Made by a program: the position numbers and the translations under genes
Notes under the pieces: generated by a model
What the model was told of the DNA's origin: nothing
The model's input: the letters and a program-made list of their open reading frames with translations, nothing else
Database searches by the model: none
Shown: in pieces, positions 1-64,000 of the stretch
Position numbering within the stretch: the stretch's first letter is position 1
Layout: the number at the start of each line of letters is the position of its first letter
Source: an uncultured Bacteroidia bacterium
Lineage (GTDB): Bacteria > Bacteroidota > Bacteroidia > Bacteroidales > CAJPTX01
Direction: 5' to 3'
NCBI GenBank assembly: GCA_963543925.1
Contig: CAUUCP010000001.1
Span: forward strand, 73,296 to 137,295
DNA: 64,000 nucleotides

Positions 1-174
1 GATGCCCTGTCTAAAACAGGGACTATTGGCACTATAGTTGTGTGAGTTTTTGGTTTGGTGATGGTGTGGATGGGCGATGAGGGCGATAGGGCGATGAGCG
101 GTAGAGTTATGAGAGCGATAGAGCGGCTTCTCTCCCCCCTCTCCCTTCCATTTTATTTATAGAGAACCTTAGTC

Positions 175-621
175 ATGGAATCGAAGATAGAAATTTATCA
201 GGCCTTGTGGCACTCCTTTTTTGGTTTGCGGGCTACAATAGATCAGGCCTTGAATCATCCTCCGACGGAGGGGATTTCGTTTGAGGATGCGATTTTGCTT
301 TCACAAGTTGCTGAGCGTGGAGAGATTAGTCTGCGAGACATCGCTCGTACGAGTGAACGCGACATTGGTTCAGTCTCTCGGCAGTGTACTCGTCTTGAGG
401 CAAGAGGGTGGATTATCAAGCAACGTAGTGTGAATGATGCTCGTTTATGCTTGCTTTCTGTGACGGAGTCTACGCTCAAGGTGTTGCCTTTGATAGATGA
501 GACGATAGATCGTGTGATTGGCGAGTGTATCCAAGCACTTTCGTTGGAAGACCGACAGGAGTTGGTTCGTATGCTTTTTGTGGTTAATAAGCAGATATCT
601 GTTTTGCGTCGTAAGAAGTAA
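175..621 (+). CDS. MarR-family winged-helix transcriptional regulator
   Basis: 148-aa ORF. The wHTH-like stretch ISLRDIARTSERDIGSVSRQCTRLEARGWIIKQR is typical of MarR/SlyA. Confidence 0.75.
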   Translation: MESKIEIYQALWHSFFGLRATIDQALNHPPTEGISFEDAILLSQVAERGEISLRDIARTSERDIGSVSRQCTRLEARGWIIKQRSVNDARLCLLSVTESTLKVLPLIDETIDRVIGECIQALSLEDRQELVRMLFVVNKQISVLRRKK

Positions 622-643
622 GGGGGGGAGACTTGGTGCTTTA

Positions 644-1159
644 ATGGGACGCGTGGAGGCTACATTTTTTTTCCTTTGGGGTGTTGCGACGTTGGTCACC
701 TCGTTGGTGGTTTATTTTGCTCAAGGGTATTTGTCTAGTGTTGGGATGTTCTGGGGTCTCGTTCCGTTTTTTGGGCTTACGGGATCTTATTTTTTGGTTC
801 GTTATTATCGTCGTCTGGGTCGTATTTTTTTTGGTGAGACGCGTCATGCTATTGCTGCAACGTGGAGTATTTTGGGACCGACCATTGGTTTGGTAGGTTT
901 TGACTCCCCTACTCCGTTGGTGGGTAAGTTGGTTGTTTTGGGTGCTGGGGTTGCAGTTACGGGAGGTTTGTTGCGCCATCGTCCAACGCTTTGGGTAGGT
1001 GTTTTTTGTGCTTTGAGTAGTCTTTTACTTCGTCAAATTTCACTTACTTTGCAGCCCGTAATTTTTGGAGTAGTGACCTTTGTAAGTATGACGATACCGA
1101 GTCTCCATCTTCTTTTTCGTAGTATGCTGGGATTGCAGCAAATACCTCCATCTCGATGA
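644..1159 (+). CDS. small multi-pass membrane protein, function unknown
   Basis: ORF 518..1159 trimmed to the first ATG after the MarR stop (644). It has several hydrophobic helices (FFFLWGVATLVTSLVVYF, LVVLGAGVAVTGGLL, VIFGVVTFVSMTI). Confidence 0.5.
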   Translation: MGRVEATFFFLWGVATLVTSLVVYFAQGYLSSVGMFWGLVPFFGLTGSYFLVRYYRRLGRIFFGETRHAIAATWSILGPTIGLVGFDSPTPLVGKLVVLGAGVAVTGGLLRHRPTLWVGVFCALSSLLLRQISLTLQPVIFGVVTFVSMTIPSLHLLFRSMLGLQQIPPSR

Positions 1160-2211
1160 AGCGTGTCGGGGGGGCGGTGCAACGGACGATTTCGTTAGAG
1201 AATTTCGCCTTGTTAGAGATTCTTGGGGTTAATAATCAGCGTTTTGTTCGTATTCAGGAGCAGTTTCCAGATTTGCGTCTCGTCTCTCGAGGTTCTGAGT
1301 TACTGGTTGAGGGGACGCTCCATCGGATTGCTGAGCTTGAGCGTCTTGTATTTGCCCTTGAGGCGGTTTATATGCGGTGGCAGACGATTGATGATCACGA
1401 GTTTGAGCGTTTGCTTTTGGGCGGGAGGTCTAGCGAGAGGCGGTCGTTGTCCTCTTCTGAGGTTACGTCGGGGGGTGGTGTTATTGTTTACGGTTCGAGT
1501 GGTGTGCGTATCGCTCCGCGTACGCAGCAGCAACGGGTGTTGGTGGACGCAGAGCAAAGCAATGACATTTTGTTTGCTATAGGTCCTGCAGGTACGGGTA
1601 AGACCTATATTGCTATCGCATTGGCGGTTCGCGCATTGCGTGCGCGTAGTATTCGTCGTATCATCCTTACTCGTCCAGCAGTTGAGGCTGGGGAACGTTT
1701 GGGGTTTCTCCCAGGGGATTTGAAAGATAAGTTAGACCCTTATCTTCAGCCTCTTTATGATGCGCTGAATGATATGATGCCAGCAGCGACACTGCAGTCG
1801 TTGCTTCATGAGGGTACGATACAGATTTCTCCTCTTGCTTATATGCGAGGTCGTACGTTGGACAATGCGTACGTAATACTTGACGAGGCACAGAATGCTA
1901 CAATTCCTCAGATAAAGATGTTTTTGACACGTCTTGGTCGCAATGCCAAGGCGATAGTTACGGGCGACCTCACACAGGTAGACCTTCCTCGTCCTCAGCT
2001 TTCGGGTTTAGTCCCAACGTTGCAGATAGTGCGTGCTATTCCTGGTGTAGCGGTTGTGGAGATGGGGGTTGAAGATATAGTGCGTCATCGTTTGGTTTCG
2101 GATATTGTCGAGGCTTTTCGGGTGTGGGAAAGCCGACGATGGAATGAAATAGGAGTCGAGGAGGAGGAGGGAGAGTCCACTCCTCCGTCAATATTAGAGA
2201 ACCATGAGTAA
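1156..2211 (+). CDS. phoH: PhoH-family ATPase
   Basis: Walker A GPAGTGKTY and the LDEAQN box are present. There is an ATGA start/stop overlap with the upstream gene. Confidence 0.85.
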   Translation: MKRVGGAVQRTISLENFALLEILGVNNQRFVRIQEQFPDLRLVSRGSELLVEGTLHRIAELERLVFALEAVYMRWQTIDDHEFERLLLGGRSSERRSLSSSEVTSGGGVIVYGSSGVRIAPRTQQQRVLVDAEQSNDILFAIGPAGTGKTYIAIALAVRALRARSIRRIILTRPAVEAGERLGFLPGDLKDKLDPYLQPLYDALNDMMPAATLQSLLHEGTIQISPLAYMRGRTLDNAYVILDEAQNATIPQIKMFLTRLGRNAKAIVTGDLTQVDLPRPQLSGLVPTLQIVRAIPGVAVVEMGVEDIVRHRLVSDIVEAFRVWESRRWNEIGVEEEEGESTPPSILENHE

Positions 2212-3145
2212 CGTAATCCTACATACGAACTGCCCATTTTTGGGGGTTCAGTCACGTTTTCAAGGGAAGGTGCGTGACGTTTATCATCTCGCGGGAGGTC
2301 AGATAGCCCTTGTGGTAACCGATCGAATTTCGGCGTTTGATGTAGTCCTTCCTTGGGGTATTGAGCATAAGGGTGCTGTGCTTAACGGTATTGCTTACCA
2401 AGCTTTGGAGGCAACGCGGGAGATTGTCCCCAATTGGATGACGGCTATGCCAGATCCGATGGTTATGTTGGGGCTAGATTGTCAGCCATTTGCGATAGAG
2501 GTGATCGTGCGTGGGTATCTTTGTGGGAGTGCATGGCGGGAGTATAAAAATGGGGTTCGTAGTCTGTGTGGCGTATCGCTGCCACAGGGGATGAAAGAGT
2601 ATGATGCTTTTGTTAATCCCATTCTTACGCCGACGACCAAGGCAGAGGCTGGTCATGACGAGAATATTTCTCGGGCGGAGATCCTTTCTCGTGGTCTCGT
2701 GTCACCTGAATATTATGAACAGATAGAGCGTTATGCGTTAGCGCTTTTTGAGTCTGGATCGAAGCTTGCAGCAAAGCGCGGGTTGATCTTGGCGGATACT
2801 AAGTATGAGTTTGGGTTGCGAGATGGCAAGGTCTATTTGATCGATGAGGTGCATACACCGGACTCTTCTCGTTATTTTGAAGCTGTTGATTTTGAGAGTA
2901 GTATACGGTCAGGGAGAGCTCCTCGCCAGTTGTCGAAGGAGTTTGTGCGTCAATGGTTGATGGATAATGGCTTTTCGGGGAAGTCGGGAGAACAGATTCC
3001 AGTCCTCTCTCCAGAGAAAGCACAGGAGATTTCGGGGCGATATCTCGAACTCTATGAGCGTCTTGTGGGTAAGAAGCTCGAACATGATACGTCGGAGGGT
3101 TTTGAGCAGCGAATGGTTGCGAGTGTGAATGAATGTATTAAATAG
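2204..3145 (+). CDS. purC: phosphoribosylaminoimidazole-succinocarboxamide (SAICAR) synthase
   Basis: 313 aa with GKVRDVY and LADTKYEFG motifs. It overlaps phoH by 8 nt. Confidence 0.85.
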   Translation: MSNVILHTNCPFLGVQSRFQGKVRDVYHLAGGQIALVVTDRISAFDVVLPWGIEHKGAVLNGIAYQALEATREIVPNWMTAMPDPMVMLGLDCQPFAIEVIVRGYLCGSAWREYKNGVRSLCGVSLPQGMKEYDAFVNPILTPTTKAEAGHDENISRAEILSRGLVSPEYYEQIERYALALFESGSKLAAKRGLILADTKYEFGLRDGKVYLIDEVHTPDSSRYFEAVDFESSIRSGRAPRQLSKEFVRQWLMDNGFSGKSGEQIPVLSPEKAQEISGRYLELYERLVGKKLEHDTSEGFEQRMVASVNECIK

Positions 3146-3146
3146 T

Positions 3147-3154
3147 TACCTTTG
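3147..3154 (+). promoter_or_regulatory. candidate Bacteroidota -7 promoter box (TAnnTTTG) for dnaN
   Basis: tacctttg is an exact TAnnTTTG match, 25 nt upstream of the dnaN ATG. Confidence 0.45.
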
Positions 3155-3178
3155 TGGGGAGTATAGAAAAACGATACG

Positions 3179-4390
3179 ATGCGATTTAAAGTAGATACAC
3201 AAGCGTTGTTCGACGCGTGGACTTATTTGTCTAAAGTGGTAACGCGTGGAATACCCTTTGATGGAGTGGATTTTGTAGCCAAGGGGGATGTTCTGACACT
3301 CACCCATACGGATCCGGAGGTGGCGGTTCGCGTCACGATCTCTGGGGTTGAGATCATTGAGGAGGGGACGGTCTTTTTCCCATTGAAGTCCCTTACAGAG
3401 TCTACCAAGGGGCTTTCTGGGAATAAGATGATGGTGGAGGTATGGACGGAGGCCAATGATGGAGATTTCAAGCAGTTGCGTGTCCATTCTAAGGATGATG
3501 CGGGGGGATCGGGACGAATGCCTTGTTTGGAGGAGGGTAACTTTCAGCTCTTTGAGCTTGCAGAGGAGAGTGAGTTGGAGAGTATAACACTTACGCAACG
3601 TATTATCAAACGAGGTATTGCGAATACGATTTTTGCGATCAATTCAGGGGTTCGTTCTCCGCATCAGATTTTGCTAGCAGAGTTTGTTGAGATAGAGCCG
3701 GATAAGGTAACCTTTATTGGTTCGAGCTTGAATCATTTCGCGAGTTATACGGTGAGTGGTCGGGATAATAATGGGATATCGAAAAAGCTCATGATTCCGC
3801 AAAAGGGGGCGTCCATTTTGGAGGGGATTATGAAGGATCTTCCCGACGCGGAGGTGAAATTCTCCTTTAATGATGAGTTTTTGCTCGTGGAGATGGGTGA
3901 GATATCGTTGGTGGCTCGTCTTAGAGATGAGGAGCGTTATCCTGATTTCAAATCGATGCGTACTCCTAAGGAGTCAACGTTTGAGCTTATCGTTTCTCGC
4001 GCTGATTTTTACGCAGCAGTGAACTATATCAATAGCTACGTTGGGCAAAAGGGGTTATCTGGGGTTCTTACCGTGAAAGATTCTACGCTTTATCTGGGTG
4101 TTGATGAGGCAGCGGATGGAGTTACTGCAGCAAACAAGAGTATTCCTTGTGATGCACAGTTTGACGAGGAGTTTACGATAGGATTCCGTTTGGATATCCT
4201 TGCTGCGGCCTGTACACACGTAGAGTCTCAGGATATAAACATTCTTTTACCTAAGAATATGGGGCAGGCTGCTTATATCTATCCGACGCAGAATACGGAG
4301 GAGAACGTTTGGTTTGAGCAGCTGGTTGCTAGTAATGCGACACCACCGCAGAATAAGGCTATCGCAGAAGATCAAATACCAGAGGCGTGA
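3179..4390 (+). CDS. dnaN: DNA polymerase III beta sliding clamp (diverged)
   Basis: 403 aa. The N-terminus MRFKVDTQALFDAWTYLSKVV and the length and domain pattern fit a beta clamp. It is followed by an exonuclease gene, as in many Bacteroidota. It carries an extra Gly/acidic insertion. Confidence 0.7.
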   Translation: MRFKVDTQALFDAWTYLSKVVTRGIPFDGVDFVAKGDVLTLTHTDPEVAVRVTISGVEIIEEGTVFFPLKSLTESTKGLSGNKMMVEVWTEANDGDFKQLRVHSKDDAGGSGRMPCLEEGNFQLFELAEESELESITLTQRIIKRGIANTIFAINSGVRSPHQILLAEFVEIEPDKVTFIGSSLNHFASYTVSGRDNNGISKKLMIPQKGASILEGIMKDLPDAEVKFSFNDEFLLVEMGEISLVARLRDEERYPDFKSMRTPKESTFELIVSRADFYAAVNYINSYVGQKGLSGVLTVKDSTLYLGVDEAADGVTAANKSIPCDAQFDEEFTIGFRLDILAAACTHVESQDINILLPKNMGQAAYIYPTQNTEENVWFEQLVASNATPPQNKAIAEDQIPEA

Positions 4391-5217
4391 TGACAACACC
4401 TAGTACATTGGCTTGGCGTTCTAGTTCGTTGTCCAGTTCCTTGTTTGCAGAACTGGAGTTGCGTCGTCCGTTGCTTTTTTTTGATTTGGAGACTACGGGG
4501 ATCGATCCCGTGACTTCGCGCGTGTTGCAGATTGCGCTTTTGCAGGTATTGGAGGATGGGTCGTCTCGAGAATGGGATAGTTTGGTGAATCCTACAGTGC
4601 CTATTCCTCCGGAGACGACGGCGATACATGGGGTGACGGATGCGATGGTGGTTGATGCCCCTACTTTTCAGGAGCTTGCTCCAGTGTTAGCACCCATTTT
4701 CCAAGATTCGGACTTGGCGGGTTATAATTCTACGCGCTTTGATGTTCCGATGATCCTTGAGGAGTTTGCACGTGCACATATTTATTTAGATTTTTCGCAG
4801 CACGCTCTTCTTGACGCGCATCTTATCTTTACACAGAAGGAGCCTCGGACGCTTACGGCGGCTTATCGTTATTACTGCCAAGGGGAATTGGTTGATGCGC
4901 ACTCTGCCATGGCGGATACACGCGCTTCGGCGCAGGTCTTAATGGCGCAGCTCAAGCATTACACAGACCTTCCTTCGCAAGTAGAGTCGTTGTCGCTTTA
5001 TTGTAATAATGGACAGAAGATTTTGGACTTTTCTAACCGGCTTGGGTATAACGAGAAGGGGGAAATTGTCTTTAACTTTGGAAAGTACAAGGGGCAACAG
5101 GTGCGAGAGGTTTTTCGTCAGAACGACAGCTATTATGGTTGGATGATGCAGGCAGACTTTTCGGTTCAGGTGAAGGAGGTGATTTCGAAAATCTATAAGG
5201 AACTCCACAGTGCATAA
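4387..5217 (+). CDS. DnaQ-like 3'-5' exonuclease (DEDDh)
   Basis: ExoI FFDLETTG, ExoII YNSTRFDVPM and ExoIII HSAMADT are present. It overlaps the dnaN stop by 4 nt. Confidence 0.8.
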   Translation: MMTTPSTLAWRSSSLSSSLFAELELRRPLLFFDLETTGIDPVTSRVLQIALLQVLEDGSSREWDSLVNPTVPIPPETTAIHGVTDAMVVDAPTFQELAPVLAPIFQDSDLAGYNSTRFDVPMILEEFARAHIYLDFSQHALLDAHLIFTQKEPRTLTAAYRYYCQGELVDAHSAMADTRASAQVLMAQLKHYTDLPSQVESLSLYCNNGQKILDFSNRLGYNEKGEIVFNFGKYKGQQVREVFRQNDSYYGWMMQADFSVQVKEVISKIYKELHSA

Positions 5218-5247
5218 TGTAGTGTGGATGTAATTATTGGTAATAAG

Positions 5248-5282
5248 GCACCAGTTACTAGGTAATAGTGGCTGGTGCTTTT
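5248..5282 (+). terminator. rho-independent terminator after the exonuclease gene
   Basis: Stem gcaccag (5248-5254) pairs with ctggtgc (5272-5278), extended by act/agt, and is followed by tttt. Confidence 0.6.
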
Positions 5283-5304
5283 GTCATTATAGTGTAACGG
5301 GTTA

Positions 5305-5874
5305 ATGAAGATTATTCGATTCCTAGACTCTGGCGAGGTGGTGGTGTGCAGTGATACGTCACGTGCTAATCGTGGCGAGGTATATGTTTTTCCTGTGTCG
5401 GGGGTGTATGAGGTGACTCCGTGTGTTTATTTTCATGTTTGTCAGAATTCTCGCACATTGCCTCAGGGTGCGGCATTGGAGCGTTGTGTTGATGCGTATG
5501 GTTATGTCTTGCATATTGAAAATCAGAGCTATGCGAATAATCTAGAGGCTATGGCTCGGGTTTATAGTGCAGATCGTTCTATTATTGCTAGTGGGAGTGC
5601 TTTACTTCCTGATGGAGGGATAGAGGTCTTGGGCGCATACGAACTTGTTGTGGAGGCTGGTGGCGTGCGGTATGATCTGGCGTTACGAGGCTGGGAGAAG
5701 CTTGCCCATCGGGTTGCAGAGTTGCGGAGTTGGCTTACTTTGAATGCGGGGGATTGGCTTTTGTTCCCGTTATGTTTTTCATCAATAAAAATGCCACGTG
5801 TTGTATCTATTTTCTCTCGTATCTCGTTCTACGAAGAGAATCGTTTAGTACTTGACGAGTTATTTCGATCCTAA
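5305..5874 (+). CDS. hypothetical protein, possibly a degenerate FAH-fold (fumarylacetoacetate-hydrolase-like) protein
   Basis: 189-aa ORF. The C-terminal pattern ELVVEAGGVRYDLALRGW..LTLNAGDWLLFPL loosely resembles the FAH-family '..NGe....mif....L.pGDli.TGTP' motif, but the catalytic residues are not recognisable. Confidence 0.3.
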   Translation: MKIIRFLDSGEVVVCSDTSRANRGEVYVFPVSGVYEVTPCVYFHVCQNSRTLPQGAALERCVDAYGYVLHIENQSYANNLEAMARVYSADRSIIASGSALLPDGGIEVLGAYELVVEAGGVRYDLALRGWEKLAHRVAELRSWLTLNAGDWLLFPLCFSSIKMPRVVSIFSRISFYEENRLVLDELFRS

Positions 5875-5880
5875 TATTTC

Positions 5881-7557
5881 ATGTCAGAATCTATTCACGC
5901 CGTTTGTGGCGTTAGCGCACCGTTCTTTTCTAAAGAGGCTCGGGGATTGTTGTTGCAAATTATGGGTGAACAAGTGTCACTTATACATTTACAGACTCCC
6001 CCTTATGCCCATTTACACAACGAGTATTTTCTTTCTAGTGAGGAGATTGGGCGAGTTATTGATTTTGCAAGAGCGCAGCATCTTTTACAGGAGGATGCTC
6101 ATGGTCTTTTGCATTACACTCACTTGCATTTTTCCGTCCTTCTTTTACAGTTGGAGGAGTATTATGCTTCTCAATCTGTAGCGCATCGCTACTTGACGAG
6201 CACGGATTTGGAGTCTATTTTCTCCGATGATTTCTTCCAAGCGTCGCTCTATTACTTGCAACGTATATTTCATATTTTGCTTCGACGCGAACGTCACGCT
6301 TTGGCAGAAAAACCAGGGCGTATCCTTCTTCTTCGCTTGATGTCGCAGCTTTGGTTGTCGGTCTTTGAAACGCTTCCGGCTTTTGAGCAAAGTTCGCTCC
6401 CACTTCTTCAACTCTATTTTGTCTTGCGTGACAATCACTATCAGTTCGAAGTCGCGTATTTTCGTAAACAGCTTCAGACGTCGCCGTACCTCTTGGAGGT
6501 GTTGTCGCTTTTCTCTTGGGAGTATTCTCGGGCACAAGCTGGGAGTTTTCCTATTGATCTTCTTACGTTTGCCAAGAATATAGGTTTATCTCCTACGGAT
6601 ACCTCTTTACTTTGGTCTGCAGTAAGGGATTTGATGCGGTGGGTTGGTGGGTGTGATCCTCGGATAGCGGCGCGTTTGTCGTTGCTCCGTGAGGATTTTC
6701 AACGTACGGCATCTATCATTTTTCTACAGATAAAGAATGAGGATTATGCCTTGGGGCATTCTTGGGATGGGATGCTCTTTTCGGAGACGACCGAGGAAGA
6801 GCAGACTCCCCTGACCGAGATCGCTGCGGTATGTAAAGAGATTGAGGGGGATATGGAGGAGTATGATCCTGTAGACCAAGGTGCTTTTTTTGTTTTTATC
6901 GGGGCATCGGGACGTGGTCAACGCGATGCGGCGCGTGCTTTGCGGTATCAGCTTTCACAGATTGATGGTTGGCGTTATACGACGGGCTACTATGAGTGGG
7001 ATGTACAAAAGTTGTTGCATGCCCCTTGTACGGAATGGGAGGCTCGTTTGGCGCGTTATCCTCAGGGGGCGATTTATTTTTACAATTTCCCTCCGCTTGT
7101 CATGGCAGACCAAAAGGAAGAGGTTGAGACTTTGCGTGTGTTTTTGCAACGCGTGAGTGAGAACCTGATGGGGCGGATGTATATATTCGATTTCGTCTCT
7201 CCGACCTATATCCAACACTATCTTCCAGTGCTAGAATCGTTACCACTGTGGGTGATCCATTTTCCAGCTTATAGCAAGGCTTATTTGAAACATCATTTCA
7301 AGCAACTGGGGATAATGGCCGAGGTGGATATAGAGCCTACGGTCTATATCCGTTTGGGAGAATTGTATGAAAAGACGGCACCGTTATTCGATCATGGGAT
7401 TGCTGCAGACCTATTCGTTTATCAGCTTTTTGCGGAATCGCTTCAAAATATGTCGTTACGGGTGAAGGAGAACTATCTTAGAAGTGAGGTACTCCTCTCC
7501 TCTGCTATTACAGCCGAGGATTTGCGTGTGGCGCTGAATACAATCTTACACCTATAA
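5881..7557 (+). CDS. hypothetical protein with a C-terminal degenerate AAA+-like (CbbX/SpoVK-like) module
   Basis: 558-aa ORF starting 6 nt after the previous gene. FFVFIGASGRGQRDAARAL sits where a Walker A would be (Lys replaced by Gln), and AIYFYNFPPL sits where a Walker B would be. The N-terminal ~330 aa were not recognised. Confidence 0.35.
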   Translation: MSESIHAVCGVSAPFFSKEARGLLLQIMGEQVSLIHLQTPPYAHLHNEYFLSSEEIGRVIDFARAQHLLQEDAHGLLHYTHLHFSVLLLQLEEYYASQSVAHRYLTSTDLESIFSDDFFQASLYYLQRIFHILLRRERHALAEKPGRILLLRLMSQLWLSVFETLPAFEQSSLPLLQLYFVLRDNHYQFEVAYFRKQLQTSPYLLEVLSLFSWEYSRAQAGSFPIDLLTFAKNIGLSPTDTSLLWSAVRDLMRWVGGCDPRIAARLSLLREDFQRTASIIFLQIKNEDYALGHSWDGMLFSETTEEEQTPLTEIAAVCKEIEGDMEEYDPVDQGAFFVFIGASGRGQRDAARALRYQLSQIDGWRYTTGYYEWDVQKLLHAPCTEWEARLARYPQGAIYFYNFPPLVMADQKEEVETLRVFLQRVSENLMGRMYIFDFVSPTYIQHYLPVLESLPLWVIHFPAYSKAYLKHHFKQLGIMAEVDIEPTVYIRLGELYEKTAPLFDHGIAADLFVYQLFAESLQNMSLRVKENYLRSEVLLSSAITAEDLRVALNTILHL

Positions 7558-7602
7558 ATTGTGTACTATTGCGTGGCGATAACGTGGGGTAGACACGGGA
7601 AT

Positions 7603-8937
7603 ATGTTGGAGGCATCGGATTTTACGCGAGGGCGGATTACGCCTCAGATTATGAGGTTAGCGCTCCCTATTATGGGGACGGCCTTTATTCAGATGGCGTA
7701 TAATATGGCCGATTTTTACTGGATCGGTCACCTTAGTGGGCTCGCAGCGGCAGCGGTGGGCGCTATGGGTCTCTTTACGTGGTTGGGTCTCTCGTTGAGT
7801 TTTTTACCTAAGGTCGGAGCAGAGATCACTATCTCCCAGAGTATTGGGGCGCGTACCTATCAGCGTGCTATGCGCTATGCCCAGCATGCTCTTTTGTTAG
7901 CTCTTCTTCTTGGTTTGGCTTTTGGTCTTTTTCTTTTTGTGTTTCAGCGTCCGTTAGTTGCTTTTTTCACCTTTACCTCTCCAGAGGCTGTGCGTTATGC
8001 TGAGGATTATCTGGCGATTGTCTCTTTGGGTAGTCCTTTTGCCTTTTTGAATGCGACGTTCTTTGGGCTTTATAATGGTCGTGGGAAGTCTAATCTCGCA
8101 TTTTTAGCTAATGGGTCTGGGTTGTTGATGAACTTGATTTTAGATCCGTTGCTTATTGAGGGGTATCTATTTTTTCCTCGTCTAGAGGTTGTGGGTGCTG
8201 CGTGGGCTACGGATATTGCACAGGCGATAGTGACGTTGTTGTTCCTTCTCCTTAACGTGTCGCGTAAAGCTCCTTTTCATGGACTGTTTCGTAGTTTTCG
8301 TCTTTCACGTGCTTTTCTTGAGCGGATTGTACGCCTAGGTATCCCAGTTACCTTTCTGAATGGGTTATTTGCTTTTATCTCGTTGGTGATAGCCCGTCTT
8401 GTCGCTCGGTGGGGAGATCTCGGGGTGGCGGTGCAGTCGGTAGGTGCACAGATAGAGGCTATTTCTTGGATGACGGCAGGTGGTTTCTCTACAGCGCTCT
8501 CTAGTTTTGTGGGTCAGAATTGGGGCGCACACAACCTCGCTCGTATCAAGAAGGGATACCGTATTACGCTTACTTACATGCTCTCATTGGGTGGAGTAAC
8601 GACGTTGCTTTTTATGCTCTTTGGTGCTGAAATTATTGGCTTTTTTATCCCAGAGCCAGAGGCGCAAAGACTGGGGGGGGAGTATCTGTTTATCATCGGG
8701 ATTTCTCAAATCTTTATGATATTGGAGATTACCAATTCTGGAGTCTTCAATGGTATTGGGCGTACGACGCATCCTGCCGTGGTGGGCACGACATTTAATC
8801 TTTTGCGCATCCCACTTGGCTTGTGGTGGGGAGCGATTTGTTTGGAGGGGATTTGGTGGGGGATTACCGTGTCGAGTATTTTGAAAGGTCTTGTGCTTAC
8901 AGGGGTGCTTGTCTTCCTTTATCGTAAACGTCTTTGA
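7603..8937 (+). CDS. MATE-family multidrug/oligosaccharide efflux transporter
   Basis: About 12 TM helices with a MatE-like N-terminus ITPQIMRLALPIMGTAFIQMAYNMADFYWIGHLS. The ORF opens with GTG at 7561, and the first ATG at 7603 is used here. Confidence 0.8.
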   Translation: MLEASDFTRGRITPQIMRLALPIMGTAFIQMAYNMADFYWIGHLSGLAAAAVGAMGLFTWLGLSLSFLPKVGAEITISQSIGARTYQRAMRYAQHALLLALLLGLAFGLFLFVFQRPLVAFFTFTSPEAVRYAEDYLAIVSLGSPFAFLNATFFGLYNGRGKSNLAFLANGSGLLMNLILDPLLIEGYLFFPRLEVVGAAWATDIAQAIVTLLFLLLNVSRKAPFHGLFRSFRLSRAFLERIVRLGIPVTFLNGLFAFISLVIARLVARWGDLGVAVQSVGAQIEAISWMTAGGFSTALSSFVGQNWGAHNLARIKKGYRITLTYMLSLGGVTTLLFMLFGAEIIGFFIPEPEAQRLGGEYLFIIGISQIFMILEITNSGVFNGIGRTTHPAVVGTTFNLLRIPLGLWWGAICLEGIWWGITVSSILKGLVLTGVLVFLYRKRL

Positions 8938-9031
8938 GTGTGCACAATAAAAGCTAGGCAAAAGGGGTTATTACCAGACAAGTCGGTAGAGAGGAAACAA
9001 GAGGTAGTAACTAGGGTAAGCTTTATACACA

Positions 9032-10201
9032 ATGCGACGTTTCATACAGTTTGTGCTCTCGTTGGTTATCATGCTCTTCATCGGGGCATTTGGCGCGTGG
9101 TTAGCGCTTCGTTATTTCCCAGAATATTTTTCTATACAGACAGGTGCTAGTGTGCGCCCAGCACTCGGGGATACGCTGCGGTGTGCGAGTCCGCGTACCG
9201 ATTTTGAGCAGGCCTTTATCGCTGCGGCAGCGCAGGCCTCCCCTTCGGTGGTGCATGTGCATGTACAATCGATTATCGAGCGAGAGAGTCCCTATAAGGG
9301 CTCGATTTATGAGTTCTTTTTTGGGCCGCAACCCAATATTCAACAGCGCGTCTCTTCGTCGGGGTCAGGGGTTATCGTCTCTTCTGACGGATTGGTGATA
9401 ACCAACAATCACGTGGTGGCGGGGGCTAAGCGTTTGTCCGTTACTCTTACCAATCAAGAGGTTTTGTCTGCCGAGATCGTTGCGCGCGATCCTGCGATAG
9501 ACCTAGCGCTTTTGCGTGTGCATTCTTCCAAGCCTTTGCCAGCGATTCGTTTTGGCGAGGCGGATAGTTTGCGTGTGGGGAGTTGGGTCTTGGCAATTGG
9601 CAACCCGTTTGATTTGGAAACTACCGTCACGGCAGGTATTGTGAGTGCGAAGGCGAGGTCGTTGAATCTTCAATCTGGGCGGGTTGCTATCGAGTCATTT
9701 ATACAAGTTGACGCCGCGGTGAACCCAGGCAATAGTGGCGGGGCATTGGTAAATCTGCAAGGCGAGTTGGTGGGGATCAATACAGCCATTGCCTCGCCGA
9801 CGGGGTCATTCGCAGGCTATGCTTTTAGTATCCCTGAGAATATAGTGCGGGACTTCCTTGATAATGTAAAGGAACGTGCCCAGCTTTCTGAGCGTGGTAA
9901 AGTTGAGCGTGGTGTCTTGGGGGTGGTGCTCACAGAGCTTCGTCCACATCTTGCAAAGGCGTTGACCGATGGTAAGAAAGAGGGGGTGGTGATAGCTCAG
10001 GTTCGTGTGGGGAGTGCAGCTGCCGAGGCGGGCTTACAGCAAGGAGACGTTTTGGTCGCGATTGATGGTACGAGGTTGAAGTCTGTGTCGCAGGTCAACC
10101 GTCTTTTGGCAAGAAAGAGTCCTGGGACGAGGGTACGTGTGACCTACGTACGTGCCAAGGTAGAGAGTACAGTGGATGTAATCTTGAAAGCGAGTGAGTA
10201 A
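9032..10201 (+). CDS. htrA: HtrA/DegP-family serine protease (S1C) with a single PDZ domain
   Basis: N-terminal TM anchor, catalytic triad contexts TNNHV / DLALL / GNSGGAL, and one PDZ (GVVIAQVRVGSAAAEAGLQQGDVLVAIDG). Confidence 0.85.
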   Translation: MRRFIQFVLSLVIMLFIGAFGAWLALRYFPEYFSIQTGASVRPALGDTLRCASPRTDFEQAFIAAAAQASPSVVHVHVQSIIERESPYKGSIYEFFFGPQPNIQQRVSSSGSGVIVSSDGLVITNNHVVAGAKRLSVTLTNQEVLSAEIVARDPAIDLALLRVHSSKPLPAIRFGEADSLRVGSWVLAIGNPFDLETTVTAGIVSAKARSLNLQSGRVAIESFIQVDAAVNPGNSGGALVNLQGELVGINTAIASPTGSFAGYAFSIPENIVRDFLDNVKERAQLSERGKVERGVLGVVLTELRPHLAKALTDGKKEGVVIAQVRVGSAAAEAGLQQGDVLVAIDGTRLKSVSQVNRLLARKSPGTRVRVTYVRAKVESTVDVILKASE

Positions 10202-10775
10202 CGCTGTAAAAGCGGAGGATGAGGCGGCTTTTGGAATGTCGCCTACTCTCCTCTACAAGAGCCGATTGGGAATAGAGAAGGGGAGTCTGAGTTGGTTGGC
10301 GAAGTTCCTAGACGCGCACCGTGCTTTGGTTTATGCTTTGGTACAAGAGTATTACGTGCCTCCGTTGGATCTTCAAGGGCTGGTGCAGGTCGCCAATGTG
10401 GGGTTGCTTCATGCTTTGGAACAAGTGCTAGATAGTCGCTCGAGTGTTCGGTTTTATACCATGGTAGGGGGGGATATTCGTGCCGCTCTGAGCCGCTTTA
10501 TAGAGACAACGCATCGCGTTGAGAGGGTCTCCTATCTCTATCTAGGGCATTACGCGACCTTGGCGGGAGGTACGGAGGTACTCTTAGTTCGTGAACCGCT
10601 CCTTCATCATTGTAAGTTAACTATCGGAGATGAGATTCTTACGATCAATCACCAAGAGGTGCATTCTGTAGGCGATGTCAATGCTATGCTACAAGGTGTG
10701 AGTTCTGGAGAAGCGTTCTCGCTAAGTTATTTGCATGCGGGAGAATTGTTGCATGATTCTATGAGATGTGAATAA
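10194..10775 (+). CDS. hypothetical protein: N-terminal sigma-70 region-2-like segment plus C-terminal PDZ-like domain
   Basis: 193-aa ORF with a GTG start overlapping the htrA stop (alternative ATG at 10236). The C-terminus KLTIGDEILTINHQEVHSVGDVNAMLQGVSSGEAFSLSYLHAGELL is PDZ-like. The N-terminal similarity to sigma region 2 is by eye only. Confidence 0.45.
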   Translation: MSNAVKAEDEAAFGMSPTLLYKSRLGIEKGSLSWLAKFLDAHRALVYALVQEYYVPPLDLQGLVQVANVGLLHALEQVLDSRSSVRFYTMVGGDIRAALSRFIETTHRVERVSYLYLGHYATLAGGTEVLLVREPLLHHCKLTIGDEILTINHQEVHSVGDVNAMLQGVSSGEAFSLSYLHAGELLHDSMRCE

Positions 10776-10992
10776 ATCCTGTGGGAGTATAATACTAAGA
10801 CAGTGAACACGTTAATAGAGAGAAATGAGGTACGGTATGGCTTCCATTGCAACATTTAGGACAATTAGACGTTATAAAAGCCATAGAGAAAATAAGGAAT
10901 TTCTAAGAATGTGAGCGTTTTCGTGTATGAGAGTGTGTGTCTTGTTGTTCTAGTCATCTTTGTCGTTTTAATAACCCCTTAAGTATATCGGT

Positions 10993-11853
10993 ATGAGGCA
11001 ACTCAAAATCTCTAAGTCTATAACTAACCGCGAGAGCGCTTCGCTGGATAAATATCTGCAGGAGATCGGTAAGGAGGATCTTATTTCTGCAGAGGAGGAG
11101 GTCGAGCTCGCGCAACGTATTCGCAAAGGCGATCACGAGGCGCTGGAGAAGCTCACGCGTGCCAATCTCCGTTTCGTGGTTTCGGTGGCAAAACAATATC
11201 AAAATCAAGGGTTAACCCTCCCTGACCTTATCAACGAGGGTAACCTAGGGCTTATTCGTGCAGCGGAGAAGTTTGATGAAACCCGAGGGTTTAAGTTCAT
11301 CTCCTACGCAGTATGGTGGATTCGTCAATCGATCCTTCAGGCTTTGGCCGAACAGTCCCGTATCGTTCGTTTGCCGTTGAACCAAGTGGGGGCTTTGAAT
11401 AAGATCAACAAGGCTATCGCAAAGTTTGAACAGGAACAGGAGCGTGCCCCTTCGGTCGATGAGTTGGCAAAGGAGACCAATATGCCTAAGGAGAAGATCG
11501 CCGACAGTTTGCGGGTTTCGGGACGTCACGTTTCTATTGATGCGCCCTTTGTCGAAGGGGAAGAGAATAGTCTGTTGGACGTGCTCACGAATCCAGATTC
11601 CCCTAAGGCCGATAATACGCTCTTACAAGAAAGTCTCCGTAAGGAGATAGATCGCGCACTGGCTACTTTGGGAGATCGCGAGAGTGCTATCATACGTTCT
11701 TTCTTCGGTATTGGCTGTCCAGAACAGACCTTGGAAGAGATCTCGGAAAAGTTTAAGCTTACTCGTGAACGAGTGCGACAGATTAAGGAGAAGGCTATCC
11801 GCCGTCTTCGTCACTCCAGTCGTTCGAAGAATCTGAAAGCTTATTTAGGTTAG
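10993..11853 (+). CDS. rpoD: primary RNA polymerase sigma factor (Bacteroidota sigma-A type)
   Basis: 286 aa with regions 2-4 present ([51 protein letters not shown]) and no region 1.1. Confidence 0.9.
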
Positions 11854-11881
11854 TGGTGGGGTGTATTGGAAAAAACGAATA

Positions 11882-11919
11882 AGGCGATGCTTCCGAGGGT
11901 GGGAGCGTCGCCTTTTTTA
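11882..11919 (+). terminator. rho-independent terminator of rpoD
   Basis: Stem aggcgatgc (11882-11890) pairs with gcgtcgcct (11905-11913, one G-U pair) and is followed by a T6 run. Confidence 0.7.
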
Positions 11920-11980
11920 TTAGAGCGTTTGGAGGGGGGCGTGCGTCTTCGAACGTGTAATCCCTGTCGATATAAAGTGG

Positions 11981-12296
11981 GTAATAGTTGCCTATTTTGC
12001 CGCCTACCGCCCGCTCGTTCTCCCTCCATTACACACTACCACTTTAGAAAATCCTAAACGAGTAGTTTATACAACTTACTAGATAATACGGTATAAAAAT
12101 AATGAAATACGTCTATAATAGGGGCTATTTTTCTACCGAATTTACAGGGTATACAAAGGGTATACAAGCGGTCTACAAGGATGACAAAAGGATGTCAAAA
12201 AGGCACTACACACGATCTACCCCTATCCCACTCCGTAGGTAGTATAGCAATTTAGGAATATACAAAGATTTATACGCGATCCCAATCTCCTACCAG
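11981..12296 (+). repeat. copy A of a ~320-bp non-coding repeat element (inverted partner at 24251..24585)
   Basis: It aligns colinearly with the reverse complement of 24251-24585. This includes a 29-nt exact block (12019-12047) and a 15-nt exact block (12135-12149). Confidence 0.85.
12136..12224 (+). repeat. phased 11-bp direct-repeat array within copy A (about 8 units)
   Basis: Units: ccgaatttaca / gggtatacaaa / gggtatacaag / cggtctacaag / gatgacaaaag / gatgtcaaaaag / gcactacacac / gatctacccct. Confidence 0.75.
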
Positions 12297-12390
12297 CCCC
12301 CGCGGTGCTTACACACTCTTACAGACACACCATCTCCTTTTTAGGATTGTATCCCTTGTACACGGATAGTTCCTTTGGGGATATTAAGGT

Positions 12391-12951
12391 TTAGGAATTG
12401 AGTAGTAAATCGATAACAAAGGGCAGGTAGCGATGCTCGAGACTGTGGATGCGTTCGGCGAGCGAGTCTGGGGTGTCATTGGGTAAGACGGGGCAAGAGG
12501 CTTGTAGGATGGGGGCGCCCGTGTCGTACTGTTCGTCTACATAGTGGATGGTAATCCCTGAATACGAGGCGCGTGCGGCAAGTACGGCTTCGTGTACGTG
12601 CTCGCCGAACATTCCTTTTCCACCAAAGTTGGGGAGGAGGGCTGGGTGGAGGTTGATAATCCGGCGGGTGTACTGTTGGGGTATTTCTGGCGGTATAAGG
12701 GCTAAATAACCCGCTAAAACGATAAAGTCGATAGAATATTCCTTTAGAATGTTTAGGAGCGCGTTAGGCGTTGTTTTGCGCGAAATGAGCGTTGTAGGAA
12801 TACCGTACTGTTGCGCTCGATGGATAACGTAAGCCTCTGGCTTATTTACGACGATCACGGCCACACGAGCATAAGATGCACCTGATAGGTGATCTAAGAT
12901 GGCTTGGGCATTCGTCCCATTGCCAGAAGCGAAAATAGCGATATTCTTCAT
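12391..12951 (-). CDS. purN: phosphoribosylglycinamide formyltransferase
   Basis: 186 aa with IAIFASGNGTNAQAIL and NLHPALLP motifs. Confidence 0.85.
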   Translation of the reverse strand: MKNIAIFASGNGTNAQAILDHLSGASYARVAVIVVNKPEAYVIHRAQQYGIPTTLISRKTTPNALLNILKEYSIDFIVLAGYLALIPPEIPQQYTRRIINLHPALLPNFGGKGMFGEHVHEAVLAARASYSGITIHYVDEQYDTGAPILQASCPVLPNDTPDSLAERIHSLEHRYLPFVIDLLLNS

Positions 12952-13007
12952 CGGTATATGATTGAGTAGGTTACTCTACTTGGACACTAAATTAGAAATT
13001 TTCTTCT

Positions 13008-13015
13008 TACCTTTG
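13008..13015 (+). promoter_or_regulatory. candidate -7 promoter box (TAnnTTTG) for acpP-fabF
   Basis: tacctttg is an exact match, 75 nt upstream of the acpP ATG. Confidence 0.35.
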
Positions 13016-13089
13016 CGAGGTAAGTTTTTGTTTCTGTGCTGTGAAACAAAAATAGTATGCTTAATGTTTTAAGTAGAAAAGAAACGACA

Positions 13090-13329
13090 ATGAGTGTAGC
13101 AGAAAAGGTAAAAGACATAATTGTAGAGAAGTTGGGTGTAGAACGCAGTGCAGTGGTAGATACCGCTAGCTTTACCAATGACTTGGGTGCGGATTCCTTG
13201 GACACCGTAGAGCTTATTATGGACTTGGAAAAAGCTTTTAGCATCACCATTCCCGACGAAGAGGCTGAAAAGATTAAGACTGTGGCAGACGCCATTTCGT
13301 ACGTAGAAGCTCACGCTCCACAGGCTTAG
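13090..13329 (+). CDS. acpP: acyl carrier protein
   Basis: Phosphopantetheine-site motif [14 protein letters not shown]. The start is trimmed to the ATG giving [17 protein letters not shown]. Confidence 0.9.
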
Positions 13330-13393
13330 TTTCCATTCTCGGCAGTGGGAGTATCAAAGAGGAGTTTGAAAATCAATTTTAAGGACGTAGGGA

Positions 13394-14650
13394 ATGGAGC
13401 TTAAACGAGTCGTTGTGACGGGGTTGGGAGCACTCACCCCCATTGGGAATAACTTGGCAGAATACTGGGATGCGTTGAAGAACGGTCGTAGTGGCGCAGC
13501 TCCGATCCGTGGTTTTGATGCGAGCAAATTCAAGACCACCTTCGCTTGCGAGTTGAAGGGGTTTGATGGAGCGGCGCATTTCGATCGCAAGGAGATACGC
13601 AAACTCGATCTCTATTCCCAATATGCGTTGGTCGCTGCCGAGCAAGCCGTGCTGGATGCTGGCTTGTCGGCGGGAGAAGGGGTCAAGGCGGAGCGTGTTG
13701 GAGTTATCTGGGGGTCGGGGATCGGAGGTATACATACCTTCTGGAATGAAGCGGAGGAGTTCTTCAAGGGAGATGGTACGCCGCGCTTCAATCCGTTCTT
13801 TATCCCTAAGATGATCTCGGATATCGCGGCGGGGCTCATTGCGATGAAGTATGGCTTCCGCGGTCCAAACTATACCACGGTTTCGGCTTGTGCATCGTCT
13901 ACACACGCCTTGGTCGACGCTACGAATCTGATCCGTCTAGGCAAGGCTGACGTCTTCGTCTCGGGAGGATCTGAGGCTGCGATCAATCCGTCGGGACTCG
14001 GTGGTTTTAGTTCTATGCAAGCGCTCTCTACTCGGAACGATGATCCTGCAACTGCTTCTCGCCCCTTTGACAAAGACCGCGATGGCTTTGTACTGGGCGA
14101 AGGTGCTGGGGCGTTGATTCTCGAAGAGTATGAACATGCCAAAGCTCGCGGAGCTAAGATCTATGCAGAAATCGTCGGAACGGGCATGACAGCCGATGCG
14201 TATCACCTGACAGCACCTCACCCCGAGGGGTTGGGCGCCGCGGCGGTGATGCGTCTTGCGCTCGAAGAAGCGGGGATTCAACCCGAGGAGGTGGATTATA
14301 TCAACGTCCACGGGACCTCTACCCCAGCTGGCGATTTGCCAGAACTAAGAGCCGTGCAGAATGTCTTCGGTGAGGCTGCAAAGAAACTCAATATTAGTTC
14401 AACGAAGTCTATGACGGGGCATCTTCTAGGGGCTGCAGGTGCGATAGAGTCTGTGGCGTGTATCATGGCGATACAGCACTCTCTGATCCCACCGACCATC
14501 AATCTTCAGAACCGTGACGAGGCTATCGATCCCGAGTTGCAGTTGACGCCCAACAAAGCAGTTGAACGTAAGGTTAGGTATGCTCTTTCCAATACTTTTG
14601 GTTTTGGTGGGCATAACTCATCTTTAATATTCAAGGCTTACGAACTCTAG
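13394..14650 (+). CDS. fabF: 3-oxoacyl-ACP synthase II
   Basis: 418 aa with active-site context ACASS, HGTSTPAGD and GHLLGAAG. Confidence 0.9.
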   Translation: MELKRVVVTGLGALTPIGNNLAEYWDALKNGRSGAAPIRGFDASKFKTTFACELKGFDGAAHFDRKEIRKLDLYSQYALVAAEQAVLDAGLSAGEGVKAERVGVIWGSGIGGIHTFWNEAEEFFKGDGTPRFNPFFIPKMISDIAAGLIAMKYGFRGPNYTTVSACASSTHALVDATNLIRLGKADVFVSGGSEAAINPSGLGGFSSMQALSTRNDDPATASRPFDKDRDGFVLGEGAGALILEEYEHAKARGAKIYAEIVGTGMTADAYHLTAPHPEGLGAAAVMRLALEEAGIQPEEVDYINVHGTSTPAGDLPELRAVQNVFGEAAKKLNISSTKSMTGHLLGAAGAIESVACIMAIQHSLIPPTINLQNRDEAIDPELQLTPNKAVERKVRYALSNTFGFGGHNSSLIFKAYEL

Positions 14651-14696
14651 TAAATTGGGTCGTTCGGTCACGTTATTTCGGACGACCTTCCGTAGG

Positions 14697-14738
14697 GTCT
14701 GTTCTTTTCTCTCTAGGAGAGGAGAACAGACTTTTTTT
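14697..14738 (+). terminator. strong hairpin plus T7 run between fabF and rnc (terminator or rnc leader stem-loop)
   Basis: gtctgttct (14697-14705) pairs with agaacagac (14723-14731), followed by T7 (14732-14738) and then the rnc ATG at 14739. A second hairpin lies upstream: ggtcgttcg (14658-14666) pairs with cggacgacc (14679-14687). Confidence 0.6.
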
Positions 14739-15410
14739 ATGCCTTTGCTGCGCGAGCATTTTGGAATAAAAAAGGTTCACACCTCTAGCTATTACGTCTC
14801 TGCGCTCACGCACAGCTCTTTTTATGCCGAACACGCACAGGTTACAGCCTCACTAAACGAACGCCTCGAGTTCTTAGGAGATGCTGTCCTCGAGTTGGTC
14901 GTTTCCTCTTATCTCTACGAACGTTTCCCTTCAATAGACGAAGGAAAGTTGACCCGTTTTCGTGCCAACATTGTTTGCCGAGAGAGTTTGAATGCCTTAG
15001 CCAACTCTATACAATTGGGAAGTTACCTGCGGGCAAGCTTTCCAGTGAAACAATTGAGTATTGATGCTTTAGGTAATGCCTACGAGGCGCTTGTAGGGGC
15101 TATCTACCTAGATCAAGGTTTTGAGAAGACCCAGCGTATACTAGTCAAACACCTATTAGAGACTTCGCTTATCGATTGGACGCTCTTGCAGGGCGAGCTC
15201 TACGACTATCGTTCTTTGGTACTCCACTGGTCGCAGCGCGAGAAGAAGAAGGTAGACTTCGTCTATAACGAGATTAGTCACTCCCCTTCTCTATTCGAGT
15301 GTTTAATTTACGTAGACGATGTCATCGCAGCCACCGCGAAGGGGCGTAACAAGAAGCTCGCAGGACAAGAGGCTTGCAAATTGCTTGTCGAACAGTATGA
15401 GCTTAATTAG
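14739..15410 (+). CDS. rnc: ribonuclease III
   Basis: Signature NERLEFLGDAVLE and a dsRBD-like C-terminus. The ORF opens with TTG at 14655, and the first ATG at 14739 is used here. Confidence 0.85.
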   Translation: MPLLREHFGIKKVHTSSYYVSALTHSSFYAEHAQVTASLNERLEFLGDAVLELVVSSYLYERFPSIDEGKLTRFRANIVCRESLNALANSIQLGSYLRASFPVKQLSIDALGNAYEALVGAIYLDQGFEKTQRILVKHLLETSLIDWTLLQGELYDYRSLVLHWSQREKKKVDFVYNEISHSPSLFECLIYVDDVIAATAKGRNKKLAGQEACKLLVEQYELN

Positions 15411-15969
15411 GAACTTCGATGCGGAGATCTCCAGTCTCTAACCAATTCCGCGCCACAGAGTAGGGATTGTAGATGATTCGCTGGTTGGAACTCCCACGGA
15501 AAAGAAGCTCCTCCCCTCCATTCACTTCATTGATTATATCTTGGTCGCGAATCTCTTTTATAAAGGGACCGTCGACGAGGACGTCTATGTATTCCAAAGG
15601 TGCAAGTAATACAGACGACCGAGCAAGGGACTCTAGAGTATATCCCGTATAGCACCAGATATTTGCCCCCGTACGTCCCTTGAGAATCTTTAATAGAGCT
15701 AGTAAGCCGCTAGGATTGAAGAATGGATCTCCTCCAGAGAGCGTAATGCCCGAAAGAAGAGGATTGTCCAAGATGTTCTGTATATGCTTCTCCAGCACCT
15801 CGTCTGTGAGCAACTGACCAACCGCTGGATTCCAACTCTCTGGATTTTGACAAAAAGGACACTGGTGGCGACAACCAGAGAGATAGAACGAATAGCGTAG
15901 CCCATCGCCGTCAATAATCGTCTCCTCATACACGCGCAACAAACGTAGTCCGTAATCCGCTAGTTTCAT
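15403..15969 (-). CDS. nrdG: anaerobic ribonucleoside-triphosphate reductase activating protein (radical SAM)
   Basis: CRHQCPFCQN cluster, about 188 aa, directly downstream of nrdD. Confidence 0.85.
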   Translation of the reverse strand: MKLADYGLRLLRVYEETIIDGDGLRYSFYLSGCRHQCPFCQNPESWNPAVGQLLTDEVLEKHIQNILDNPLLSGITLSGGDPFFNPSGLLALLKILKGRTGANIWCYTGYTLESLARSSVLLAPLEYIDVLVDGPFIKEIRDQDIINEVNGGEELLFRGSSNQRIIYNPYSVARNWLETGDLRIEVPN

Positions 15970-16059
15970 TTTTCAGTACCCCTCCTCCTGAGCTTAAACC
16001 CAAGATAAAGTTACCAACTTCCCAAGAAAGAACAAAACCGTGCTACATGCTACGCATAG

Positions 16060-16095
16060 AAAAAGCGGATATCTCTCCAAAGAGGGGTATCCGCT
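16060..16095 (-). terminator. hairpin plus U-run between nrdD and nrdG (partial terminator or attenuator)
   Basis: On the minus strand, agcggata pairs with tatccgct and is followed by ttttt. The stem spans plus-strand coordinates 16064-16095 and the A-run spans 16060-16064. Confidence 0.5.
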
Positions 16096-16135
16096 TCTTC
16101 TTTTATAGCCTCCTTCTGAGGCGGCTCGCTAAGGA

Positions 16136-18610
16136 CTAATCCTGCGCATTGTGTTTCACACGATCTCGCTCCTCAGCTTGCTTGGCATTGTTCCAGCTTT
16201 CTAAGTTGCCAGTCAAGTAGCCTGTAATACGACGAATGCGCGAGATCTGATCCGAGCCACATACAGGACACTTGTCCAAGATTACACCACGGAAACCACA
16301 TCCACGACAGGTATCTACGGGGTGATTTATCGACCCATAGCCAATCCCATTGTCGATCATCGTTTTTACAACAGTCGCAATGACGCTAGAGTTTTTCTTT
16401 GCCTCACCATCTAGTTCTACGTAGGTGATGTGCCCGCCAAGCGTTAGGGCATGGAAGGGAGCTTCCTTCCGAATCTTCTCTTGGATGCTAATTGGCTCTC
16501 GTACGTCAATATGGAAGGAATTGACGTAGTATTCACGATCCGTCACCCCGGGGATTACTCCGAACTTCTCCCTATCCATGCGGGTAAAGCGTCCAGAGAG
16601 CCCTTCGGCTGGTGTTGCGATCACGGAGTAGTTCAGATGATAACGCTCCTTGTATTCTCGTGCGACGCGATTCATGAGTTGTAGAGCCTCGTAGAGCGTA
16701 TCCCACGACTTTTGATTCTTGCCATGCCCCTCGCCAAAGAGTGCCACCATGGCGTTATGCCCGCCAATAAAGCCGATAGCTAGCGTCCCCTGTGTGATAA
16801 CCTCAGCCACGTGCTCCTCGGGCTTTAATGCCCCGCCTCCCTTCCAAACATCGTTGGTCATCATGAAGGGGAATTGGAAGGCATACGCGGTCTGCTGGAA
16901 ACGGAAGCGTTCGTAGAGCTGGTCTGCGACCAAGCGACTCTTCTCCTCCAGCTTTTCCATGAAGTAGATCTTAGCTAGGTTCTGAATCTCTTCCGAGGTT
17001 GCACCAAGACCATCACGTTCCGCAGCGCGACGCGCCTCTATTGCCAAACGAGGCATATTGATCGATGTGAAGGAGAGGTTACCACGTCCAATGGAGGTGC
17101 GAGGACCGTTGATGTTCTCGTAGACACGTGTGCGACATCCCATCGTTGCGACTTCGTGGAAGTAACGTTTGGGGTCGTTGGCATCCCAGTCGGGATCTGC
17201 GTTGAATGGCGCATCCAAGTTTAGGAAGTTGGGGAAGAGGGCATGCGCCGTGGTCTTACAAGCCTCTACAAAAAGATCGAAGTTTGGTGTTTCAAAGGTG
17301 ATCCGTCCCTCCAACGCCCCCTTCCAATCCTTGAGCGCCTTGGCTAGGTCGGCATCGCTGAAACTCACCCCCTTCTTTAGCTTAAAGATCTGAATTGGGA
17401 AGATGGGCGTCTCCTTTTTTCCGAGTCCTTCTTCCGTAGCCTTGAGCAAGGAGCGCATCAACATACGCCCTTCTGGCGATGTATCTGTGCCGTAGTTTAT
17501 TGAACTGAAGACGACCTGATTTCCCCCACGCGAGTGCATCGTATTCAGGTTGTGAAGGAAGCCCTCCATCGCTTGGTGGGTATCGCTATTGGTCTGACGG
17601 ATAGCCTCTCGTACGACGAGCTGTAACGTGAACTCCGAGAGTTGCATATCCAGCGAGCGCGTCAGTTCGTCCAGTACCGTCACCGTTGCATGATCACTCC
17701 CCAGAGCCACCTCATGCTCCCAGAGCGTTTTTCGTAGAAGCGCCGTTAGGTTCTCTACCTTTTCTTCTTCAAAGAATTGTTCCTGTTGCTGTTGGTAAGC
17801 TTGCACGATCCCTTTGGCGATGTGCTTGTGGAATGACTTGCGTACCCCTGGTGCCATAAAGAAGTCAAAGGCTGGTATCGCCTGTCCCCCATGCTGCTCG
17901 TTCTGGTTGGTCTGAAAGATGATCGTGGCCAAGGTCGCATAGCTGTGGATGCTCTGCGGGGGGCGTACCGAACCATTCTTGGTTAGGAAGCCATGCTCAT
18001 AGAGTGCTCCCAGATCATACTGGAGGCATGTTGTGGTCTTTGTGGGGTAATAATCGAGGTCGTGGATGTGGATCTCTCCTGTCTCATGTTCTCTCCCATA
18101 CAGAGACTTCAGACGTCCACTCACTGCGTCTTTGCGTGCGAGCTCGGAAGCAAAGGTCATCATCTGACCGGCAGGCGTGTGTGCCGACATGTTGGCATTG
18201 CTCCGATTGAGCTCGCAAGGGACGACGTTCACGATCTGGTCAAACATCCCCTTCAAGTTCATGCGTTCCCATCGTGCGAGATCGCGATCGTGACGGTAGT
18301 GAATGTAGCGTTGCGCTACATGTGGGTTAAAGCGCATGAGCTCGTGCTCTACACGATCCTGAATCTGTTCCACGGTCAGGCGTCCTGACATGCAAATCTC
18401 GGCACTGACGTTACGTACGATAACGTTGATGACGGAAAGATCGGGTTTCAGACCGTCAGCTACGTAAGACTTGCTGATCGCATTCTCTATGCGACTTGTA
18501 TCAAAAGGGACTTCCGTACCATCTCGTTTGACAACTGTGTACTGCGAAAGCGTAGACATAGGTTCGACGGGATGGCTCGAAGGCTGAATGATTAATTTCA
18601 GAGTGTCCAT
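16136..18610 (-). CDS. nrdD: anaerobic ribonucleoside-triphosphate reductase (class III)
   Basis: 824 aa with an ATP-cone N-terminus (VVKRDGTEVPFD), a C-terminal Zn site CRGC...CPVC and the glycyl-radical motif RRITGYL. Confidence 0.9.
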   Translation of the reverse strand: MDTLKLIIQPSSHPVEPMSTLSQYTVVKRDGTEVPFDTSRIENAISKSYVADGLKPDLSVINVIVRNVSAEICMSGRLTVEQIQDRVEHELMRFNPHVAQRYIHYRHDRDLARWERMNLKGMFDQIVNVVPCELNRSNANMSAHTPAGQMMTFASELARKDAVSGRLKSLYGREHETGEIHIHDLDYYPTKTTTCLQYDLGALYEHGFLTKNGSVRPPQSIHSYATLATIIFQTNQNEQHGGQAIPAFDFFMAPGVRKSFHKHIAKGIVQAYQQQQEQFFEEEKVENLTALLRKTLWEHEVALGSDHATVTVLDELTRSLDMQLSEFTLQLVVREAIRQTNSDTHQAMEGFLHNLNTMHSRGGNQVVFSSINYGTDTSPEGRMLMRSLLKATEEGLGKKETPIFPIQIFKLKKGVSFSDADLAKALKDWKGALEGRITFETPNFDLFVEACKTTAHALFPNFLNLDAPFNADPDWDANDPKRYFHEVATMGCRTRVYENINGPRTSIGRGNLSFTSINMPRLAIEARRAAERDGLGATSEEIQNLAKIYFMEKLEEKSRLVADQLYERFRFQQTAYAFQFPFMMTNDVWKGGGALKPEEHVAEVITQGTLAIGFIGGHNAMVALFGEGHGKNQKSWDTLYEALQLMNRVAREYKERYHLNYSVIATPAEGLSGRFTRMDREKFGVIPGVTDREYYVNSFHIDVREPISIQEKIRKEAPFHALTLGGHITYVELDGEAKKNSSVIATVVKTMIDNGIGYGSINHPVDTCRGCGFRGVILDKCPVCGSDQISRIRRITGYLTGNLESWNNAKQAEERDRVKHNAQD

Positions 18611-18629
18611 GGCGTTTAATTTACGGTGA

Positions 18630-18637
18630 CAAAGCTA
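18630..18637 (-). promoter_or_regulatory. candidate -7 promoter box (TAnnTTTG) for nrdD
   Basis: Minus strand tagctttg, 19 nt upstream of the nrdD ATG. Confidence 0.45.
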
Positions 18638-19116
18638 GCAAAAAGACAATCCTCTCCCCGCTTTTGTTGAGACAAATACCCATAAAAAGTAACGAACAAG
18701 AACCTACACTCCTTGCCCGATCTTGCTAAATATCCTACTAGCAAAGTACTTCCCTATGGATGCTGTGGGGAAAATTGGGTAGTGAAAAATTGCACCAGAC
18801 GCACCCTTCAGAAATCCTAAAGAAAATCCCAGCGCGGAGAGAAAATGACTACCGTCCGAGCAACGCTAGCGGGCGGAATCATACCCAGTTTGAGAGATAC
18901 TTGCTGGGGATGAGAAAAGCCATTCTGCATCACAAGATTATTATACATTGCTGTGTTAATACAATGAACAAAGAGCTCTTGGTCACCTATTTATACGACA
19001 CTATTTGCGTATTAACGAATCGATAAAAAAAGAGACTACTACTGGGGATTGTCTCGCATTTCATCTCTATTTTACTAACTCCCCAATGCTCTTTTTTCCC
19101 TCTAAGGACAATTGCC

Positions 19117-19124
19117 TACTTTTG
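19117..19124 (+). promoter_or_regulatory. candidate -7 promoter box (TAnnTTTG) for the lipoprotein-lpxH pair
   Basis: tacttttg lies 16 nt upstream of the ATG at 19140. This supports the trimmed start. Confidence 0.45.
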
Positions 19125-19139
19125 GTACATAAAAGCAAT

Positions 19140-19871
19140 ATGATGCGAATCTACTTTTTCGGTCTTCTTTTTTTCCCCCTTTTCTTTGGCATGGCTTGTC
19201 GTCCCGCACCGAAAACTACGCTCTGCGTGCAAGATGCCACACAGCATCCTTGTAGTTTCGAGTATGCCATCCTCCGACGCCCCTACACCCCTACGGACTC
19301 CACTTCCCGAGTCCACTACCTCCCTCACGACTCCACTATGCTCACCCTTCATCTTCAGGAGCCTACCTTCGTCGCTGTCCGTACCCACAATACAGAACAG
19401 ATCTACCTCCTCCTTCTCGCACCTAACGAGAATGCCCACCTCGCAGTGCGCCCACGAGGTTATCATGTGACGGGCTCTGTAGAGAGTGCTCGCCTGCTGG
19501 GGATCTACCAGATCTTACAATCGTTTAACGACTCTGTGGCTTGGCTCAATCAACGACAAGCTTGGGTCACGCTACGGGACACTCTCCCCCTCTCTGGCGA
19601 GTGCCCCTCCCCCTACGAACCATTTCGGGCTGCCTATGACTCTTTGCGTATACGCGCCCAAGAAGGCCTCATACGCTTCATTATAGAGAATCCTTACTCC
19701 AAGGCTAACCTTCTCGCCTTGTCCGCAGAATTTGCCCCCAACCAGCGTTTTTTTGAAACAAACAAGCAGCGAGCCTTTGCTAGAGAAATCCTTCGTCTCC
19801 AAACAGACTATTACCAAGAGGTTGATTTTGCCCAACAACTCCTCAGAGAATATGACCACACGGATGAATAA
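19140..19871 (+). CDS. hypothetical lipoprotein
   Basis: ORF 19005..19871 trimmed to MMRIYFFGLLFFPLFFGMAC, which is a signal peptide with a lipobox Cys. No family was recognised. Confidence 0.55.
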   Translation: MMRIYFFGLLFFPLFFGMACRPAPKTTLCVQDATQHPCSFEYAILRRPYTPTDSTSRVHYLPHDSTMLTLHLQEPTFVAVRTHNTEQIYLLLLAPNENAHLAVRPRGYHVTGSVESARLLGIYQILQSFNDSVAWLNQRQAWVTLRDTLPLSGECPSPYEPFRAAYDSLRIRAQEGLIRFIIENPYSKANLLALSAEFAPNQRFFETNKQRAFAREILRLQTDYYQEVDFAQQLLREYDHTDE

Positions 19872-20658
19872 CCCTGAGCGGCAGCGGCTCTACTTTGCCT
19901 CGGACTTCCACCTAGGGTTGGAAACGGATACGCCGGCACGTAAGCGAGAGGCGATCATCGTCGCCTGGTTACGCGCCATTCGCCCTACGACCCATTCGCT
20001 CTATCTGTTGGGCGATATATTTGATTTTTGGTGGGAATATCGTCGTGTGGTGCCCAAGGGCTTTGTGCGCTTCCTTGCAGCGCTTGCCGACTTTACGGAT
20101 GCGGGAATTCCTGTCCATATTTTTACGGGCAACCACGACGTTTGGATGTTTGATTATTTAGAAAAGGAGCTCTCGGTACACGTACATCGACATGCCGAGA
20201 CCTGCTCCTTTTTCGGTCGGGAATTCTACCTCTGCCACGGCGACGGGCTAGGGGCGACCTCCCTGCCCTTCTGCTTGATGCGCGCGGCTTTTCACTCTTC
20301 ATTCCTTCAGTGGCTTTTTGCGCACCTTGTACACCCCGATGCGGCGCTGCGCTTCGGACACGCGTGGTCTCGCCATAACCGTTATGCTAAGAGTTTTCAC
20401 CACACCTTTCGTGGCGATAACGAGCCCGTTGCACAATTTGCTCACCGACACTATCGCGCGACGGGCACGCCCTTCTACCTCATGGGACACCTCCATATCG
20501 CTACCCTCCACGCTCTCGCCCCCGCTGGCGCGTTGCTTATCTTGGGCGACTGGCTCACGCAGTATACCTTCGCCTCTCTAGATGAAAAAGCCTTACGCTT
20601 AGAACAATTTCATCCAGAGGATGGGTCAACGACTCTCCTCGCCACGTTGGAGTTCTAG
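19864..20658 (+). CDS. lpxH: UDP-2,3-diacylglucosamine hydrolase
   Basis: Metallophosphoesterase motifs LYFASDFHLG, GDIFDFWWEY and GNHD. The ATG at 19864 overlaps the upstream stop (ATGAATAA); an alternative ATG is at 19852. Confidence 0.8.
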   Translation: MNNPERQRLYFASDFHLGLETDTPARKREAIIVAWLRAIRPTTHSLYLLGDIFDFWWEYRRVVPKGFVRFLAALADFTDAGIPVHIFTGNHDVWMFDYLEKELSVHVHRHAETCSFFGREFYLCHGDGLGATSLPFCLMRAAFHSSFLQWLFAHLVHPDAALRFGHAWSRHNRYAKSFHHTFRGDNEPVAQFAHRHYRATGTPFYLMGHLHIATLHALAPAGALLILGDWLTQYTFASLDEKALRLEQFHPEDGSTTLLATLEF

Positions 20659-20673
20659 GCGTCCCCTTCCTAC

Positions 20674-21498
20674 CTAATGCACCTCAGGGGGATCGATCAG
20701 CACACCTCGTGCTATCAAAACTGCCTCCCCTACCAAATATATCTTGTGGTAAAGGTAGGCCTCGTCTTCATTCACTACCCGTTCAAAACTCACCGCGAGG
20801 TGTCCACCAGGACACGTTACCTCCACTGGCGAAGGTAGGTCATATATCGCGGCTGCGACCAAGGCCACGGCCACTGCGCCCGTACCACAGGCGAGGGTCT
20901 CCCCTTCTACCCCCCGTTCGTAGGTGCGCATAGACACCCGCCCATCCTTGAGAGTATAGTAGTCCACATTCACTCCTCCTCTTTCGTCGCCACATACTGC
21001 ATGGCGCAATGGACGAGCCACTTCCTCCAAATCCAACGCTTTCAAGGTCGCCTCGTCCTCACACTCCAGCACCAGATGCGGTACCCCCGTATTGAGCAAA
21101 TACCCCCCTTCTGCAGGCAACCATTCTACCACCCCATTCGTGGGTATGTGTACTGAGATGAATCCGTTGGTCAACTGAGTGCATGACACACGTATATCTT
21201 CCAGCACCAGCGTGAGTTCAGACGTCTGCAGGCGCTCAAACAAATACGCACTCACACACCGAGCTCCATTGCCACACATCCGAGCCCTACTGCCATCGGA
21301 GTTGTAAAAGGCCACCTGGCACTCACACCCATTCACCTCTTGTACTAAGAAAAGACCGTCTGCTCCCACGCCATAATGGCGGTCACAAAACTTGCGTACG
21401 ATATCCTCTATCGTCCCATAGGTAGGCAATAGGGTGTCCTGCGATAGGATGATGAAGTCATTCCCAGCACCGTGGTACTTTTCGAAAAATAGATGCAT
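20674..21498 (-). CDS. dapF: diaminopimelate epimerase
   Basis: N-terminus FEKYHGAGNDFIIL with two catalytic-Cys contexts (MCGNGARC, ACGTGA). The start is trimmed to the ATG overlapping the parC stop (TAATG). Confidence 0.85.
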   Translation of the reverse strand: MHLFFEKYHGAGNDFIILSQDTLLPTYGTIEDIVRKFCDRHYGVGADGLFLVQEVNGCECQVAFYNSDGSRARMCGNGARCVSAYLFERLQTSELTLVLEDIRVSCTQLTNGFISVHIPTNGVVEWLPAEGGYLLNTGVPHLVLECEDEATLKALDLEEVARPLRHAVCGDERGGVNVDYYTLKDGRVSMRTYERGVEGETLACGTGAVAVALVAAAIYDLPSPVEVTCPGGHLAVSFERVVNEDEAYLYHKIYLVGEAVLIARGVLIDPPEVH

Positions 21499-24170
21499 TA
21501 TTCGTCGCTTTCTTTTGGTAAAACTTCTTTTGGAGAAAGGGGTTCTGGTGTATTCTGTGTTTTCTCTGCCTCCACTGGTGTCAACCATACGATGGAGCTT
21601 ACCTCATACGTGGTGAGACGTTTTCCACGCGCTTTATACCCTTTTATGCCGATGAAGGTTTCCACCTCCACCTCCTCAGGGGCTCGGTGTTGATGCTTGC
21701 CACCAAAGCGAATCTCCAAACGCGGGTGTTCCTCTGCACTCAACAATACTAGCCGGGATTGGGCATGCTCCCCTATCAACGAACGTGGAATAGCACTCTC
21801 CTCCAGTACAAAACGCTTCAAGTAATAGAACCCTTGTTCTGCATCCCAAAACACAAGGCTGTAGACGCGCCCGGGATTGAATTTCTCTATTCGTAAGATG
21901 CCCTCTCCGAAACGCGTTGACAGGTCAAAGCTCGTTGTCTGGTAGGTCCCGTTTTGGTAAATCACGACCAACTGATCTGCGCCAGAGAACTCCCCAAGAT
22001 AAGTTCCTCGCTCCTCGGTGTTGAGACGATCAATGTCACGGTCTATCCAAATCTTTATCCCACCCAATGTAGAGAGCCCTTGTGACTTGAGCTTGATTGA
22101 TGAGACGCGTAACTTTGTCAATATATTCCCTCGCGCATCGCGTCCACGAATCGCCAGCGTGCCAAAGTCAAAATCTATGTCCGTATTGCGAAGGCGAAGC
22201 GCTCCTGTCACATGCACATGCACGCACTCCGCCTCTCCATTTGGGTTGACACTCATATAGAGGATTTTAGCACGTGCGTCCCCGCTGGTCAGGTTATACT
22301 CTTTGTCTCGGATCACCCCTGTGATGGCACAACGCTTGACATACGAGATGCCTTTTGCATCCACATACACCACGTTGTAGATGGTGCGTTGGTCGTTACG
22401 ATTAAAAACGTTGATGTAAAGGATATCTTTGTCGAAGAAACGTTTCTCCGCAACTACAGAGATCATGTAACGCCCATCGCGCAAGATGACGATCACCTCG
22501 TCTATGTCCGAACACTCTGCGACAAATTCACCACCTTTGAGTTCGGTACCAAAGAACCCCCCCTCGCGATCTACGTAGAGTTTTTTGTTTGTGGCCACTA
22601 CGCGCGTCGCCTCTATGGTTTCAAAGTTTGTCACCTCAGTATGTCGTGGGTAGAGGGCGCCATATTTGTTTAGAATCCGCTGGTAATAGGCGATTGTATA
22701 GTCTACCAAATGTGCTAGGTGCTCGGCAACTGCGGCTAGTTGTTCCTCTGTTCGACGGAGGAGCTCGTCGGCCTTCTTCGCGTCATACTTCGAGATCCGC
22801 TTGATTTTGATCTCGGTGAGCTTCACAATATCCTCCTGAGTTATTGGACGCCGCAACAAGCCATGATAGGGTTCTAAAGAGGCCGCGATGGTTTCCAATA
22901 TTCCTTCCCACGTCGTACACTCTTCTATCGCTAAATAAAGACGTTTTTCGATAAAAAGACGTTCTAGTGAAGTGAAGTGCCATACAGCTTCCAACTCGTT
23001 GGCTTCTATCTCAAGCTCTCGACGTAAAAGCTCCTTCGTACAGTCGACCGAGTAACGTAGGATATCGCTCACACTCAAGAAGTGGGGTCGATCCTCGTGA
23101 ATTACGCATGCATTGGGCCAGATACTTATTTCACAGTCCGTAAAAGCATATAGTGCATCGAGGGTCTTGTCGACCGATACGTCAGGTGCTACGTGTACCA
23201 CGATCTCGGCAGCTGCGGCTGTGTTATCCTCAATCTTTCGGATTTTTATCTTTCCACTCTCGCTCGCCTTCCGTATGGAGTCGATAAGCTTGCCCGAGTC
23301 TTTTCCATAAGGTATCTCGCTGATAACGATTGTCCTGTGATCTTGTCGCTGGATACGTGCGCGTACCTTCACCATACCACCCCGTCGCCCGTCGGAGTAC
23401 TTGCTACAGTCGACCAACCCACCAGTCAGAAAGTCGGGGTAAAGTGTAAAAGACTCCCCACGTAGGTAGGCGATCGCGGCTTCCAAGAGTTCGTTGAAGT
23501 TGTGGGGCAATACCATCGATTTGAGTCCTACGGCTATACCCTCTGCGCCCTGTGCTAGGAGAAGCGGGAATTTTACTGGCAAGGTAACAGGCTCCTGGTT
23601 TCGCCCGTCGTAACTCTTCATCCAATTGGTGGTCTTGGGGTTAAAGAGGACCTCAAGTGCAAATTTCGACAACCTTGCTTCTATATATCGCGGCGCTGCC
23701 GCAGAGTCGCCTGTGAGGATATTCCCCCAGTTCCCTTGTGTGTCTATCAATAATTCCTTCTGCCCCAACTGTACCAGCGCATCGCCGATGGAGGCATCGC
23801 CATGAGGGTGATACTTCATCGTCTGCCCAATGATGTTGGCAACCTTGTTGTACCATCCATCATCTAACTCTTTCATCGTGTGAAGAATACGACGTTGCAC
23901 GGGCTTCAAACCATCCTGTAGGTGAGGCACGGCTCGTTCCAAGATTACGTATGAGGCGTAGTCTAAAAACCAATCCTCATACATCCCTGTCAATTGTACA
24001 CGGGGCTCGCCGCTTAAAAGCCGTTCGTGAAAGGCGAGCGCTTTGCTCGAAGGAGGTTGAGCTACCTCCTCCTCTGCCCCCTCGCCTCCAGAAGAGTTGT
24101 CCAATTTCGTTACCTCTTCGAGGTTCTCACCTTCCTGTAGTTTTTCGTCGTCTCTATACTGTTCGCTCAT
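21498..24170 (-). CDS. parC: DNA topoisomerase IV subunit A (type IIA, GyrA/ParC family)
   Basis: Motifs DGLKPVQRRIL, YHPHGDASIGDALV and AAPRYIEARL. The length and the KVANIIGQTMKYHPHGD context resemble Bacteroidota ParC. The ATG at 24170 is used; the ORF opens with TTG at 24185. Confidence 0.7.
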   Translation of the reverse strand: MSEQYRDDEKLQEGENLEEVTKLDNSSGGEGAEEEVAQPPSSKALAFHERLLSGEPRVQLTGMYEDWFLDYASYVILERAVPHLQDGLKPVQRRILHTMKELDDGWYNKVANIIGQTMKYHPHGDASIGDALVQLGQKELLIDTQGNWGNILTGDSAAAPRYIEARLSKFALEVLFNPKTTNWMKSYDGRNQEPVTLPVKFPLLLAQGAEGIAVGLKSMVLPHNFNELLEAAIAYLRGESFTLYPDFLTGGLVDCSKYSDGRRGGMVKVRARIQRQDHRTIVISEIPYGKDSGKLIDSIRKASESGKIKIRKIEDNTAAAAEIVVHVAPDVSVDKTLDALYAFTDCEISIWPNACVIHEDRPHFLSVSDILRYSVDCTKELLRRELEIEANELEAVWHFTSLERLFIEKRLYLAIEECTTWEGILETIAASLEPYHGLLRRPITQEDIVKLTEIKIKRISKYDAKKADELLRRTEEQLAAVAEHLAHLVDYTIAYYQRILNKYGALYPRHTEVTNFETIEATRVVATNKKLYVDREGGFFGTELKGGEFVAECSDIDEVIVILRDGRYMISVVAEKRFFDKDILYINVFNRNDQRTIYNVVYVDAKGISYVKRCAITGVIRDKEYNLTSGDARAKILYMSVNPNGEAECVHVHVTGALRLRNTDIDFDFGTLAIRGRDARGNILTKLRVSSIKLKSQGLSTLGGIKIWIDRDIDRLNTEERGTYLGEFSGADQLVVIYQNGTYQTTSFDLSTRFGEGILRIEKFNPGRVYSLVFWDAEQGFYYLKRFVLEESAIPRSLIGEHAQSRLVLLSAEEHPRLEIRFGGKHQHRAPEEVEVETFIGIKGYKARGKRLTTYEVSSIVWLTPVEAEKTQNTPEPLSPKEVLPKESDE

Positions 24171-24193
24171 GCTTAATCTTTCCAACTAAGGGG

Positions 24194-24201
24194 CAAAAGT
24201 A
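24194..24201 (-). promoter_or_regulatory. candidate -7 promoter box (TAnnTTTG) for parC-dapF
   Basis: Minus strand tacttttg, 24 nt upstream of the parC ATG. Confidence 0.45.
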
Positions 24202-24250
24202 AAAAGAAGTAGGATACTGTCCTATACAGGGTGGTTATGCGTCACTGGAT

Positions 24251-24585
24251 CTGGTAGGAGATGGGGGGCTTATAAATCTTTGTGTATTCCTAAATAGAGT
24301 ATACTCCCTACGGGGAGGGATAGGGTAGAGTGGGTGTAGAGTCATTTTGTCATCCTTTTGTCATCTATGTAGAGTTTATGTAGAGTTTATGTAGAGTCTA
24401 TGTAGACCCCTTGTAGACCCTGTAAATTCGGTGGGAAAACAGCCTCTATTATGCGTATTCCATTATTTCTATGCTACTTTATTTAGTAGTCTGTATAGAG
24501 ATAAACTTTAGGATTTCCTAAAGTGGTAGTGTGTAATGGAGGGAGAAAGATCGGGCGTTAGGTGGAGGAATAGGCAGCCTATTAC
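24251..24585 (-). repeat. copy B of the ~320-bp non-coding repeat element (inverted relative to copy A)
   Basis: Its reverse complement is colinear with 11981-12296. Exact blocks lie at 24518-24546 and 24418-24432. Confidence 0.85.
24323..24431 (+). repeat. phased 11-bp direct-repeat array within copy B (about 10 units)
   Basis: Units start at 24323, 24334, 24345, 24356, 24367, 24378, 24389, 24400, 24411 and 24421: gggtagagtgg / gtgtagagtca / ttttgtcatcc / ttttgtcatct / atgtagagttt / atgtagagttt / atgtagagtct / atgtagacccc / ttgtagaccc / tgtaaattcgg. Confidence 0.8.
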
Positions 24586-24658
24586 AGGCTTTTAGGAAAA
24601 AACAAGGAACTAGGGACTTTAGCTTATCGCTTCCCTCCCATCGCGCGCTGCGCACTAT

Positions 24659-25663
24659 TTACTCTACTGGCTGCCCCCTGTATTGAGAAGACTGATAGGC
24701 ACCACGTTCCACCAATAGTTGTTTGAAGCGCCGCAATACCTCGTCGTTTCGGATTAACCCCCAGTTTGGTGCAAGAAGGTAACGTGGAGGAGCTTCTGCA
24801 CAAATGCGCTCTATGGCAATCGTGGAGGGTAACGATGTTACTATCCCTACCAAGAACTCTATATACTCTTCTAAACTCCAGAGTGAGAAGGCAGTGGGAT
24901 TGGCAAGCCACTCCTCAGCCATCTGCGTTCCCCGCAAGATTTGTAATTGATGAAACTTGATGGTCTGGATACCGCACGCCACCACACCGTTCAGGGTCTC
25001 GTACATCATCGCGTGGGTTTCGCCGGGTAATCCCCAAATCAGATGCACACCGACAGGTATCCCTACAGCACGTAGTCGCGCGATAGCCTTCAAAGATTGC
25101 TGCGCAGTATGTCCACGTCGGATACGTGTCAACGTGTTCTCCTGCAGCGTTTCGACCCCCAACTCTACAAACAAATAGGTGCGAGAAGAGAGCTCTTTTA
25201 GTAATGCAAGCACCTCTTCGGGTAAACAGTCTGGACGTGTCGCGATAACCAAGCCCTCTACCCGAGGCGTCGCCAAGGCTTCTTCGAAAAGAGCACGTAA
25301 CTGCGCAACACTCCCATAGGTATTCGTATAGGCTTGGAAATAAGCAAAATAACGACTTGCTCGTCGGTAACGATTCGCGTGAAAAGAGATCCCTTCCTCC
25401 AACTGTTGGCGAATAGACTTCTGCGGTGTGCAGTACGATGGGTTAAATGCCTCGTTATTGCAATAGGTACAGCCGCCTTCTTTCCGGTTTCCCGACACAC
25501 GATGTGGACACGAAAAGCCGGCATCCACCGCTAGCTTTTGTACACGAGCGCCCCATAAATTGCGCATATAGCGCGTATAGGTGTAAAGAGGTTGGTCGTC
25601 TCCCCAAGGGTATTGTACGTTTTGTGTAGAAGAGGAGGGGATCTCGTGTGCAGTGTGGGACAT
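24659..25663 (-). CDS. radical SAM protein, TIGR01212-like
   Basis: 334 aa with FSCPHRVSGNRKEGGCTYCNN, a CxxxxxxxxxxCxxC-type cluster context characteristic of this family. Confidence 0.7.
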   Translation of the reverse strand: MSHTAHEIPSSSTQNVQYPWGDDQPLYTYTRYMRNLWGARVQKLAVDAGFSCPHRVSGNRKEGGCTYCNNEAFNPSYCTPQKSIRQQLEEGISFHANRYRRASRYFAYFQAYTNTYGSVAQLRALFEEALATPRVEGLVIATRPDCLPEEVLALLKELSSRTYLFVELGVETLQENTLTRIRRGHTAQQSLKAIARLRAVGIPVGVHLIWGLPGETHAMMYETLNGVVACGIQTIKFHQLQILRGTQMAEEWLANPTAFSLWSLEEYIEFLVGIVTSLPSTIAIERICAEAPPRYLLAPNWGLIRNDEVLRRFKQLLVERGAYQSSQYRGQPVE

Positions 25664-25675
25664 GTCTCACGTTGC

Positions 25676-27631
25676 TTAAAGCGATAAAATGCGACACTCC
25701 GTACGACGATTCGCTGCGCGTCCCTCTGGGGTCGTATTTGACTGGGCAGGCTTTGTAGCACCAAACCCCTTTTTCGAAATACGTCCTGCGGGTACTCCAT
25801 GCGATACCAAATAGGTGACCACACTATTGGCACGTCGTTGCGAGAGCTGCAGGTTATAGCTCGCATCGCCTTGGTCGTCCGTGTGCCCTTCGATTTGGAT
25901 TCGCATTCCAGGACGATCCAACATTATCTTACACCAACGATCAAGCTCGGTAAAGGATTCGGGACGAAGTATATCGGAGTCGGTATCGAAGAACACATTT
26001 CGTAGGGTTAGGGTGACGCCCGTTTTCATCGGCATGAGTCCGATGGTTTGTCGGTAAGGCGTACTTGCAGAGTGAACTCCTAGGAAGTCGAAGTGCAGCG
26101 AGTTATCAAAATACCCCTCCTTGCTCGCAAAGAAGGCGTATTTCCGCCCCATTGGCAGGCAGACTAGGAAACGTCCCAATGGGTCTGAATCTTGGTGCAT
26201 TACGACCTCCTTCGTCTCTAAATCTATCAATTGACAGTGCGCGGCGATCGCGCTTCCGTTGGTTGCGTCTTGTACTTGCCCCAACAAGTAAGAGACTGGG
26301 TTCGGACGAAGACTATCGGGCATTTCGAAGGTATAAATATCCATACCTTGTCGCTCGTTGCGGGAAGAAGCGTAATACGCATTTTCTCCAGAGGCAGAGA
26401 TTACCATCCCCATATCTGTTGCTGGGGTATTGATCGGATAACCAAGGTTTTGAGGGGGACTCCAGACCGTATCGTTGGTGCGAGTCGTCTTGTACAGATC
26501 TAGGTCGCCGAGCCCTGGATGTCCATTACTTGAGAAGTAGAGGGTGCGATTGTCAAAGTGCATAAAGGGTGACTGCTCCTCGTCGGCAGTATTGATGGTT
26601 GGCCCCAAGTTAGTCACGTTGCCCCATACGCCGTCTTGGTAGTGTGCTACCCAGAGGTCATACCCTCCATACCCACCTGGACGATTACTAGTGAAGTAAA
26701 GCGAACGACCGTCAGGAGATATACTGGGCTGTTTGGTACTCATGCGTGGCATGTTGATCACTGGCGGTAAAGCTTGGGGAGTGCTCCAATTCCCGTCCTG
26801 CTGTAGATCCGCATAGTAGATCTTGCATGGGCCATCGCAGTACGAATAATACATACGTCGCCCATCTGCAGAGAGCGATTGCGACCCTTCGTTGTGTGGG
26901 GTTGTCACAGGGGCTCCGATATTGCGGGCTTCTTGCCAAGCGCTGTCCCGATTGACACGTTTAGAAAGATACAAGTCTTCCTGCATCGTCTTTCGGTGCG
27001 TCTGCCCTATTACGGGCAATAGACGTGTGATCGATAGCGTTTGTTCGTCAGCACTTATTGACGGAAAGTACTCGTCATTGGGTGTATTTACGGTGCTTGG
27101 CAACGGTTTTGGGGATATTGATACGGGGTGTTGTAGTGTCCACAAAGCAAAGATACAACTCTCACGCACCAGTTCCGCATTACGATAAGCGCGATCTTTA
27201 GGGGTAATCTTTTGTAGGTAACGCTCGGAGAGTTCACGCCCCTGCTCATAGCGTTGGCTATAGAAGGAGAGTCGTGCGGCATCAAACTGAGCGCGAGGGT
27301 AGAAAGTACTATCCAGGGCCAAGGCGCGTAGATTCTCCTCCAACGCGGCTTCATACTGCTGGATGTGCTCATAGATTTGTGCAGAAAGGAGGTAAGCTTC
27401 GATAAACTTCTCGTTGCGTCGTTTCACCTTGTCCAAGGTGTTGAGCGCCTCGGCAAAATATTCATAGTGGTATTCGCTGACCGCCTTCTCATAGAGCGCA
27501 ATTGCCTTCTTATCCTTGACAGAATATTCGCGAGTCTGTGCTACGCCACTACCGATAAAAAAAAACAGGCAGAGGTATAGACAAAATACACCTACTGCCC
27601 GAACGCCTGTGCTAGTTAATCCTTGTACCAT
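25676..27631 (-). CDS. OmpA-family outer-membrane protein with TPR and TolB-like (PD40) repeats
   Basis: Signal peptide, repeated '..DE.FPSISADG..LYF.S.R.GG.GG.DL' units, and a C-terminal OmpA domain (LSQRRANSV, NRRTECRI). Confidence 0.8.
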   Translation of the reverse strand: MVQGLTSTGVRAVGVFCLYLCLFFFIGSGVAQTREYSVKDKKAIALYEKAVSEYHYEYFAEALNTLDKVKRRNEKFIEAYLLSAQIYEHIQQYEAALEENLRALALDSTFYPRAQFDAARLSFYSQRYEQGRELSERYLQKITPKDRAYRNAELVRESCIFALWTLQHPVSISPKPLPSTVNTPNDEYFPSISADEQTLSITRLLPVIGQTHRKTMQEDLYLSKRVNRDSAWQEARNIGAPVTTPHNEGSQSLSADGRRMYYSYCDGPCKIYYADLQQDGNWSTPQALPPVINMPRMSTKQPSISPDGRSLYFTSNRPGGYGGYDLWVAHYQDGVWGNVTNLGPTINTADEEQSPFMHFDNRTLYFSSNGHPGLGDLDLYKTTRTNDTVWSPPQNLGYPINTPATDMGMVISASGENAYYASSRNERQGMDIYTFEMPDSLRPNPVSYLLGQVQDATNGSAIAAHCQLIDLETKEVVMHQDSDPLGRFLVCLPMGRKYAFFASKEGYFDNSLHFDFLGVHSASTPYRQTIGLMPMKTGVTLTLRNVFFDTDSDILRPESFTELDRWCKIMLDRPGMRIQIEGHTDDQGDASYNLQLSQRRANSVVTYLVSHGVPAGRISKKGFGATKPAQSNTTPEGRAANRRTECRILSL

Positions 27632-28541
27632 AGACCTGTATTATCTCCGACGCCATCTGATTGGCTCGTGCCAAGCTTTCTTCCAATCCTTCTTCCAACA
27701 AATAACCATAGAGAAAGCCTGCGGCAAACATATCTCCCGACCCTGTACTGTCGACACAACACACGGGTAAGCCAAGACTACAAGCCTCGTGATCGCCTTG
27801 TCGTGCCACAGCACCTCGTGCACCTAGTTTTACTACCACCACGTCGCAGAACTGGCTGAGTTCGCGTAGTCCCACATCAACATCCCGTCCCGTAAAGGCA
27901 CGAAGCTCTACCTCGTTCGCAAAAAGGATGTCTATTTGAGGAATCACACGACCGAGAAGTTCGCGATTCATATCCACGATATCATCATTTGAGAGGTCTA
28001 AGGATACCGTCAGGTGACAACGTTCCGCTAAATCAAGCGCTCGGAGAAAAAGGTCATGGTTGGGCACCGTATACCCCTCGAGGTGTAGGTGGTCATACCC
28101 CACAAAGTCTTCTTCTAACAAGTCCGAAGCGTTGAGAGTCCCAGAGGCTCCAAGAAACGTCACAAGCGTACGTTCAGAATCTCTTGATACGAAGGCAAGC
28201 ACCTCACCCGTACGAGCGCGACTATAACGAAGACGAGGCTGCACCTTCGATGTGTGCAAGGCTGCTAAAACACGCTCTCCCATCGCATCGTGCCCCACCT
28301 TTCCGATAAAGCCCGTTTGTAAACCAAGGCTCGCTATACCGCGAATCGCATTGCATGCACTTCCACCGACACTACGGATGATCTCGGAACTACTCACCAC
28401 GCGATGCATCTCCTCAAGCATGTCAAGGGGTACTACCTGCATGCCGCCTTTTTCAAGCTTCCACGTTTGCAACAAGCCTTCGTCGGAAAGCGGGACTATG
28501 CTGTCCATCAGTGCATTCCCTAACCCTAACACGCGAGGCAT
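27612..28541 (-). CDS. PfkB-family carbohydrate/nucleoside kinase
   Basis: 309 aa with a C-terminal DSTGSGDMFAAGFLYG motif (PfkB signature 2) and an N-terminal GGSACNA. Confidence 0.75.
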   Translation of the reverse strand: MPRVLGLGNALMDSIVPLSDEGLLQTWKLEKGGMQVVPLDMLEEMHRVVSSSEIIRSVGGSACNAIRGIASLGLQTGFIGKVGHDAMGERVLAALHTSKVQPRLRYSRARTGEVLAFVSRDSERTLVTFLGASGTLNASDLLEEDFVGYDHLHLEGYTVPNHDLFLRALDLAERCHLTVSLDLSNDDIVDMNRELLGRVIPQIDILFANEVELRAFTGRDVDVGLRELSQFCDVVVVKLGARGAVARQGDHEACSLGLPVCCVDSTGSGDMFAAGFLYGYLLEEGLEESLARANQMASEIIQVYGTRIN

Positions 28542-28576
28542 TTTGGTCTACAGAAAAAGATTGTTGGGTAATAAGA

Positions 28577-29569
28577 TTAACGTTGCTCGCCAACCTGGAA
28601 GGTATCAATGTGGCGGCTTCGCTTGTCGGGCAAAACATCATTCACAGCCACCAAGATGCCCGTTTCCTCTACATCGCCAAAGTCATGATTTATCGCAGTC
28701 CCAAACACCTTGGACGTAGGACTCAGACTGATGTAGGACTTGATAAGGGGAGGAATACGTTCTCCAAACTTCCCTAGCTCTCGTAGCAGGATTTCAAAGT
28801 CATTGCGGTAATCCCCGCCCACAAAGACGCGCTGTTCCATATCTGGGTCTAGATGCAACTCTAGGGGGTGAATTGGCGTCACAAGCCCCTCAGAGTCTCG
28901 GAAATAGCGTTGGAGAAAGACTTGTAGTAAGTTTCGAGCTTCCCAGTTATAGGTCGGGTACATCGTCACTTTACCAAAAAAATACTTGATCTCAGGGTTC
29001 AAGACCAACAGCGCTCCCAACCCATCCCATAAATTATCCAAGACGTAAAGCCCCTTTCGAGCATCACGCGTTGACTGGAACTCCGTCTGTACAAAAGAAC
29101 GACCTAACTCGATCGTATACGGGAGATACTCTTTTTGAAAACGTTCGGAGAAGTGAAAGAGCTCACCTGTAGCTAAATGGCTAGCATAACGCCCATCCTT
29201 CGTAGGAATGATGTAACGATACCCGCCTAAGATGAGCTGCGACTCTGGATTCCAGACTATCAGTTGCGTATAGGGAAACTCCCCACAGTCATAGGCATCA
29301 ATATCCAATTCTTTTCCTGTACCTCCTCCTGCGGCGCGGAAGGTCTCTTCTCGCAGTCGCCCTAGTTCGCGCATAGTATTGGGGCATTCCTCGGCTCTGA
29401 AATGATAAATCTCATTGCCTCCATTATTCGCGTGGCGGAGGAAATGACCATCGTGTAACTCGGCTTCAATAACGGAAGCCGGGATCACGTCGTGACTCAC
29501 CTCTTGTTGAAAGGTGTGGCTTTCGGTATTATTCTCTAATTCGTTCATCTGTCTCGTTAACGCTTGCAA
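28577..29569 (-). CDS. hemolysin-like GNAT N-acyltransferase (OlsB/GlsB-type lipoamino-acid synthase family)
   Basis: 330 aa. The stretch LGRLREETFRAAGGGTGKELDIDAYD...IELGRSFV is typical of the OlsB-like acyltransferase family. Confidence 0.55.
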   Translation of the reverse strand: MQALTRQMNELENNTESHTFQQEVSHDVIPASVIEAELHDGHFLRHANNGGNEIYHFRAEECPNTMRELGRLREETFRAAGGGTGKELDIDAYDCGEFPYTQLIVWNPESQLILGGYRYIIPTKDGRYASHLATGELFHFSERFQKEYLPYTIELGRSFVQTEFQSTRDARKGLYVLDNLWDGLGALLVLNPEIKYFFGKVTMYPTYNWEARNLLQVFLQRYFRDSEGLVTPIHPLELHLDPDMEQRVFVGGDYRNDFEILLRELGKFGERIPPLIKSYISLSPTSKVFGTAINHDFGDVEETGILVAVNDVLPDKRSRHIDTFQVGEQR

Positions 29570-31461
29570 TGATCCGATATGACGCGGTAAGCTCGATCCA
29601 AACCTAATTGTCCTGCAAGGCTCAGGTCTAAGCAGGCGGGGTTGTTTTTCCCTTGCAAAATACGAACTAACCCACGATTGAAAAGTGCTTCGGCAAAGTG
29701 AGCCTCTAAATCAATGGCACGATTGAACGCCTCTTCTGCACTAGTGAGGTCGCGAGAAAGGTAGTGCGCTATCCCTAAACTGTAGTAAAGGTATGGACTT
29801 TCACCAAATTCACTCGAGAGCGTCTTTAATTCTTGAATCGGGTGCGAATAATCTGGGGGCAATGGAGATTCGTTTAACGAAGTCCCAAGAGGCAAAAGCG
29901 GCTTGGAGACCGTGGGTGCAAAGCGTATCTGAGAAATCTCCGTGGTAGCGCGAACCACACGTCCCAAAGGGTGCAAAGGAGAATGGAGGGGAATAGAGTC
30001 TAATAAAGCCAATGCTGCTTCATAATCATGCGCCTCGGCGAGCGAAATACTACGAATGAGGTTTACCGTATGAACATTATTTACTGGAGGCAAGAGCGAC
30101 AAGTCTACATGTCGTGCTGTGTCACTAGAAGGTACGACAAAGGCAAAGAACGGTGCTCCCGCTACACTATCTGCACGTTGTACAGGACGCCACTCTTGGT
30201 AGATTTGTTCCTGACCGACGTGGATGCTCGCCAACGGGAGCAATTCATCATAGTCGCGTAAAAAGGCTGGGACGACTAAATCCCCAGGCGTGGTAAAGTC
30301 ATTTTCAAAGGCTATAAAGCGAGAGAAATTTGCTGCGGTATCACTCCACTTGTCCGTCTGCTTTGCAGCGACATAGCGCGCTACAATCTGTTGTGCAGAG
30401 TCATAATCGCAGCGCGCACCAGCGCGATCTCCTAATTTCAAACGCACCGTCGCACGGACATTGTAGGCTCGGGCAAATTGTGGATAAAGAGCAATTGCAT
30501 AGGAAAGAGCATCGGCAGCCTCACGATAACGCTTTGCCTCGGCATACGTCAGCCCCGCATTATAGCGGATAAAGACGTTGCTGGGGGAAAGACGCGCTGC
30601 AGACTCGTAATCTTTTAGTGCCGCACTATACTCCCCTTTCGCGGCATACATTATCGCGCGATTGTAGTAGGCTAACGAGCTTTTTGGCGCTGCCGTTATC
30701 GCCTCTGATATGGTCGCCAACGCCTGCTTCTCTCGTTTTAGATCAAACTCTATGAGCGCTTTGATCAGGAGCGCCTGTCCTGATTTCGGAGAGAGTTCCA
30801 ATGCCTTGTCCAAGCTCTCTAGAGCTAACATATGCTTTTGTTGACCATAAAAGACACGCGCTATATTGATATGTGGACCAGAAGAATAAGGGTTCGTCTG
30901 TGTCGCTTGCCGATAATCCTGCAGTGCAGTTAGGGTGTCTCCCTTCAATAAATAGGCTGTCCCACGGTTCAGGCGCGCATCCAAGTGATTAGGGGCTTGT
31001 TTCAGGGTCGCCGTGAAGTCATCAATAGCCTCTGGGTATTCTTCCAACAGGAAGTGAGTCACCCCCCGCATATAACGGATATCACGCTCGTTGGGACGCA
31101 ATTCCGCCGCCAAACGAATATCTACCATAGCCGCCACATGCTCGTTTAACTGATTGCGTACTGCCGCACGCAAAACGAGAGCCTCGGTCATAAAAGGCTT
31201 TCGCATCAAGAGGTTATCCAAATCGAGTTGGGCGCCTCGCCAGTCATCTAACTGATATTTACATAACGCGCGAAGATAGAGAGCGATCTCATCCTCTGTC
31301 TGATATTCTAGAAATACGGAAATTGCACCCACCGCTCCACTATAATCTCCTCGCTCATAGAGCTTTTGCGTCTTTGCATAAAAATAGTAACGGTTTAGCT
31401 GACCCTGAGCTGTAAATACCGTTAGGAGGAATAAGGCGAATAGCAGAAGTTTGCGAAACAC
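29557..31461 (-). CDS. secreted TPR-repeat protein
   Basis: Signal peptide MFRKLLLFALFLLTVFTAQG followed by many 34-aa TPR-like units (A..Y..A...P....A...RG...). Confidence 0.75.
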   Translation of the reverse strand: MFRKLLLFALFLLTVFTAQGQLNRYYFYAKTQKLYERGDYSGAVGAISVFLEYQTEDEIALYLRALCKYQLDDWRGAQLDLDNLLMRKPFMTEALVLRAAVRNQLNEHVAAMVDIRLAAELRPNERDIRYMRGVTHFLLEEYPEAIDDFTATLKQAPNHLDARLNRGTAYLLKGDTLTALQDYRQATQTNPYSSGPHINIARVFYGQQKHMLALESLDKALELSPKSGQALLIKALIEFDLKREKQALATISEAITAAPKSSLAYYNRAIMYAAKGEYSAALKDYESAARLSPSNVFIRYNAGLTYAEAKRYREAADALSYAIALYPQFARAYNVRATVRLKLGDRAGARCDYDSAQQIVARYVAAKQTDKWSDTAANFSRFIAFENDFTTPGDLVVPAFLRDYDELLPLASIHVGQEQIYQEWRPVQRADSVAGAPFFAFVVPSSDTARHVDLSLLPPVNNVHTVNLIRSISLAEAHDYEAALALLDSIPLHSPLHPLGRVVRATTEISQIRFAPTVSKPLLPLGTSLNESPLPPDYSHPIQELKTLSSEFGESPYLYYSLGIAHYLSRDLTSAEEAFNRAIDLEAHFAEALFNRGLVRILQGKNNPACLDLSLAGQLGLDRAYRVISDHCKR

Positions 31462-31488
31462 GACTAGCGCGAGATTTGTGAAAACGAT

Positions 31489-33822
31489 TTATTTCTTATC
31501 CAACCACTCGTACGAAGAGGGAATATCTAGGCGATAAACACGTTGCACACCCACAAGACGGTAGAGAGCATCGGAGAGCATTTTGAGCTGGTCTATATGC
31601 ATCAACGAAAAGGAGATTACCCCTTGGAAATACTCGCCATCGCTCCGAAGGTCGGCGCGCGTGATATTGATATCATTAAATCGCTCGCCAAATACCCCAA
31701 AGATGTCCTTTAACAGATTAGTACGGTCAAGTCCCCGTATGTAGATATGGGTCGGATAGGGAACTCCAGTAGACTGTGACCAGTCGAAATCTTTCCGAAC
31801 AAGCTTGCCATACTGTGAAAGGAAACGATGTGCTTCGGAACAATTGGCCTTGTGCACTCGAACCACATTTTCACCCGCATCAACATCTAGAACACCAATA
31901 ACATCTGGATCTCCTGGCAATGCACAACAACACGGCGAGGTGATCAGACGATACTGTGTATTATGTGCCGTAGGAGCAACCTGCTCGTCCTGTTGCACAG
32001 GCACTAGACAAGATGAACGATGTAAAATCTTTACACGAATAAAATCGGTGGTCTGTAACCAACGACGGTGTCGTGCTTTGCGTCGTAATGCACGACGAAC
32101 TTTTCTAGCAAGGAGTTGTGGATTGATTACCCCACTTACTAACCCTAAACACAACTCATCTACCGTCTGTACATAAAAGCTACTCAACAACGAATCTATA
32201 ATCTCCTTCGAATACTCCTCTTCCAGACGATTAAATATCTCATTAAGGCGCACTCTTCCCTTTTCTATAAGGAGCTTTTTACGAGATGCTCTCGCCTGAT
32301 CTATAGAGTTACGCGCCAATGGAGAGTACACATAATCCGTCCAAGCTTTAGTCGGGTACTGCGAAGGTGCCGTAATAATCTCAATTTCATCCCCCGCGCG
32401 CAGCTTATAGGCTAGACTCACTAAGATACCATTCACGCGCGCAGCTATGGCGCGATTCCCTATGTTCTTGTCCTTGAGGTAGGCAAAATCTAACACGTAA
32501 GAGCCATGGGGAAGATAAAAAGGTTCCGAGTGCCGCGAACGCCCTTCTTCCGACTCCGTATAAATCCGCTCATAGACGGCCATCCGATTCTTAAACAAGT
32601 CCGTCGAAAGGTGCGCCATAAAGGCTGATGAGGACATCTCATAGCTCGCACTAATCGTGGAGAGCATACGTCGTACCTCGCTCAGATCCGCGCCATTTTG
32701 AAAGTCCTGTTCCTTCTTATAAAGTGCATGCGAGGCACCGCCATGTTCTGCATAGTCATCCATACGTCGGGTACGAATCTGTACCTCGACCCACTGCCCA
32801 TTTTTGTCTAATAGCGTACAGTGGAGTGCCTCATAGCCATTCACCTTCGGTGTCGAAACCCAGTCGCGTGTCCGTTCGCGTAACGGAAGAAAATGCTCGG
32901 TCAGGAGTATATAAATAAACCAACACTGTGTCTTTTCTGGAATATCTGGGCGTGGTTCAAAAATAATTCGTAGGGCGACCAGATCGTAAATATCCTCAAA
33001 TGGGATATGTTTCTTGTCGATCTTTTTGAACGTTGAGTAAGGCGATTTCTCGCGAGAAGTTAACTCATACTTCAATTGCGTCGGAGCTAGAATCCGTGTG
33101 ATACGCTCTTTCATCTCACGGTGGACGCGAGAAAGGCGATCGCGATGAAGTGCAAAGAGCTTCTCAATATTGGCGTATTCTGCTGGATTAAGGTTCTTAA
33201 AGCTCAAATCCTCAAGCTCGCTCTTTATAGTATATAACCCGAGCCGGTCGGCAATTGGAACGTAAAATTGCAAGGTCTCACTTGCTATCTTCTGTAACTT
33301 ATGCTTTTCTTGGAAACCAAGGGTCTGCATATTATGCAGACGATCCGCAAGCTTAACGAGTATTATGCGCGGATTGTCATCCATCGTCTGTGTCAACAGA
33401 CGACGATAATTGGCAACCTGTTCACTATCATCAAGCTTTGTGACGTGCTTGAATTTGGTTAGTCCATCCACGATTTGCGCTAGCGCTGGACGCTCTGGAA
33501 AAGCGTTTTGGATGTCTTGGATAGATACCTCCGAGTCTTCCACTACATCATGGAGTAAGGCTGCTAAAATCACATCAATATCATAAGGGCAAATTTCCGA
33601 GGCATACTGCGCCACGAAAAGTGGATGAATGATATACGGTTCTTTCGACTTACGTCGCTGTGGTTTATGCGCCTCAAAGGCTATCTCATAAGCGCGACGA
33701 ACTAGCGCCTCTCCATTCTTTACTTTAGATAACCAGCTAGCATTTCGCGCCAGTAAATCCTCAAATAACTTCGGCACATCTTCATCCGTATAGGGCTTAT
33801 TCTCGACTTTTGGCTTTTCCAT
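31489..33822 (-). CDS. relA: bifunctional (p)ppGpp synthetase/hydrolase (RelA/SpoT homologue)
   Basis: 777 aa with an HD domain (HPLFVAQY...LHDVVED), a synthetase core (YEALHCTL...VEVQIRT), and TGS and ACT-like C-terminal regions. Confidence 0.85.
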   Translation of the reverse strand: MEKPKVENKPYTDEDVPKLFEDLLARNASWLSKVKNGEALVRRAYEIAFEAHKPQRRKSKEPYIIHPLFVAQYASEICPYDIDVILAALLHDVVEDSEVSIQDIQNAFPERPALAQIVDGLTKFKHVTKLDDSEQVANYRRLLTQTMDDNPRIILVKLADRLHNMQTLGFQEKHKLQKIASETLQFYVPIADRLGLYTIKSELEDLSFKNLNPAEYANIEKLFALHRDRLSRVHREMKERITRILAPTQLKYELTSREKSPYSTFKKIDKKHIPFEDIYDLVALRIIFEPRPDIPEKTQCWFIYILLTEHFLPLRERTRDWVSTPKVNGYEALHCTLLDKNGQWVEVQIRTRRMDDYAEHGGASHALYKKEQDFQNGADLSEVRRMLSTISASYEMSSSAFMAHLSTDLFKNRMAVYERIYTESEEGRSRHSEPFYLPHGSYVLDFAYLKDKNIGNRAIAARVNGILVSLAYKLRAGDEIEIITAPSQYPTKAWTDYVYSPLARNSIDQARASRKKLLIEKGRVRLNEIFNRLEEEYSKEIIDSLLSSFYVQTVDELCLGLVSGVINPQLLARKVRRALRRKARHRRWLQTTDFIRVKILHRSSCLVPVQQDEQVAPTAHNTQYRLITSPCCCALPGDPDVIGVLDVDAGENVVRVHKANCSEAHRFLSQYGKLVRKDFDWSQSTGVPYPTHIYIRGLDRTNLLKDIFGVFGERFNDINITRADLRSDGEYFQGVISFSLMHIDQLKMLSDALYRLVGVQRVYRLDIPSSYEWLDKK

Positions 33823-33833
33823 CTTAGGACGGA

Positions 33834-35438
33834 TTAACGCGTTGGATAAATAACCATAAACGACCCCGTACGCACCTTCGTACCCCTATCCTTCATAGAA
33901 AACTCTAGACGATAGATATATGCCCCCTCTGGAGCATACGAGCCATCTCGCAGACGTCCATTCCAACCTTCGTTTACCCCCTGAAAAATCATCTCGCCAC
34001 TGCGGTTGTAAATGTACATGACATACTGTGCATTGTAGGTACTCAGGGGGGCAAATACGTTGCGTGCTAATTTATTACCAGTTGCGGCACTTTCTGTGGG
34101 GGAGATTGCTGTTGGGATTACTATCTCTGACTCTATTTGCGAGCACTGTGGTGCTGAGATACTCACACGTTTCGTACTATTGTCAGAAGTAAGCTCATAG
34201 GCCGTTACTCGGTAACAAAAATTGTTCAGCACGCCTTGCCCAGAAAACTCGGACAAATCATCAACCGTTTCCAAGGGCTCTTGTTGCACGGTCGCTATTT
34301 CTAGCTCTTCCGTCCCGTTCGTCTTCGTAATAATCCGGTGAACACGATACTCTGCCCGACTCCCTTCGCTGATCTCTAGCTTGTCCCACGAGATATGGTT
34401 CTTATTACCTCGCGTAGAAATTCGAGCTATGATACTGTTCGATTTTTGAGAACGATCTACCTCGGCATCACATTCATCCATGGCAACTATCGAGTAGAAA
34501 CGTTTCTTCCCTTGGATTTGATCGGGGGTCACCGAATCTATAAGCTCGCGTGTATTGGGGTCGGTAAAACGTTCGATGTCAATAGACTCTAGCTTTCCTT
34601 CCCCTTCGTCGAAGACATTTTGCCGCACCAGACGGAAATAGGCGGGGGTCGTATTGAGCTTCATTTTTAATGTCAAGCGGTTCTTCCGCGGAGAACTAAC
34701 GATAGAGTCTAGAAGAATAGACGCTGGAATGTATTGCTTTCGGGTCTGTACTTCCCGAAGATTAGAACGCGTCACACGCTCACTACCTTTCTGACGAGCC
34801 TCTAGAAAAATATACCAACTTTTGTCCTGTCCCGAATCAAATTCGTAATCCCATTTGTCTCCCGCCAGCGTGATAAATTCTGGAATGTTTGTCCATGACG
34901 GACGATCGCCCGCGTGAATCACATAGTTCGAAATGTCGTTATTCCACCCCTCATACTGTGTCCAAGAGAGCTTAATTTTATTACGACACGGGATATACTC
35001 TACTTTTAGAAAAAGGGTGACATGCGGATCTGTTAGGACACTCGGTTTTTCTTCATCAGGACCCTTACTCGCCATTACATAACGTACAATTCCCAGCTTT
35101 GCATTGGCATCATCATCTGTCCAATTGAATTGGGAAGGCGGAAGCGTTGCTACCAGATGGTTCACCCAAGAGCCGTTTTCCATTTCACTCCGATAAATAA
35201 GATACCCCATAGGGTCTGGATTGTTGGCACTCGGCTTTGGTGCTTCCCAAGAAAGCATAGTCCGCCCCGTGTTGGGCTCTACAGTAACAAGATGAAAAGT
35301 AGGAGGAAGAGGCTGATCTTGCCAAAGTGGATTCCCATTCCCTCCCTGCGCTGCCACGCGTCCGCTGGCTACGAAAAGTAAGAGAATCAATAGTGTGATA
35401 CACCCAAGGGTGGAATAGAGCTTCAAGACCTTGTTCAT
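33834..35438 (-). CDS. secreted FN3-like repeat protein with T9SS type-B (gliding-motility-associated) C-terminal sorting domain
   Basis: Start trimmed to MNKVLKLYSTLGCITLLILLLFVASGRVAAQ. The C-terminus NVFAP...YVMYIYNRSGEMIFQG...WNGR...G.YIYRLEF matches the type-B CTD pattern. Confidence 0.65.
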   Translation of the reverse strand: MNKVLKLYSTLGCITLLILLLFVASGRVAAQGGNGNPLWQDQPLPPTFHLVTVEPNTGRTMLSWEAPKPSANNPDPMGYLIYRSEMENGSWVNHLVATLPPSQFNWTDDDANAKLGIVRYVMASKGPDEEKPSVLTDPHVTLFLKVEYIPCRNKIKLSWTQYEGWNNDISNYVIHAGDRPSWTNIPEFITLAGDKWDYEFDSGQDKSWYIFLEARQKGSERVTRSNLREVQTRKQYIPASILLDSIVSSPRKNRLTLKMKLNTTPAYFRLVRQNVFDEGEGKLESIDIERFTDPNTRELIDSVTPDQIQGKKRFYSIVAMDECDAEVDRSQKSNSIIARISTRGNKNHISWDKLEISEGSRAEYRVHRIITKTNGTEELEIATVQQEPLETVDDLSEFSGQGVLNNFCYRVTAYELTSDNSTKRVSISAPQCSQIESEIVIPTAISPTESAATGNKLARNVFAPLSTYNAQYVMYIYNRSGEMIFQGVNEGWNGRLRDGSYAPEGAYIYRLEFSMKDRGTKVRTGSFMVIYPTR

Positions 35439-35517
35439 TGACCTTTGTTTATCCAAGACGTCCCTAAAGAGAAAACGGCAGTCTCTTGGTAGATGTTGCA
35501 TATCTTCTAGATACCGC

Positions 35518-36825
35518 CTAGTTGTGCTTGCAGAAGGATGAGTGAATGGGGACTCCTCCAGCAATACTCCACACGAAGTTAGTAAAAAAGAGTTTTTCCT
35601 TTGCTATGTGACAAATGCGCTCTGGAGAGATTGTACGAATCGTGTCTATTTTCGCACGCATCCAAGCTGTTGCATCTGCGTTTGGCAAGCGAGAATCTGT
35701 GAGAATTCGTGAAGATAAAAGTGTATTATCAAACTGTTGCATAAGCGATGCGAGAAGCTCGGTACGTAATCCTTCTAGTTCGTTCAACGTGGGAGGAGCA
35801 GCTGGTAACCGATCCAGTTCGTAACGAATCTCGGCGAGTGCTTTTTCTGCATAAGCCTTCCCCACGCTAGTTTGAATCATAATGAGTGTGGCATCGCGGC
35901 GATCTACCACTCGCGCGCGGATTCCATAAGTATAGCCTTTGTCCTCTCGTAGATTTAACATCAACCTGCTACGGAAGACACCACCAAGGAGATTTACTGC
36001 AATATCCAGAGCAAAATCTTCGCTTGGAGACAAGCGTGGTGGTAAACATAAGCCACCTAAGATCGCCACCTGTGCACTGTTAGGGCACGGGGTGTAAACG
36101 AACTCTTTTTTCGACTGAATGGACGCTATGCTTTCTTTCCGCCCCGATGCTACAACAAGCGGATAGGTATTAAACGCAGTTTGTAGGCGCAAGACGTCCG
36201 CCTCCGAAATTCCTCCCGCAGCAATAACGGTAAATGGATTTTCAAAAAAAGTACTCTTCCACAAAGCGTGAAGCTCCGAGACAGAAACTTGTTCAAAGTC
36301 GTGGAGTGTGATGATACGCCCATAGGGGTGGTCTCCAAAGAGGTTAGGCATCAACGCTTGCTGCGCAAGAAACTCAGGATCTTCCAACAATGCCTTGAAG
36401 CGCTCTCGTTCGGCTGCCAGCCACTGCGCTAGCTCCTCCTCAGGAAAGGTCGGAGTGAATAAGATTTCTCGCAAGAGAGTTAACGCGGCCTCCAATTGCA
36501 GACGGACAAAGCGTAGATGAAACTCGTAGTAGTCGGTGCGCGACTGAATCGAAATTCGCACACCAAGAGACTCAAGGGTCATCGCAAGCTCTTCTGCTGT
36601 TTGTCGTTCTGTCCCACGTAAGAGCATTGCAACAAGAGCACTGTGCTGCAACGGAGTTGCTTGCGATACGCTTTTGGGGAAGAAAAGCGTAAGCGAAATG
36701 ACCTCTAAACGTTCGTCAGGAAAAAGCGAGAGGGTAAAATGCGTATGTGTAATACGCTGTGAGGGAGGAAAGGTGATATTAAGATCGTGTTGCAGCGAGG
36801 GAGGTTGCGTTCTATCAAGTGTCAT
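35518..36825 (-). CDS. M16-family peptidase-like protein, non-catalytic subunit (no HxxEH)
   Basis: 435 aa with pitrilysin-fold length and pattern but no zinc motif. It is adjacent to an active M16 gene. Confidence 0.65.
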   Translation of the reverse strand: MTLDRTQPPSLQHDLNITFPPSQRITHTHFTLSLFPDERLEVISLTLFFPKSVSQATPLQHSALVAMLLRGTERQTAEELAMTLESLGVRISIQSRTDYYEFHLRFVRLQLEAALTLLREILFTPTFPEEELAQWLAAERERFKALLEDPEFLAQQALMPNLFGDHPYGRIITLHDFEQVSVSELHALWKSTFFENPFTVIAAGGISEADVLRLQTAFNTYPLVVASGRKESIASIQSKKEFVYTPCPNSAQVAILGGLCLPPRLSPSEDFALDIAVNLLGGVFRSRLMLNLREDKGYTYGIRARVVDRRDATLIMIQTSVGKAYAEKALAEIRYELDRLPAAPPTLNELEGLRTELLASLMQQFDNTLLSSRILTDSRLPNADATAWMRAKIDTIRTISPERICHIAKEKLFFTNFVWSIAGGVPIHSSFCKHN

Positions 36826-36827
36826 CG

Positions 36828-38066
36828 TTATGCTTCGCTTTCAGCTTTATAATAGAGGACGCGCGCTTGTTTGGTTTGAAAGGTTTGGGTAGCCAACTCT
36901 TCGAGTTGTTCGACCGTTACCGATGCCCGTTCTGCGACTCGACGATTTACCCATGCAGCATCTCCCAAGAGCTCGTACTGTGCAAGCAACTCTGCCCGCT
37001 GCGATGAAAGCAATGTACCATAGAGCGCATCGGTCTCAAATAGGCTTTTCACGCGTTGTAATTCTTGAGAAGAAATATGTTGCAAGCGTGTAAGTTCTTC
37101 CCAAATAGCCTCTTCGGCAACGGACAAAGAAACGCCCTCGGAAAGTGTCCCTACAAGGGAAATTACGCCTGGGTCAAAACTCCCATCAACAGAAGCGTCC
37201 AACGAAGAGAACAAACGGCGTTTCCGTACGAGTTCCGTCTTAAGACGTGCCCCACGACCTAAACCAAGAATATCGGAAAGAAGATCGTAGCGTACATAAT
37301 TTTCGTCACGTCTTCCAGGCATCGGAAAGGAAATATAAAGAAGGTCAGATGGTACCGCCCTTACCACTTCTTGCCGTTCATAAGCCGTGCGCAGCGGCTC
37401 TACTGGCAATTCCCTCTTGGACTTCTGAATACTAGGGATAGGAGCAAACCATTTCTCGCACAATGCGCGTGCTTTGTCTAGCAGAATCCCCCCTGAGAGC
37501 ACAAGTATCGCATTGGCGGGAAAATAATGTGCTTTGAAAAAGGCGCGAATATAATCCATCGAAGCTCGCTCTATTTGCTCAATACTGAGCCCGATAGTAG
37601 GCCAACGATAAGGATGTACTTTGTAATTTAAGGCACTGGCTAAGTGATAAATATCGCCATACGGAGCATTGAGATAGTTTTCCTTAAACTCCTCAATTAC
37701 CACGCTCCGTTGTACGTCAAGACTTTTGGGCGTAAAGGCTAGTGAAAGCATCCTGTCGCTTTCCAACCAAAATGCAGTTTCGATGTTGGCGGCAGGAAGG
37801 GTACAGTAATAACACGTGTTGTCATTGGTTGTATAGGCATTATTACTCCCTCCTGCTTTCTGAATCGCTTCGTCATAATCAGGAATATTGATACTCCCGC
37901 CAAACATAAGGTGCTCAAAAAGATGAGCATAGCCTGTGTGCTCGTCATCCTCGTCTCTTGCTCCGACGTCGTACATGATGCACATCGAAACGAGAGGGCT
38001 CTGCATATCAGTGTTGACTAAGACACGCAGACCATTGTCTAGAGAAAAACGCTCGAAAGTAATCAT
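36828..38066 (-). CDS. M16-family zinc peptidase (pitrilysin-like)
   Basis: The inverted zinc motif HLFEH in GYAHLFEHLMFGG is present. 412 aa. Confidence 0.8.
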   Translation of the reverse strand: MITFERFSLDNGLRVLVNTDMQSPLVSMCIMYDVGARDEDDEHTGYAHLFEHLMFGGSINIPDYDEAIQKAGGSNNAYTTNDNTCYYCTLPAANIETAFWLESDRMLSLAFTPKSLDVQRSVVIEEFKENYLNAPYGDIYHLASALNYKVHPYRWPTIGLSIEQIERASMDYIRAFFKAHYFPANAILVLSGGILLDKARALCEKWFAPIPSIQKSKRELPVEPLRTAYERQEVVRAVPSDLLYISFPMPGRRDENYVRYDLLSDILGLGRGARLKTELVRKRRLFSSLDASVDGSFDPGVISLVGTLSEGVSLSVAEEAIWEELTRLQHISSQELQRVKSLFETDALYGTLLSSQRAELLAQYELLGDAAWVNRRVAERASVTVEQLEELATQTFQTKQARVLYYKAESEA

Positions 38067-38075
38067 AGTTGATTG

Positions 38076-39029
38076 TTAAGAAAGAGCCTCCTGCAAGTGA
38101 GTCAGTGTGTGAGTAACGTCAGTTCGAATCTGTTCCATGATCTCGTGTACGGGCAGTATTGCAGTAAACAACCCTGCGATTTGTCCGATCTCAAGTTCTC
38201 CTTGGTCAAGATCTCCCTCAAGCATCCCCTTTCGGGAACGTCCTGTCCCGATGAGCTGGCGTTGGTCATCCACACTCGCTCCATTCCGTTCAAGTGCTTG
38301 TAATTCATCGGAAAAGGCATTGCGTATAACACGCGTTGGTCCCCATCCGCGAGACGTAAGTACGGTGCCGAGCATCCCGACCTTAAGAAGATGGTTTTTG
38401 TAAATGTCACTTGCCGAGGATTCTACACTGCATGCGAAGCGACTCCCGATCTGTATTCCATCCGCGCCTAATGCCATTGCCGCCACAAGCCCCTTCCCCG
38501 TTGCATAACCGCCAGCAGAAACAAGGGGTAAGTGGGTCGATTGCGCCAAAAGTTGGGTTAAAACCAGTGTGGAAAGCTCTTCGAGACCATTATGACCTCC
38601 AGCTTCTACCCCTTCACCAATGAGAAAATCTACGCCTGCCGACTCTGCCTTTTGTGCGAATTTGACATTCGCGACAACATGTCCGACCTTCATCCCTGCT
38701 TCATGTGCTTTAGAAGTCCACGTGGATGGAGACCCAGCCGAAGTGATTAGCACTGGTACATGTTCCTCTAAACAGACCTGCATACATTCCTCTGCTCTCG
38801 AAAAAAGCAAGGGAACATTGACACCGAAAGGAGCACTTGTCGCTTGACGCACTTTTTGAATCTGTTCGCGAAGAAAGTCCGCTGTCATCGACCCAGAGCC
38901 TAGCACCCCAAGTCCTCCGCTGTCTGAGACGGCTGCAACAAGCTTCCAACCACTACACCAAATCATGCCTCCTTGAATGACAGGGATTTGTATACCGAGT
39001 AGGCGACACAGTCTGTTATTGTTAAACAT
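38076..39029 (-). CDS. nitronate monooxygenase / FabK-type enoyl-ACP reductase II family flavoprotein
   Basis: IPVIQGGMIWCSGWKLVAAVSDSGGLGVLG and GADGIQIGSRF. The start is trimmed to ATG 39029 because a terminator and a -7 box lie inside the longer ORF. Confidence 0.7.
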   Translation of the reverse strand: MFNNNRLCRLLGIQIPVIQGGMIWCSGWKLVAAVSDSGGLGVLGSGSMTADFLREQIQKVRQATSAPFGVNVPLLFSRAEECMQVCLEEHVPVLITSAGSPSTWTSKAHEAGMKVGHVVANVKFAQKAESAGVDFLIGEGVEAGGHNGLEELSTLVLTQLLAQSTHLPLVSAGGYATGKGLVAAMALGADGIQIGSRFACSVESSASDIYKNHLLKVGMLGTVLTSRGWGPTRVIRNAFSDELQALERNGASVDDQRQLIGTGRSRKGMLEGDLDQGELEIGQIAGLFTAILPVHEIMEQIRTDVTHTLTHLQEALS

Positions 39030-39079
39030 TTCTCCTGAAAATATTGAGTATTGAGAATGGGGATAAGTATAGACCCTTG

Positions 39080-39087
39080 CAAAGATA
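39080..39087 (-). promoter_or_regulatory. candidate -7 promoter box (TAnnTTTG) for the fabK-like/M16 block
   Basis: Minus strand tatctttg, 51 nt upstream of ATG 39029. Confidence 0.4.
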
Positions 39088-39132
39088 CGTATTTCTACAA
39101 TACCCTTAAGCTCAGAAAACGTAGTGTAGTAC

Positions 39133-39159
39133 AAAAAAGGACGCATCTATGATGTGTCC
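39133..39159 (-). terminator. rho-independent terminator after the LytM/S41-like gene
   Basis: Minus strand ggacacatc-ata-gatgcgtcc (one mismatch) followed by tttttt. Confidence 0.55.
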
Positions 39160-39194
39160 TCCTTATAATGCCTTGCAAAACTAGTCTCTCTTAT

Positions 39195-41258
39195 CTAGGC
39201 TTTACTACGATGCTTTTCTAACCATGCTGCGCGAATGGCTCGTAAACGCCGCGATGTCTGCATGACAAAAAAGAGAATCGTTAACACTAACACTCCCCAT
39301 ACCGTGATGCTGATAAGAGGTATATAGTTCTGTTTTGGGGATGTGCTATGAATACCATCGCGTGCAATGAGATCTAACGTATAAGAAAGGATGGAGTCAC
39401 CCGCCTCGCCAGTAAACTCTCTTAAGGAGTAGTCTATACGAATATCTGGTATTACACCACGTCCGTAAGAAATACGAGTATCTTGTGCTGTATCAAAAAA
39501 CATTTTTACCACAGGCATCTGTAACTCAAATTGGGAATGAGGGAGCGTATAGTGATAAATAGGTCCTGTGGAGAGGACGTGATAGGGCGAGTTGGTCTCT
39601 CTACCAATTATATACCCCCTCTTTTCTCGATAGACTAACGCTGCCAAAAGCGAACCCATGCTCTGAGTAAACTCATTCGTTAGGACGTAGATATTGCCAC
39701 GAAATGGAATGGGAGAGGGAGGATATGGCTTATTGATATCGTTGTGATATCGCAAATGATGCTCATCCTCTGTGACAGAAAAGGTATAAAGTGGTTCTAA
39801 GTCCTGTTGTGAAGTCGCGTTATAACGTTTTTGAAGTTCTAAAATATGAGCACAAATATCCTTCCATAGATAGGAATGGAAAGGTTCTGTGATAAAATGT
39901 GAGAATAATGTCTCAACATTCTTGATATTTCCATGTTGAGTATACCGGAGATCTATGATTAGATTTTCACAACCTTCGTGTGCTATGGAATCAAGAAAGC
40001 TCTCTATTTGAGCAAGCTTTAGTGCTCCGAAATCTAGAGTAGGCAATCCCACGTAAGCGACATGAGGTTTCAAGACTCTATAGCGAATTGTATCATCTGC
40101 CAAACGGTTGAAATAGGGTGCAAAAGTCGGAGGGATCGGATCAGAATACCCTGCTTCCTCGGGCAATTGTGCGTAATTCCCCGTTTCGTCTTCCTTTAGA
40201 GAAATGGAGAGACTATGCGTCACCTTATTACGTCGATACCATCGATAGTAGATGCTACTCCCGCGCGTGAACTCATTCATCAGCTGCATTTCAGAACTGT
40301 ACCCTCCGACACTATAGGGAATGTCGTTCTCTCTAGTCTTGGCACGTATGAACGAAATTATGGAAGCAGCTGGTTCACCGTCTATAGCAAGAAGGGACTC
40401 TCCATTGAGTTGTTTGATATCAAGATAGTTATGTGTGATCAATAGCGAATCCCCAAGAATACCAAAAAGAACTGGGTAAAGATAAAGCTCTCGGAGTGAG
40501 TCTGGCAAAGAATGGGAAAGAAGTTTCGTATTGGGATCTCGTACGAAATGCACAAAATGATTCAAAAGTTGAACATAATCCTTGTGTTCCAGAGGAGCTA
40601 CGAGTTGTGCACGAAGAGTTTGGTAAAGAGAGTCAAAACTTTCTTTTCTACGATAGTCATATAAGTTGGGATTTCCCTCCTTCAAAAAATCATAGATAAT
40701 ATCAAGCTCGTTATGCATCTCCGGTACTGTGAACCGTTTTCGCGAGCAGAAGAAGTTATAGTGATGCCTTTTAGGTTTCTTTACTCCAGTAAAAAGGAAG
40801 GGATCACACAGGTTATTTTTTCCAGATACTGAGAGAGCCACAGCTGGCTGTGGTATCAAGGGAGAAAAATAGTCTACGAAACCGATAGTGTCTCCTTTGT
40901 GTATAGAATCACCAGCACGTAACGTGTACAAGGGTTTGAACCCAGCCATGAGCATATCAGCTGTGCTCGAAGAGAGGGTTATAATCGCATTGATAAACTG
41001 TTGGGAGATCTCATTCTCATTGGCAATTGCTTCAATCTGTTCTTCTTGCTCTTTGTCAGTCTTACGCCGGATGTTCCAGAGTAGAAAATCGGAAAATGAA
41101 TGCCAATAGGCAAAGCGTAGATTAACAATTCGAGCATCAAATGGAGCTAATACAGGACTCCCTTGTTCTGACCCTAAAATAAGCCAAGAACGGTTCACTT
41201 TTCCCGCAATGGTATCACCTGGTCCTCCGATCACCGAGTCGCGATGGTGATAGCCCAC
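39195..41258 (-). CDS. LytM-like (degenerate) plus S41-like peptidase-domain protein with a C-terminal TM anchor; the 5' end appears frameshifted
   Basis: 687-aa ORF starting at GTG. PVLAPFDARIV...LRAGDSIHKGDTIGFV is LytM/M23-like without the HxH motif. IYVLTNEFTQSMGSLLAA is S41-like. The C-terminus IPLISITVWGVLVLTILFFV is a TM helix. The frame stays open upstream of the GTG (see finding). Confidence 0.5.
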   Translation of the reverse strand: MGYHHRDSVIGGPGDTIAGKVNRSWLILGSEQGSPVLAPFDARIVNLRFAYWHSFSDFLLWNIRRKTDKEQEEQIEAIANENEISQQFINAIITLSSSTADMLMAGFKPLYTLRAGDSIHKGDTIGFVDYFSPLIPQPAVALSVSGKNNLCDPFLFTGVKKPKRHHYNFFCSRKRFTVPEMHNELDIIYDFLKEGNPNLYDYRRKESFDSLYQTLRAQLVAPLEHKDYVQLLNHFVHFVRDPNTKLLSHSLPDSLRELYLYPVLFGILGDSLLITHNYLDIKQLNGESLLAIDGEPAASIISFIRAKTRENDIPYSVGGYSSEMQLMNEFTRGSSIYYRWYRRNKVTHSLSISLKEDETGNYAQLPEEAGYSDPIPPTFAPYFNRLADDTIRYRVLKPHVAYVGLPTLDFGALKLAQIESFLDSIAHEGCENLIIDLRYTQHGNIKNVETLFSHFITEPFHSYLWKDICAHILELQKRYNATSQQDLEPLYTFSVTEDEHHLRYHNDINKPYPPSPIPFRGNIYVLTNEFTQSMGSLLAALVYREKRGYIIGRETNSPYHVLSTGPIYHYTLPHSQFELQMPVVKMFFDTAQDTRISYGRGVIPDIRIDYSLREFTGEAGDSILSYTLDLIARDGIHSTSPKQNYIPLISITVWGVLVLTILFFVMQTSRRLRAIRAAWLEKHRSKA

Positions 41259-41450
41259 TACTGGCGCAATCCCTTCCTGTGCTAGTACGCCTAGCGTATT
41301 GCACGCAAAAAAAGGAATAGAATAGTGAGAATTTTCCTTTGCATCCGAACATTGATGACTCGCTCCGAGTCGCCCGTTATCACACCCTAAAGATAGAAAA
41401 TTTTACCAAGTGTGTCTTTTTTGTTGTTTGACGGTGATTGACCCCGTTGA

Positions 41451-42179
41451 CTATTGGTTCAACAAATTTAGAAAAGGACACGGACTTTCTATATAGAGTT
41501 CTTGATGATCAATTGGTTGCGTAAAGCGTAAAGAGAAAGCATGCAGAGAAATACCACCATTAGGGAGACTCCGTTTGGCACCGTATTTCAAGTCTCCGTG
41601 TACGGGACAGCCGATGCTGGCGAGCTGTGCCCGAATTTGATGATGACGCCCCGTAAATAATTGAACCTTTAGAAGAGAGAAGCTTCTCGTGAGTCCAACT
41701 AGTTCATAAGAGAGGACAGATCTCTGAGCGTTAAGATGGGTTGGTTTTACAACGAATGTCTTGTTAAGACGCTCGTTGCGAGAAAGGTAGCTCTCTAGCA
41801 CTGCTTCCTCCTGTTCTGGGCGTCCTTCTACTAGGGCATAGTAAAAACGTTCTACCTTTCCTGTTGAAAACTGTTCATGCAACCGAGGAAGTACGCGATC
41901 TACTTTTGCAAAGAGTACAACGCCTGTAACGGGACGGTCGATCCGGTGGACTGCCTGCAAATAGACATTGCCTGGCTTCTGATCCCGCTGTTTTAACTCA
42001 GCACTTAGAGCTGCCTGTAGAGAGCGATCCCCCGTTTTGTCCTCCTGTACAATTTCGCCGACGTTTTTATCTATAGCAAGGAGATGGCGATCTTCGTATA
42101 AAATACGCTTTAAGCGGGGGCGTTCTCGCTGTTCGGAAAAATGGAGATTAGTATTGTTCTTTCTCATTGGGAAAATCAC
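41451..42179 (-). CDS. RluA-family pseudouridine synthase
   Basis: Catalytic motif [15 protein letters not shown] and GRHHQIR. It overlaps the panB stop. Confidence 0.8.
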
Positions 42180-42963
42180 CCTCTTTTACATCACGGATAT
42201 AATTCTTGAACGCTAGCAGCATCTCTTCCCCTAGGCTTGCATAACGTCGCAAAAAACGTGGTGAAAACGCCTCCGTTATTCCTAACATGTCATGCGAGAC
42301 AAGAACTTGTCCATCCACCTTCCCTCCCGCTCCAATACCTATAACAGGAATTCGAAGTTTGTGTGCTACTTCTGCTCCTAAACGTGCAGGGATTTTTTCC
42401 AATACAATAGAAAAACATCCAGCAGCTTCTAGCTCCTGAGCATCCGAGACAAGCCGATCAGCTTCCTCTTCCTCAGTTGCCCGTACAACATAGGTTCCGA
42501 ATTTATGAATGCTCTGTGGTGTAAGACCTAAGTGTCCCATGACGGGGATTCCTGCCGAGAGAATACGGTTGACAGAATCGATAATCTCTATCCCTCCCTC
42601 CATCTTTATAGCATCTGCACCACTCTCCTTCATAATGCGAATCGCTGATTGAAGGGCTCTTTGCGAATCTCCTTGATAGGAACCAAATGGCATATCTACC
42701 ACGACAAGAGCATGATTTACAGCACGTACCACAGAGGCAGCATGATAAATCATGTCATCCAACGTGATAGGAAGAGTACTCTCAAAACCAGCCATAACAT
42801 TGGCGGCAGAATCCCCAACAAGGATGATATCTATCCCTGCTTGATCTAGAATCCGCGCCATCGAGTAGTCATAGGACGTTAGCATCGAGATCCGCTCCCC
42901 TCGATCCTTCATCGTTTGAAGCACATGGGTGGTTATTACCCTACGTTTCCCTTCAACAGACAT
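42148..42963 (-). CDS. panB: 3-methyl-2-oxobutanoate hydroxymethyltransferase
   Basis: [21 protein letters not shown] and [10 protein letters not shown]. Start trimmed to MSVEGKRR. Confidence 0.85.
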
Positions 42964-42968
42964 CTCTT

Positions 42969-43343
42969 TTAGATTGCGTAACGCACTGAAAGCAGTAGCG
43001 AAACTAAATAACAACACAATGCACTAAAAACAAAACCCATACGGTGCTCAATACCGACCAATAGTAACCCCAGTATAACAAAGAGAACATCTATCAATAA
43101 TTTCCCTATGGTCAACAGCATAAAGTGAACGACCATCCGATTACGAGCCCCATCAATAATCTTGTGCATGTAATGCATCGCTAGCGCCCCCAGAAGAAAA
43201 AAGAAGGTCGGTACAGCTGGGAATAAGGGAAAATACCCACCCAACAAGCCATTGAAGAGCAGAATGCCCCACAATATGCCACTGATGCCAAGAAAAAGTG
43301 CTGAAGAGTAAAGATATCGCTTAAAGGAAAACGTCCTGCGCAT
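42969..43343 (-). CDS. small membrane protein, function unknown
   Basis: ORF trimmed to [12 protein letters not shown], downstream of the bactofilin stop. It has 3-4 hydrophobic helices. Confidence 0.45.
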
Positions 43344-43386
43344 CAGGAAAGTAGAAATATGGGAAACTATAAAGCTGCCGTTTTTA

Positions 43387-43776
43387 TTACTTATCTTTCT
43401 TCTCGTCAACGCCTCGTGCACTAGCACTTTCTCCCGACATTTCGCAGGTACCTGTAAAAATTGCACCTGGTTCGATACCCAAACGTTGGGTCTTTAAGTC
43501 TCCCTCTAGGCGTGAGGTCGATTTCAATGTTAATAACTCTGTTACCAGTAACGTTCCGTGCATATACCCCATTATATCGGCGTTCTTGCATTGCATCTCA
43601 CCCTCAATACGCCCAGTCGCTCCGATCACAACCTTACCCTTTACGCGTAAAGAACCAATTACTGTACCGTCTATTCGGAGATCCCCACCGCAATCAATAT
43701 CGCCACGAAACTCAGTTCCAGTACTGATCAAGCTTAGGTTATTCACCGCCGCTTGTGATTCATTTCCTTTTCCCAT
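43387..43776 (-). CDS. bactofilin-family polymer-forming cytoskeletal protein
   Basis: 129 aa with beta-helix repeat pattern GDIDCGGDLRIDGTVIGSLRVKGKVVIGATGRIEGEM. Confidence 0.75.
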   Translation of the reverse strand: MGKGNESQAAVNNLSLISTGTEFRGDIDCGGDLRIDGTVIGSLRVKGKVVIGATGRIEGEMQCKNADIMGYMHGTLLVTELLTLKSTSRLEGDLKTQRLGIEPGAIFTGTCEMSGESASARGVDEKKDK

Positions 43777-43801
43777 CCTTTAGTACTTTATGGTAGTGTA
43801 T

Positions 43802-44209
43802 TTATGTAAAGAGGAGTGATACCTTTTTTTCTACATCGGCAGACAAGCTACGTATCACGGGGCACTCTAGTGTAGCCAATTCCAAGAACTTCTTCTCTTT
43901 AGGAGAAAATTCCCGTCCACGGAGATCAATTTCCAAGAATAGTTTTTTCAAACGCAAGGGCTTCTCTGTCAGTTCGTAGGAAACATGTGCTTTCATGCCC
44001 GCTACCGAGAATTGGTGGACGTGTGCCACAACACCAATCGTGCTCATCACACAGGTTGCAGCAGCAACACAAAGAACCTGCATGGGACTATAAGCCTGTG
44101 CGACCTCTCCGTCCTGCAGATGCGCTTGTGTCGTAATAGAACTATTTCCACTTGGGTGTATACTTTGGGTCTGATAGTCACCCGTATATAATACTTCTAA
44201 TGCAGCCAT
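43802..44209 (-). CDS. OsmC-family protein
   Basis: 135 aa with the two conserved Cys contexts (AAATCVMS, LECPVIRSL). Confidence 0.65.
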   Translation of the reverse strand: MAALEVLYTGDYQTQSIHPSGNSSITTQAHLQDGEVAQAYSPMQVLCVAAATCVMSTIGVVAHVHQFSVAGMKAHVSYELTEKPLRLKKLFLEIDLRGREFSPKEKKFLELATLECPVIRSLSADVEKKVSLLFT

Positions 44210-44242
44210 TCTAGAAATACCTCTTCCTCTAAATTTCTCTTA

Positions 44243-44250
44243 CAAATGTA
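44243..44250 (-). promoter_or_regulatory. candidate -7 promoter box (TAnnTTTG) for the OsmC-bactofilin-panB-rluA block
   Basis: Minus strand tacatttg, 34 nt upstream of the OsmC ATG. Confidence 0.4.
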
Positions 44251-44271
44251 GCGCTTTATTTTTTACAAAGA

Positions 44272-44295
44272 AGCCCCCGCTAGAGAGCGGAGGCT
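44272..44295 (-). terminator. hairpin terminator after the MCP gene
   Basis: Minus strand agcctccgc-tctcta-gcgggggct (one G-U pair) followed by tctttgt, a weak U tract. Confidence 0.45.
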
Positions 44296-44319
44296 TGAAA
44301 AAAAGATTCTGTTCACTCA

Positions 44320-46026
44320 CTATATCTTAAAGAAGCGTGTAGCATCCCGTAAGATATCGGCCTGTGCATTCAATTCCTCAGCACTTGTTGCCAATTCTTC
44401 CGAAGAAGCCGCATTGGACTGTACAACGTCATTCAAAGATTGTATCGCCACATTTATCTGATCCACTCCCGACTTCTGTTCTGTACTAGCCGTGGCAATC
44501 TCTTCTACAAGATGCGCTGTCTTGTGTACGTCTGGGAGCACATTTTGTAGATTTTCTACCGCAGTTTCGGTGGTTGTAAGGGAATGGATTGAGAGATCGC
44601 TAATCTCTTTGGCAGCATCTCGACTCCGTTCTGCCAATTTCCGTACTTCAGAAGCAACCACAGAGAATCCCTTCCCATGTTCTCCTGCACGCGCAGCTTC
44701 TACAGCAGCATTCAGAGCAAGGATATTGGTCTGACGAGCTATCTCACTGACAATAGAGATCTTTTCATGGATTGTTTGTACCGAGGTCATTGAATCACTC
44801 ATCCGCGTACTTAGATCGGAAATATGCTGTTCCATCATGCGTGCTAAGCTTTTTGCTTCCATAGCACCATCTGAGTTTTGATCGATGTTGGCATACATTT
44901 CCTCCATCGCACTGCTGACCTCTTCAGTGCTTGCCGACTGATCGTTTGTTCCTTGAGATATTCGTTGCGAAGCATCGCTGAGTTGTGCACTTGCATCCGC
45001 TACATTCGCAGCTCCCGTCTGGATCTCATGGATAGTGTCTCGTACCTTCTCTATCATCACATCAAGAGCGATCGTCAGGGCACCAAATTCGTCGTTATAG
45101 ATCTGCTGATCCATATCAATCTTAAATGTGAAGTCCCCACGCGAGCAGTGCTGAAGCAGGGATAGCGTATGTTGCAACTGCTTGACAATATAGTTTCCCA
45201 CAAGTTGCGAACCAATAATAGAAATCAAAAGCACTACAACTAAGAGTATCACGCTGATACTTACCGCTTTTCTTTCAGACTCATGGTGCATCTCAATGAA
45301 ATAGTCCACCATTTCCTCAAAGTGTCCACTCATCTGTACACTCTCTATCTGCGCATTAGCGATATTATCCAATACGAGTTCTCCCTTAGAACGAACTAGA
45401 AGTAAATCCTTTTTGTACGCCTGCAATGGTTCATAAAGCCTTCCAATAGGCTTTTTTTCTATCGCCGCAATATGTGCAAGAGCACGATCCAGAGAAGCAA
45501 GGTTGCGACGCTCCAGACCAATGATCCCCTCCCGTGCTGTGAGGAAGGATTGCATCAACAATTCACTACTGAGCGAAGTGTCGCCAATAACAAATGACAT
45601 GTAGTAATCTATCGCCTTTTGTGTTTTGTCCACAGCCTGCGTAATATCCTTCGCCAAGCCCGATAGTTCCTCTGCGCCTTGGATATATTTTGATATGTTT
45701 TCACGCAAGGCATGCGAACGCGCTGCAGCATCCCCAGTAGAAGAAACAATAGCTTCTAGTTTATCCAAACACTGCAACATACTATCTACATTACTCTTTC
45801 CGAGTTTGAAATGTGCCTCATTAAAGGAATTCGTAAATTCCCGAAAAGCAATCCTCGCTCTAGAGAAATAAGTCTCCGAAGCATTGGCGTACGACATCGC
45901 TTCGCCTGCGGAGGCTATACGTTGTATCTGGTATAACATATAGCCTGCTTCGAGCAAAAAGCCGAACAACATGATAAAGACACAAAGATTCAACTTGCTC
46001 TTGGTCTTCAAGTTCGATATATGCAT
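44320..46026 (-). CDS. methyl-accepting chemotaxis protein (two TM helices, periplasmic helical sensor, HAMP, MA signalling domain)
   Basis: 568 aa with the conserved hairpin tip [40 protein letters not shown]. Confidence 0.85.
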
Positions 46027-46106
46027 GATGTTGCTGTTGTTTTATTTTTCCAGTACGTATTTCTATTACGCCTAATCAGTAAACTTGTTACAAAAATTGC
46101 GTTTTT

Positions 46107-47033
46107 TCAACCATCAAAGGGAGTAGCATGCATAAAGTCGGGAACATAGCTCCCGATACTACTCATCTCTTGCACCCATCCATTTTTGAAACCAAGAGTG
46201 TACATAAAGTCAACAACCTCATGATACTCATCTGGAGTCAAAGTCCTTGCAAGCTCTTCTACCTCACAAGCTCGATGTAAGGGGGTATATTGACACATCA
46301 GAGACAACGTAAGCTTATTCCCAAATTCACTCCAAAGATTAAATAGTGCCGAGCGAGAGTTTTCAACTTGATTGGGCAAGACTAGATGACGAATAATAAG
46401 CCCCCGCAATACCAGCCCATTTGTGTCATAGAGGACTTCCTTTCCCACCTGTCGCACCATTTCGGCAATAGATTCCAAGGCAAGATCGGGATAATTCGGG
46501 GCTTGAGAATAACGTTCACCAAGAACGACGTTACCATACTTATAGTCTGGTAGATAGACATCAATATATCCATCAAGAAGGGAGAGAGCCGATGGTGTAT
46601 CAAAGGCATTCGTATTGTATATTGTCAGCGGACGATAGCCTCTTGCACGAACCACCTCGATAATTTCACGAACGTACGGGATATACGGCGTAGGGGAAAC
46701 AAAACCAAGTGCACGCACACCACACGCCAAAATAGAGCAGATTTGCGTGCAGAGCGCTTCTATGGTCGTCTTTGCCTGTTCTAGTGATGAGCCGCGTGTG
46801 CTGATCTGCCAATTTTGACAGAAAAGACACTGTAAATTACAATGGCTAAAAAAAACGTTACAGACTCCCTCTTCTCCACCTAAAGCTGGCTCTTCACCCA
46901 AATGGCGACAAACCGTAGCAACATATAAGCCACTATCTAGCGCACAACGACCTAATTTACCCGCAAACCGATCAACGCCACAGGCATGAAAACAAAGATG
47001 ACAAGATGTAAATTCAGTAATCGTCTCTAACAT
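46107..47033 (-). CDS. radical SAM protein, PflX-like (pyruvate formate-lyase activase-related)
   Basis: HLGEEPALGGEEGVCNVFFSHCNLQCLFCQNWQIS. Confidence 0.7.
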   Translation of the reverse strand: MLETITEFTSCHLCFHACGVDRFAGKLGRCALDSGLYVATVCRHLGEEPALGGEEGVCNVFFSHCNLQCLFCQNWQISTRGSSLEQAKTTIEALCTQICSILACGVRALGFVSPTPYIPYVREIIEVVRARGYRPLTIYNTNAFDTPSALSLLDGYIDVYLPDYKYGNVVLGERYSQAPNYPDLALESIAEMVRQVGKEVLYDTNGLVLRGLIIRHLVLPNQVENSRSALFNLWSEFGNKLTLSLMCQYTPLHRACEVEELARTLTPDEYHEVVDFMYTLGFKNGWVQEMSSIGSYVPDFMHATPFDG

Positions 47034-48283
47034 TCAGGAGTGAGATCCTCTTTCTTTACACTCCAAAGATAGAGATTTTTATAGAAAAACATAAAGTTGG
47101 GGGTGCTCTGAAAATAGGTCATATATTTCCGACGCGCATCTTTTGCATAGTCTGCGTAGTTCGCAAAAATCTGTTCAGCTGCCGTGATAAATTCCAGCTC
47201 CGTGGGTTGAGAGGAAAGTAAGACTCCAGCACCTTCGTCACTTGCCTCAGGATTTCCACCAACAGCCGTGACAATCAATGGCAAACTTGCAGAAAGCGCT
47301 TCTTGAAGCGAGACTGGAATTCCGCCTTCCGTTTCGCTCAGATTTATCATAAGGGCTTTCTCTAATGATGCTAGATAACGTCGGATAACAAGGTTTGCTT
47401 GAGCACCTTTCAAAGAAACTGCAAGATTGGAAAATCGCAGCGTCGCAATTTTCTTCTCTAAATGCGCTCGTTCTTCCCCATCGCCGAAATGTGTCCAAAC
47501 TACCGATGCGTTAGGGTGTGCCTTGGCAAAAGCATTGATAAAATCGAAGATGAGTCCTATACGTTTCAATGCTACCAGATTGGAGCAACTGACAAATTGG
47601 TAATCTGCTGTTTGTATCTTCTCTGTCGACGAGAAATCTTTTACCCCAAGAGGTGTAAAAAAGGAACGCTCTCTCAATTCTGGATATTGACCATCGATCG
47701 TCTGTTTGGCATAACGACTTGCACAACAAAGCCTATCTAGGGCAAAAAACGATTTCTTGCGAAAAGGGAAACTGTGTACTGGACTCCGGAAATCATAGCC
47801 ATGAGCACGTGCAACTCGCAAACAGGACGAGAGTTCAGGACGTCGCGTAGTAGCCAAGGAAAAGCCAGCCAATGTTTCGTCAAACCAATAACTATAAAGC
47901 ACCGTATTCTCCTTGAGAATAGCCTCCTTTACTAAGAAATCTGCAATAAATTCTGCTCGAACATAACGAGCTAAAAGAATGTAAGGCGGTAGACGAAACT
48001 GTAAGAGATAATATCTCAACAGTTCCATACAGAATGCCCAAAAAGAACGACGAATGAGAAAACGATAGACATGTCTAAACGAGAAAGCCGCCACGCGATC
48101 AAGCAATGTCCTGTTCACTGATACATTGCGCGGAAGAGGTTGGGCTATTTCTCGTTTCTGCTTAAATGGTACAAGCACCAACTCTAGATCTTCCAAGCCA
48201 GAAACAGTGTATAACTCCTCGGCAAGAAAGATCTCGTTGACCTCCGTAAATGGGAAGTAGAGTGTAAAAAGGTAAACTTTCAA
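47027..48283 (-). CDS. glycosyltransferase (GT4-like)
   Basis: 418 aa with a C-terminal SETEGGIPVSLQEALSASLPLIVTAVGG (E-x7-E-like GT-B motif). TTG is the only available start. Its stop overlaps the radical-SAM start by 7 nt. Confidence 0.6.
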   Translation of the reverse strand: MKVYLFTLYFPFTEVNEIFLAEELYTVSGLEDLELVLVPFKQKREIAQPLPRNVSVNRTLLDRVAAFSFRHVYRFLIRRSFWAFCMELLRYYLLQFRLPPYILLARYVRAEFIADFLVKEAILKENTVLYSYWFDETLAGFSLATTRRPELSSCLRVARAHGYDFRSPVHSFPFRKKSFFALDRLCCASRYAKQTIDGQYPELRERSFFTPLGVKDFSSTEKIQTADYQFVSCSNLVALKRIGLIFDFINAFAKAHPNASVVWTHFGDGEERAHLEKKIATLRFSNLAVSLKGAQANLVIRRYLASLEKALMINLSETEGGIPVSLQEALSASLPLIVTAVGGNPEASDEGAGVLLSSQPTELEFITAAEQIFANYADYAKDARRKYMTYFQSTPNFMFFYKNLYLWSVKKEDLTPEC

Positions 48284-48334
48284 TGGAAAAGATGGGCGTA
48301 GCCTCTACAAAAAGTACGTTACCGCTCGTGTCTC

Positions 48335-49492
48335 TTATTCGTCACTTTCGCAGTCTTTCATGCTCCCTGCATACATGGCAAAACGCTGATATTTACATTC
48401 TATGGGACCGTTGAAGAGTGTAATAGTACGCGATGGATGAAGACCGAAATTCTTCATTGCGACACGATTTCCTGCCAGCACCCAGACATCCCACCCCTCA
48501 TACCGTGCCTTGAAGACATCACCTAATTGGGTATAAAAACGGTCTAGTTGAAACTGTTTCAGACGTTCCCCGTACGGGGGATTCGTTATCACGATTCCAG
48601 GGATAATCGGTGGCTGCAAATCAAAGACCGATTCCTTTTTTAGAGAAATATGCTTATGAAGTCCAGCTGAGCGAATATTTGCTGCGGCACTTTCCAGCGC
48701 CTTTCCAGAAATGTCCGTCCCCATAATCAAGACATCACTGTCATGTTCCTGCGAATCGTCATTGGCTATTTCTGTAAGAAGATCTGCATCGAAATCTGCC
48801 CAGAATTCAAAAGCGAAGTGGTCGCGAAAAAGACCTGGGGCTATCCCGTTGGCTATCAAGGCAGCCTCAATAAGGAGTGTGCCAGAACCGCACATCGGAT
48901 CTAAAAATGGTACTTCACCATTCCAACCACTGTGCAAAATCATTCCTGCTGCGAGTACCTCACTCAACGGTGCTACATCCTGCGCTACTCGATAACCGCG
49001 TTTATGCAATGATTCGCCAGAAGAGTCTAAGAGGATATCACAAGATCGGTCGTGAATATGCAGATTGATACGTACCTGCGGATGATCTGAATCCACGAAA
49101 GGACGACGATTGTAGCGGCTACGGAAATAGTCCACAATAGCGTCTTTAAGACGATAGGTTGCATAACGCGAATCTCTGAAGATGTCCGAATTCACCACAC
49201 TATCTATAGCAAAATGGTGTGTCACCTCCATGAGGGTACTCCAATCGAAAGCACGCGCTTGCTCGTAGAGTTCGTCAGTATTTTCTGCAGAGAAACTGAT
49301 CAAGGGTTTTAGAATACGTAGTGCGGTGCGACAGTGGTAGTTTGCCATATAAAGAAGACGTAGATCTCCTTCGAAGCGCACCATACGACATTCTTGAGAA
49401 ACATTTTGAGCTCCCAGCGCTCGTAATTCCTCCGCGAGCACGGGTTCTAACCCCTGCAAAGTCTTTGCGATATAAACGTTCGCAGCCTCCAT
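48335..49492 (-). CDS. THUMP-domain class I SAM-dependent RNA methyltransferase (RlmL/YpsC-like)
   Basis: DPMCGSGTLLIEA and the NPPYGERL motif. Confidence 0.8.
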   Translation of the reverse strand: MEAANVYIAKTLQGLEPVLAEELRALGAQNVSQECRMVRFEGDLRLLYMANYHCRTALRILKPLISFSAENTDELYEQARAFDWSTLMEVTHHFAIDSVVNSDIFRDSRYATYRLKDAIVDYFRSRYNRRPFVDSDHPQVRINLHIHDRSCDILLDSSGESLHKRGYRVAQDVAPLSEVLAAGMILHSGWNGEVPFLDPMCGSGTLLIEAALIANGIAPGLFRDHFAFEFWADFDADLLTEIANDDSQEHDSDVLIMGTDISGKALESAAANIRSAGLHKHISLKKESVFDLQPPIIPGIVITNPPYGERLKQFQLDRFYTQLGDVFKARYEGWDVWVLAGNRVAMKNFGLHPSRTITLFNGPIECKYQRFAMYAGSMKDCESDE

Positions 49493-49509
49493 CTTTAGAT
49501 AGATGAATG

Positions 49510-51156
49510 TTATTGTTTCTTTTTCTTATTCTTTCTTCTTACGATGCCCTCTTCTGCGCCTTTTGAATTGCGATCCTTGGCTTTTGAGATCATCGGCTTC
49601 CCCGTTGTGGTAAATTCTTGCGAAAAGGCTGCCAAGAGCTGTTTTCCTTTTTCGTAACTCACTGTCACAAAAGAGAATTCATCTAGGACAAGCACATCTT
49701 CCAAATCACGACTCCGGACGTGAGCAAAATCGCAAATAAACTCTGTCAAGGTACGTGCAGTATAGCCATCACGCTTTCCACAAGCGATGAATAGACGTGT
49801 CGTCCCTCGATTTTCGACTTTGAAGCCTCGAATTTCTTGGTAGCTCGTCACGTCCAAATCATTTTTATAAGCCATTCGGAAAAGCGATGCAAGAGCAACC
49901 TCTGGAGGATAGACTTGCAAAAGCTCCTGCGCAATATCGAGATAGTCGTTGAATTGTTCGTTTTCTACCACCTCTCGCAATTCGTCTTTGAGTAGTTCTC
50001 GTTTTACCTCCACCACGTCTTGTGCATTGGGTAAGGTTTCCTTCCGAATCTTGAACTTGATACTTTTTTGGAAGTATAGGAGCTTTCGGTATTCCGATGG
50101 ACTTACAAATGTTATCGCAGTACCTTCTTTTCCCGCCCGTCCTGTCCGTCCGACGCGATGTACATAAGACTCTGGATCCTGTGGGAGGCTATAATTTATC
50201 ACATGGGTTAGGTCTGCAATATCTATTCCTCGTGCTGCGACATCCGTAGCTACAAGGATGTTTATCAAGCGTTTGCGGAATTTATTCAATGTCTTTTCTC
50301 GCTGCGTTTGAGTAATCTCCCCGTGTAACCCCTCGGCTGCATACCCATTTTCTATAAGTCGAAAAGAGAGCTCGTCAACATCCGTACGAGTGCGACAGAA
50401 AACAAGTCCGTAAAAATCTGGTTCGATATCCACTATACGCGTGAGTGCATCGAACTTGTCGCTCTCCATAACCTCAAAGTAGATCTGGTCTGCCAGATGG
50501 GTAGGCTTTTGCTCCTTATCCACTTCAATGCGCTTAACATCGCGCATAAATTTTTGAGAAAGAGCTACAATTTGCTCTGGCATGGTGGCTGAGAAGAGCA
50601 ACATACGATGTTCAGAGGTCACCCGTGAGAGAATCTCTTCCACGTCTTCGATAAAGCCCATATTGAGCATCTCATCTGCCTCATCCAAGACACACCAAGC
50701 CACGTGCTCCAAATGTAGATCGCCACGCCTCAATAAATCTAAAATACGACCTGGTGTGCCAACTACCAAATGAGCCCCACGCTTGAGACGACGTTGCTGT
50801 TCAGAAATAGATTGCCCCCCGTAAACAGTTAGAAGTTGAACCTTTTTTTCTCCTCGTAACGAGGAGATCTCCTCGGTCATTTGCACTGCAAGCTCGCGTG
50901 TTGGCGCAAGAATAAGAGCTTGTGGCATTAGCAAGGATGGATCTAAACGTTCAAGAATTGGTAACCCAAAAGCTGCCGTTTTCCCAGTCCCAGTTTGTGC
51001 CTGTGCTATAACGTCGCAGCTCTCTTGCAGCAAAACTGGGATCGCCAAACGCTGTATAGGCGAAGGGCGTTCAAATCCTTTCGCTGAAATCGCCTCCAAG
51101 GAACTTTCTGATAACCCGAGGTCTGCAAACGTCTCTATATTTTCCTGTTCACTCAT
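49510..51156 (-). CDS. DEAD-box ATP-dependent RNA helicase with a DbpA-like C-terminal RNA-binding domain
   Basis: Q-motif FERPSPIQ, AQTGTGKT, VLDEADEM, SAT and HRVGRTGRAG, with a basic tail. Confidence 0.85.
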   Translation of the reverse strand: MSEQENIETFADLGLSESSLEAISAKGFERPSPIQRLAIPVLLQESCDVIAQAQTGTGKTAAFGLPILERLDPSLLMPQALILAPTRELAVQMTEEISSLRGEKKVQLLTVYGGQSISEQQRRLKRGAHLVVGTPGRILDLLRRGDLHLEHVAWCVLDEADEMLNMGFIEDVEEILSRVTSEHRMLLFSATMPEQIVALSQKFMRDVKRIEVDKEQKPTHLADQIYFEVMESDKFDALTRIVDIEPDFYGLVFCRTRTDVDELSFRLIENGYAAEGLHGEITQTQREKTLNKFRKRLINILVATDVAARGIDIADLTHVINYSLPQDPESYVHRVGRTGRAGKEGTAITFVSPSEYRKLLYFQKSIKFKIRKETLPNAQDVVEVKRELLKDELREVVENEQFNDYLDIAQELLQVYPPEVALASLFRMAYKNDLDVTSYQEIRGFKVENRGTTRLFIACGKRDGYTARTLTEFICDFAHVRSRDLEDVLVLDEFSFVTVSYEKGKQLLAAFSQEFTTTGKPMISKAKDRNSKGAEEGIVRRKNKKKKQ

Positions 51157-51212
51157 TGATAGTAAGAAGTCCCAAAGGGACAGAGATTGAGAATTTCTTC
51201 TGTGTACTGTAG

Positions 51213-52859
51213 CTATTTATTTTCCAGAATGGGCTTACCCTTTTCCTCCCAGTGCTCCAATAAGTCGAGTGCACACTTCACCTCCTCGTCGCGGAGATGA
51301 AGCACCCTATGCATAGATTCGAAATTATAGAGAGAACGTGCTACATACACCTTAGCATACCAATTTAATTCAGAGAGATCCACCTCTGATAGTTTTCCCC
51401 CGTCCATAGTCGTTTTTTCTCCATTCTTTTCGGAAAAATTCACTAGCGAAGTTACCGCTGAAGCGGAGAGGCTAAAATCTCGTTTGTAGGTATCAAGATC
51501 AGGATACCTCTTAAGTAAAGAATCGCGATGTTCTGTCACATAATCCAAAACCCACTGCCCTACCAAACCGTGCCGCAAAAGCCTAGCTACATATTCCGAA
51601 GCAAAAACTGTGTCCAAGGGGATGAATATATCGGGCATTATCCCTCCTCCGCCATAAACAGTACGTCGCGTACGAAGGGTGGAGTATTTCAAACTATCTG
51701 GGAAATGGATACTATCCTTATGAAAGAGTTCTCCATTCTTATAGCGCGCGTAGAAGGTTTCACGATACTTATCCTTCTCACCCAGAGAGTACGGGGTTTG
51801 AATTAGACGGTTGCTAGGAGTATAATAACGAGCAATAGTAATACGATACAACGAGCTATCTTGGAAGGCAAACTGGTTCTGCACCAGCCCTTTTCCAAAA
51901 GTACGTCGTCCGACAATAATCGCTCTATCCCAATCTTGTAATGCCCCCGAGACAATCTCACTTGAAGAAGCCGTATTTTCATCAACCAACACAACTAATG
52001 GGCTTTTCAAGAAGGCATTGCCCATATCGATGGCTTCGAAATCCTGACGTCCTGTTCGACGCCCCTGCGCATAAACCACTTGTGTCCCCTTAGGTAAAAA
52101 AGCGCTTGCCATGAGAATGGCTCCTTGCATCAAGCCGCCTCCATTCCCACGCAAGTCTAAGATAAAAGAAGCCGCCCCCTCGGCATTCAGGCGCGCAAGA
52201 GCCATAATAAACTCCCTGATCGTCGGTTCTGCAAACCGGGTGACTCGCAAATAGCCGATTCCAGGACGAATTTGATAAGCTACATCCACACTATGAAGGG
52301 GGATCGAATCCCGAACCACCGTATATTGATAAACTTTTTTATCCCGTAAAACATCTAACACAACAGAAGTGCCACGCGGACCTCGAAGATATTTTGCAAC
52401 CCGAGCATTGCTGAGTTTTATACTAGCGATGTTCTCCCCATTCACGGTTAAAAATTTATCCCCCGCACGAATTCCTACCTTTTCTGCAGGTGCGTTCGGA
52501 ATGGCCGACATCACAACGAGCGTATCGCGCTGAATAGCAAACTCTATTCCAACACCAAAGAAGTGCCCTGTAAGATCCGACATAGCCTCCTCACTCTGTT
52601 CCTTGGGAATATAATAAGAGTGAGGATCGAGTTCCTGTAGTAGAGCGGTTATTGCCTTATCTACAAGCTCTTTATTGTTAATAGAGTCTACGTAATAGAA
52701 ACGAATTGTCCGTATTAACTCCGTGAGCTTCGCATCATTTGCCAGCTGAGTTGGCCAGAAAAAGTTTTGCGTAGGACGCTGAAGATGCAACCCCTGAGCC
52801 GAGAGTGCCATCGACACACAGACAAGAACGAAAAGAAAAAAGCACTTCAATCCCCGCAT
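51213..52859 (-). CDS. S41 carboxy-terminal processing peptidase
   Basis: Signal peptide, PDZ (AEKVGIRAGDKFLTVNG), and the catalytic context VDENTASSSEIVSGAL...GKGLVQ. Confidence 0.8.
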   Translation of the reverse strand: MRGLKCFFLFVLVCVSMALSAQGLHLQRPTQNFFWPTQLANDAKLTELIRTIRFYYVDSINNKELVDKAITALLQELDPHSYYIPKEQSEEAMSDLTGHFFGVGIEFAIQRDTLVVMSAIPNAPAEKVGIRAGDKFLTVNGENIASIKLSNARVAKYLRGPRGTSVVLDVLRDKKVYQYTVVRDSIPLHSVDVAYQIRPGIGYLRVTRFAEPTIREFIMALARLNAEGAASFILDLRGNGGGLMQGAILMASAFLPKGTQVVYAQGRRTGRQDFEAIDMGNAFLKSPLVVLVDENTASSSEIVSGALQDWDRAIIVGRRTFGKGLVQNQFAFQDSSLYRITIARYYTPSNRLIQTPYSLGEKDKYRETFYARYKNGELFHKDSIHFPDSLKYSTLRTRRTVYGGGGIMPDIFIPLDTVFASEYVARLLRHGLVGQWVLDYVTEHRDSLLKRYPDLDTYKRDFSLSASAVTSLVNFSEKNGEKTTMDGGKLSEVDLSELNWYAKVYVARSLYNFESMHRVLHLRDEEVKCALDLLEHWEEKGKPILENK

Positions 52860-52893
52860 GAAATATAACGTTCAGATAGATAAAACCCTCTTG

Positions 52894-54435
52894 TTATTCC
52901 CACTCGATCGTAGCTGGTGGTTTGGAACTAACATCGTACACCACGCGATTGATACCACGCACGCTATTGATAATCTCGTTAGAGATTTTTGCCAAAATGG
53001 CATAGGGAAGCGGATACCAATCCGCAGTCATACCATCCACAGAGGTTACCGCACGCAAGGCTACAACACTCTCGTAAGTACGTTCGTCACCCATAACACC
53101 TACCGAGCGCACGGGGAGGAGGATCGCCCCTGCTTGCCAGATTTTATCATAAAGTCCTGCCTCTCGCAATGTACCTGTATAGATAGCATCCGCTGCCTGA
53201 AGGAGTTTTACTCGCTCTGGAGTTACCTCACCTAAGATTCGAATACCAAGCCCTGGTCCAGGAAAAGGATGACGCCCAAGAATTTCCTTTGGAACGCCTA
53301 ATTCTGCTCCGACTCGTCGCACCTCGTCTTTGAAAAGTAGACGGAGCGGTTCTACCAATTGAAAGTTCATCTCTTTAGGCAAGCCGCCGACATTGTGATG
53401 CGATTTGATCGTCACACTCGGTCCCCCCAAAGCCACAGACTCTATAACATCAGGATAAATAGTGCCCTGCCCTAACCACTTAACCCCTTTTAGGGAGGCT
53501 GCTGCTTTGTCAAACGTTTCTATAAAGACCCGTCCTATCGCCTTGCGCTTTGCTTCTGGGTCTGTAACCCCCGCCAAAGCGGTGTAAAAATCGTCCCGAG
53601 CATCTACTCCTACCACATGCAACCCCATACCTCGATAGGAGGCCAACACCCCTTCATATTCCCCTTGTCTCAAAAGACCGTTGTCTACGAAGATACACGT
53701 CAATTGTTCCCCAACTGCCTTATGCAACAAAGCCGCGGCGACTGTACTATCCACTCCCCCAGAAAGCCCCAATACGACCCGATCACTCCCCAACTTTAGA
53801 CGTAAGTCTGCAACCGTTTGTTCTATAAAAGCTTTTGGAGTCCAGTCACAAGCAAAACCACAGATATCTACAAGATAGTTTCGTAAGAGTTCTTTCCCAC
53901 ACTGTGTGTGAGAGACCTCTGGGTGGAATTGTAATCCAAAAACGGAAGGCGAGGCTTGAAATGCTGCCACAGGGATATCGGTAGTCTGGGCGAGTACTTT
54001 CCACCCCGCTGGGAGACTCTCTATGCTATCGCCATGTGACATCCAAACCGCCGACCGTTCGTCAACACCAGCAAAGAGTGGATTGGAAACAACACCCTGC
54101 AACAAAGCACGCCCATATTCCCGTTTTTGTGAACGCACGACACTCCCACCAAAATACGATGCAAGCAACTGCGCTCCATAACAAATCCCCAAAATCGGGT
54201 ATTCAGCCACAAGCTCCTTGAGCTGCACCTCTGGCGCATTGACATCATGGACAGAACAAGGACTACCTGAAAGAATAATCGCCTTCCACCCCTGCTCCCG
54301 TTGCGGGTGGAAATGATAAGGCTTGACCTCGCAATAGACACCAATCTCACGCACACGACGCGCTATCAACTGTGTATACTGCGAACCAAAGTCGAGTATC
54401 AATAGCTTCTCGTGTGCTCCTACTGTATTGTCCAT
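52894..54435 (-). CDS. guaA: GMP synthase (glutamine-hydrolysing)
   Basis: GATase [12 protein letters not shown]-PPase SGGVDS, and the C-terminus PPATIEWE. The ATG at 54435 is used; the ORF opens with TTG at 54453. Confidence 0.9.
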
Positions 54436-54464
54436 GTCGAGTATCAATTTCAAATTCCAGCGTA

Positions 54465-54472
54465 CAAAAGTA
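54465..54472 (-). promoter_or_regulatory. candidate -7 promoter box (TAnnTTTG) for guaA
   Basis: Minus strand tacttttg, 30 nt upstream of the guaA ATG. Confidence 0.45.
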
Positions 54473-54516
54473 GATAAAATAGCCGTATTGGAGTATAAAC
54501 GAATATCGTTCCTCGT

Positions 54517-54547
54517 AAAAAAGCGTCATCCCGCAAAGGACAACGCT
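54517..54547 (-). terminator. rho-independent terminator of the cytochrome bd operon
   Basis: Minus strand agcgttgtcc-tttgcg-ggatgacgct (10 bp, two G-U pairs) followed by tttttt. Confidence 0.65.
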
Positions 54548-54583
54548 TCTATTTTCAATCACAATCACTTAGTATTGTGCATA

Positions 54584-54688
54584 TTATTTCTTCCCCTCTA
54601 CCCGCTTGACAGCCCACTGTACCGCATAGTAACTCACGGCAATCAAGATCGGCCACATCAGTAATTCTAGTACTAACAACCCAAGCAT
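54584..54688 (-). CDS. 34-aa single-TM peptide, candidate cytochrome bd small subunit (CydX-like)
   Basis: Not in the ORF track because it is under 60 aa. It translates to MLGLLVLELLMWPILIAVSYYAVQWAVKRVEGKK. It starts 12 nt after the cydB stop, preceded by GGAG, and is followed by the operon terminator. Confidence 0.45.
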   Translation of the reverse strand: MLGLLVLELLMWPILIAVSYYAVQWAVKRVEGKK

Positions 54689-54700
54689 CTCTCTGTTCTC

Positions 54701-55867
54701 CTAATAAGCTTCTTGTTCTTCCTGTCCTTCCTGCGTATCAAACTCAGCGCTATCCATCTTCTTCTTATCCATTGCACGCCAAGCATACCAGATATAAGCA
54801 AGAACCAAAGGGATAAGCAAAGACACCACACTCATCGCCCCCAAAGTAAATGGACTCGAAGAGCTATTGTAAATCGTGAGCGAACTCTGAAGATCTGCCA
54901 CAGAGGGGTAAAAGCTCGTATTGTTATATCCTACAGAAAGTAAAAGCGCAAGAACTGTCAATACTGTACCTATACCCGAAAACCAAATCCCCCTACGGGT
55001 ACGATGCAACAAGGTTGCTCCTAACCCGAATAGGACGGACAGCACCCCGAGGAGGAAAATGACAAGCAAGAGCGGCATCTCTAGGAAATTCCTGAGATAC
55101 TTATACGGTGCCAGATAAACCTGCGCAGGAGTCGTTGCATGATCCACTGCAAATCCTTGGCTTAAGAAGATAGAAATGACAAAGGATAGGAAAAAGACCA
55201 AGAAGGGAATCGTATTGTAGAGCAAGTGTCTGTGTGCACGCTTCTGAATTGTTTCGTCGTTTATAAGGTTTATAAAATAAAGCAAGCCCAATAAACGAGC
55301 AAGGAAACAAACAGCAAGTCCCAACATCACATTCCGAGCATCAAGCACGGCTTCCAAACCATGCCATGGATTATTCCAATAGGAAATAATCGGCTGATTG
55401 AGATTGGTCAACGCATTCAAATTGGCTGTGAAATCAGAACCTGTGAAGAACGTTGCCACAGCTGTGCCCAATAGGAATGTGCCCAAAAGCCCATTAAAAA
55501 AAAGGAAAAACTCAAACGTACGTCTCCCAAGTACATTCCGCGGCTTTGTACGAAACTCATAGGCTACGGCTTGTAAGACAAAAAGAAGCAAGATTGCAAT
55601 CCAAACCCAATAGGCTCCGCCAAAACTCGTCGAATAAAACAATGGAAAAGATGCAAAAAAAGCTCCTCCAAAGGTTACTAACGTAGTGAAGGTAAACTCC
55701 CATTTACGCCCCATAGCATTGACCAACAGCAAACGCTCTCGCTCGTTCTTGGCTATCGTAAAAAGGAAAGTCTGACCACCCTGTACAAAAAGAAGGAACA
55801 CTAACAACGCCCCAAGGAGAGAGACCAGAAACCACCAGTATTGTTGTAGAAATTCGTATGACATCAC
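54701..55867 (-). CDS. cydB: cytochrome bd ubiquinol oxidase subunit II
   Basis: 388 aa, polytopic, directly downstream of cydA. Confidence 0.85.
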   Translation of the reverse strand: MMSYEFLQQYWWFLVSLLGALLVFLLFVQGGQTFLFTIAKNERERLLLVNAMGRKWEFTFTTLVTFGGAFFASFPLFYSTSFGGAYWVWIAILLLFVLQAVAYEFRTKPRNVLGRRTFEFFLFFNGLLGTFLLGTAVATFFTGSDFTANLNALTNLNQPIISYWNNPWHGLEAVLDARNVMLGLAVCFLARLLGLLYFINLINDETIQKRAHRHLLYNTIPFLVFFLSFVISIFLSQGFAVDHATTPAQVYLAPYKYLRNFLEMPLLLVIFLLGVLSVLFGLGATLLHRTRRGIWFSGIGTVLTVLALLLSVGYNNTSFYPSVADLQSSLTIYNSSSSPFTLGAMSVVSLLIPLVLAYIWYAWRAMDKKKMDSAEFDTQEGQEEQEAY

Positions 55868-55885
55868 TGTATCTCCTTTGTCGGG

Positions 55886-57442
55886 TTAGTTTTCTTTCGG
55901 ACCAAGCTTGATTTGTTTGAACATTATGCTCACCTCTGCACTCAAGAGGATGGTAAAGAGAATCGCAAAGATCGTAAACGTCACCTGCACTGCACTAGCA
56001 TCTATGCGAGAAACAGCCGAAACCGTTGGCATTATATCTTGGATTACCCACGGTTGACGACCCACCTCCGCCACTATCCATCCTGCTTGACTACAAATAT
56101 AGACCAGAGGGATCATAATGATCGACGTGATAAGTAACCAACGACTCTTGAATTTCTGCTTCCAACTAAAATAAAGCACTACGATAAAGAAGACCATAAA
56201 TAACCCTCCGAGCAGCACCATAATGTGAAAAGAGTAGAACGTCAGCGGCACATTCGGGATTAAGCTCTGAGTATCATTGAGGTAACCATAACCGAAATAC
56301 TTGAAGTTCTTTTCTAATTCTGTTCTGGCGAGAGTCATCTCCTCGTTATTACCCGCTTCTCTCGCCTCGGTATAGCGACGCAACGCATTGATCGCCATGC
56401 GCCCCCTCTCTATCTTTTCCTGTGCAGAAGGTTCGCAAATTACCTCTCCCTTGAGATCCATATAGGAGTAACCACCATCTATTAAATCCTTTACGCCTGG
56501 AACAAAAGCATTCACATCATGATACCCTAACCAAGAAAGCACATGAGGGATCTCTACCTTGAAAAGAAAGTCGTCCTTATTATCCATTGGCTCTTTCGCT
56601 GGATTGAGTACTCCAAACGCCACCAACCCTGCACCACTCTTTCCCTGATACAGCCCTTCCATAGCAGCGAGTTTCATCGGTTGCTTCTGCGCTACTTGGT
56701 ATGCTGACCCGTCACCCGTCACTATCACGACAATCAATGATATGAAACCAAAAATGCTAGAGACCAATATACTGCGCCGCGCCATGAGCTCGTGACGTTT
56801 CTTCAGCAAAAACCACGCACTCACTCCTATCACAAAAATAGAGGCCAATACATAGCCAGACGTGATGGTATGTAAGAATTTATTGATAGCAACGGGAGAA
56901 AAAAGCACATCAAGAAAGCTTACCATCTCGTTACGAGCCGTATCGGGGTTAAATTGCATCCCAGCTGGGAATTGCATCCAACCATTAGCTACTAAAATCC
57001 AGAGTGCCGACAGGTTAGAGCCAATTGCTGTCAACCAAGTGGCCGTTAAATGGAATCGCTTACTCACCTTTTTCCATCCAAAGAACATGATGGCGATAAA
57101 GGTTGACTCCATAAAGAAGGCCATAATCCCCTCAATGGCAAGGGGAGCTCCGAAAATATCTCCGACAAACCAGGAATAGTTACTCCAGTTTGTCCCGAAC
57201 TCAAATTCAAGAATCAATCCCGTAGCGACCCCAATAGCAAAGTTGACTCCAAAGAGACGCATCCAGAACTTCGTAGCCTGTTTCCAATGCTCATCTCCTG
57301 TTCGCACATAAAGCGTTTCCATGAATGCGATGAGGAACGTAAGTCCCAACGTGAGCGGGACGAACATCCAGTGATACATGGCCGTTAGGGCAAACTGTGC
57401 CCGTGACCAATCCACTAAAGCAATATCGACTCCTTCTAACAT
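55886..57442 (-). CDS. cydA: cytochrome bd ubiquinol oxidase subunit I
   Basis: 518 aa with N-terminus ALTAMYHWMFVPLTLG and the GRQPW motif. Confidence 0.9.
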   Translation of the reverse strand: MLEGVDIALVDWSRAQFALTAMYHWMFVPLTLGLTFLIAFMETLYVRTGDEHWKQATKFWMRLFGVNFAIGVATGLILEFEFGTNWSNYSWFVGDIFGAPLAIEGIMAFFMESTFIAIMFFGWKKVSKRFHLTATWLTAIGSNLSALWILVANGWMQFPAGMQFNPDTARNEMVSFLDVLFSPVAINKFLHTITSGYVLASIFVIGVSAWFLLKKRHELMARRSILVSSIFGFISLIVVIVTGDGSAYQVAQKQPMKLAAMEGLYQGKSGAGLVAFGVLNPAKEPMDNKDDFLFKVEIPHVLSWLGYHDVNAFVPGVKDLIDGGYSYMDLKGEVICEPSAQEKIERGRMAINALRRYTEAREAGNNEEMTLARTELEKNFKYFGYGYLNDTQSLIPNVPLTFYSFHIMVLLGGLFMVFFIVVLYFSWKQKFKSRWLLITSIIMIPLVYICSQAGWIVAEVGRQPWVIQDIMPTVSAVSRIDASAVQVTFTIFAILFTILLSAEVSIMFKQIKLGPKEN

Positions 57443-57443
57443 G

Positions 57444-57695
57444 TTACTTGTTTTGACGAGTTAGCTGCTGCAAAACATAGTCGCTTCGTTCTGTATTCGA
57501 AGCGAAATTTGAGTTGAGAAAGTTCGGAAAAAAGAAAACCCTTAAGATAAGGAACATAATAAACAACTTCAGAAAAATCAGAAGCCACAAAGTGCGACCA
57601 AGCGTCATACCCCGAAAACCATCATAATAGAAGCGGAAGACCTGTAAGAAAAGGACTTGTAGACGCTTCGCAACACTACATGTTTTACTTTCCAT
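57444..57695 (-). CDS. small membrane protein encoded upstream of cydA (DUF4492-like)
   Basis: 83 aa. RFYYDGFRGMTLGRTLWLLIFLKLFIMFLILRVFFFPNFL resembles the small protein that precedes cydA in Bacteroidota. Confidence 0.55.
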   Translation of the reverse strand: MESKTCSVAKRLQVLFLQVFRFYYDGFRGMTLGRTLWLLIFLKLFIMFLILRVFFFPNFLNSNFASNTERSDYVLQQLTRQNK

Positions 57696-57787
57696 TTACA
57701 AAGTTATAAGGTTTTCGTAAACAACAAACAAATGCACGCAAAGAAATTATGTAACCGACTTTTTAGGGAAGAAAGAAAACCGTTTCT

Positions 57788-60058
57788 TTAACGTATAACA
57801 ACAAACTTACCTGCATAACTCCCCGTTACAAGCGGATCAGAAATCAGAACAAAATAGACACCACTCGCCACGGGATTTCCCGCTCCATTGCAAAGATCCC
57901 ATGTGGCACGTCCTCCATTGCTTTGAAGCTCGCAAACAAGCTCTCCTCCACTGTCTAAAATCTTGAGATAACTATCTTTGACTAGTCCGTCAATCGTAAG
58001 AACCCCCAAAAAGTCAGGACGAACAGGGTTAGGATAAATCGTTACGCTAGAATAATCGCGCTCCGAACGCTTGGCATCAGTGAGTAAAGAAACCACACCA
58101 GCACTTGTGGCGATATAGAGCTTCCCCTGTCGTGGTTCGTAACCCAAGGCGGTAAATTTGTTGGAGGGAAGCGCAGAATTTCCTTCGGTATATTCCTCAA
58201 GTAAAAGCTTTTGGCTCGGCGATACTAACATCAATCCACGATTGGGACGACTCACCCAGAGTCGATCCCCAGAGTCATTAAGAAGATAATCTATCGCTAT
58301 ACCCTCAAAGAGTACCGCATCTCCCTTTTTTGGGGTATGAATATAAACACCGCCCAAGGAAATGAGTTCATCCTTGAGGAGTTGCATCGGATTTCGTGCA
58401 TATACGAGTCCATTATTAGTACCCAAGAGTACATCAGCATTACTATTGATATCCATCGCCAGCGTCACCACACCGTGGAACTGTTGTTCCCCCTGCAGGA
58501 ATTGGGAATGAAATCCTTGCTTTCCTGCACTTCTAAAAAGAAGTTCTGGGTCTATGGCAGAAACCTCAGTAAAAGCAGTTGAACCTAAAAAGAGGAATTT
58601 CCGCGGCATCCACCGTAAAAAGACCTCGTAAGTACTATAATCCTTGGGTAATTTGGCTATCTGCCACTCCTTATTAGGCAATAAACGACAAAGGGTATTT
58701 TTACATACTACATATAGCGTCCCATCTGGCGCAACCTCTAACGTGTTGATATAGGGCATATTCCCAACTTGCGAAGGAAGCGGACTATTGAGCGGGGTGT
58801 AGTGTTCCTTGAGCTCCGTGCGTTCAAAAATAAAAAGCCCCGCCGAGGTAGTACCTATCGCATAACGCCCAATGGCCGAATCAAGTAAAACAAGACTAGT
58901 AATGGCCGTCTTTTCATTGAGATAAATATTCTCCCCTTGCCCCTCTGCCGAACGAAAAAAAAGAAAAGGTGCCCCCAATGCCAGAGTCTTATCTGTTGCA
59001 AGGTCATTATTCGTCAGTACAACCTCTTCCTCTGAAAGCGCAAGGAGCTTACCACAGGAGATAAAGGCTGGACTCACAGGGGACAACATCTCCTCCTCTC
59101 CGCTACTAGAAATACACAACAACCCCCGGTGTGCTGTGGCGAGATAAGTTGCCCCACTAGGGGTTGTATATCCCCCTACCACCCTATACTGCTGGGAGGG
59201 GGATATGCCTTGGTCGGAAAAAAGTATCTTCTCCTGACCTGAAAAGGATATACAGCACACCTGACCTACCTCAGGTACAAAGACCCCCTCTGCGGTTGCC
59301 CATACCCTACCCCGCAATGCATACGGACGTTGTACCAGAGTGCGCCAATTCCCTGCATCGTAAATCAAAAGCTCATACCCAACGGAAAGGAGACGAACTG
59401 CTATCAACTGATTGGAAAAATAAACAAGAGAATGTATAGCACCATGTAGTGCGCCCACGCGTTCCACTCTTTTAGACGCGAGAAGGTCTTGGCTTTGGTA
59501 AACCCCATCTGTGGTTGCAAAATACAAACCGTCTGGCGTACGAAGACCTCCTGTCAAGGTTAATGCATTCGCGCGATTTTCACTCCAGAGTGGATAGCTC
59601 TCATGAAGTTTCTGATTCTGAAATATATAAACGTTATCAGAACTTATGCCGACAACCGTCGTTGCATCCATTGGTAAAAAATCTATCAACGGAGAGCGCT
59701 CCCCACGCTTCACCAGCTCCTCCAAGTCTATAATTGTAGTACGTTGTTCTTGGGGAGAAAAATAATCCACGCGCCCAGAGAGATAACTCACCCAAAGAGA
59801 GCCATCGTCTAAAAGACGCGCTTCTCTGATATCTGCACTAGAGAGCTGCCGCAGCTTGGAATAACGTGTACGTTCCCCCGTTTCGATGTTATAACGAAGC
59901 AAGGTACTCCTACCGATTGCCAGACACTCCTTTCCATTCGTGGAGAAACCACTCAGTGCGTAATAGGATAGCAAATCGCCCCACACTCCCGTTTGTGCGA
60001 AGAGGATGGGGCGAGATAACGCAAGACAAAAAAGAAGAAGGACGATTCTTAGACGCAT
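57788..60058 (-). CDS. double beta-propeller (two-component-regulator-propeller-like) protein with a T9SS type-A C-terminal domain, PorZ-like
   Basis: Signal peptide, about 670 aa of propeller-like repeats, and the CTD VTIYPNPVRPDF...GVYFVLI...GKFVVIR. Size and architecture resemble PorZ. Confidence 0.5.
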   Translation of the reverse strand: MRLRIVLLLFCLALSRPILFAQTGVWGDLLSYYALSGFSTNGKECLAIGRSTLLRYNIETGERTRYSKLRQLSSADIREARLLDDGSLWVSYLSGRVDYFSPQEQRTTIIDLEELVKRGERSPLIDFLPMDATTVVGISSDNVYIFQNQKLHESYPLWSENRANALTLTGGLRTPDGLYFATTDGVYQSQDLLASKRVERVGALHGAIHSLVYFSNQLIAVRLLSVGYELLIYDAGNWRTLVQRPYALRGRVWATAEGVFVPEVGQVCCISFSGQEKILFSDQGISPSQQYRVVGGYTTPSGATYLATAHRGLLCISSSGEEEMLSPVSPAFISCGKLLALSEEEVVLTNNDLATDKTLALGAPFLFFRSAEGQGENIYLNEKTAITSLVLLDSAIGRYAIGTTSAGLFIFERTELKEHYTPLNSPLPSQVGNMPYINTLEVAPDGTLYVVCKNTLCRLLPNKEWQIAKLPKDYSTYEVFLRWMPRKFLFLGSTAFTEVSAIDPELLFRSAGKQGFHSQFLQGEQQFHGVVTLAMDINSNADVLLGTNNGLVYARNPMQLLKDELISLGGVYIHTPKKGDAVLFEGIAIDYLLNDSGDRLWVSRPNRGLMLVSPSQKLLLEEYTEGNSALPSNKFTALGYEPRQGKLYIATSAGVVSLLTDAKRSERDYSSVTIYPNPVRPDFLGVLTIDGLVKDSYLKILDSGGELVCELQSNGGRATWDLCNGAGNPVASGVYFVLISDPLVTGSYAGKFVVIR

Positions 60059-60633
60059 TCGTTTTCTTTTAAGTAGGCGACCATGGCGGCGATGGCTCGT
60101 GCCCGATGGCTCATCTCATTTTTTTTCGCAAGAGACATCTCTGCAAACGAGAGCTGCTCACCCTTGGGACGAAATATCGGGTCATACCCAAAGCCCTCAA
60201 CCCCATGACGCTCCGTGAGGATCTCACCGTCCACTCTCCCCTCAAACTGATGCACGTTACCATCAAGGATCAGGGAGACCACTGTCCGAAAACAAGCCCT
60301 CCGATCACGAACCCCCTCCATTGCACTTAGGAGCTTATTTACATTGTCGTCAAAAGTACAATGTGCGCCTGCATAGCGCGCAGAATAAACCCCAGGAGCA
60401 CCACCCAGAGCCGCCACCTCAAGCCCAGAATCGTCAGAAAAAACAGGACGGTGTAGCGCTGCATAAATCACCTGTGCTTTCTGCGCAGAGTTCCCCTCAA
60501 TCGTGTCATGCTCCTCTGGGATATCACCTTTCCACCCAAACTCGGACGGAGAAGCTATGCGATACTGCACAGGAAGCAACGAAGCAACCTCCTGCACTTT
60601 ATGAGCATTTTGCGTTGCAAAAACCAAGAGCAT
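60049..60633 (-). CDS. rdgB: non-canonical purine NTP pyrophosphatase (RdgB/HAM1)
   Basis: LVFATQNAHKVQE, FSDDSGLEV and GFGYDPIF. Confidence 0.85.
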   Translation of the reverse strand: MLLVFATQNAHKVQEVASLLPVQYRIASPSEFGWKGDIPEEHDTIEGNSAQKAQVIYAALHRPVFSDDSGLEVAALGGAPGVYSARYAGAHCTFDDNVNKLLSAMEGVRDRRACFRTVVSLILDGNVHQFEGRVDGEILTERHGVEGFGYDPIFRPKGEQLSFAEMSLAKKNEMSHRARAIAAMVAYLKENECV

Positions 60634-60644
60634 TTCTGTACCAA

Positions 60645-62369
60645 TTACCCAGCAATAGAATCCAATATCGCTTCTATGCGCATACTAAGCTCTTGCTCTA
60701 TCTTCGCATCAAAACGTGGCGCACGCATCATGATATAGTACTTAATCTTAGGTTCCGTGCCCGAAGGACGTACCAAAAGACGAGAGCCACCCTCCGTCTC
60801 AAACTCCAGCACATCCGCGTGGAGGGAAGGCTTGCTCTCCTCTACACCAGTCTGTGGATTGTAAGTCCGACCTTCCAAATAATCAGTAACGCGTACTACC
60901 TTCTCTTCCCCTAATTGTAAAGGTGGTGTGGCACGCAAACGCCCCATACGTTCGACAATCTCTTGTTGTCCCTCCTCTCCCTTCCGTACCAAGGAACGTT
61001 GTGCATGTTTCCAATAACCGTATTTCGCGTAAAGACGTTGTAACTCTTCACAAAGGTTTGTACCACGCGCCAGCGCCCATGCTGCAAACTCTGATAGAAG
61101 CAGAGAACTCTGCACGGCATCTTTGTCGCGAACCTTGTCGCCCACTAAATAGCCATGACTCTCCTCTGCCCCCATAACGAAACGGAACTTGCCTTCACGC
61201 CCAGCAATCTCCTCTGCGATGTACTTAAATCCTGTGAGGACATGCCGCATCTCCACCTTATATGCCGCTGCAAGATCGTCGAGTAACGGGGTCGTCACTA
61301 TCGTTCTGACCATAAAACGCTTCGTGCGCGACAGCTTTAGCTCTTGCTCTCGTTCTAGTACAAAGTAGGCTAGGAGAATCGCTATCTGATTTCCATCAAA
61401 TCTTACGAGCTCTCCCTTGGCATCACGTGCATACATCCCAACACGATCCGCATCCGGGTCTGTACCCAAGACCAATGCCGCCTGAGTCTCTTCTGCCAAG
61501 GATACTGCCAGACTCATCGCAGAGGGTTCTTCGGGATTAGGAGAGGCTACGGTCGAAAAATTCCCATCAGGATCTCGTTGCTTGGTCACGATATGTACAT
61601 TTTTAAACCCTCTTCGCCGCAAAGCTTGTGGAACAAGAGTCCCCCCCGTACCATGAATCGGAGTATAGACAATCCCCATTTCTGCAGACGACTCTGAAAG
61701 TTTTTCGCTACACAACGGAGAGGAAAGAAGCATACTCAAATACACCTCATCCATCTCTTGACCCACTCGGACAATTAGCGAGGAATCCCCCTTATGTTTC
61801 ACCTCTTCGACATTCCCCAAAGCGAGAACCTCAGTGATTATCCCCTTGTCATGCGGAGGCACCACCTGCGCACCATCACCCCAGTAAACTTTATATCCAT
61901 TGTACTCCTTCGGATTATGAGAAGCCGTAATCACAATCCCTGCATGACAAGAAAGGGAACGAACCGTAAAACTCAACTGTGGCGTAGGACGAAGTGAGTC
62001 GTAAAGAAAAACCCGAATCCCATTGGCGGCAAGGGTGTCTGCTGCCACCTCTGCAAAACGTGCACTATTGTTTCGACAATCATAGGCAATAGCCACGCGC
62101 AGCTCTGCTACCCTGGGATAGTTCTTGCGAAGGTAGTTTGCCAAACCCTGTGTGGCACGACCTACGGTGTAGATATTGAGGCGATTAGGACCCACACCCA
62201 TAATACCCCGCATACCTCCCGTACCGAACTCGAGATCGCGCGAAAAGGACTCGCGAAGTGTTACAGGATCGTTCTCCAAGAGCCACTGTACACGCTCTCG
62301 CGTATCCTTGTCATACTCGTAGGAAAGCCAAGCGCGTACACGCGCCATAATGTCTTCGGATATATCCAT
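60645..62369 (-). CDS. pgm: phosphoglucomutase/phosphomannomutase-family phospho-sugar mutase
   Basis: Active-site TASHNPKEYNGYK, metal loop GTDPDADR and EESHG. Confidence 0.85.
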   Translation of the reverse strand: MDISEDIMARVRAWLSYEYDKDTRERVQWLLENDPVTLRESFSRDLEFGTGGMRGIMGVGPNRLNIYTVGRATQGLANYLRKNYPRVAELRVAIAYDCRNNSARFAEVAADTLAANGIRVFLYDSLRPTPQLSFTVRSLSCHAGIVITASHNPKEYNGYKVYWGDGAQVVPPHDKGIITEVLALGNVEEVKHKGDSSLIVRVGQEMDEVYLSMLLSSPLCSEKLSESSAEMGIVYTPIHGTGGTLVPQALRRRGFKNVHIVTKQRDPDGNFSTVASPNPEEPSAMSLAVSLAEETQAALVLGTDPDADRVGMYARDAKGELVRFDGNQIAILLAYFVLEREQELKLSRTKRFMVRTIVTTPLLDDLAAAYKVEMRHVLTGFKYIAEEIAGREGKFRFVMGAEESHGYLVGDKVRDKDAVQSSLLLSEFAAWALARGTNLCEELQRLYAKYGYWKHAQRSLVRKGEEGQQEIVERMGRLRATPPLQLGEEKVVRVTDYLEGRTYNPQTGVEESKPSLHADVLEFETEGGSRLLVRPSGTEPKIKYYIMMRAPRFDAKIEQELSMRIEAILDSIAG

Positions 62370-63260
62370 TTAACGTTTCTCTAAATATTCCTTACGAAAG
62401 AAATCTCCATTATCTCGTTGCCTCAACTCTTCAAAGCACTCACGAACCCCATCTAGCCAACTCACTGCGAATAACCCCAAAGAGGCGCGAGTCGCTTGTG
62501 AATCTAAAACACTACATGCCGGACGAGGCGCTGCAGACTTCCATTCCTCAGAACGGATCGGAAGAATGGTATTTGTTGTACCTAACAACATGCGAAGATA
62601 ACACGCAAAATCAAACCAAGAGGCCACCCCGAGATCAGAATAATGATAAATGCCTATCGAACGACGATTTTGAGTGACTAGCGAAACAATCGCTTGCGCC
62701 AAATGGGTCGCCCAAGTAGGGGTACCTACCTGATCATAGATCACGCGCAATGGCGTCCCTTGCAAACACTTTAAGAGGATTGTGTGAAAAAAGTTGCGAT
62801 CGTAATAGGAATACAACCAACTCGTTCGCAGTACAAGAGCATTTCCCGTACTCAGGACTGCTATCTCCCCAGCCCGCTTGCTTTGCGCATAAACCCCTTC
62901 TGGAGCAGGTACATCCTCTTCTCTATGAGGAAGGTTTCCCACTCCACCAAAAACATAATCCGTAGAAATATGTAGTAAATGGGCACCCACCTCTACCGCT
63001 GACTCAGCCAAAAGCCGTGGGCCTAACGCATTGACACGATAAGCAGCCTCGGGGTCTACTTCTGCTCGGTCTACAGCCGTATACGCAGCACAGTTTACTA
63101 CCCAGTCAGGACGATAGCTACGAAAGACCTCTTGCACTGCTGTACGCGACGCAATATCCAGATCGGCGTGCGAGAGAAATACGACTTCCGACCACGGGGC
63201 AATCTCATGCAAGGTACGCCCCAACTGTCCTTGAGCTCCTGTGACAAGTACTTTAGACAC
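62370..63260 (-). CDS. rfbD: dTDP-4-dehydrorhamnose reductase
   Basis: VLVTGAQGQLG Rossmann N-terminus and STDYVF. It is adjacent to rfbC. Confidence 0.85.
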   Translation of the reverse strand: MSKVLVTGAQGQLGRTLHEIAPWSEVVFLSHADLDIASRTAVQEVFRSYRPDWVVNCAAYTAVDRAEVDPEAAYRVNALGPRLLAESAVEVGAHLLHISTDYVFGGVGNLPHREEDVPAPEGVYAQSKRAGEIAVLSTGNALVLRTSWLYSYYDRNFFHTILLKCLQGTPLRVIYDQVGTPTWATHLAQAIVSLVTQNRRSIGIYHYSDLGVASWFDFACYLRMLLGTTNTILPIRSEEWKSAAPRPACSVLDSQATRASLGLFAVSWLDGVRECFEELRQRDNGDFFRKEYLEKR

Positions 63261-63268
63261 GATTCTTC

Positions 63269-63811
63269 CTAATAAATAGCACGTTGTAAGAATGGGTGAT
63301 GTTTATCCTTTTCGGAGACTATCACCTGCTCTTCTGGAATCCCCCATGGAATAGCCAAGGTAGGATCATTGTACGCAATGCCGTGCTCGGTCAATGGATT
63401 CCAAAAATCATCGCACTTATACTGTACGATCGCATGCTCACTATGTACCGCATAGCCATGAGCAAAACCATGAGGGATATAAAGCATCGCATGCTCTTTG
63501 TCATCTAGCCAAACCGAGACAAAACGCCCAAAGGTCATAGAGTGCTTTCGCAAATCTACTGCCACGTCTAGAATACGCCCCTGCAAAACCCCCACCAATT
63601 TCGCTTGAGGAGAAGGTGGGAGCTGATAATGCAAACCACGTATCACGCCATAGCCCGACTCCGCTACATTGTCCTGCACAAAGGTATTACAGAAACCAAG
63701 AGCATCCCAACTTTGTTCGTTAAAGCTCTCATAAAAAAGCCCTCTATGATCATGATAGAGGTGCGGGTGTAGTATCACAACACCGTCAATAGCTGTAGGT
63801 TCTAATTCCAT
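63269..63811 (-). CDS. rfbC: dTDP-4-dehydrorhamnose 3,5-epimerase
   Basis: DHRGLFYESF, RGLHYQ and PHGFAHGY. The ATG at 63811 is preferred over GTG 63838, which lies inside a hairpin. Confidence 0.85.
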   Translation of the reverse strand: MELEPTAIDGVVILHPHLYHDHRGLFYESFNEQSWDALGFCNTFVQDNVAESGYGVIRGLHYQLPPSPQAKLVGVLQGRILDVAVDLRKHSMTFGRFVSVWLDDKEHAMLYIPHGFAHGYAVHSEHAIVQYKCDDFWNPLTEHGIAYNDPTLAIPWGIPEEQVIVSEKDKHHPFLQRAIY

Positions 63812-63837
63812 TCTCTGTTTCGTTTCTTGCTGATTCA

Positions 63838-63874
63838 CTGCTACAGGAGTAGCAGCCCCCTCCTCACGAGGGGG
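63838..63874 (-). terminator. two adjacent hairpins between lptB and rfbC (possible terminator; no clear U tract)
   Basis: ctgcta (63838-63843) pairs with tagcag (63850-63855). ccccctc (63856-63862) pairs with gaggggg (63868-63874). Confidence 0.3.
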
Positions 63875-63949
63875 AAAACGATCGAGGTGAGAGAATGACG
63901 GTTGAGAGCTACGAATGATTCAAGATGTTAAGGGTTTAACTTCAGATTA

Positions 63950-64000
63950 TTAATGTAGTTGGAAATTCTTTCCAAGATAGACTTCGCGCACACGTTCGTT
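63950..64000 (-). CDS. lptB: 3' end of an ABC ATPase, LptB-like (partial, runs off the window)
   Basis: The frame is open to the window edge. The C-terminal peptide NERVREVYLGKNFQLH* resembles the LptB tail (..V..VYLGE.F.L). Confidence 0.5.
   Translation of the reverse strand, partial: NERVREVYLGKNFQLH

Follow-up and report, generated by a model that had tools for sequence, protein, structure and literature searches.

The window, a 64-kb stretch of a contig from an uncultured Bacteroidia bacterium of the gut-type Bacteroidales, carries two non-coding, inverted copies of an element of about 330 bp. Copy A is located between the convergent genes rpoD and purN, and copy B between the gene for a TIGR01212 radical-SAM protein (tRNA modification) and parC. 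Within the 12 kb that separate them lie purN, acpP, fabF, rnc, nrdG, nrdD, an ORF for a lipoprotein-like product, lpxH, dapF and parC; the host features encoded at the locus include a short RpoD of 286 aa and a PorE-type protein of the T9SS. A strong terminator separates rpoD from copy A, and the -7 box of parC follows copy B (Table 1). The two copies are oriented alike relative to their upstream genes and start 128 nt (rpoD, copy A) and 74 nt (radical-SAM gene, copy B) past the stop codon, as given, at approximately 70-130 nt, in the preliminary description of this DNA, which had also correctly placed copy B upstream of the parC promoter box.

The repeat pair had been described as two inverted, non-coding copies of about 320 bp, 12 kb apart, and this similarity is real: in a blastn search of the 64-kb window with copy A as the query, 11981-12296 (+) aligned with 24585-24251 (-) at 75.4% identity over 341 columns (E=5.6e-61), and this was the only non-self match. 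In a global alignment, 252 of the 340 columns (74%) are identical between the copies, in agreement with the previous by-eye estimate of three-quarters. Colinear inverted arms joining A and B were also recovered by a repeat search of the window, and an nhmmer search with the family profile retrieved copy A with E=3e-102 and found no third copy in the 64 kb. The count of two copies refers to this window, not to the whole genome, and the genome-wide number would be the most discriminating fact. Both exact blocks singled out previously, one of 29 nt and one of 15 nt (12135-12149 (+), 24418-24432 (-)), are present at the reported positions, with 0 such matches expected from shuffled sequences. Weak similarity between A and B runs about 35 nt beyond 12296 and 24251 in the alignment, and comparison with two element-free relatives, L005 and L007 (see below), suggests that the insert at copy B extends to about 24215.

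Table 1 Features of the repeat pair and its surroundings in the window, and haplotypes of the 29-nt block.
Feature	Position	Strand	Basis or remark
Terminator of rpoD (strong, intrinsic), preceding copy A	11881-11914	+	15-pair stem, then T run
Copy A, whole element (leader, 11-nt array, tail)	11981-12296	+	blastn, nhmmer; weak similarity to B until about 12335
Palindromic site 1, AATAG-N4-CTATT	A 11983-11996; B 24569-24583	+ (A)	Sequence reading; kept in six of six leaders
29-nt block identical in A and B, putative gene-conversion tract	A 12019-12047; B 24518-24546	+ (A), - (B)	Exact match
Palindrome CTTTAGRAAATCCTAAAS	A 12042-12059; B 24506-24523	+ (A)	Perfect 8-2-8 in B
AT-rich leader spacer with conserved AAATAATGRAAT block	12060-12116	+	Six-leader alignment
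Palindromic site 2, AATAG-GGG-CTATT	A 12117-12129; B 24438-24450	+ (A)	Complementary to site 1, about 135 bp off
Array of copy A, 7 units in exact 11-nt register	12147-12220	+	TRF period 11; register table
Tail: CCCTATCCC..CCGTAGG hairpin-like block, in-register unit AATATACAAAG, best-conserved end ..CCCAATCTCCTACCAG	A 12221-12296; B 24251-24325	+ (A)	Five-tail alignment
GC-skew sign-change zone, putative replication terminus	14468-19000		Cumulative G-C maximum at 14468, with a plateau until about 19 kb
parC -7 box TACTTTTG of the Bacteroidetes type, following copy B	24194-24201	-	Conserved in relatives
Copy B, whole element, inverted relative to A	24251-24585	-	blastn, nhmmer
Array of copy B, 9 units in 11-nt register	24326-24420	-	TRF period 11, score 75; register table; repeat search
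Haplotype of the window copies (A_win and B_win)			TTCTCCCTCCATTACACACTACCAC
Haplotype of L003/L004			Four differences from A_win
Haplotype of L001/L002			TCTTCACGCACAGCGTATACTAYAAC
Haplotype of L016 (copy B of SRR33858004)			CCTTATACACATAGTGCCTACCGCC

Each copy consists of three parts, namely, a unique leader, an 11-nt tandem array and a unique tail. The leader (about 165 nt) contains three palindromic sites, a hypervariable block and an AT-rich stretch. The motif AATAG-N3/4-CTATT occurs twice in the leader, and its first occurrence is doubled in L016, the copy B of another strain. The intervening palindrome has a nearly perfect 8-2-8 form (CTTTAGGAAATCCTAAAG); its version in copy B is terminator-like by score, and its five hairpin pairs are invariant across the six leaders available for alignment. 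In the arrays, an exact 11-nt register is maintained over 74-107 nt (7-10 units) in A, in B and in two conspecific copies, L002 and L004. The units of copy A are GGGTATACAAA, GGGTATACAAG, CGGTCTACAAG, GATGACAAAAG, GATGTCAAAAA, GGCACTACACA and CGATCTAC..., whereas copy B has two units of GGGTCTACA.., three of RACTCTACATA and two of GATGACAAAAK, followed by GACTCTACACC and CACTCTA. The tail (about 75-110 nt) includes one more in-register unit of the form AATAYACAAAG and ends with its best-conserved stretch, ..CCCNATCTCCTACCAG; TCTCCTACCAG is invariant in the five tails compared. The tandem array in the middle of the copies, the similarity past their ends and the position of the pair on either side of a switch in GC skew and gene strand had been overlooked previously.

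The element has no discernible coding capacity. As stated before, the 63-aa ORF 11866..12057 is present in copy A alone and no ORF is common to the two copies; the short ORFs have no Pfam match, no coding remnant can be recognized, and the 11-nt unit length breaks the reading frame, which also argues against a small protein. Likewise, the reported lack of terminal inverted repeats holds, the best end matches in A, B and L002 scoring 6.5-10.5 compared to a mean of 6.8 and a maximum of 10-13 for shuffled ends, and a scan of window ORFs revealed no transposase. There is no consistent direct repeat at the copy ends that would represent a target-site duplication, and the putative empty sites of L005 and L007 are too diverged to align, so that the boundaries of the copies are approximate. 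Having no terminal inverted repeats, no coding remnant and no target duplication above chance level, the element is not a classical MITE, and there was no match to those described IS and MITE families that could be tested.

The closest described architecture is that of BrickBuilt, a MITE of Porphyromonas gingivalis that is always intergenic and consists of a leader, a spacer-less tandem repeat and a tail (PMC4596501). The number of BrickBuilt repeats expands and contracts between strains at conserved loci, the host range is very narrow and there is no transposase remnant (PMC4596501). The element described here shares with BrickBuilt the Bacteroidales host, the intergenic location, the leader-minisatellite-tail build, the strain-variable repeat number, the narrow range and the lack of a transposase remnant. 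It differs in the length of the unit (11 nt), the absence of terminal inverted repeats and the number of known copies, two in the 64-kb window, whereas BrickBuilt has a 23-nt unit, 19 copies per genome and 12-nt terminal inverted repeats, GAGACCTTCGCA / TGAAAGGTCTC, that match IS5-family ISPg elements (PMC4596501). With up to two mismatches, the GAGACCTTCGCA-type terminal repeat occurs at chance frequency and never in the copies. The REP/BIME and PATE sequences, 20-40-nt hairpins or LE/RE hairpins at both ends, are present in many copies. Similarly to these IS200/IS605-related sequences, the element is short, intergenic and devoid of terminal inverted repeats, contains hairpin motifs and is possibly replication-oriented. 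Unlike REP or PATE, it spans 330 bp, contains an internal minisatellite and is known in two copies, with no Y1 transposase visible in the window; its AATAG..CTATT hairpin motif is found at the 5' end and mid-element and is absent at the 3' end.

Given that the copies are co-oriented with their upstream genes and lie 74-128 nt past the stop codons, they could be transcribed, whether by polymerases reading through from the upstream genes or from an unrecognized promoter, into a non-coding RNA acting as an sRNA or as an unstructured, repeat-bearing sponge for an RNA-binding protein. In the sense direction, the array is rich in CA and A, and little structure is predicted for it, similarly to protein-sponge RNAs, of which CrcZ and CsrB are known examples, and one stem position changes from U-A through U-G to C-G between copies. 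None of the tests performed, however, supports an RNA. Rfam yielded 0 matches in the window at the gathering threshold and, over the copies at E up to 10, produced chance-level matches only (E>=6, 9-17 bits). The folding stability of the sense strand is not above that of shuffled sequences (z=+0.56 for A and -0.98 for B), and the antisense z-scores are inconsistent (-0.11 and -2.57). The RNAalifold consensus of the six leaders is weak (-11.7 kcal/mol), and covariation in these leaders does not exceed that in shuffled controls, 302 of the 500 shuffles reaching the observed score; sites 1 and 2 can pair with each other (95.5% of cells paired), again with covariation no better than in shuffles. 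A conserved RNA structure thus has neither thermodynamic nor covariation support. The consensus of the Bacteroidetes -7 box is TAnnTTTG, and no such box is present on either strand of 11981-12296 or 24251-24585; furthermore, the 15-pair terminator separates rpoD from copy A. Taken together, the negative Rfam, folding, covariation and promoter tests make an independent structured RNA gene unlikely. With array units replaced between strains and conservation not above that of the flanks, as detailed below, any non-coding RNA is quite an unlikely explanation of the pair, although an unstructured read-through RNA would be compatible with these tests.

To trace the element among close relatives, we used contigs of the same species identified by exact-protein look-up, namely, L001-L004 and L015 for site A and L014, L016 and L017 for site B; sample SRR33858004 contributes both sites (L001 and L015 for A, L016 and L017 for B), and further conspecific contigs come from samples ERZ28574679, ERZ28574658 and ERZ27248747. 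Nucleotide identity to the window is 96.5-97% for rpoD and 89-92% for parC, the radical-SAM gene and porE. The rpoD site is occupied by the element in all the conspecific site-A contigs, and the parC site is occupied in SRR33858004, so that both copies predate the divergence of these lineages. Most metagenome contigs at site A (4 of 5, in the leader or the array; 5 of 6 when counted over those that reach the site) and both at site B end inside the element; in SRR33858004, one of the two A-site contigs breaks off and the other resumes inside the array, which is sufficient to account for the gap in the assembly.

Among strains, no part of the element changes faster than the array: L004 has 10 units, the units of L015 have the form GATGTACAAAG, and in L002 most units are replaced by ACGTTGATAGA with the 11-nt register retained. 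Such turnover of unit number and sequence would fit slippage during replication or unequal exchange. Identity to A among the orthologous copies is 72-93% in the leader and 75-78% in the tail, compared to 85-91% in the non-element flanks; with divergence at least as great as that of the non-coding flanks, there is no purifying selection overall. Several short blocks are present in every copy (AATAG..CTATT, the CTTTAGGAAnTCCTAAAG palindrome, AAATAATGRAAT, GAATTTRCAG and TCTCCTACCAG), and both copies have been retained while the neighboring genes diverged by about 3-10% at the nucleotide level. Persistence and universally retained short blocks could reflect function; with the few lineages compared, they would be within neutral expectation.

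These comparisons bear directly on the near-perfect blocks, which the preliminary description had taken to suggest selection on an RNA or a protein-binding platform. The longest run of identity between A and B, 30 columns, exceeds the expectation from column shuffling (P=0.008), and the mismatches are distributed non-uniformly along the alignment. Among conspecific copies, the leader varies most in the 29-nt block, which has four haplotypes (Table 1). Copy B of the window carries the haplotype of the A lineage, and copy B of the SRR33858004 lineage does not. The simplest reading of this haplotype pattern is that the identical block stems from a recent conversion of B by A, over a tract of about 40-70 nt, and not from selection on a motif; the A-lineage haplotype in copy B and the non-uniform mismatches both point to gene conversion, on the assumption that L001 and L016 belong to one genome. 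Gene conversion between A and B would thus account for the identity over 29-30 nt. The argument for selection is not supported, given that the block is hypervariable, orthologues are no better conserved than the flanks and the RNA tests are negative.

In more distant relatives (L005 and L007, ParC identity 82-85%), the genes are arranged in exactly the same order, and the element is absent at both sites. The corresponding spacers in L005/L007 are 217/129 nt compared to 473 nt in the window at one site and 319 nt compared to 537 nt at the other. A single transposon with A and B as its ends is ruled out by the housekeeping genes between them, which keep the same order in the element-free relatives; this shared order implies two separate insertions or duplications into spacers. 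One such scenario is a one-off segmental duplication of pre-existing intergenic sequence, without mobile ancestry, for instance by template switching or ectopic repair when forks fuse at the terminus. The two known copies are inverted and 12 kb apart across the zone where forks would fuse, they have neither terminal inverted repeats nor target duplications, and the family was found nowhere else, all of which would fit. Neither site in L005 or L007, however, holds a recognizable progenitor, and the dense palindromes and phased repeats are unusual for an ordinary spacer, so that we consider a duplication of this kind an unlikely source of the pair. The preliminary description had allowed for a decaying segmental duplication should there be no further copies, no conservation in relatives and no transcript, and the first two of these are largely what was observed, with the exception that both copies are kept in another conspecific lineage.

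Searches of large sequence collections extended the pattern of narrow distribution. Two degenerate patterns, one for the leader and one for the tail, that match all the known copies had no match among 185,579 GTDB species genomes. In the JGI metagenomes, one pattern had no match, and a second, looser one had six, all of them chance matches inside AT-rich coding sequence. Three pattern scans of IMG/VR were empty, and blastn detected no match among the INPHARED phages or the PLSDB plasmids, so that a phage or plasmid origin is not supported by these three collections. As far as the searched collections show, the family is confined to one species-level lineage.

The design of the element nevertheless resembles that of protein-assembly sites on mobile DNA. 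Its layout, with tandem 11-bp direct repeats beside AT-rich DNA and a palindromic core, is reminiscent of the lambda P' arm and of the oriT-stb regions of IncN/IncW plasmids; in the latter, StbA binds the repeats upstream of stbA. In R46, the spacer between oriT and stbA has 11-bp direct repeats in two arrays, with 4.5 and 5.6 copies of AGTACATCAAA/TACATCAAAAA. With an exact 11-bp period, every unit lies on the same face of the helix, and phased, head-to-tail 11-bp repeats near AT-rich DNA and palindromes are common to the element, the R1 parC/ParR site and the arrays upstream of stbA in R388 and R46. Units such as GGTATACAAAG and GATGACAAAAG are similar in composition to those of R46. The plasmid arrays come in two sets of about five units directly upstream of parR or stbA; for R1 parC, two five-fold iteron sets bound by ParR are described (PMC2241845). 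The element, in contrast, contains a single array, its neighbors are rpoD, purN, the radical-SAM gene and parC with no gene for a binding protein, and no sequence homology is detectable. Thus, with neither plasmid or phage homology nor an adjacent partner gene, it resembles these protein-assembly sites in design without being a member of their families.

If the site were still active, an integrase, relaxase or transposase would act on it in trans, as on an orphan att site, an oriT or a transposon end. The palindromic core, the AT-rich stretch and the 11-bp direct repeats, as in the R46 arrays, are in line with this. In the corresponding layout, which we regard as improbable, ACTTTAG-GAAATC-CTAAAGT, a 7-6-7 palindrome, would serve as the core, with the 11-bp units as its arm-type or accessory sites. 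Single-strand transposons follow replication in their orientation, and the orientation of the copies would fit this rule, with n=2 only. Against current activity, no recombinase, relaxase or transposase was detected among the window ORFs scanned, there is no homologue in the phage, plasmid and viral collections searched, and every assembly examined shows stable, syntenic loci in which the 12 kb from A to B are not inverted. A cis site that still works is therefore distinctly doubtful.

The position of the pair in the chromosome deserves separate consideration. The ORFs of 150 aa or more are without exception on the + strand from 518 to 11853 and on the - strand from 24659 to 63838, the two strands being mixed only between the copies. 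The GC skew is +0.10 to +0.29 until 14 kb, about 0 at 15-19 kb and negative thereafter. Two observations indicate that the skew is not a coding-strand effect: it is negative (-0.25 and -0.16) for the + strand genes at 19.0-20.6 kb, and it is positive where the - strand gene purN is located. An identical switch of skew and strand occurs at nrdD/nrdG in L005 and L007. Converging gene orientation combined with a plus-to-minus change of skew marks a replication terminus, and the switch between the copies is probably such a terminus. No convincing dif site was found near the switch. The skew maximum is preceded, at a distance of 2.2 kb, by the end of copy A, and copy B starts 5-10 kb to its right, each copy being co-oriented with its own replication arm. 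This geometry has the topology of a fork trap and would be equally expected of a co-oriented gene-like element or of a replication-oriented insertion; for two copies, the match in orientation is a 1-in-2 event.

A host protein could bind the arrays or palindromes at the terminus, making them a polar fork barrier or a centromere-like site that organizes the terminus. The placement of the copies around the skew maximum and plateau, their co-orientation with the arms, the switch that is no coding-strand artefact and is conserved at the same genes in L005 and L007, and the 11-bp phased array, a protein-binding design known from R46, all speak for such a site. The pair resembles Tus-Ter of E. coli and RTP-Ter of B. 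subtilis in being mirror-oriented non-coding sites that flank the point where forks meet. Ter sites are 23-30 bp long and are bound by Tus or RTP, and in the phylum of the Bacteroidales we know of no replication termination system. Fork-trap proteins are confined to four clades (PMC6549158), so that other systems could exist. Unlike the known systems, the copies contain no match to the E. coli Ter consensus or core, are missing in sister species that share the terminus, with no analogous inverted pair there, and are not conserved in sequence between strains: array units differ between conspecific strains and the element drifts at least as much as its flanks. There is no candidate binding protein nearby (the ORF at 19005-19871 is lipoprotein-like), and neither tus nor rtp was found among the window ORFs scanned. 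With two copies only, for which the orientation carries little information, a terminus-associated site appears very unlikely, and the specific version in which the mirror arrays are platforms for a host protein, as a recently acquired polar fork trap or a terminus-positioning centromere-like site, is highly improbable.

The explanation we favor, at roughly even chances, is that the pair represents an orphaned, lineage-restricted DNA repeat that is built like a protein-binding site of mobile DNA and is now drifting with no present function for the host. A and B would be two old, fixed copies of a non-coding module whose palindromes, AT-rich spacer and helically phased 11-bp array correspond to a cis-acting protein-assembly site, such as an oriT, a recombinase arm or the centromere of a plasmid. 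Both copies would have entered intergenic spacers close to the replication terminus, later than the split from the relatives with 85% ParC identity and earlier than the divergence of the conspecific lineages sampled; the second could have arisen by insertion mobilized in trans or by one-off ectopic duplication. The leader and the tail have drifted at an approximately neutral rate and the array has turned over, and gene conversion would have swapped a patch between the copies. With no partner gene nearby, the copies are most likely orphans without a present role in the host. We infer both the mobile-DNA origin and the absence of current function, and mobility is unproven. If the copies are indeed orphaned repeats, their symmetry around the skew switch is a coincidence.

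The bracketing of the terminus is the only potentially important feature of the pair, and the comparative data speak against it. Should the arrays bind a protein and stall forks, this would be the first termination-type system outside the Tus and RTP clades, which is unlikely on present evidence. In practical terms, the element probably breaks metagenome assemblies of this species near the terminus, and it marks a well-defined, conserved switch of skew and strand, the probable terminus, in an uncultured Bacteroidales clade. More generally, the pair adds modestly to the interspersed non-coding repeats catalogued in bacteria, and it provides a clear case in which near-perfect blocks within a diverged repeat appear to result from gene conversion between paralogues, not from selection.

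Throughout the window (1-64000), the large ORFs are strictly partitioned by strand, all of them lying on the plus strand up to 11.9 kb and on the minus strand from 24.7 kb on. The GC skew flips sign strongly alongside the gene-strand switch, from values of +0.1 to +0.29 on the left to negative values on the right, and in two relatives (L005 and L007), both switches occur at the identical genes, nrdD/nrdG. The switch zone in the window is the probable replication terminus.

In the middle of the interval between the two copies of the element, within the spacer upstream of nrdD, there is a weak third match to the leader palindrome, CCTTCAGAAATCCTAAAG. Given that about 0.24 matches of this kind (3 mismatches) are expected by chance, this one is probably coincidental. 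Another lineage of the species has a copy B (contig L016, 4950-5054) in which the leader's first palindromic module is present as a tandem duplicate, CTAACAGGCTGCCTATTTC ... GTAACGGGCTGCCTGTTTC.

The radical-SAM/parC spacer, the site of copy B, appears to be a hot spot of small insertions. In the sister species, this spacer contains a different small repeat, the REP-like hairpin CGGACGCACACGATAGGCGTCCGTAYAA, in two copies in L005 and a single copy in L007.

Features of the window and of the compared sequences.
Feature	Location	Strand	Details
Tandem repeat GGGCGATGA / GCGATAGA	window 72-125, left edge		period 8-9 nt, 3-6 copies
193-aa ORF	10194-10775	+	immediately 5' of rpoD
Gene-strand/GC-skew switch zone	about 14468-19000		window
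Leader-palindrome match CCTTCAGAAATCCTAAAG	18805-18822	+	weak, third match; 3 mismatches
568-aa protein	44320-46026	-	methyl-accepting chemotaxis (MCPsignal) domain, E=3e-38
REP-like hairpin CGGACGCACACGATAGGCGTCCGTAYAA	L005:9824-9851 and 9913-9940		2 copies
Two 11-bp direct-repeat arrays, unit AGTACATCAAA	L018 (plasmid R46, NC_003292) 20318-20370 and 20427-20489		oriT-stbA spacer

The short tandem repeat at 72-125 shows no sequence kinship with the 11-nt arrays of the element; the repeat unit of the R46 oriT-stbA spacer, AGTACATCAAA, resembles the array units in composition.

The ORF preceding rpoD, which is kept beside this gene in conspecific contigs, yields only weak matches, to sigma-70 region 2 and PDZ domains, an odd pairing in one protein. 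The MCPsignal-domain protein is unusual in Bacteroidales.

Conspecific metagenome contigs repeatedly end within the element or at its edge, both beside rpoD (L001, L003, L004, and L015) and in the radical-SAM/parC spacer (L014, L016, and L017). The element therefore probably fragments the short-read assemblies of this species near the terminus.

Follow-up and report, generated by a model that had tools for sequence, protein, structure and literature searches.

The stretch of DNA that was analysed as a whole, 64 kb in length and called the window below, carries two copies of a repeat element, A and B. Copy B lies between the start of parC (ATG at 24170, minus strand), the gene for topoisomerase IV subunit A, and the 3′ end of a radical-SAM gene (24659-25663, minus strand); the parC start was placed via a 100%-identical 890-aa protein, P0064. 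A candidate −7 box, TACTTTTG, was found 24 nt upstream of the parC ATG and fits TAnnTTTG, the −7 promoter consensus of the Bacteroidetes. By this placement ~50 bp separate the predicted parC promoter from element B, which begins upstream of it; within the element itself there is no exact match to a Bacteroidetes −7 box. Copy A is inverted relative to B and lies where the 3′ ends of an rpoD-like sigma gene (10993-11853, plus strand) and purN (12391-12951, minus strand) converge. The 12 kb between the copies is made up of single-copy housekeeping genes (purN, fabF, rnc, nrdDG, dapF and parC). Pfam searches of all large ORFs in the 64 kb turned up housekeeping genes alone and no Rep/initiator, primase, partition, phage, mobile-element, transposase or integrase gene, and no obvious regulator or recombinase gene is encoded in the window. 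Exact-protein look-ups of purN, nrdG, radical-SAM and P0064 returned no record, and P0186 and P0187 were set aside as unrelated sigma-gene contexts. The features discussed are as follows.

24251-24610, plus strand: element copy B, delimited by pairwise alignment and BLAST against copy A; homology fades beyond
11960-12296, minus strand: element copy A, inverted relative to B, from pairwise alignment and BLAST
24324-24422, plus strand: array B, nine 11-bp units in perfect register, from Tandem Repeats Finder and lag-11 self-match
12145-12221, minus strand: array A, seven 11-bp units, from Tandem Repeats Finder and lag-11 self-match
24436-24516, unstranded: AT-rich block of copy B, 72-74% AT, including 24447-24516, one of the two top 70-mers
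12037-12136, unstranded: AT-rich block of copy A, holding the most AT-rich 70-mers of the window
12042-12058: palindrome-like site TTTAGAAAATCCTAAA within the AT block of copy A
24505-24524, unstranded: palindrome ACTTTAGGA-TT-TCCTAAAGT, two TTTAGGAW motifs
24569-24583, unstranded: palindrome AATAGGC-A-GCCTATT
24287-24294, minus strand: TTTAGGAA motif in the left flank of B, with another copy at 24591-24598 (plus strand)
24194-24201, minus strand: TACTTTTG, candidate −7 box of the parC promoter
11881-11914: terminator of the rpoD-like sigma gene
14400-15400, unstranded: maximum of the cumulative GC skew, switching from + to −, between A and B

Pairwise alignment and BLAST place copies A and B, the two found within the 64-kb window, at ~75% identity across ~340 bp. 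Both are intergenic, in regions unrelated to each other, and non-coding; no ORF is conserved, and a candidate small ORF in the right flank (MEGER...) was rejected because its start and frame are lost in the related-strain contigs L082 and L083. The parts follow one another in the order left flank, 7-10 units, junction, AT block, TTTAGGA/TCCTAAA palindrome and AATAG..CTATT palindrome. The left flank is G-rich and carries the TTTAGGAA motif, and the conserved junction between the array and the AT block (~75 bp) is CCCTGTAAATTCGGT. The form AATAG-N4/5-CTATT is retained in every copy. Of the ten matches to TTTAGGAW in the window, eight fall within the two elements or next to them. On the minus strand, the palindrome at 24505-24524 together with a T-rich run fits the pattern of a weak terminator. 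Copy B additionally has an 18-nt inverted repeat (83%; 24277-24294 and 24591-24608) that is missing from copy A, and no terminal inverted repeat is common to A and B. The element is thus a non-coding, intergenic repeat with a modular plan of flank, 11-bp VNTR and flank, and its core, the array, varies in length. A prior sequence-only reading had placed the array inside an element, which holds for this short repeat; no large mobile element was found around it.

Array B, anchored on its core, has units that begin with T/GGT at 24324, 24335, 24346, 24357, 24368, 24379, 24390, 24401 and 24412, and that read GGTAGAGTGGG, TGTAGAGTCAT, TTTGTCATCCT, TTTGTCATCTA, TGTAGAGTTTA (twice), TGTAGAGTCTA, TGTAGACCCCT and TGTAGACCCTG. 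The units of array A, read on the minus strand, are GGTAGATCGTG, TGTAGTGCCTT, TTTGACATCCT, TTTGTCATCCT, TGTAGACCGCT, TGTATACCCTT and TGTATACCCTG. Tandem Repeats Finder called a period of 11 at 24345-24365 and 24366-24406 in B and at 12146-12178 and 12177-12200 in A. Self-match at lag 11 reaches 0.707 in array B and 0.576 in array A, against a window mean of 0.249 (sd 0.048; 99-bp sliding windows), and these are the top two self-match values at any lag from 2 to 30 in the whole 64 kb. Among 77-bp windows in 1.34 Mb of related Bacteroidia DNA, none had a lag-11 self-match of 0.55 or more. The phased 11-bp array that the sequence-only reading described in both copies is therefore real; ten units had been counted in B, of which nine are in strict register, and the tenth (TGTAAATTCGG, 24421) belongs to the flank CCCTGTAAATTCGGT, its TGT sitting 9 bp, not 11 bp, after the preceding TGT. 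That reading had further noted that the array adjoins an AT-rich stretch and that its phasing would favour intrinsic curvature, and both points are supported. The adjoining blocks are 72% AT, and the top two 70-mers of the window by AT content lie in them (0.743 and 0.757, against a mean of 0.525 and an sd of 0.062); no repeated motif of the 13-mer type was seen in them. Curvature, by calculation from wedge parameters only, is predicted for both arrays, B ranking 3rd and A 6th among the 100-bp loci of the window (percentiles 0.16 and 0.26, that is, within the top 0.2-0.3%).

The arrays are built from two types of unit, a TGTAGA(G/C) type (seven in B and five in A) and a second type, TTTTGTCATCC (two in B and two in A), whose TGT is shifted by 2 bp relative to the TGTAGA register. 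The TTTTGTCATCC units number exactly two in copy A, in copy B and in the related contig L085. When the 20 TGTAGA-type units of three arrays were compared with their consensus, mismatches occupied 10 of 120 cells at positions 1-6 and 42 of 100 at positions 7-11 (Fisher p = 4e-9), a statistic that concerns units chosen by a pattern partly requiring the core and that is weakened because the units of an array have common ancestry. The inequality remains when six TTTGTCA units are added (34/156 in the core vs 60/130 in the spacer).

The number of units differs among copies and strains. The distance from GGTAGA to the (T/C)AAATTC anchor is 77 bp in copy A, 88 bp in L083, 99 bp in copy B and 110 bp in L085, and across the copies and the related metagenome strains there are 7, 8, 9 or 10 units, always whole ones. 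The array thus lengthens and shortens by complete units, which is what replication slippage or unequal exchange would produce and what had been anticipated for a slippage-prone array. In L083 the register is kept with a different unit, TATCAACGTTC, present three times. The sequence-only reading would have been undermined by a period that is not conserved in relatives; the 11-bp period is present in every copy and relative found, so this objection fails. However, the period is kept automatically once a unit slips, and its conservation alone is no proof of selection. The orthologous A copies of L082 and L083 are 73-77% identical to the window in the right flank, against 90-91% at third codon positions in the sigma gene next to them, and they have states in common with copy B of the window. 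The copies exchange sequence with each other. Five of the seven related-strain contigs (L082, L084, L086, L091 and L092) terminate in or just outside the element.

Both loci are occupied in all related strains seen. The element is missing upstream of parC in L001, which has the same 12-kb block and a ParC of 84% identity, and it is absent from L087 and from 80 related parC loci. A relative with the same gene adjacency but without the element was not found, the neighbours in L001 and L087 being different; copy B lies exactly at a synteny breakpoint, and the neighbours of the 12-kb block differ in L001. A 22-mer of the right flank had zero matches in GTDB representative genomes, a search of viral contigs for further copies had zero as well, and neither plasmids nor phages showed similarity to the element. 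In JGI metagenomes a 20-mer search retrieved one contig, L081, in which 22 bases are identical and lie next to a fragment of an IS1595-like gene, probably a chance match. The element is confined to a single uncultured Bacteroidia lineage and does not occur in sister genera, so that any function must be dispensable or recent. Intergenic regions of other Bacteroidia do contain arrays, of 7-9 bp.

We favor, with a probability of about 0.5, the reading that this is a lineage-specific modular repeat whose slippage-variable array forms a same-face ladder for protein binding or DNA architecture. By analogy with known 11-bp systems, the array probably serves as such a platform, and a putative platform for a nucleoid or other binding protein is a viable reading and the functional one that we prefer. 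Because the unit is close to one helical turn, the TGTAGA cores and the pyrimidine-rich spacers would align on one face of curved DNA. A protein could then bind cooperatively, one protomer per turn and head-to-tail, for which winged-helix regulators of the OmpR/PhoB/ArcA type, with their 11-bp direct repeats, and ParR, with the 11-bp iterons of R1 parC, offer models. Combined with the palindromes on either side and with an AT block that would melt easily, the ladder may make up an architectural nucleoprotein site, in which the gain or loss of a unit would make the ladder longer or shorter but leave the helical phase from flank to flank roughly as it was. In copy B the platform would stand a short way upstream of the parC promoter, as predicted, and might influence its activity.

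Both models share features with the arrays. ArcA operators contain 2-5 direct repeats with 11-bp spacing (PMC4173790), and PhoP recognizes 7-bp repeats with 4-bp spacers (PMC4832192). The arrays resemble the operators of this family in having a 7-bp core and a 4-bp spacer, 11 bp from centre to centre, an arrangement in which extra repeats lengthen the footprint. They differ in that the known operators have 2-5 repeats overlapping or near a promoter, whereas here there are 7-10 units, which in B lie roughly 120-230 bp upstream of the predicted −7 box and in A are not near any promoter. By eye, TTGTCATCC-TT-TTGTCATC agrees at 13 of 18 positions with the E. coli Pho box consensus CTGTCATAWAWCTGTCAY. 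The centromere of plasmid R1, parC, comprises ten 11-bp iterons, is strongly curved and cooperatively binds one ParR dimer at each iteron, at a promoter (PMC2241845). Like it, the present arrays have about ten exact 11-bp direct repeats and are predicted to be curved; a protein would bind them cooperatively, and array B lies upstream of a predicted promoter. The R1 site is nevertheless plasmid-borne, beside parM/parR, and is divided into two sets of five around the par promoter; here the array is uninterrupted and chromosomal, and the second copy lacks a promoter. No parM/parR or other operon for a motor and its adaptor is present in the window. Several observations weigh on the other side. 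The window encodes no obvious candidate for a binding protein, which tells against the ladder. In L083 most of the TGTAGA units have been swapped for another unit, which tells against a fixed binding specificity. Near copy A there is neither a promoter nor a gene on which it might act, and no more than two copies could be seen per genome.

A possible alternative, which we consider less probable, is that the units are not read at all: the element would be a MITE-like or BOX/BrickBuilt-like dispersed repeat with a slippage-prone 11-bp minisatellite, and the phasing, the curvature and the apparent sites would be by-products. Much of the foregoing fits such a selfish or neutral repeat, namely at least two copies at unrelated intergenic sites, a lineage-restricted distribution with orthologous sites in sister genera lacking the element, a variable unit number with replacement of the unit in one strain, assemblies that break at the element, a mosaic divergence faster than that of neighbouring synonymous sites, the position of copy B on a synteny breakpoint and the occurrence of 7-9-bp arrays elsewhere in Bacteroidia. 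The closest precedent is BrickBuilt, a MITE of Porphyromonas gingivalis that consists of a leader, spacerless tandem repeats and a tail, and is always intergenic (PMC4596501). The likeness extends to the Bacteroidia host, the non-coding nature and the gain or loss of whole repeats at conserved loci between strains, and BrickBuilt, too, can occur within 100 nt of the start of a gene and may serve as a promoter region. On the other hand, its unit is 23 nt against 11 nt here, and it has 19 copies per genome, an IS5-type terminal inverted repeat (GAGACCTTCGCA) and some target-site duplications, against two copies and no common terminal repeat here. The BrickBuilt terminal repeat is absent from our elements, there is no sequence similarity between the two, and the AT block and palindromes are peculiar to the element described here. 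The selfish account is further opposed by the lack of a transposase in the window, by the stable occupation of both loci in all related strains seen, by the conservation of the core relative to the spacer, and by the fixed pair of TTTTGTCATCC units which, with several other enriched motifs, indicates constraint.

The arrangement of the two copies raises other explanations. The skew switch between them is independent of gene strand, since purN on the minus strand has positive skew and the ORFs at 19005-20658 on the plus strand have negative skew, and the region is likely a replication terminus; searches for a dif pattern of the proteobacterial type and for E. coli KOPS (GGGNAGGG) gave no meaningful signal. 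The inverted copies, A at 12.1 kb and B at 24.4 kb, bracket this switch at ~14.4-15.4 kb, so that the same face of each would meet the incoming fork, and the pair is therefore a candidate for a terminus-related function that would be cheap to test. With a putative DNA-binding protein they might form a replication-fork trap or a terminus-organising pair like Tus-Ter, RTP-Ter or matS. Gene orientation converges completely at the same place, the local skew of each copy is opposite to that of its replichore, and in the relative L087 gene convergence likewise occurs immediately after the radical-SAM gene. Tus-Ter of E. coli and RTP-Ter of B. subtilis also have oppositely oriented sites around a skew-defined terminus, but these are single sites of 23-30 bp with a dedicated terminator protein, in contrast to arrays that are not conserved in sister genera. 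We regard such a role as quite unlikely: two copies in a 64-kb window would show inverted bracketing by chance with a probability of ~0.1-0.2, orientation with respect to replication is inseparable from orientation with respect to transcription of the upstream gene, L001 and L087 lack the element, there is no known candidate terminator protein, the array varies in sequence and length from strain to strain, and terminus regions gather repeats anyway. We are aware of no fork trap from this phylum, and were this one, its ladder of 11-bp iterons, combined with palindromes and an AT block, would add a third solution, unrelated to Tus-Ter and RTP-Ter. The same symmetry, in which each copy presents palindromes, AT block and array from outside to inside, would suit the ends of a mobile or rearranging unit, with CTTTAGGA-TT-TCCTAAAG as recombinase core and the 11-bp units as arm-type or subterminal sites (as in attP or Tn7/Mu), and the 12-kb block does behave as one synteny unit with different neighbours in L001. 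This, too, is unlikely, given that the supposed cargo consists of single-copy housekeeping genes that are syntenic in the element-free L001, that the 64 kb contain no integrase or transposase, that homology runs 70-90 bp past the palindromes and that the copies are merely ~75% identical. That the 12-kb segment is the load of a transposon bounded by terminal inverted repeats was ruled out on the housekeeping content of that DNA and its synteny in L001 without the element.

That the element is a gene or module for RNA (a small RNA, a 3′ UTR or a terminator) seems very improbable. The right flank folds somewhat better than shuffled sequences (z = −2.2 to −2.4), and the palindrome with its T-run fits a weak terminator pattern in the direction of the upstream gene. 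Against this, Rfam returned nothing even with the threshold relaxed to E <= 1, and RNAalifold gave a covariation term of +0.25, just one of 26 pairs being compensatory. The stems, palindromic as DNA, fold as well on one strand as on the other, and the element contains no exact −7 box. The sequence-only reading had compared the array and AT block to plasmid iterons with a DNA-unwinding element, and this likeness is not supported by the surroundings. Phased tandem repeats directly adjoin the most AT-rich DNA of the window, as phased direct repeats adjoin an AT-rich block in RK2 oriV, F oriS, R6K gamma and pSC101, and 11-bp TGTAGAC/G arrays were found near primase/helicase genes in phage contigs (e.g. 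L103, L164 and L152). The units of iteron origins, however, are usually 17-22 bp, with an adjacent Rep gene and often DnaA boxes. Here Rep, primase, partition, mobile-element and phage genes are all absent nearby, DnaA boxes do not cluster (TTATCCACA with <=1 mismatch has 15 matches vs 13.4 expected in the window and 0 in the elements), each of the two copies is flanked by housekeeping genes, the skew runs from + to − as at a terminus and opposite to the − to + of an origin, and there is no plasmid or phage similarity. A scan of viral contigs for three TGTAGAS-N4 units in tandem gave at least 120 contigs; among the matches listed, 100 belong to one phage family, and ~10 further independent arrays lie beside primase/helicase or terminase genes. 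These arrays have only a short core in common with ours, as expected by chance given the many viral tandem repeats, and the TTGTCATCC pair had no viral match. Enrichment of the motif in viral arrays was rejected, tandem repeats being common and any 11-bp repeat with the 7-mer giving a match; the scan shows solely that phage replication and packaging regions often carry 11-bp arrays. In our reading the element is not a replicon origin, and we give hardly any weight to an origin of plasmid or phage type, whether functional or left over from a replicon that once integrated.

If the array is a binding ladder, as we prefer to read it, slippage would provide a natural means of tuning the number of sites, one helical turn per step, and in copy B this tuning would take place directly upstream of the gene for topoisomerase IV subunit A. 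If it is merely selfish, it can be used as a VNTR for strain typing and explains the assembly gaps. The element marks a hotspot of short-read assembly breaks in this lineage and is a second, unrelated intergenic element of flank, tandem repeat and flank in the Bacteroidia, beside BrickBuilt.

The 11-bp units form a variable-number tandem repeat within a modular intergenic element that is specific to one lineage and whose copies exchange sequence. The element is about 340 bp long and is present in two inverted copies, A and B, that are about 75% identical. The features of the two copies and their surroundings are as follows.

Features of the element and its flanks (window positions; the parts of the element are in B orientation)
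11881-11914: strong terminator of the rpoD-like sigma gene
11960-12296: element copy A, inverted relative to B; the rpoD-like sigma gene and purN converge on it with their 3' ends
12145-12221: array A, seven units when anchored on the core
24194-24201, parC strand: Bacteroidetes -7 box TACTTTTG, a perfect match to the consensus
24251-24610: element copy B, flanked on one side by the parC start and on the other by the 3' end of a TIGR01212-type radical-SAM gene
Left flank, first in order: G-rich, carries TTCCTAAA
24324-24422: array B, second in order, after the left flank; nine units in perfect register when anchored on the core
Junction CCCTGTAAATTCGGT: invariant, after the array and before the AT block
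AT block: between the junction and the first palindrome
24505-24524: palindrome ACTTTAGGA-TT-TCCTAAAGT, after the AT block
Block GTGGTAGTGTGTAATGGAGGGAG: between the two palindromes
24569-24583: palindrome AATAGGC-A-GCCTATT, after block GTGGTAGTGTGTAATGGAGGGAG
Further TTTAGGAA: last in order

The sequence-only reading had described a strictly phased array at 24323-24431, with a counterpart at 12136-12224 in copy A, and both are present in the sequence; Tandem Repeats Finder likewise calls period-11 arrays in both copies. The 11-bp register of copy B stands, but its ten proposed units become nine once anchored on the core. The would-be tenth unit, TGTAAATTCGG, was rejected as part of the conserved flank. 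There are two types of unit: TGTAGA(G/C) followed by four nucleotides, and TTTTGTCATCC, which occurs twice per copy with its TGT shifted 2 bp from the TGTAGA-type register. With self-match scored in 99-bp windows as the share of bases identical to the one 11 positions on, B reached 0.707 and A 0.576 against a window mean of 0.249 (sd 0.048), the top two values in the 64 kb when lags 2 to 30 were compared. No 77-bp stretch in 1.34 Mb of related Bacteroidia DNA reached 0.55 at lag 11. The AT-rich block said to adjoin the array is also real: of all 70-mers in the window, the two with the highest AT content fall there (0.743 and 0.757; mean 0.525). Intrinsic curvature had been proposed as well, and a wedge-model path with Bolshoy-Trifonov parameters ranks B third and A sixth among the window's 100-bp loci by curvature (percentiles 0.16 and 0.26), a result that is indicative only. 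The array and element are a non-random, structured feature.

Short repeated motifs of at least three kinds are densely packed in the element. Eight of the ten TTTAGGAW matches in the window lie in or beside the two elements (12051-12397 and 24287-24598), and an AATAG..CTATT palindrome is found in all copies with a variable centre, a third half-site adjoining the array. The TTTAGGAW matches include the perfect palindrome at 24505-24524 and one over the purN stop codon (12390-12397).

The window is part of the chromosome of an uncultured Bacteroidia lineage; its ParC is 84% identical to that of a 'Bacteroidia bacterium' MAG and about 60% to those of Rikenellaceae. The 12 kb between A and B hold purN, fabF, rnc, nrdG, nrdD, two unknown ORFs, dapF and parC, housekeeping genes also make up the rest, and no transposase, integrase, Rep, Par or phage genes were found in the 64-kb window. 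An iteron origin, one of the organizations first suggested, fails its defining tests: there is no Rep gene in the window and no DnaA-box cluster, the skew is wrong and the context is housekeeping. For parC, the most likely start is the ATG at 24170, since an 890-aa protein of 100% identity is on record. Given the -7 box, element B begins some 50 bp upstream of where the parC promoter is predicted.

Relatives were collected as four locus A contigs from other metagenomes, via exact look-up of the sigma protein, and three locus B contigs, via relatives of parC and the radical-SAM gene. From the anchor GGTAGA to the anchor (T/C)AAATTC, the array measures 77 bp in copy A of the window, 88 in L083 (a locus A strain), 99 in copy B and 110 in L085 (also locus A), differing by whole units in every case; unit number varies between strains, as the sequence-only reading had anticipated for a slippage-prone array. 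In L083 the register and the first two units are retained, but three TATCAACGTTC occupy the centre in place of TGTAGA units. The element is also a hotspot for assembly breaks in the lineage: of the seven contigs, five (L082, L084, L086, L091 and L092) stop in or just outside it, three of them at the array edge, as expected if array-length heterogeneity or repetition disrupts short-read assembly. For the sigma gene beside A, identity is 97% in each of the four strains (90-91% at third codon positions). For the right flank, identity to the window is 91% in L084 and L085 and only 73-77% in L082 and L083, which have many states in common with window copy B, not A; this indicates that the copies exchange sequence, by gene conversion, or that one was replaced. 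Upstream of parC in L092 (1-30), the first 29 nt of the contig are unlike the expected left flank and resemble the right-flank TTACACACT...TTTAG segment, which may reflect an assembly artefact or, in that strain, an internal deletion that removed the array and the AT block. The B-type copy of L086 (4935-4975; sample SRR33858004) carries an extra duplication of about 35 nt of the GGCTGCCTATT segment, which holds the AATAG..CTATT palindrome.

The closest GTDB genomes, L001 and L087, lack the element. L001 has the same 12-kb parC-to-purN block, yet its gap upstream of parC is only 58 bp, and L087 has the radical-SAM block (to RelA). The genes adjoining these shared blocks in L001 and L087 have no homologues in the window, so copy B lies exactly on a synteny breakpoint (window 24186-24658; L001:1-2600; L087:10978-11200). 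In a JGI metagenome contig (L081:600-645), 22 nt are identical to the right flank (AGTGGTAGTGTGTAATGGAGGG), probably by chance given the size of that collection; this match lies some 130 nt downstream from a fragment of an IS1595-like transposase gene. Short intergenic arrays do recur in Bacteroidia relatives: other parC loci (L053, L058, L069, L073 and L074) hold tandem arrays that are apparently non-coding and repeat every 7-9 bp, such as AGGGAGTAT/CTAAACTCC in L074 and CGTGCTT in L058, none of them with an 11-bp period. Many phage contigs (among L095-L214) carry 11-bp-phased TGTAGAC/G arrays, for example L095:8297-8324, L103:2752-2779, L164:4041-4068 and L212:7601-7628. In one ~55-kb phage family (100 contigs) three TGTAGAC units precede AT-rich AGATTAAATAA-type repeats; other phage arrays adjoin D5_N or Prim-Pol/AAA_25 replication genes or sit between terminase and portal genes. 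In one of these contigs, the gene for the large terminase subunit (L106:2392-4854) contains an apparent intein (Hint_2 and Intein_splicing matches).

Among 20 TGTAGA-type units from three arrays, the core departs from consensus in 10 of 120 cells (six positions) and the spacer in 42 of 100 (five positions; p = 4e-9), a generous test, as the units share ancestry and the selection pattern partly demanded the core; with six TTTGTCA units added, the figures are 34/156 and 60/130. The L085 units keep TGTA.A with mutually diverse spacers, and the TTTTGTCATCC pair, exactly two per array in three arrays, resembles a Pho box when compared by eye with the E. coli consensus. This pattern is suggestive of site-specific recognition, not proof of it; retention of the 11-bp period is by itself no evidence of selection, because an array of 11-bp units keeps that period automatically when it slips. 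At one unit per helical turn, the conserved cores would share one face of a curved segment, which would adjoin an easily melted block and two palindromes. We favour a cooperative protein ladder or architectural site, since in the best-documented systems of such geometry each 11-bp repeat takes one protein unit: ParR binds the R1 plasmid centromere parC, ten strongly curved 11-bp iterons, as one dimer per iteron (PMC2241845), and ArcA, PhoB and PhoP bind direct repeats with 11-bp spacing, extra repeats lengthening the footprint (PMC4173790; PMC4832192). Slippage would tune the ladder's length in one-turn steps, and the copy B ladder could act on parC expression. R1 parC and the ArcA/PhoB operators are alike in geometry, but their genes and promoter positions are missing here. 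The main rival is a selfish or neutral repeat, its units read by nothing, like BrickBuilt, a MITE of Porphyromonas gingivalis and the closest known element by architecture (PMC4596501). The two share bacterial class, a flank-repeat-flank layout, intergenic position and strain-variable repeat number; they differ in unit length (11 versus 23 nt) and in the AT block and palindromes, which are extra here. Copies A and B have no terminal inverted repeats in common, and that of BrickBuilt is also absent.

The position of the two copies may also bear on function. Cumulative GC skew peaks at ~14.4-15.4 kb, switching from + to -, with a sign independent of gene strand: it is + over purN, a - strand gene, and - over the + strand ORFs at 19005-20658. 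Genes left of A (518 to 11853) all lie on the + strand, and those right of B (24659 to 63838) all on the - strand; the skew switch and converging genes together make it very likely that the window contains the replication terminus. A proteobacterial-type dif pattern gave no site in the window of this Bacteroidia host. A beta-clamp-like ORF of DNA polymerase III (3179-4390, 403 aa; weak Pfam beta-clamp matches, E ~1e-10 and 1e-7) lies ~10 kb from the terminus-like switch rather than near an origin. The inverted copies bracket the switch, each with local skew opposite to its replichore, an arrangement compatible with a polar terminus function. Two copies oriented by transcription of the upstream gene would give the same picture, the chance probability of such an arrangement within one window is roughly 0.1-0.2, and terminus regions collect repeats and rearrangements anyway. 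Modular intergenic repeats that contain a VNTR and phased direct repeats are a known kind of element, but this family is undescribed and narrowly distributed. Its significance is moderate, and would rise sharply only if the terminus-bracketing arrangement proves functional.
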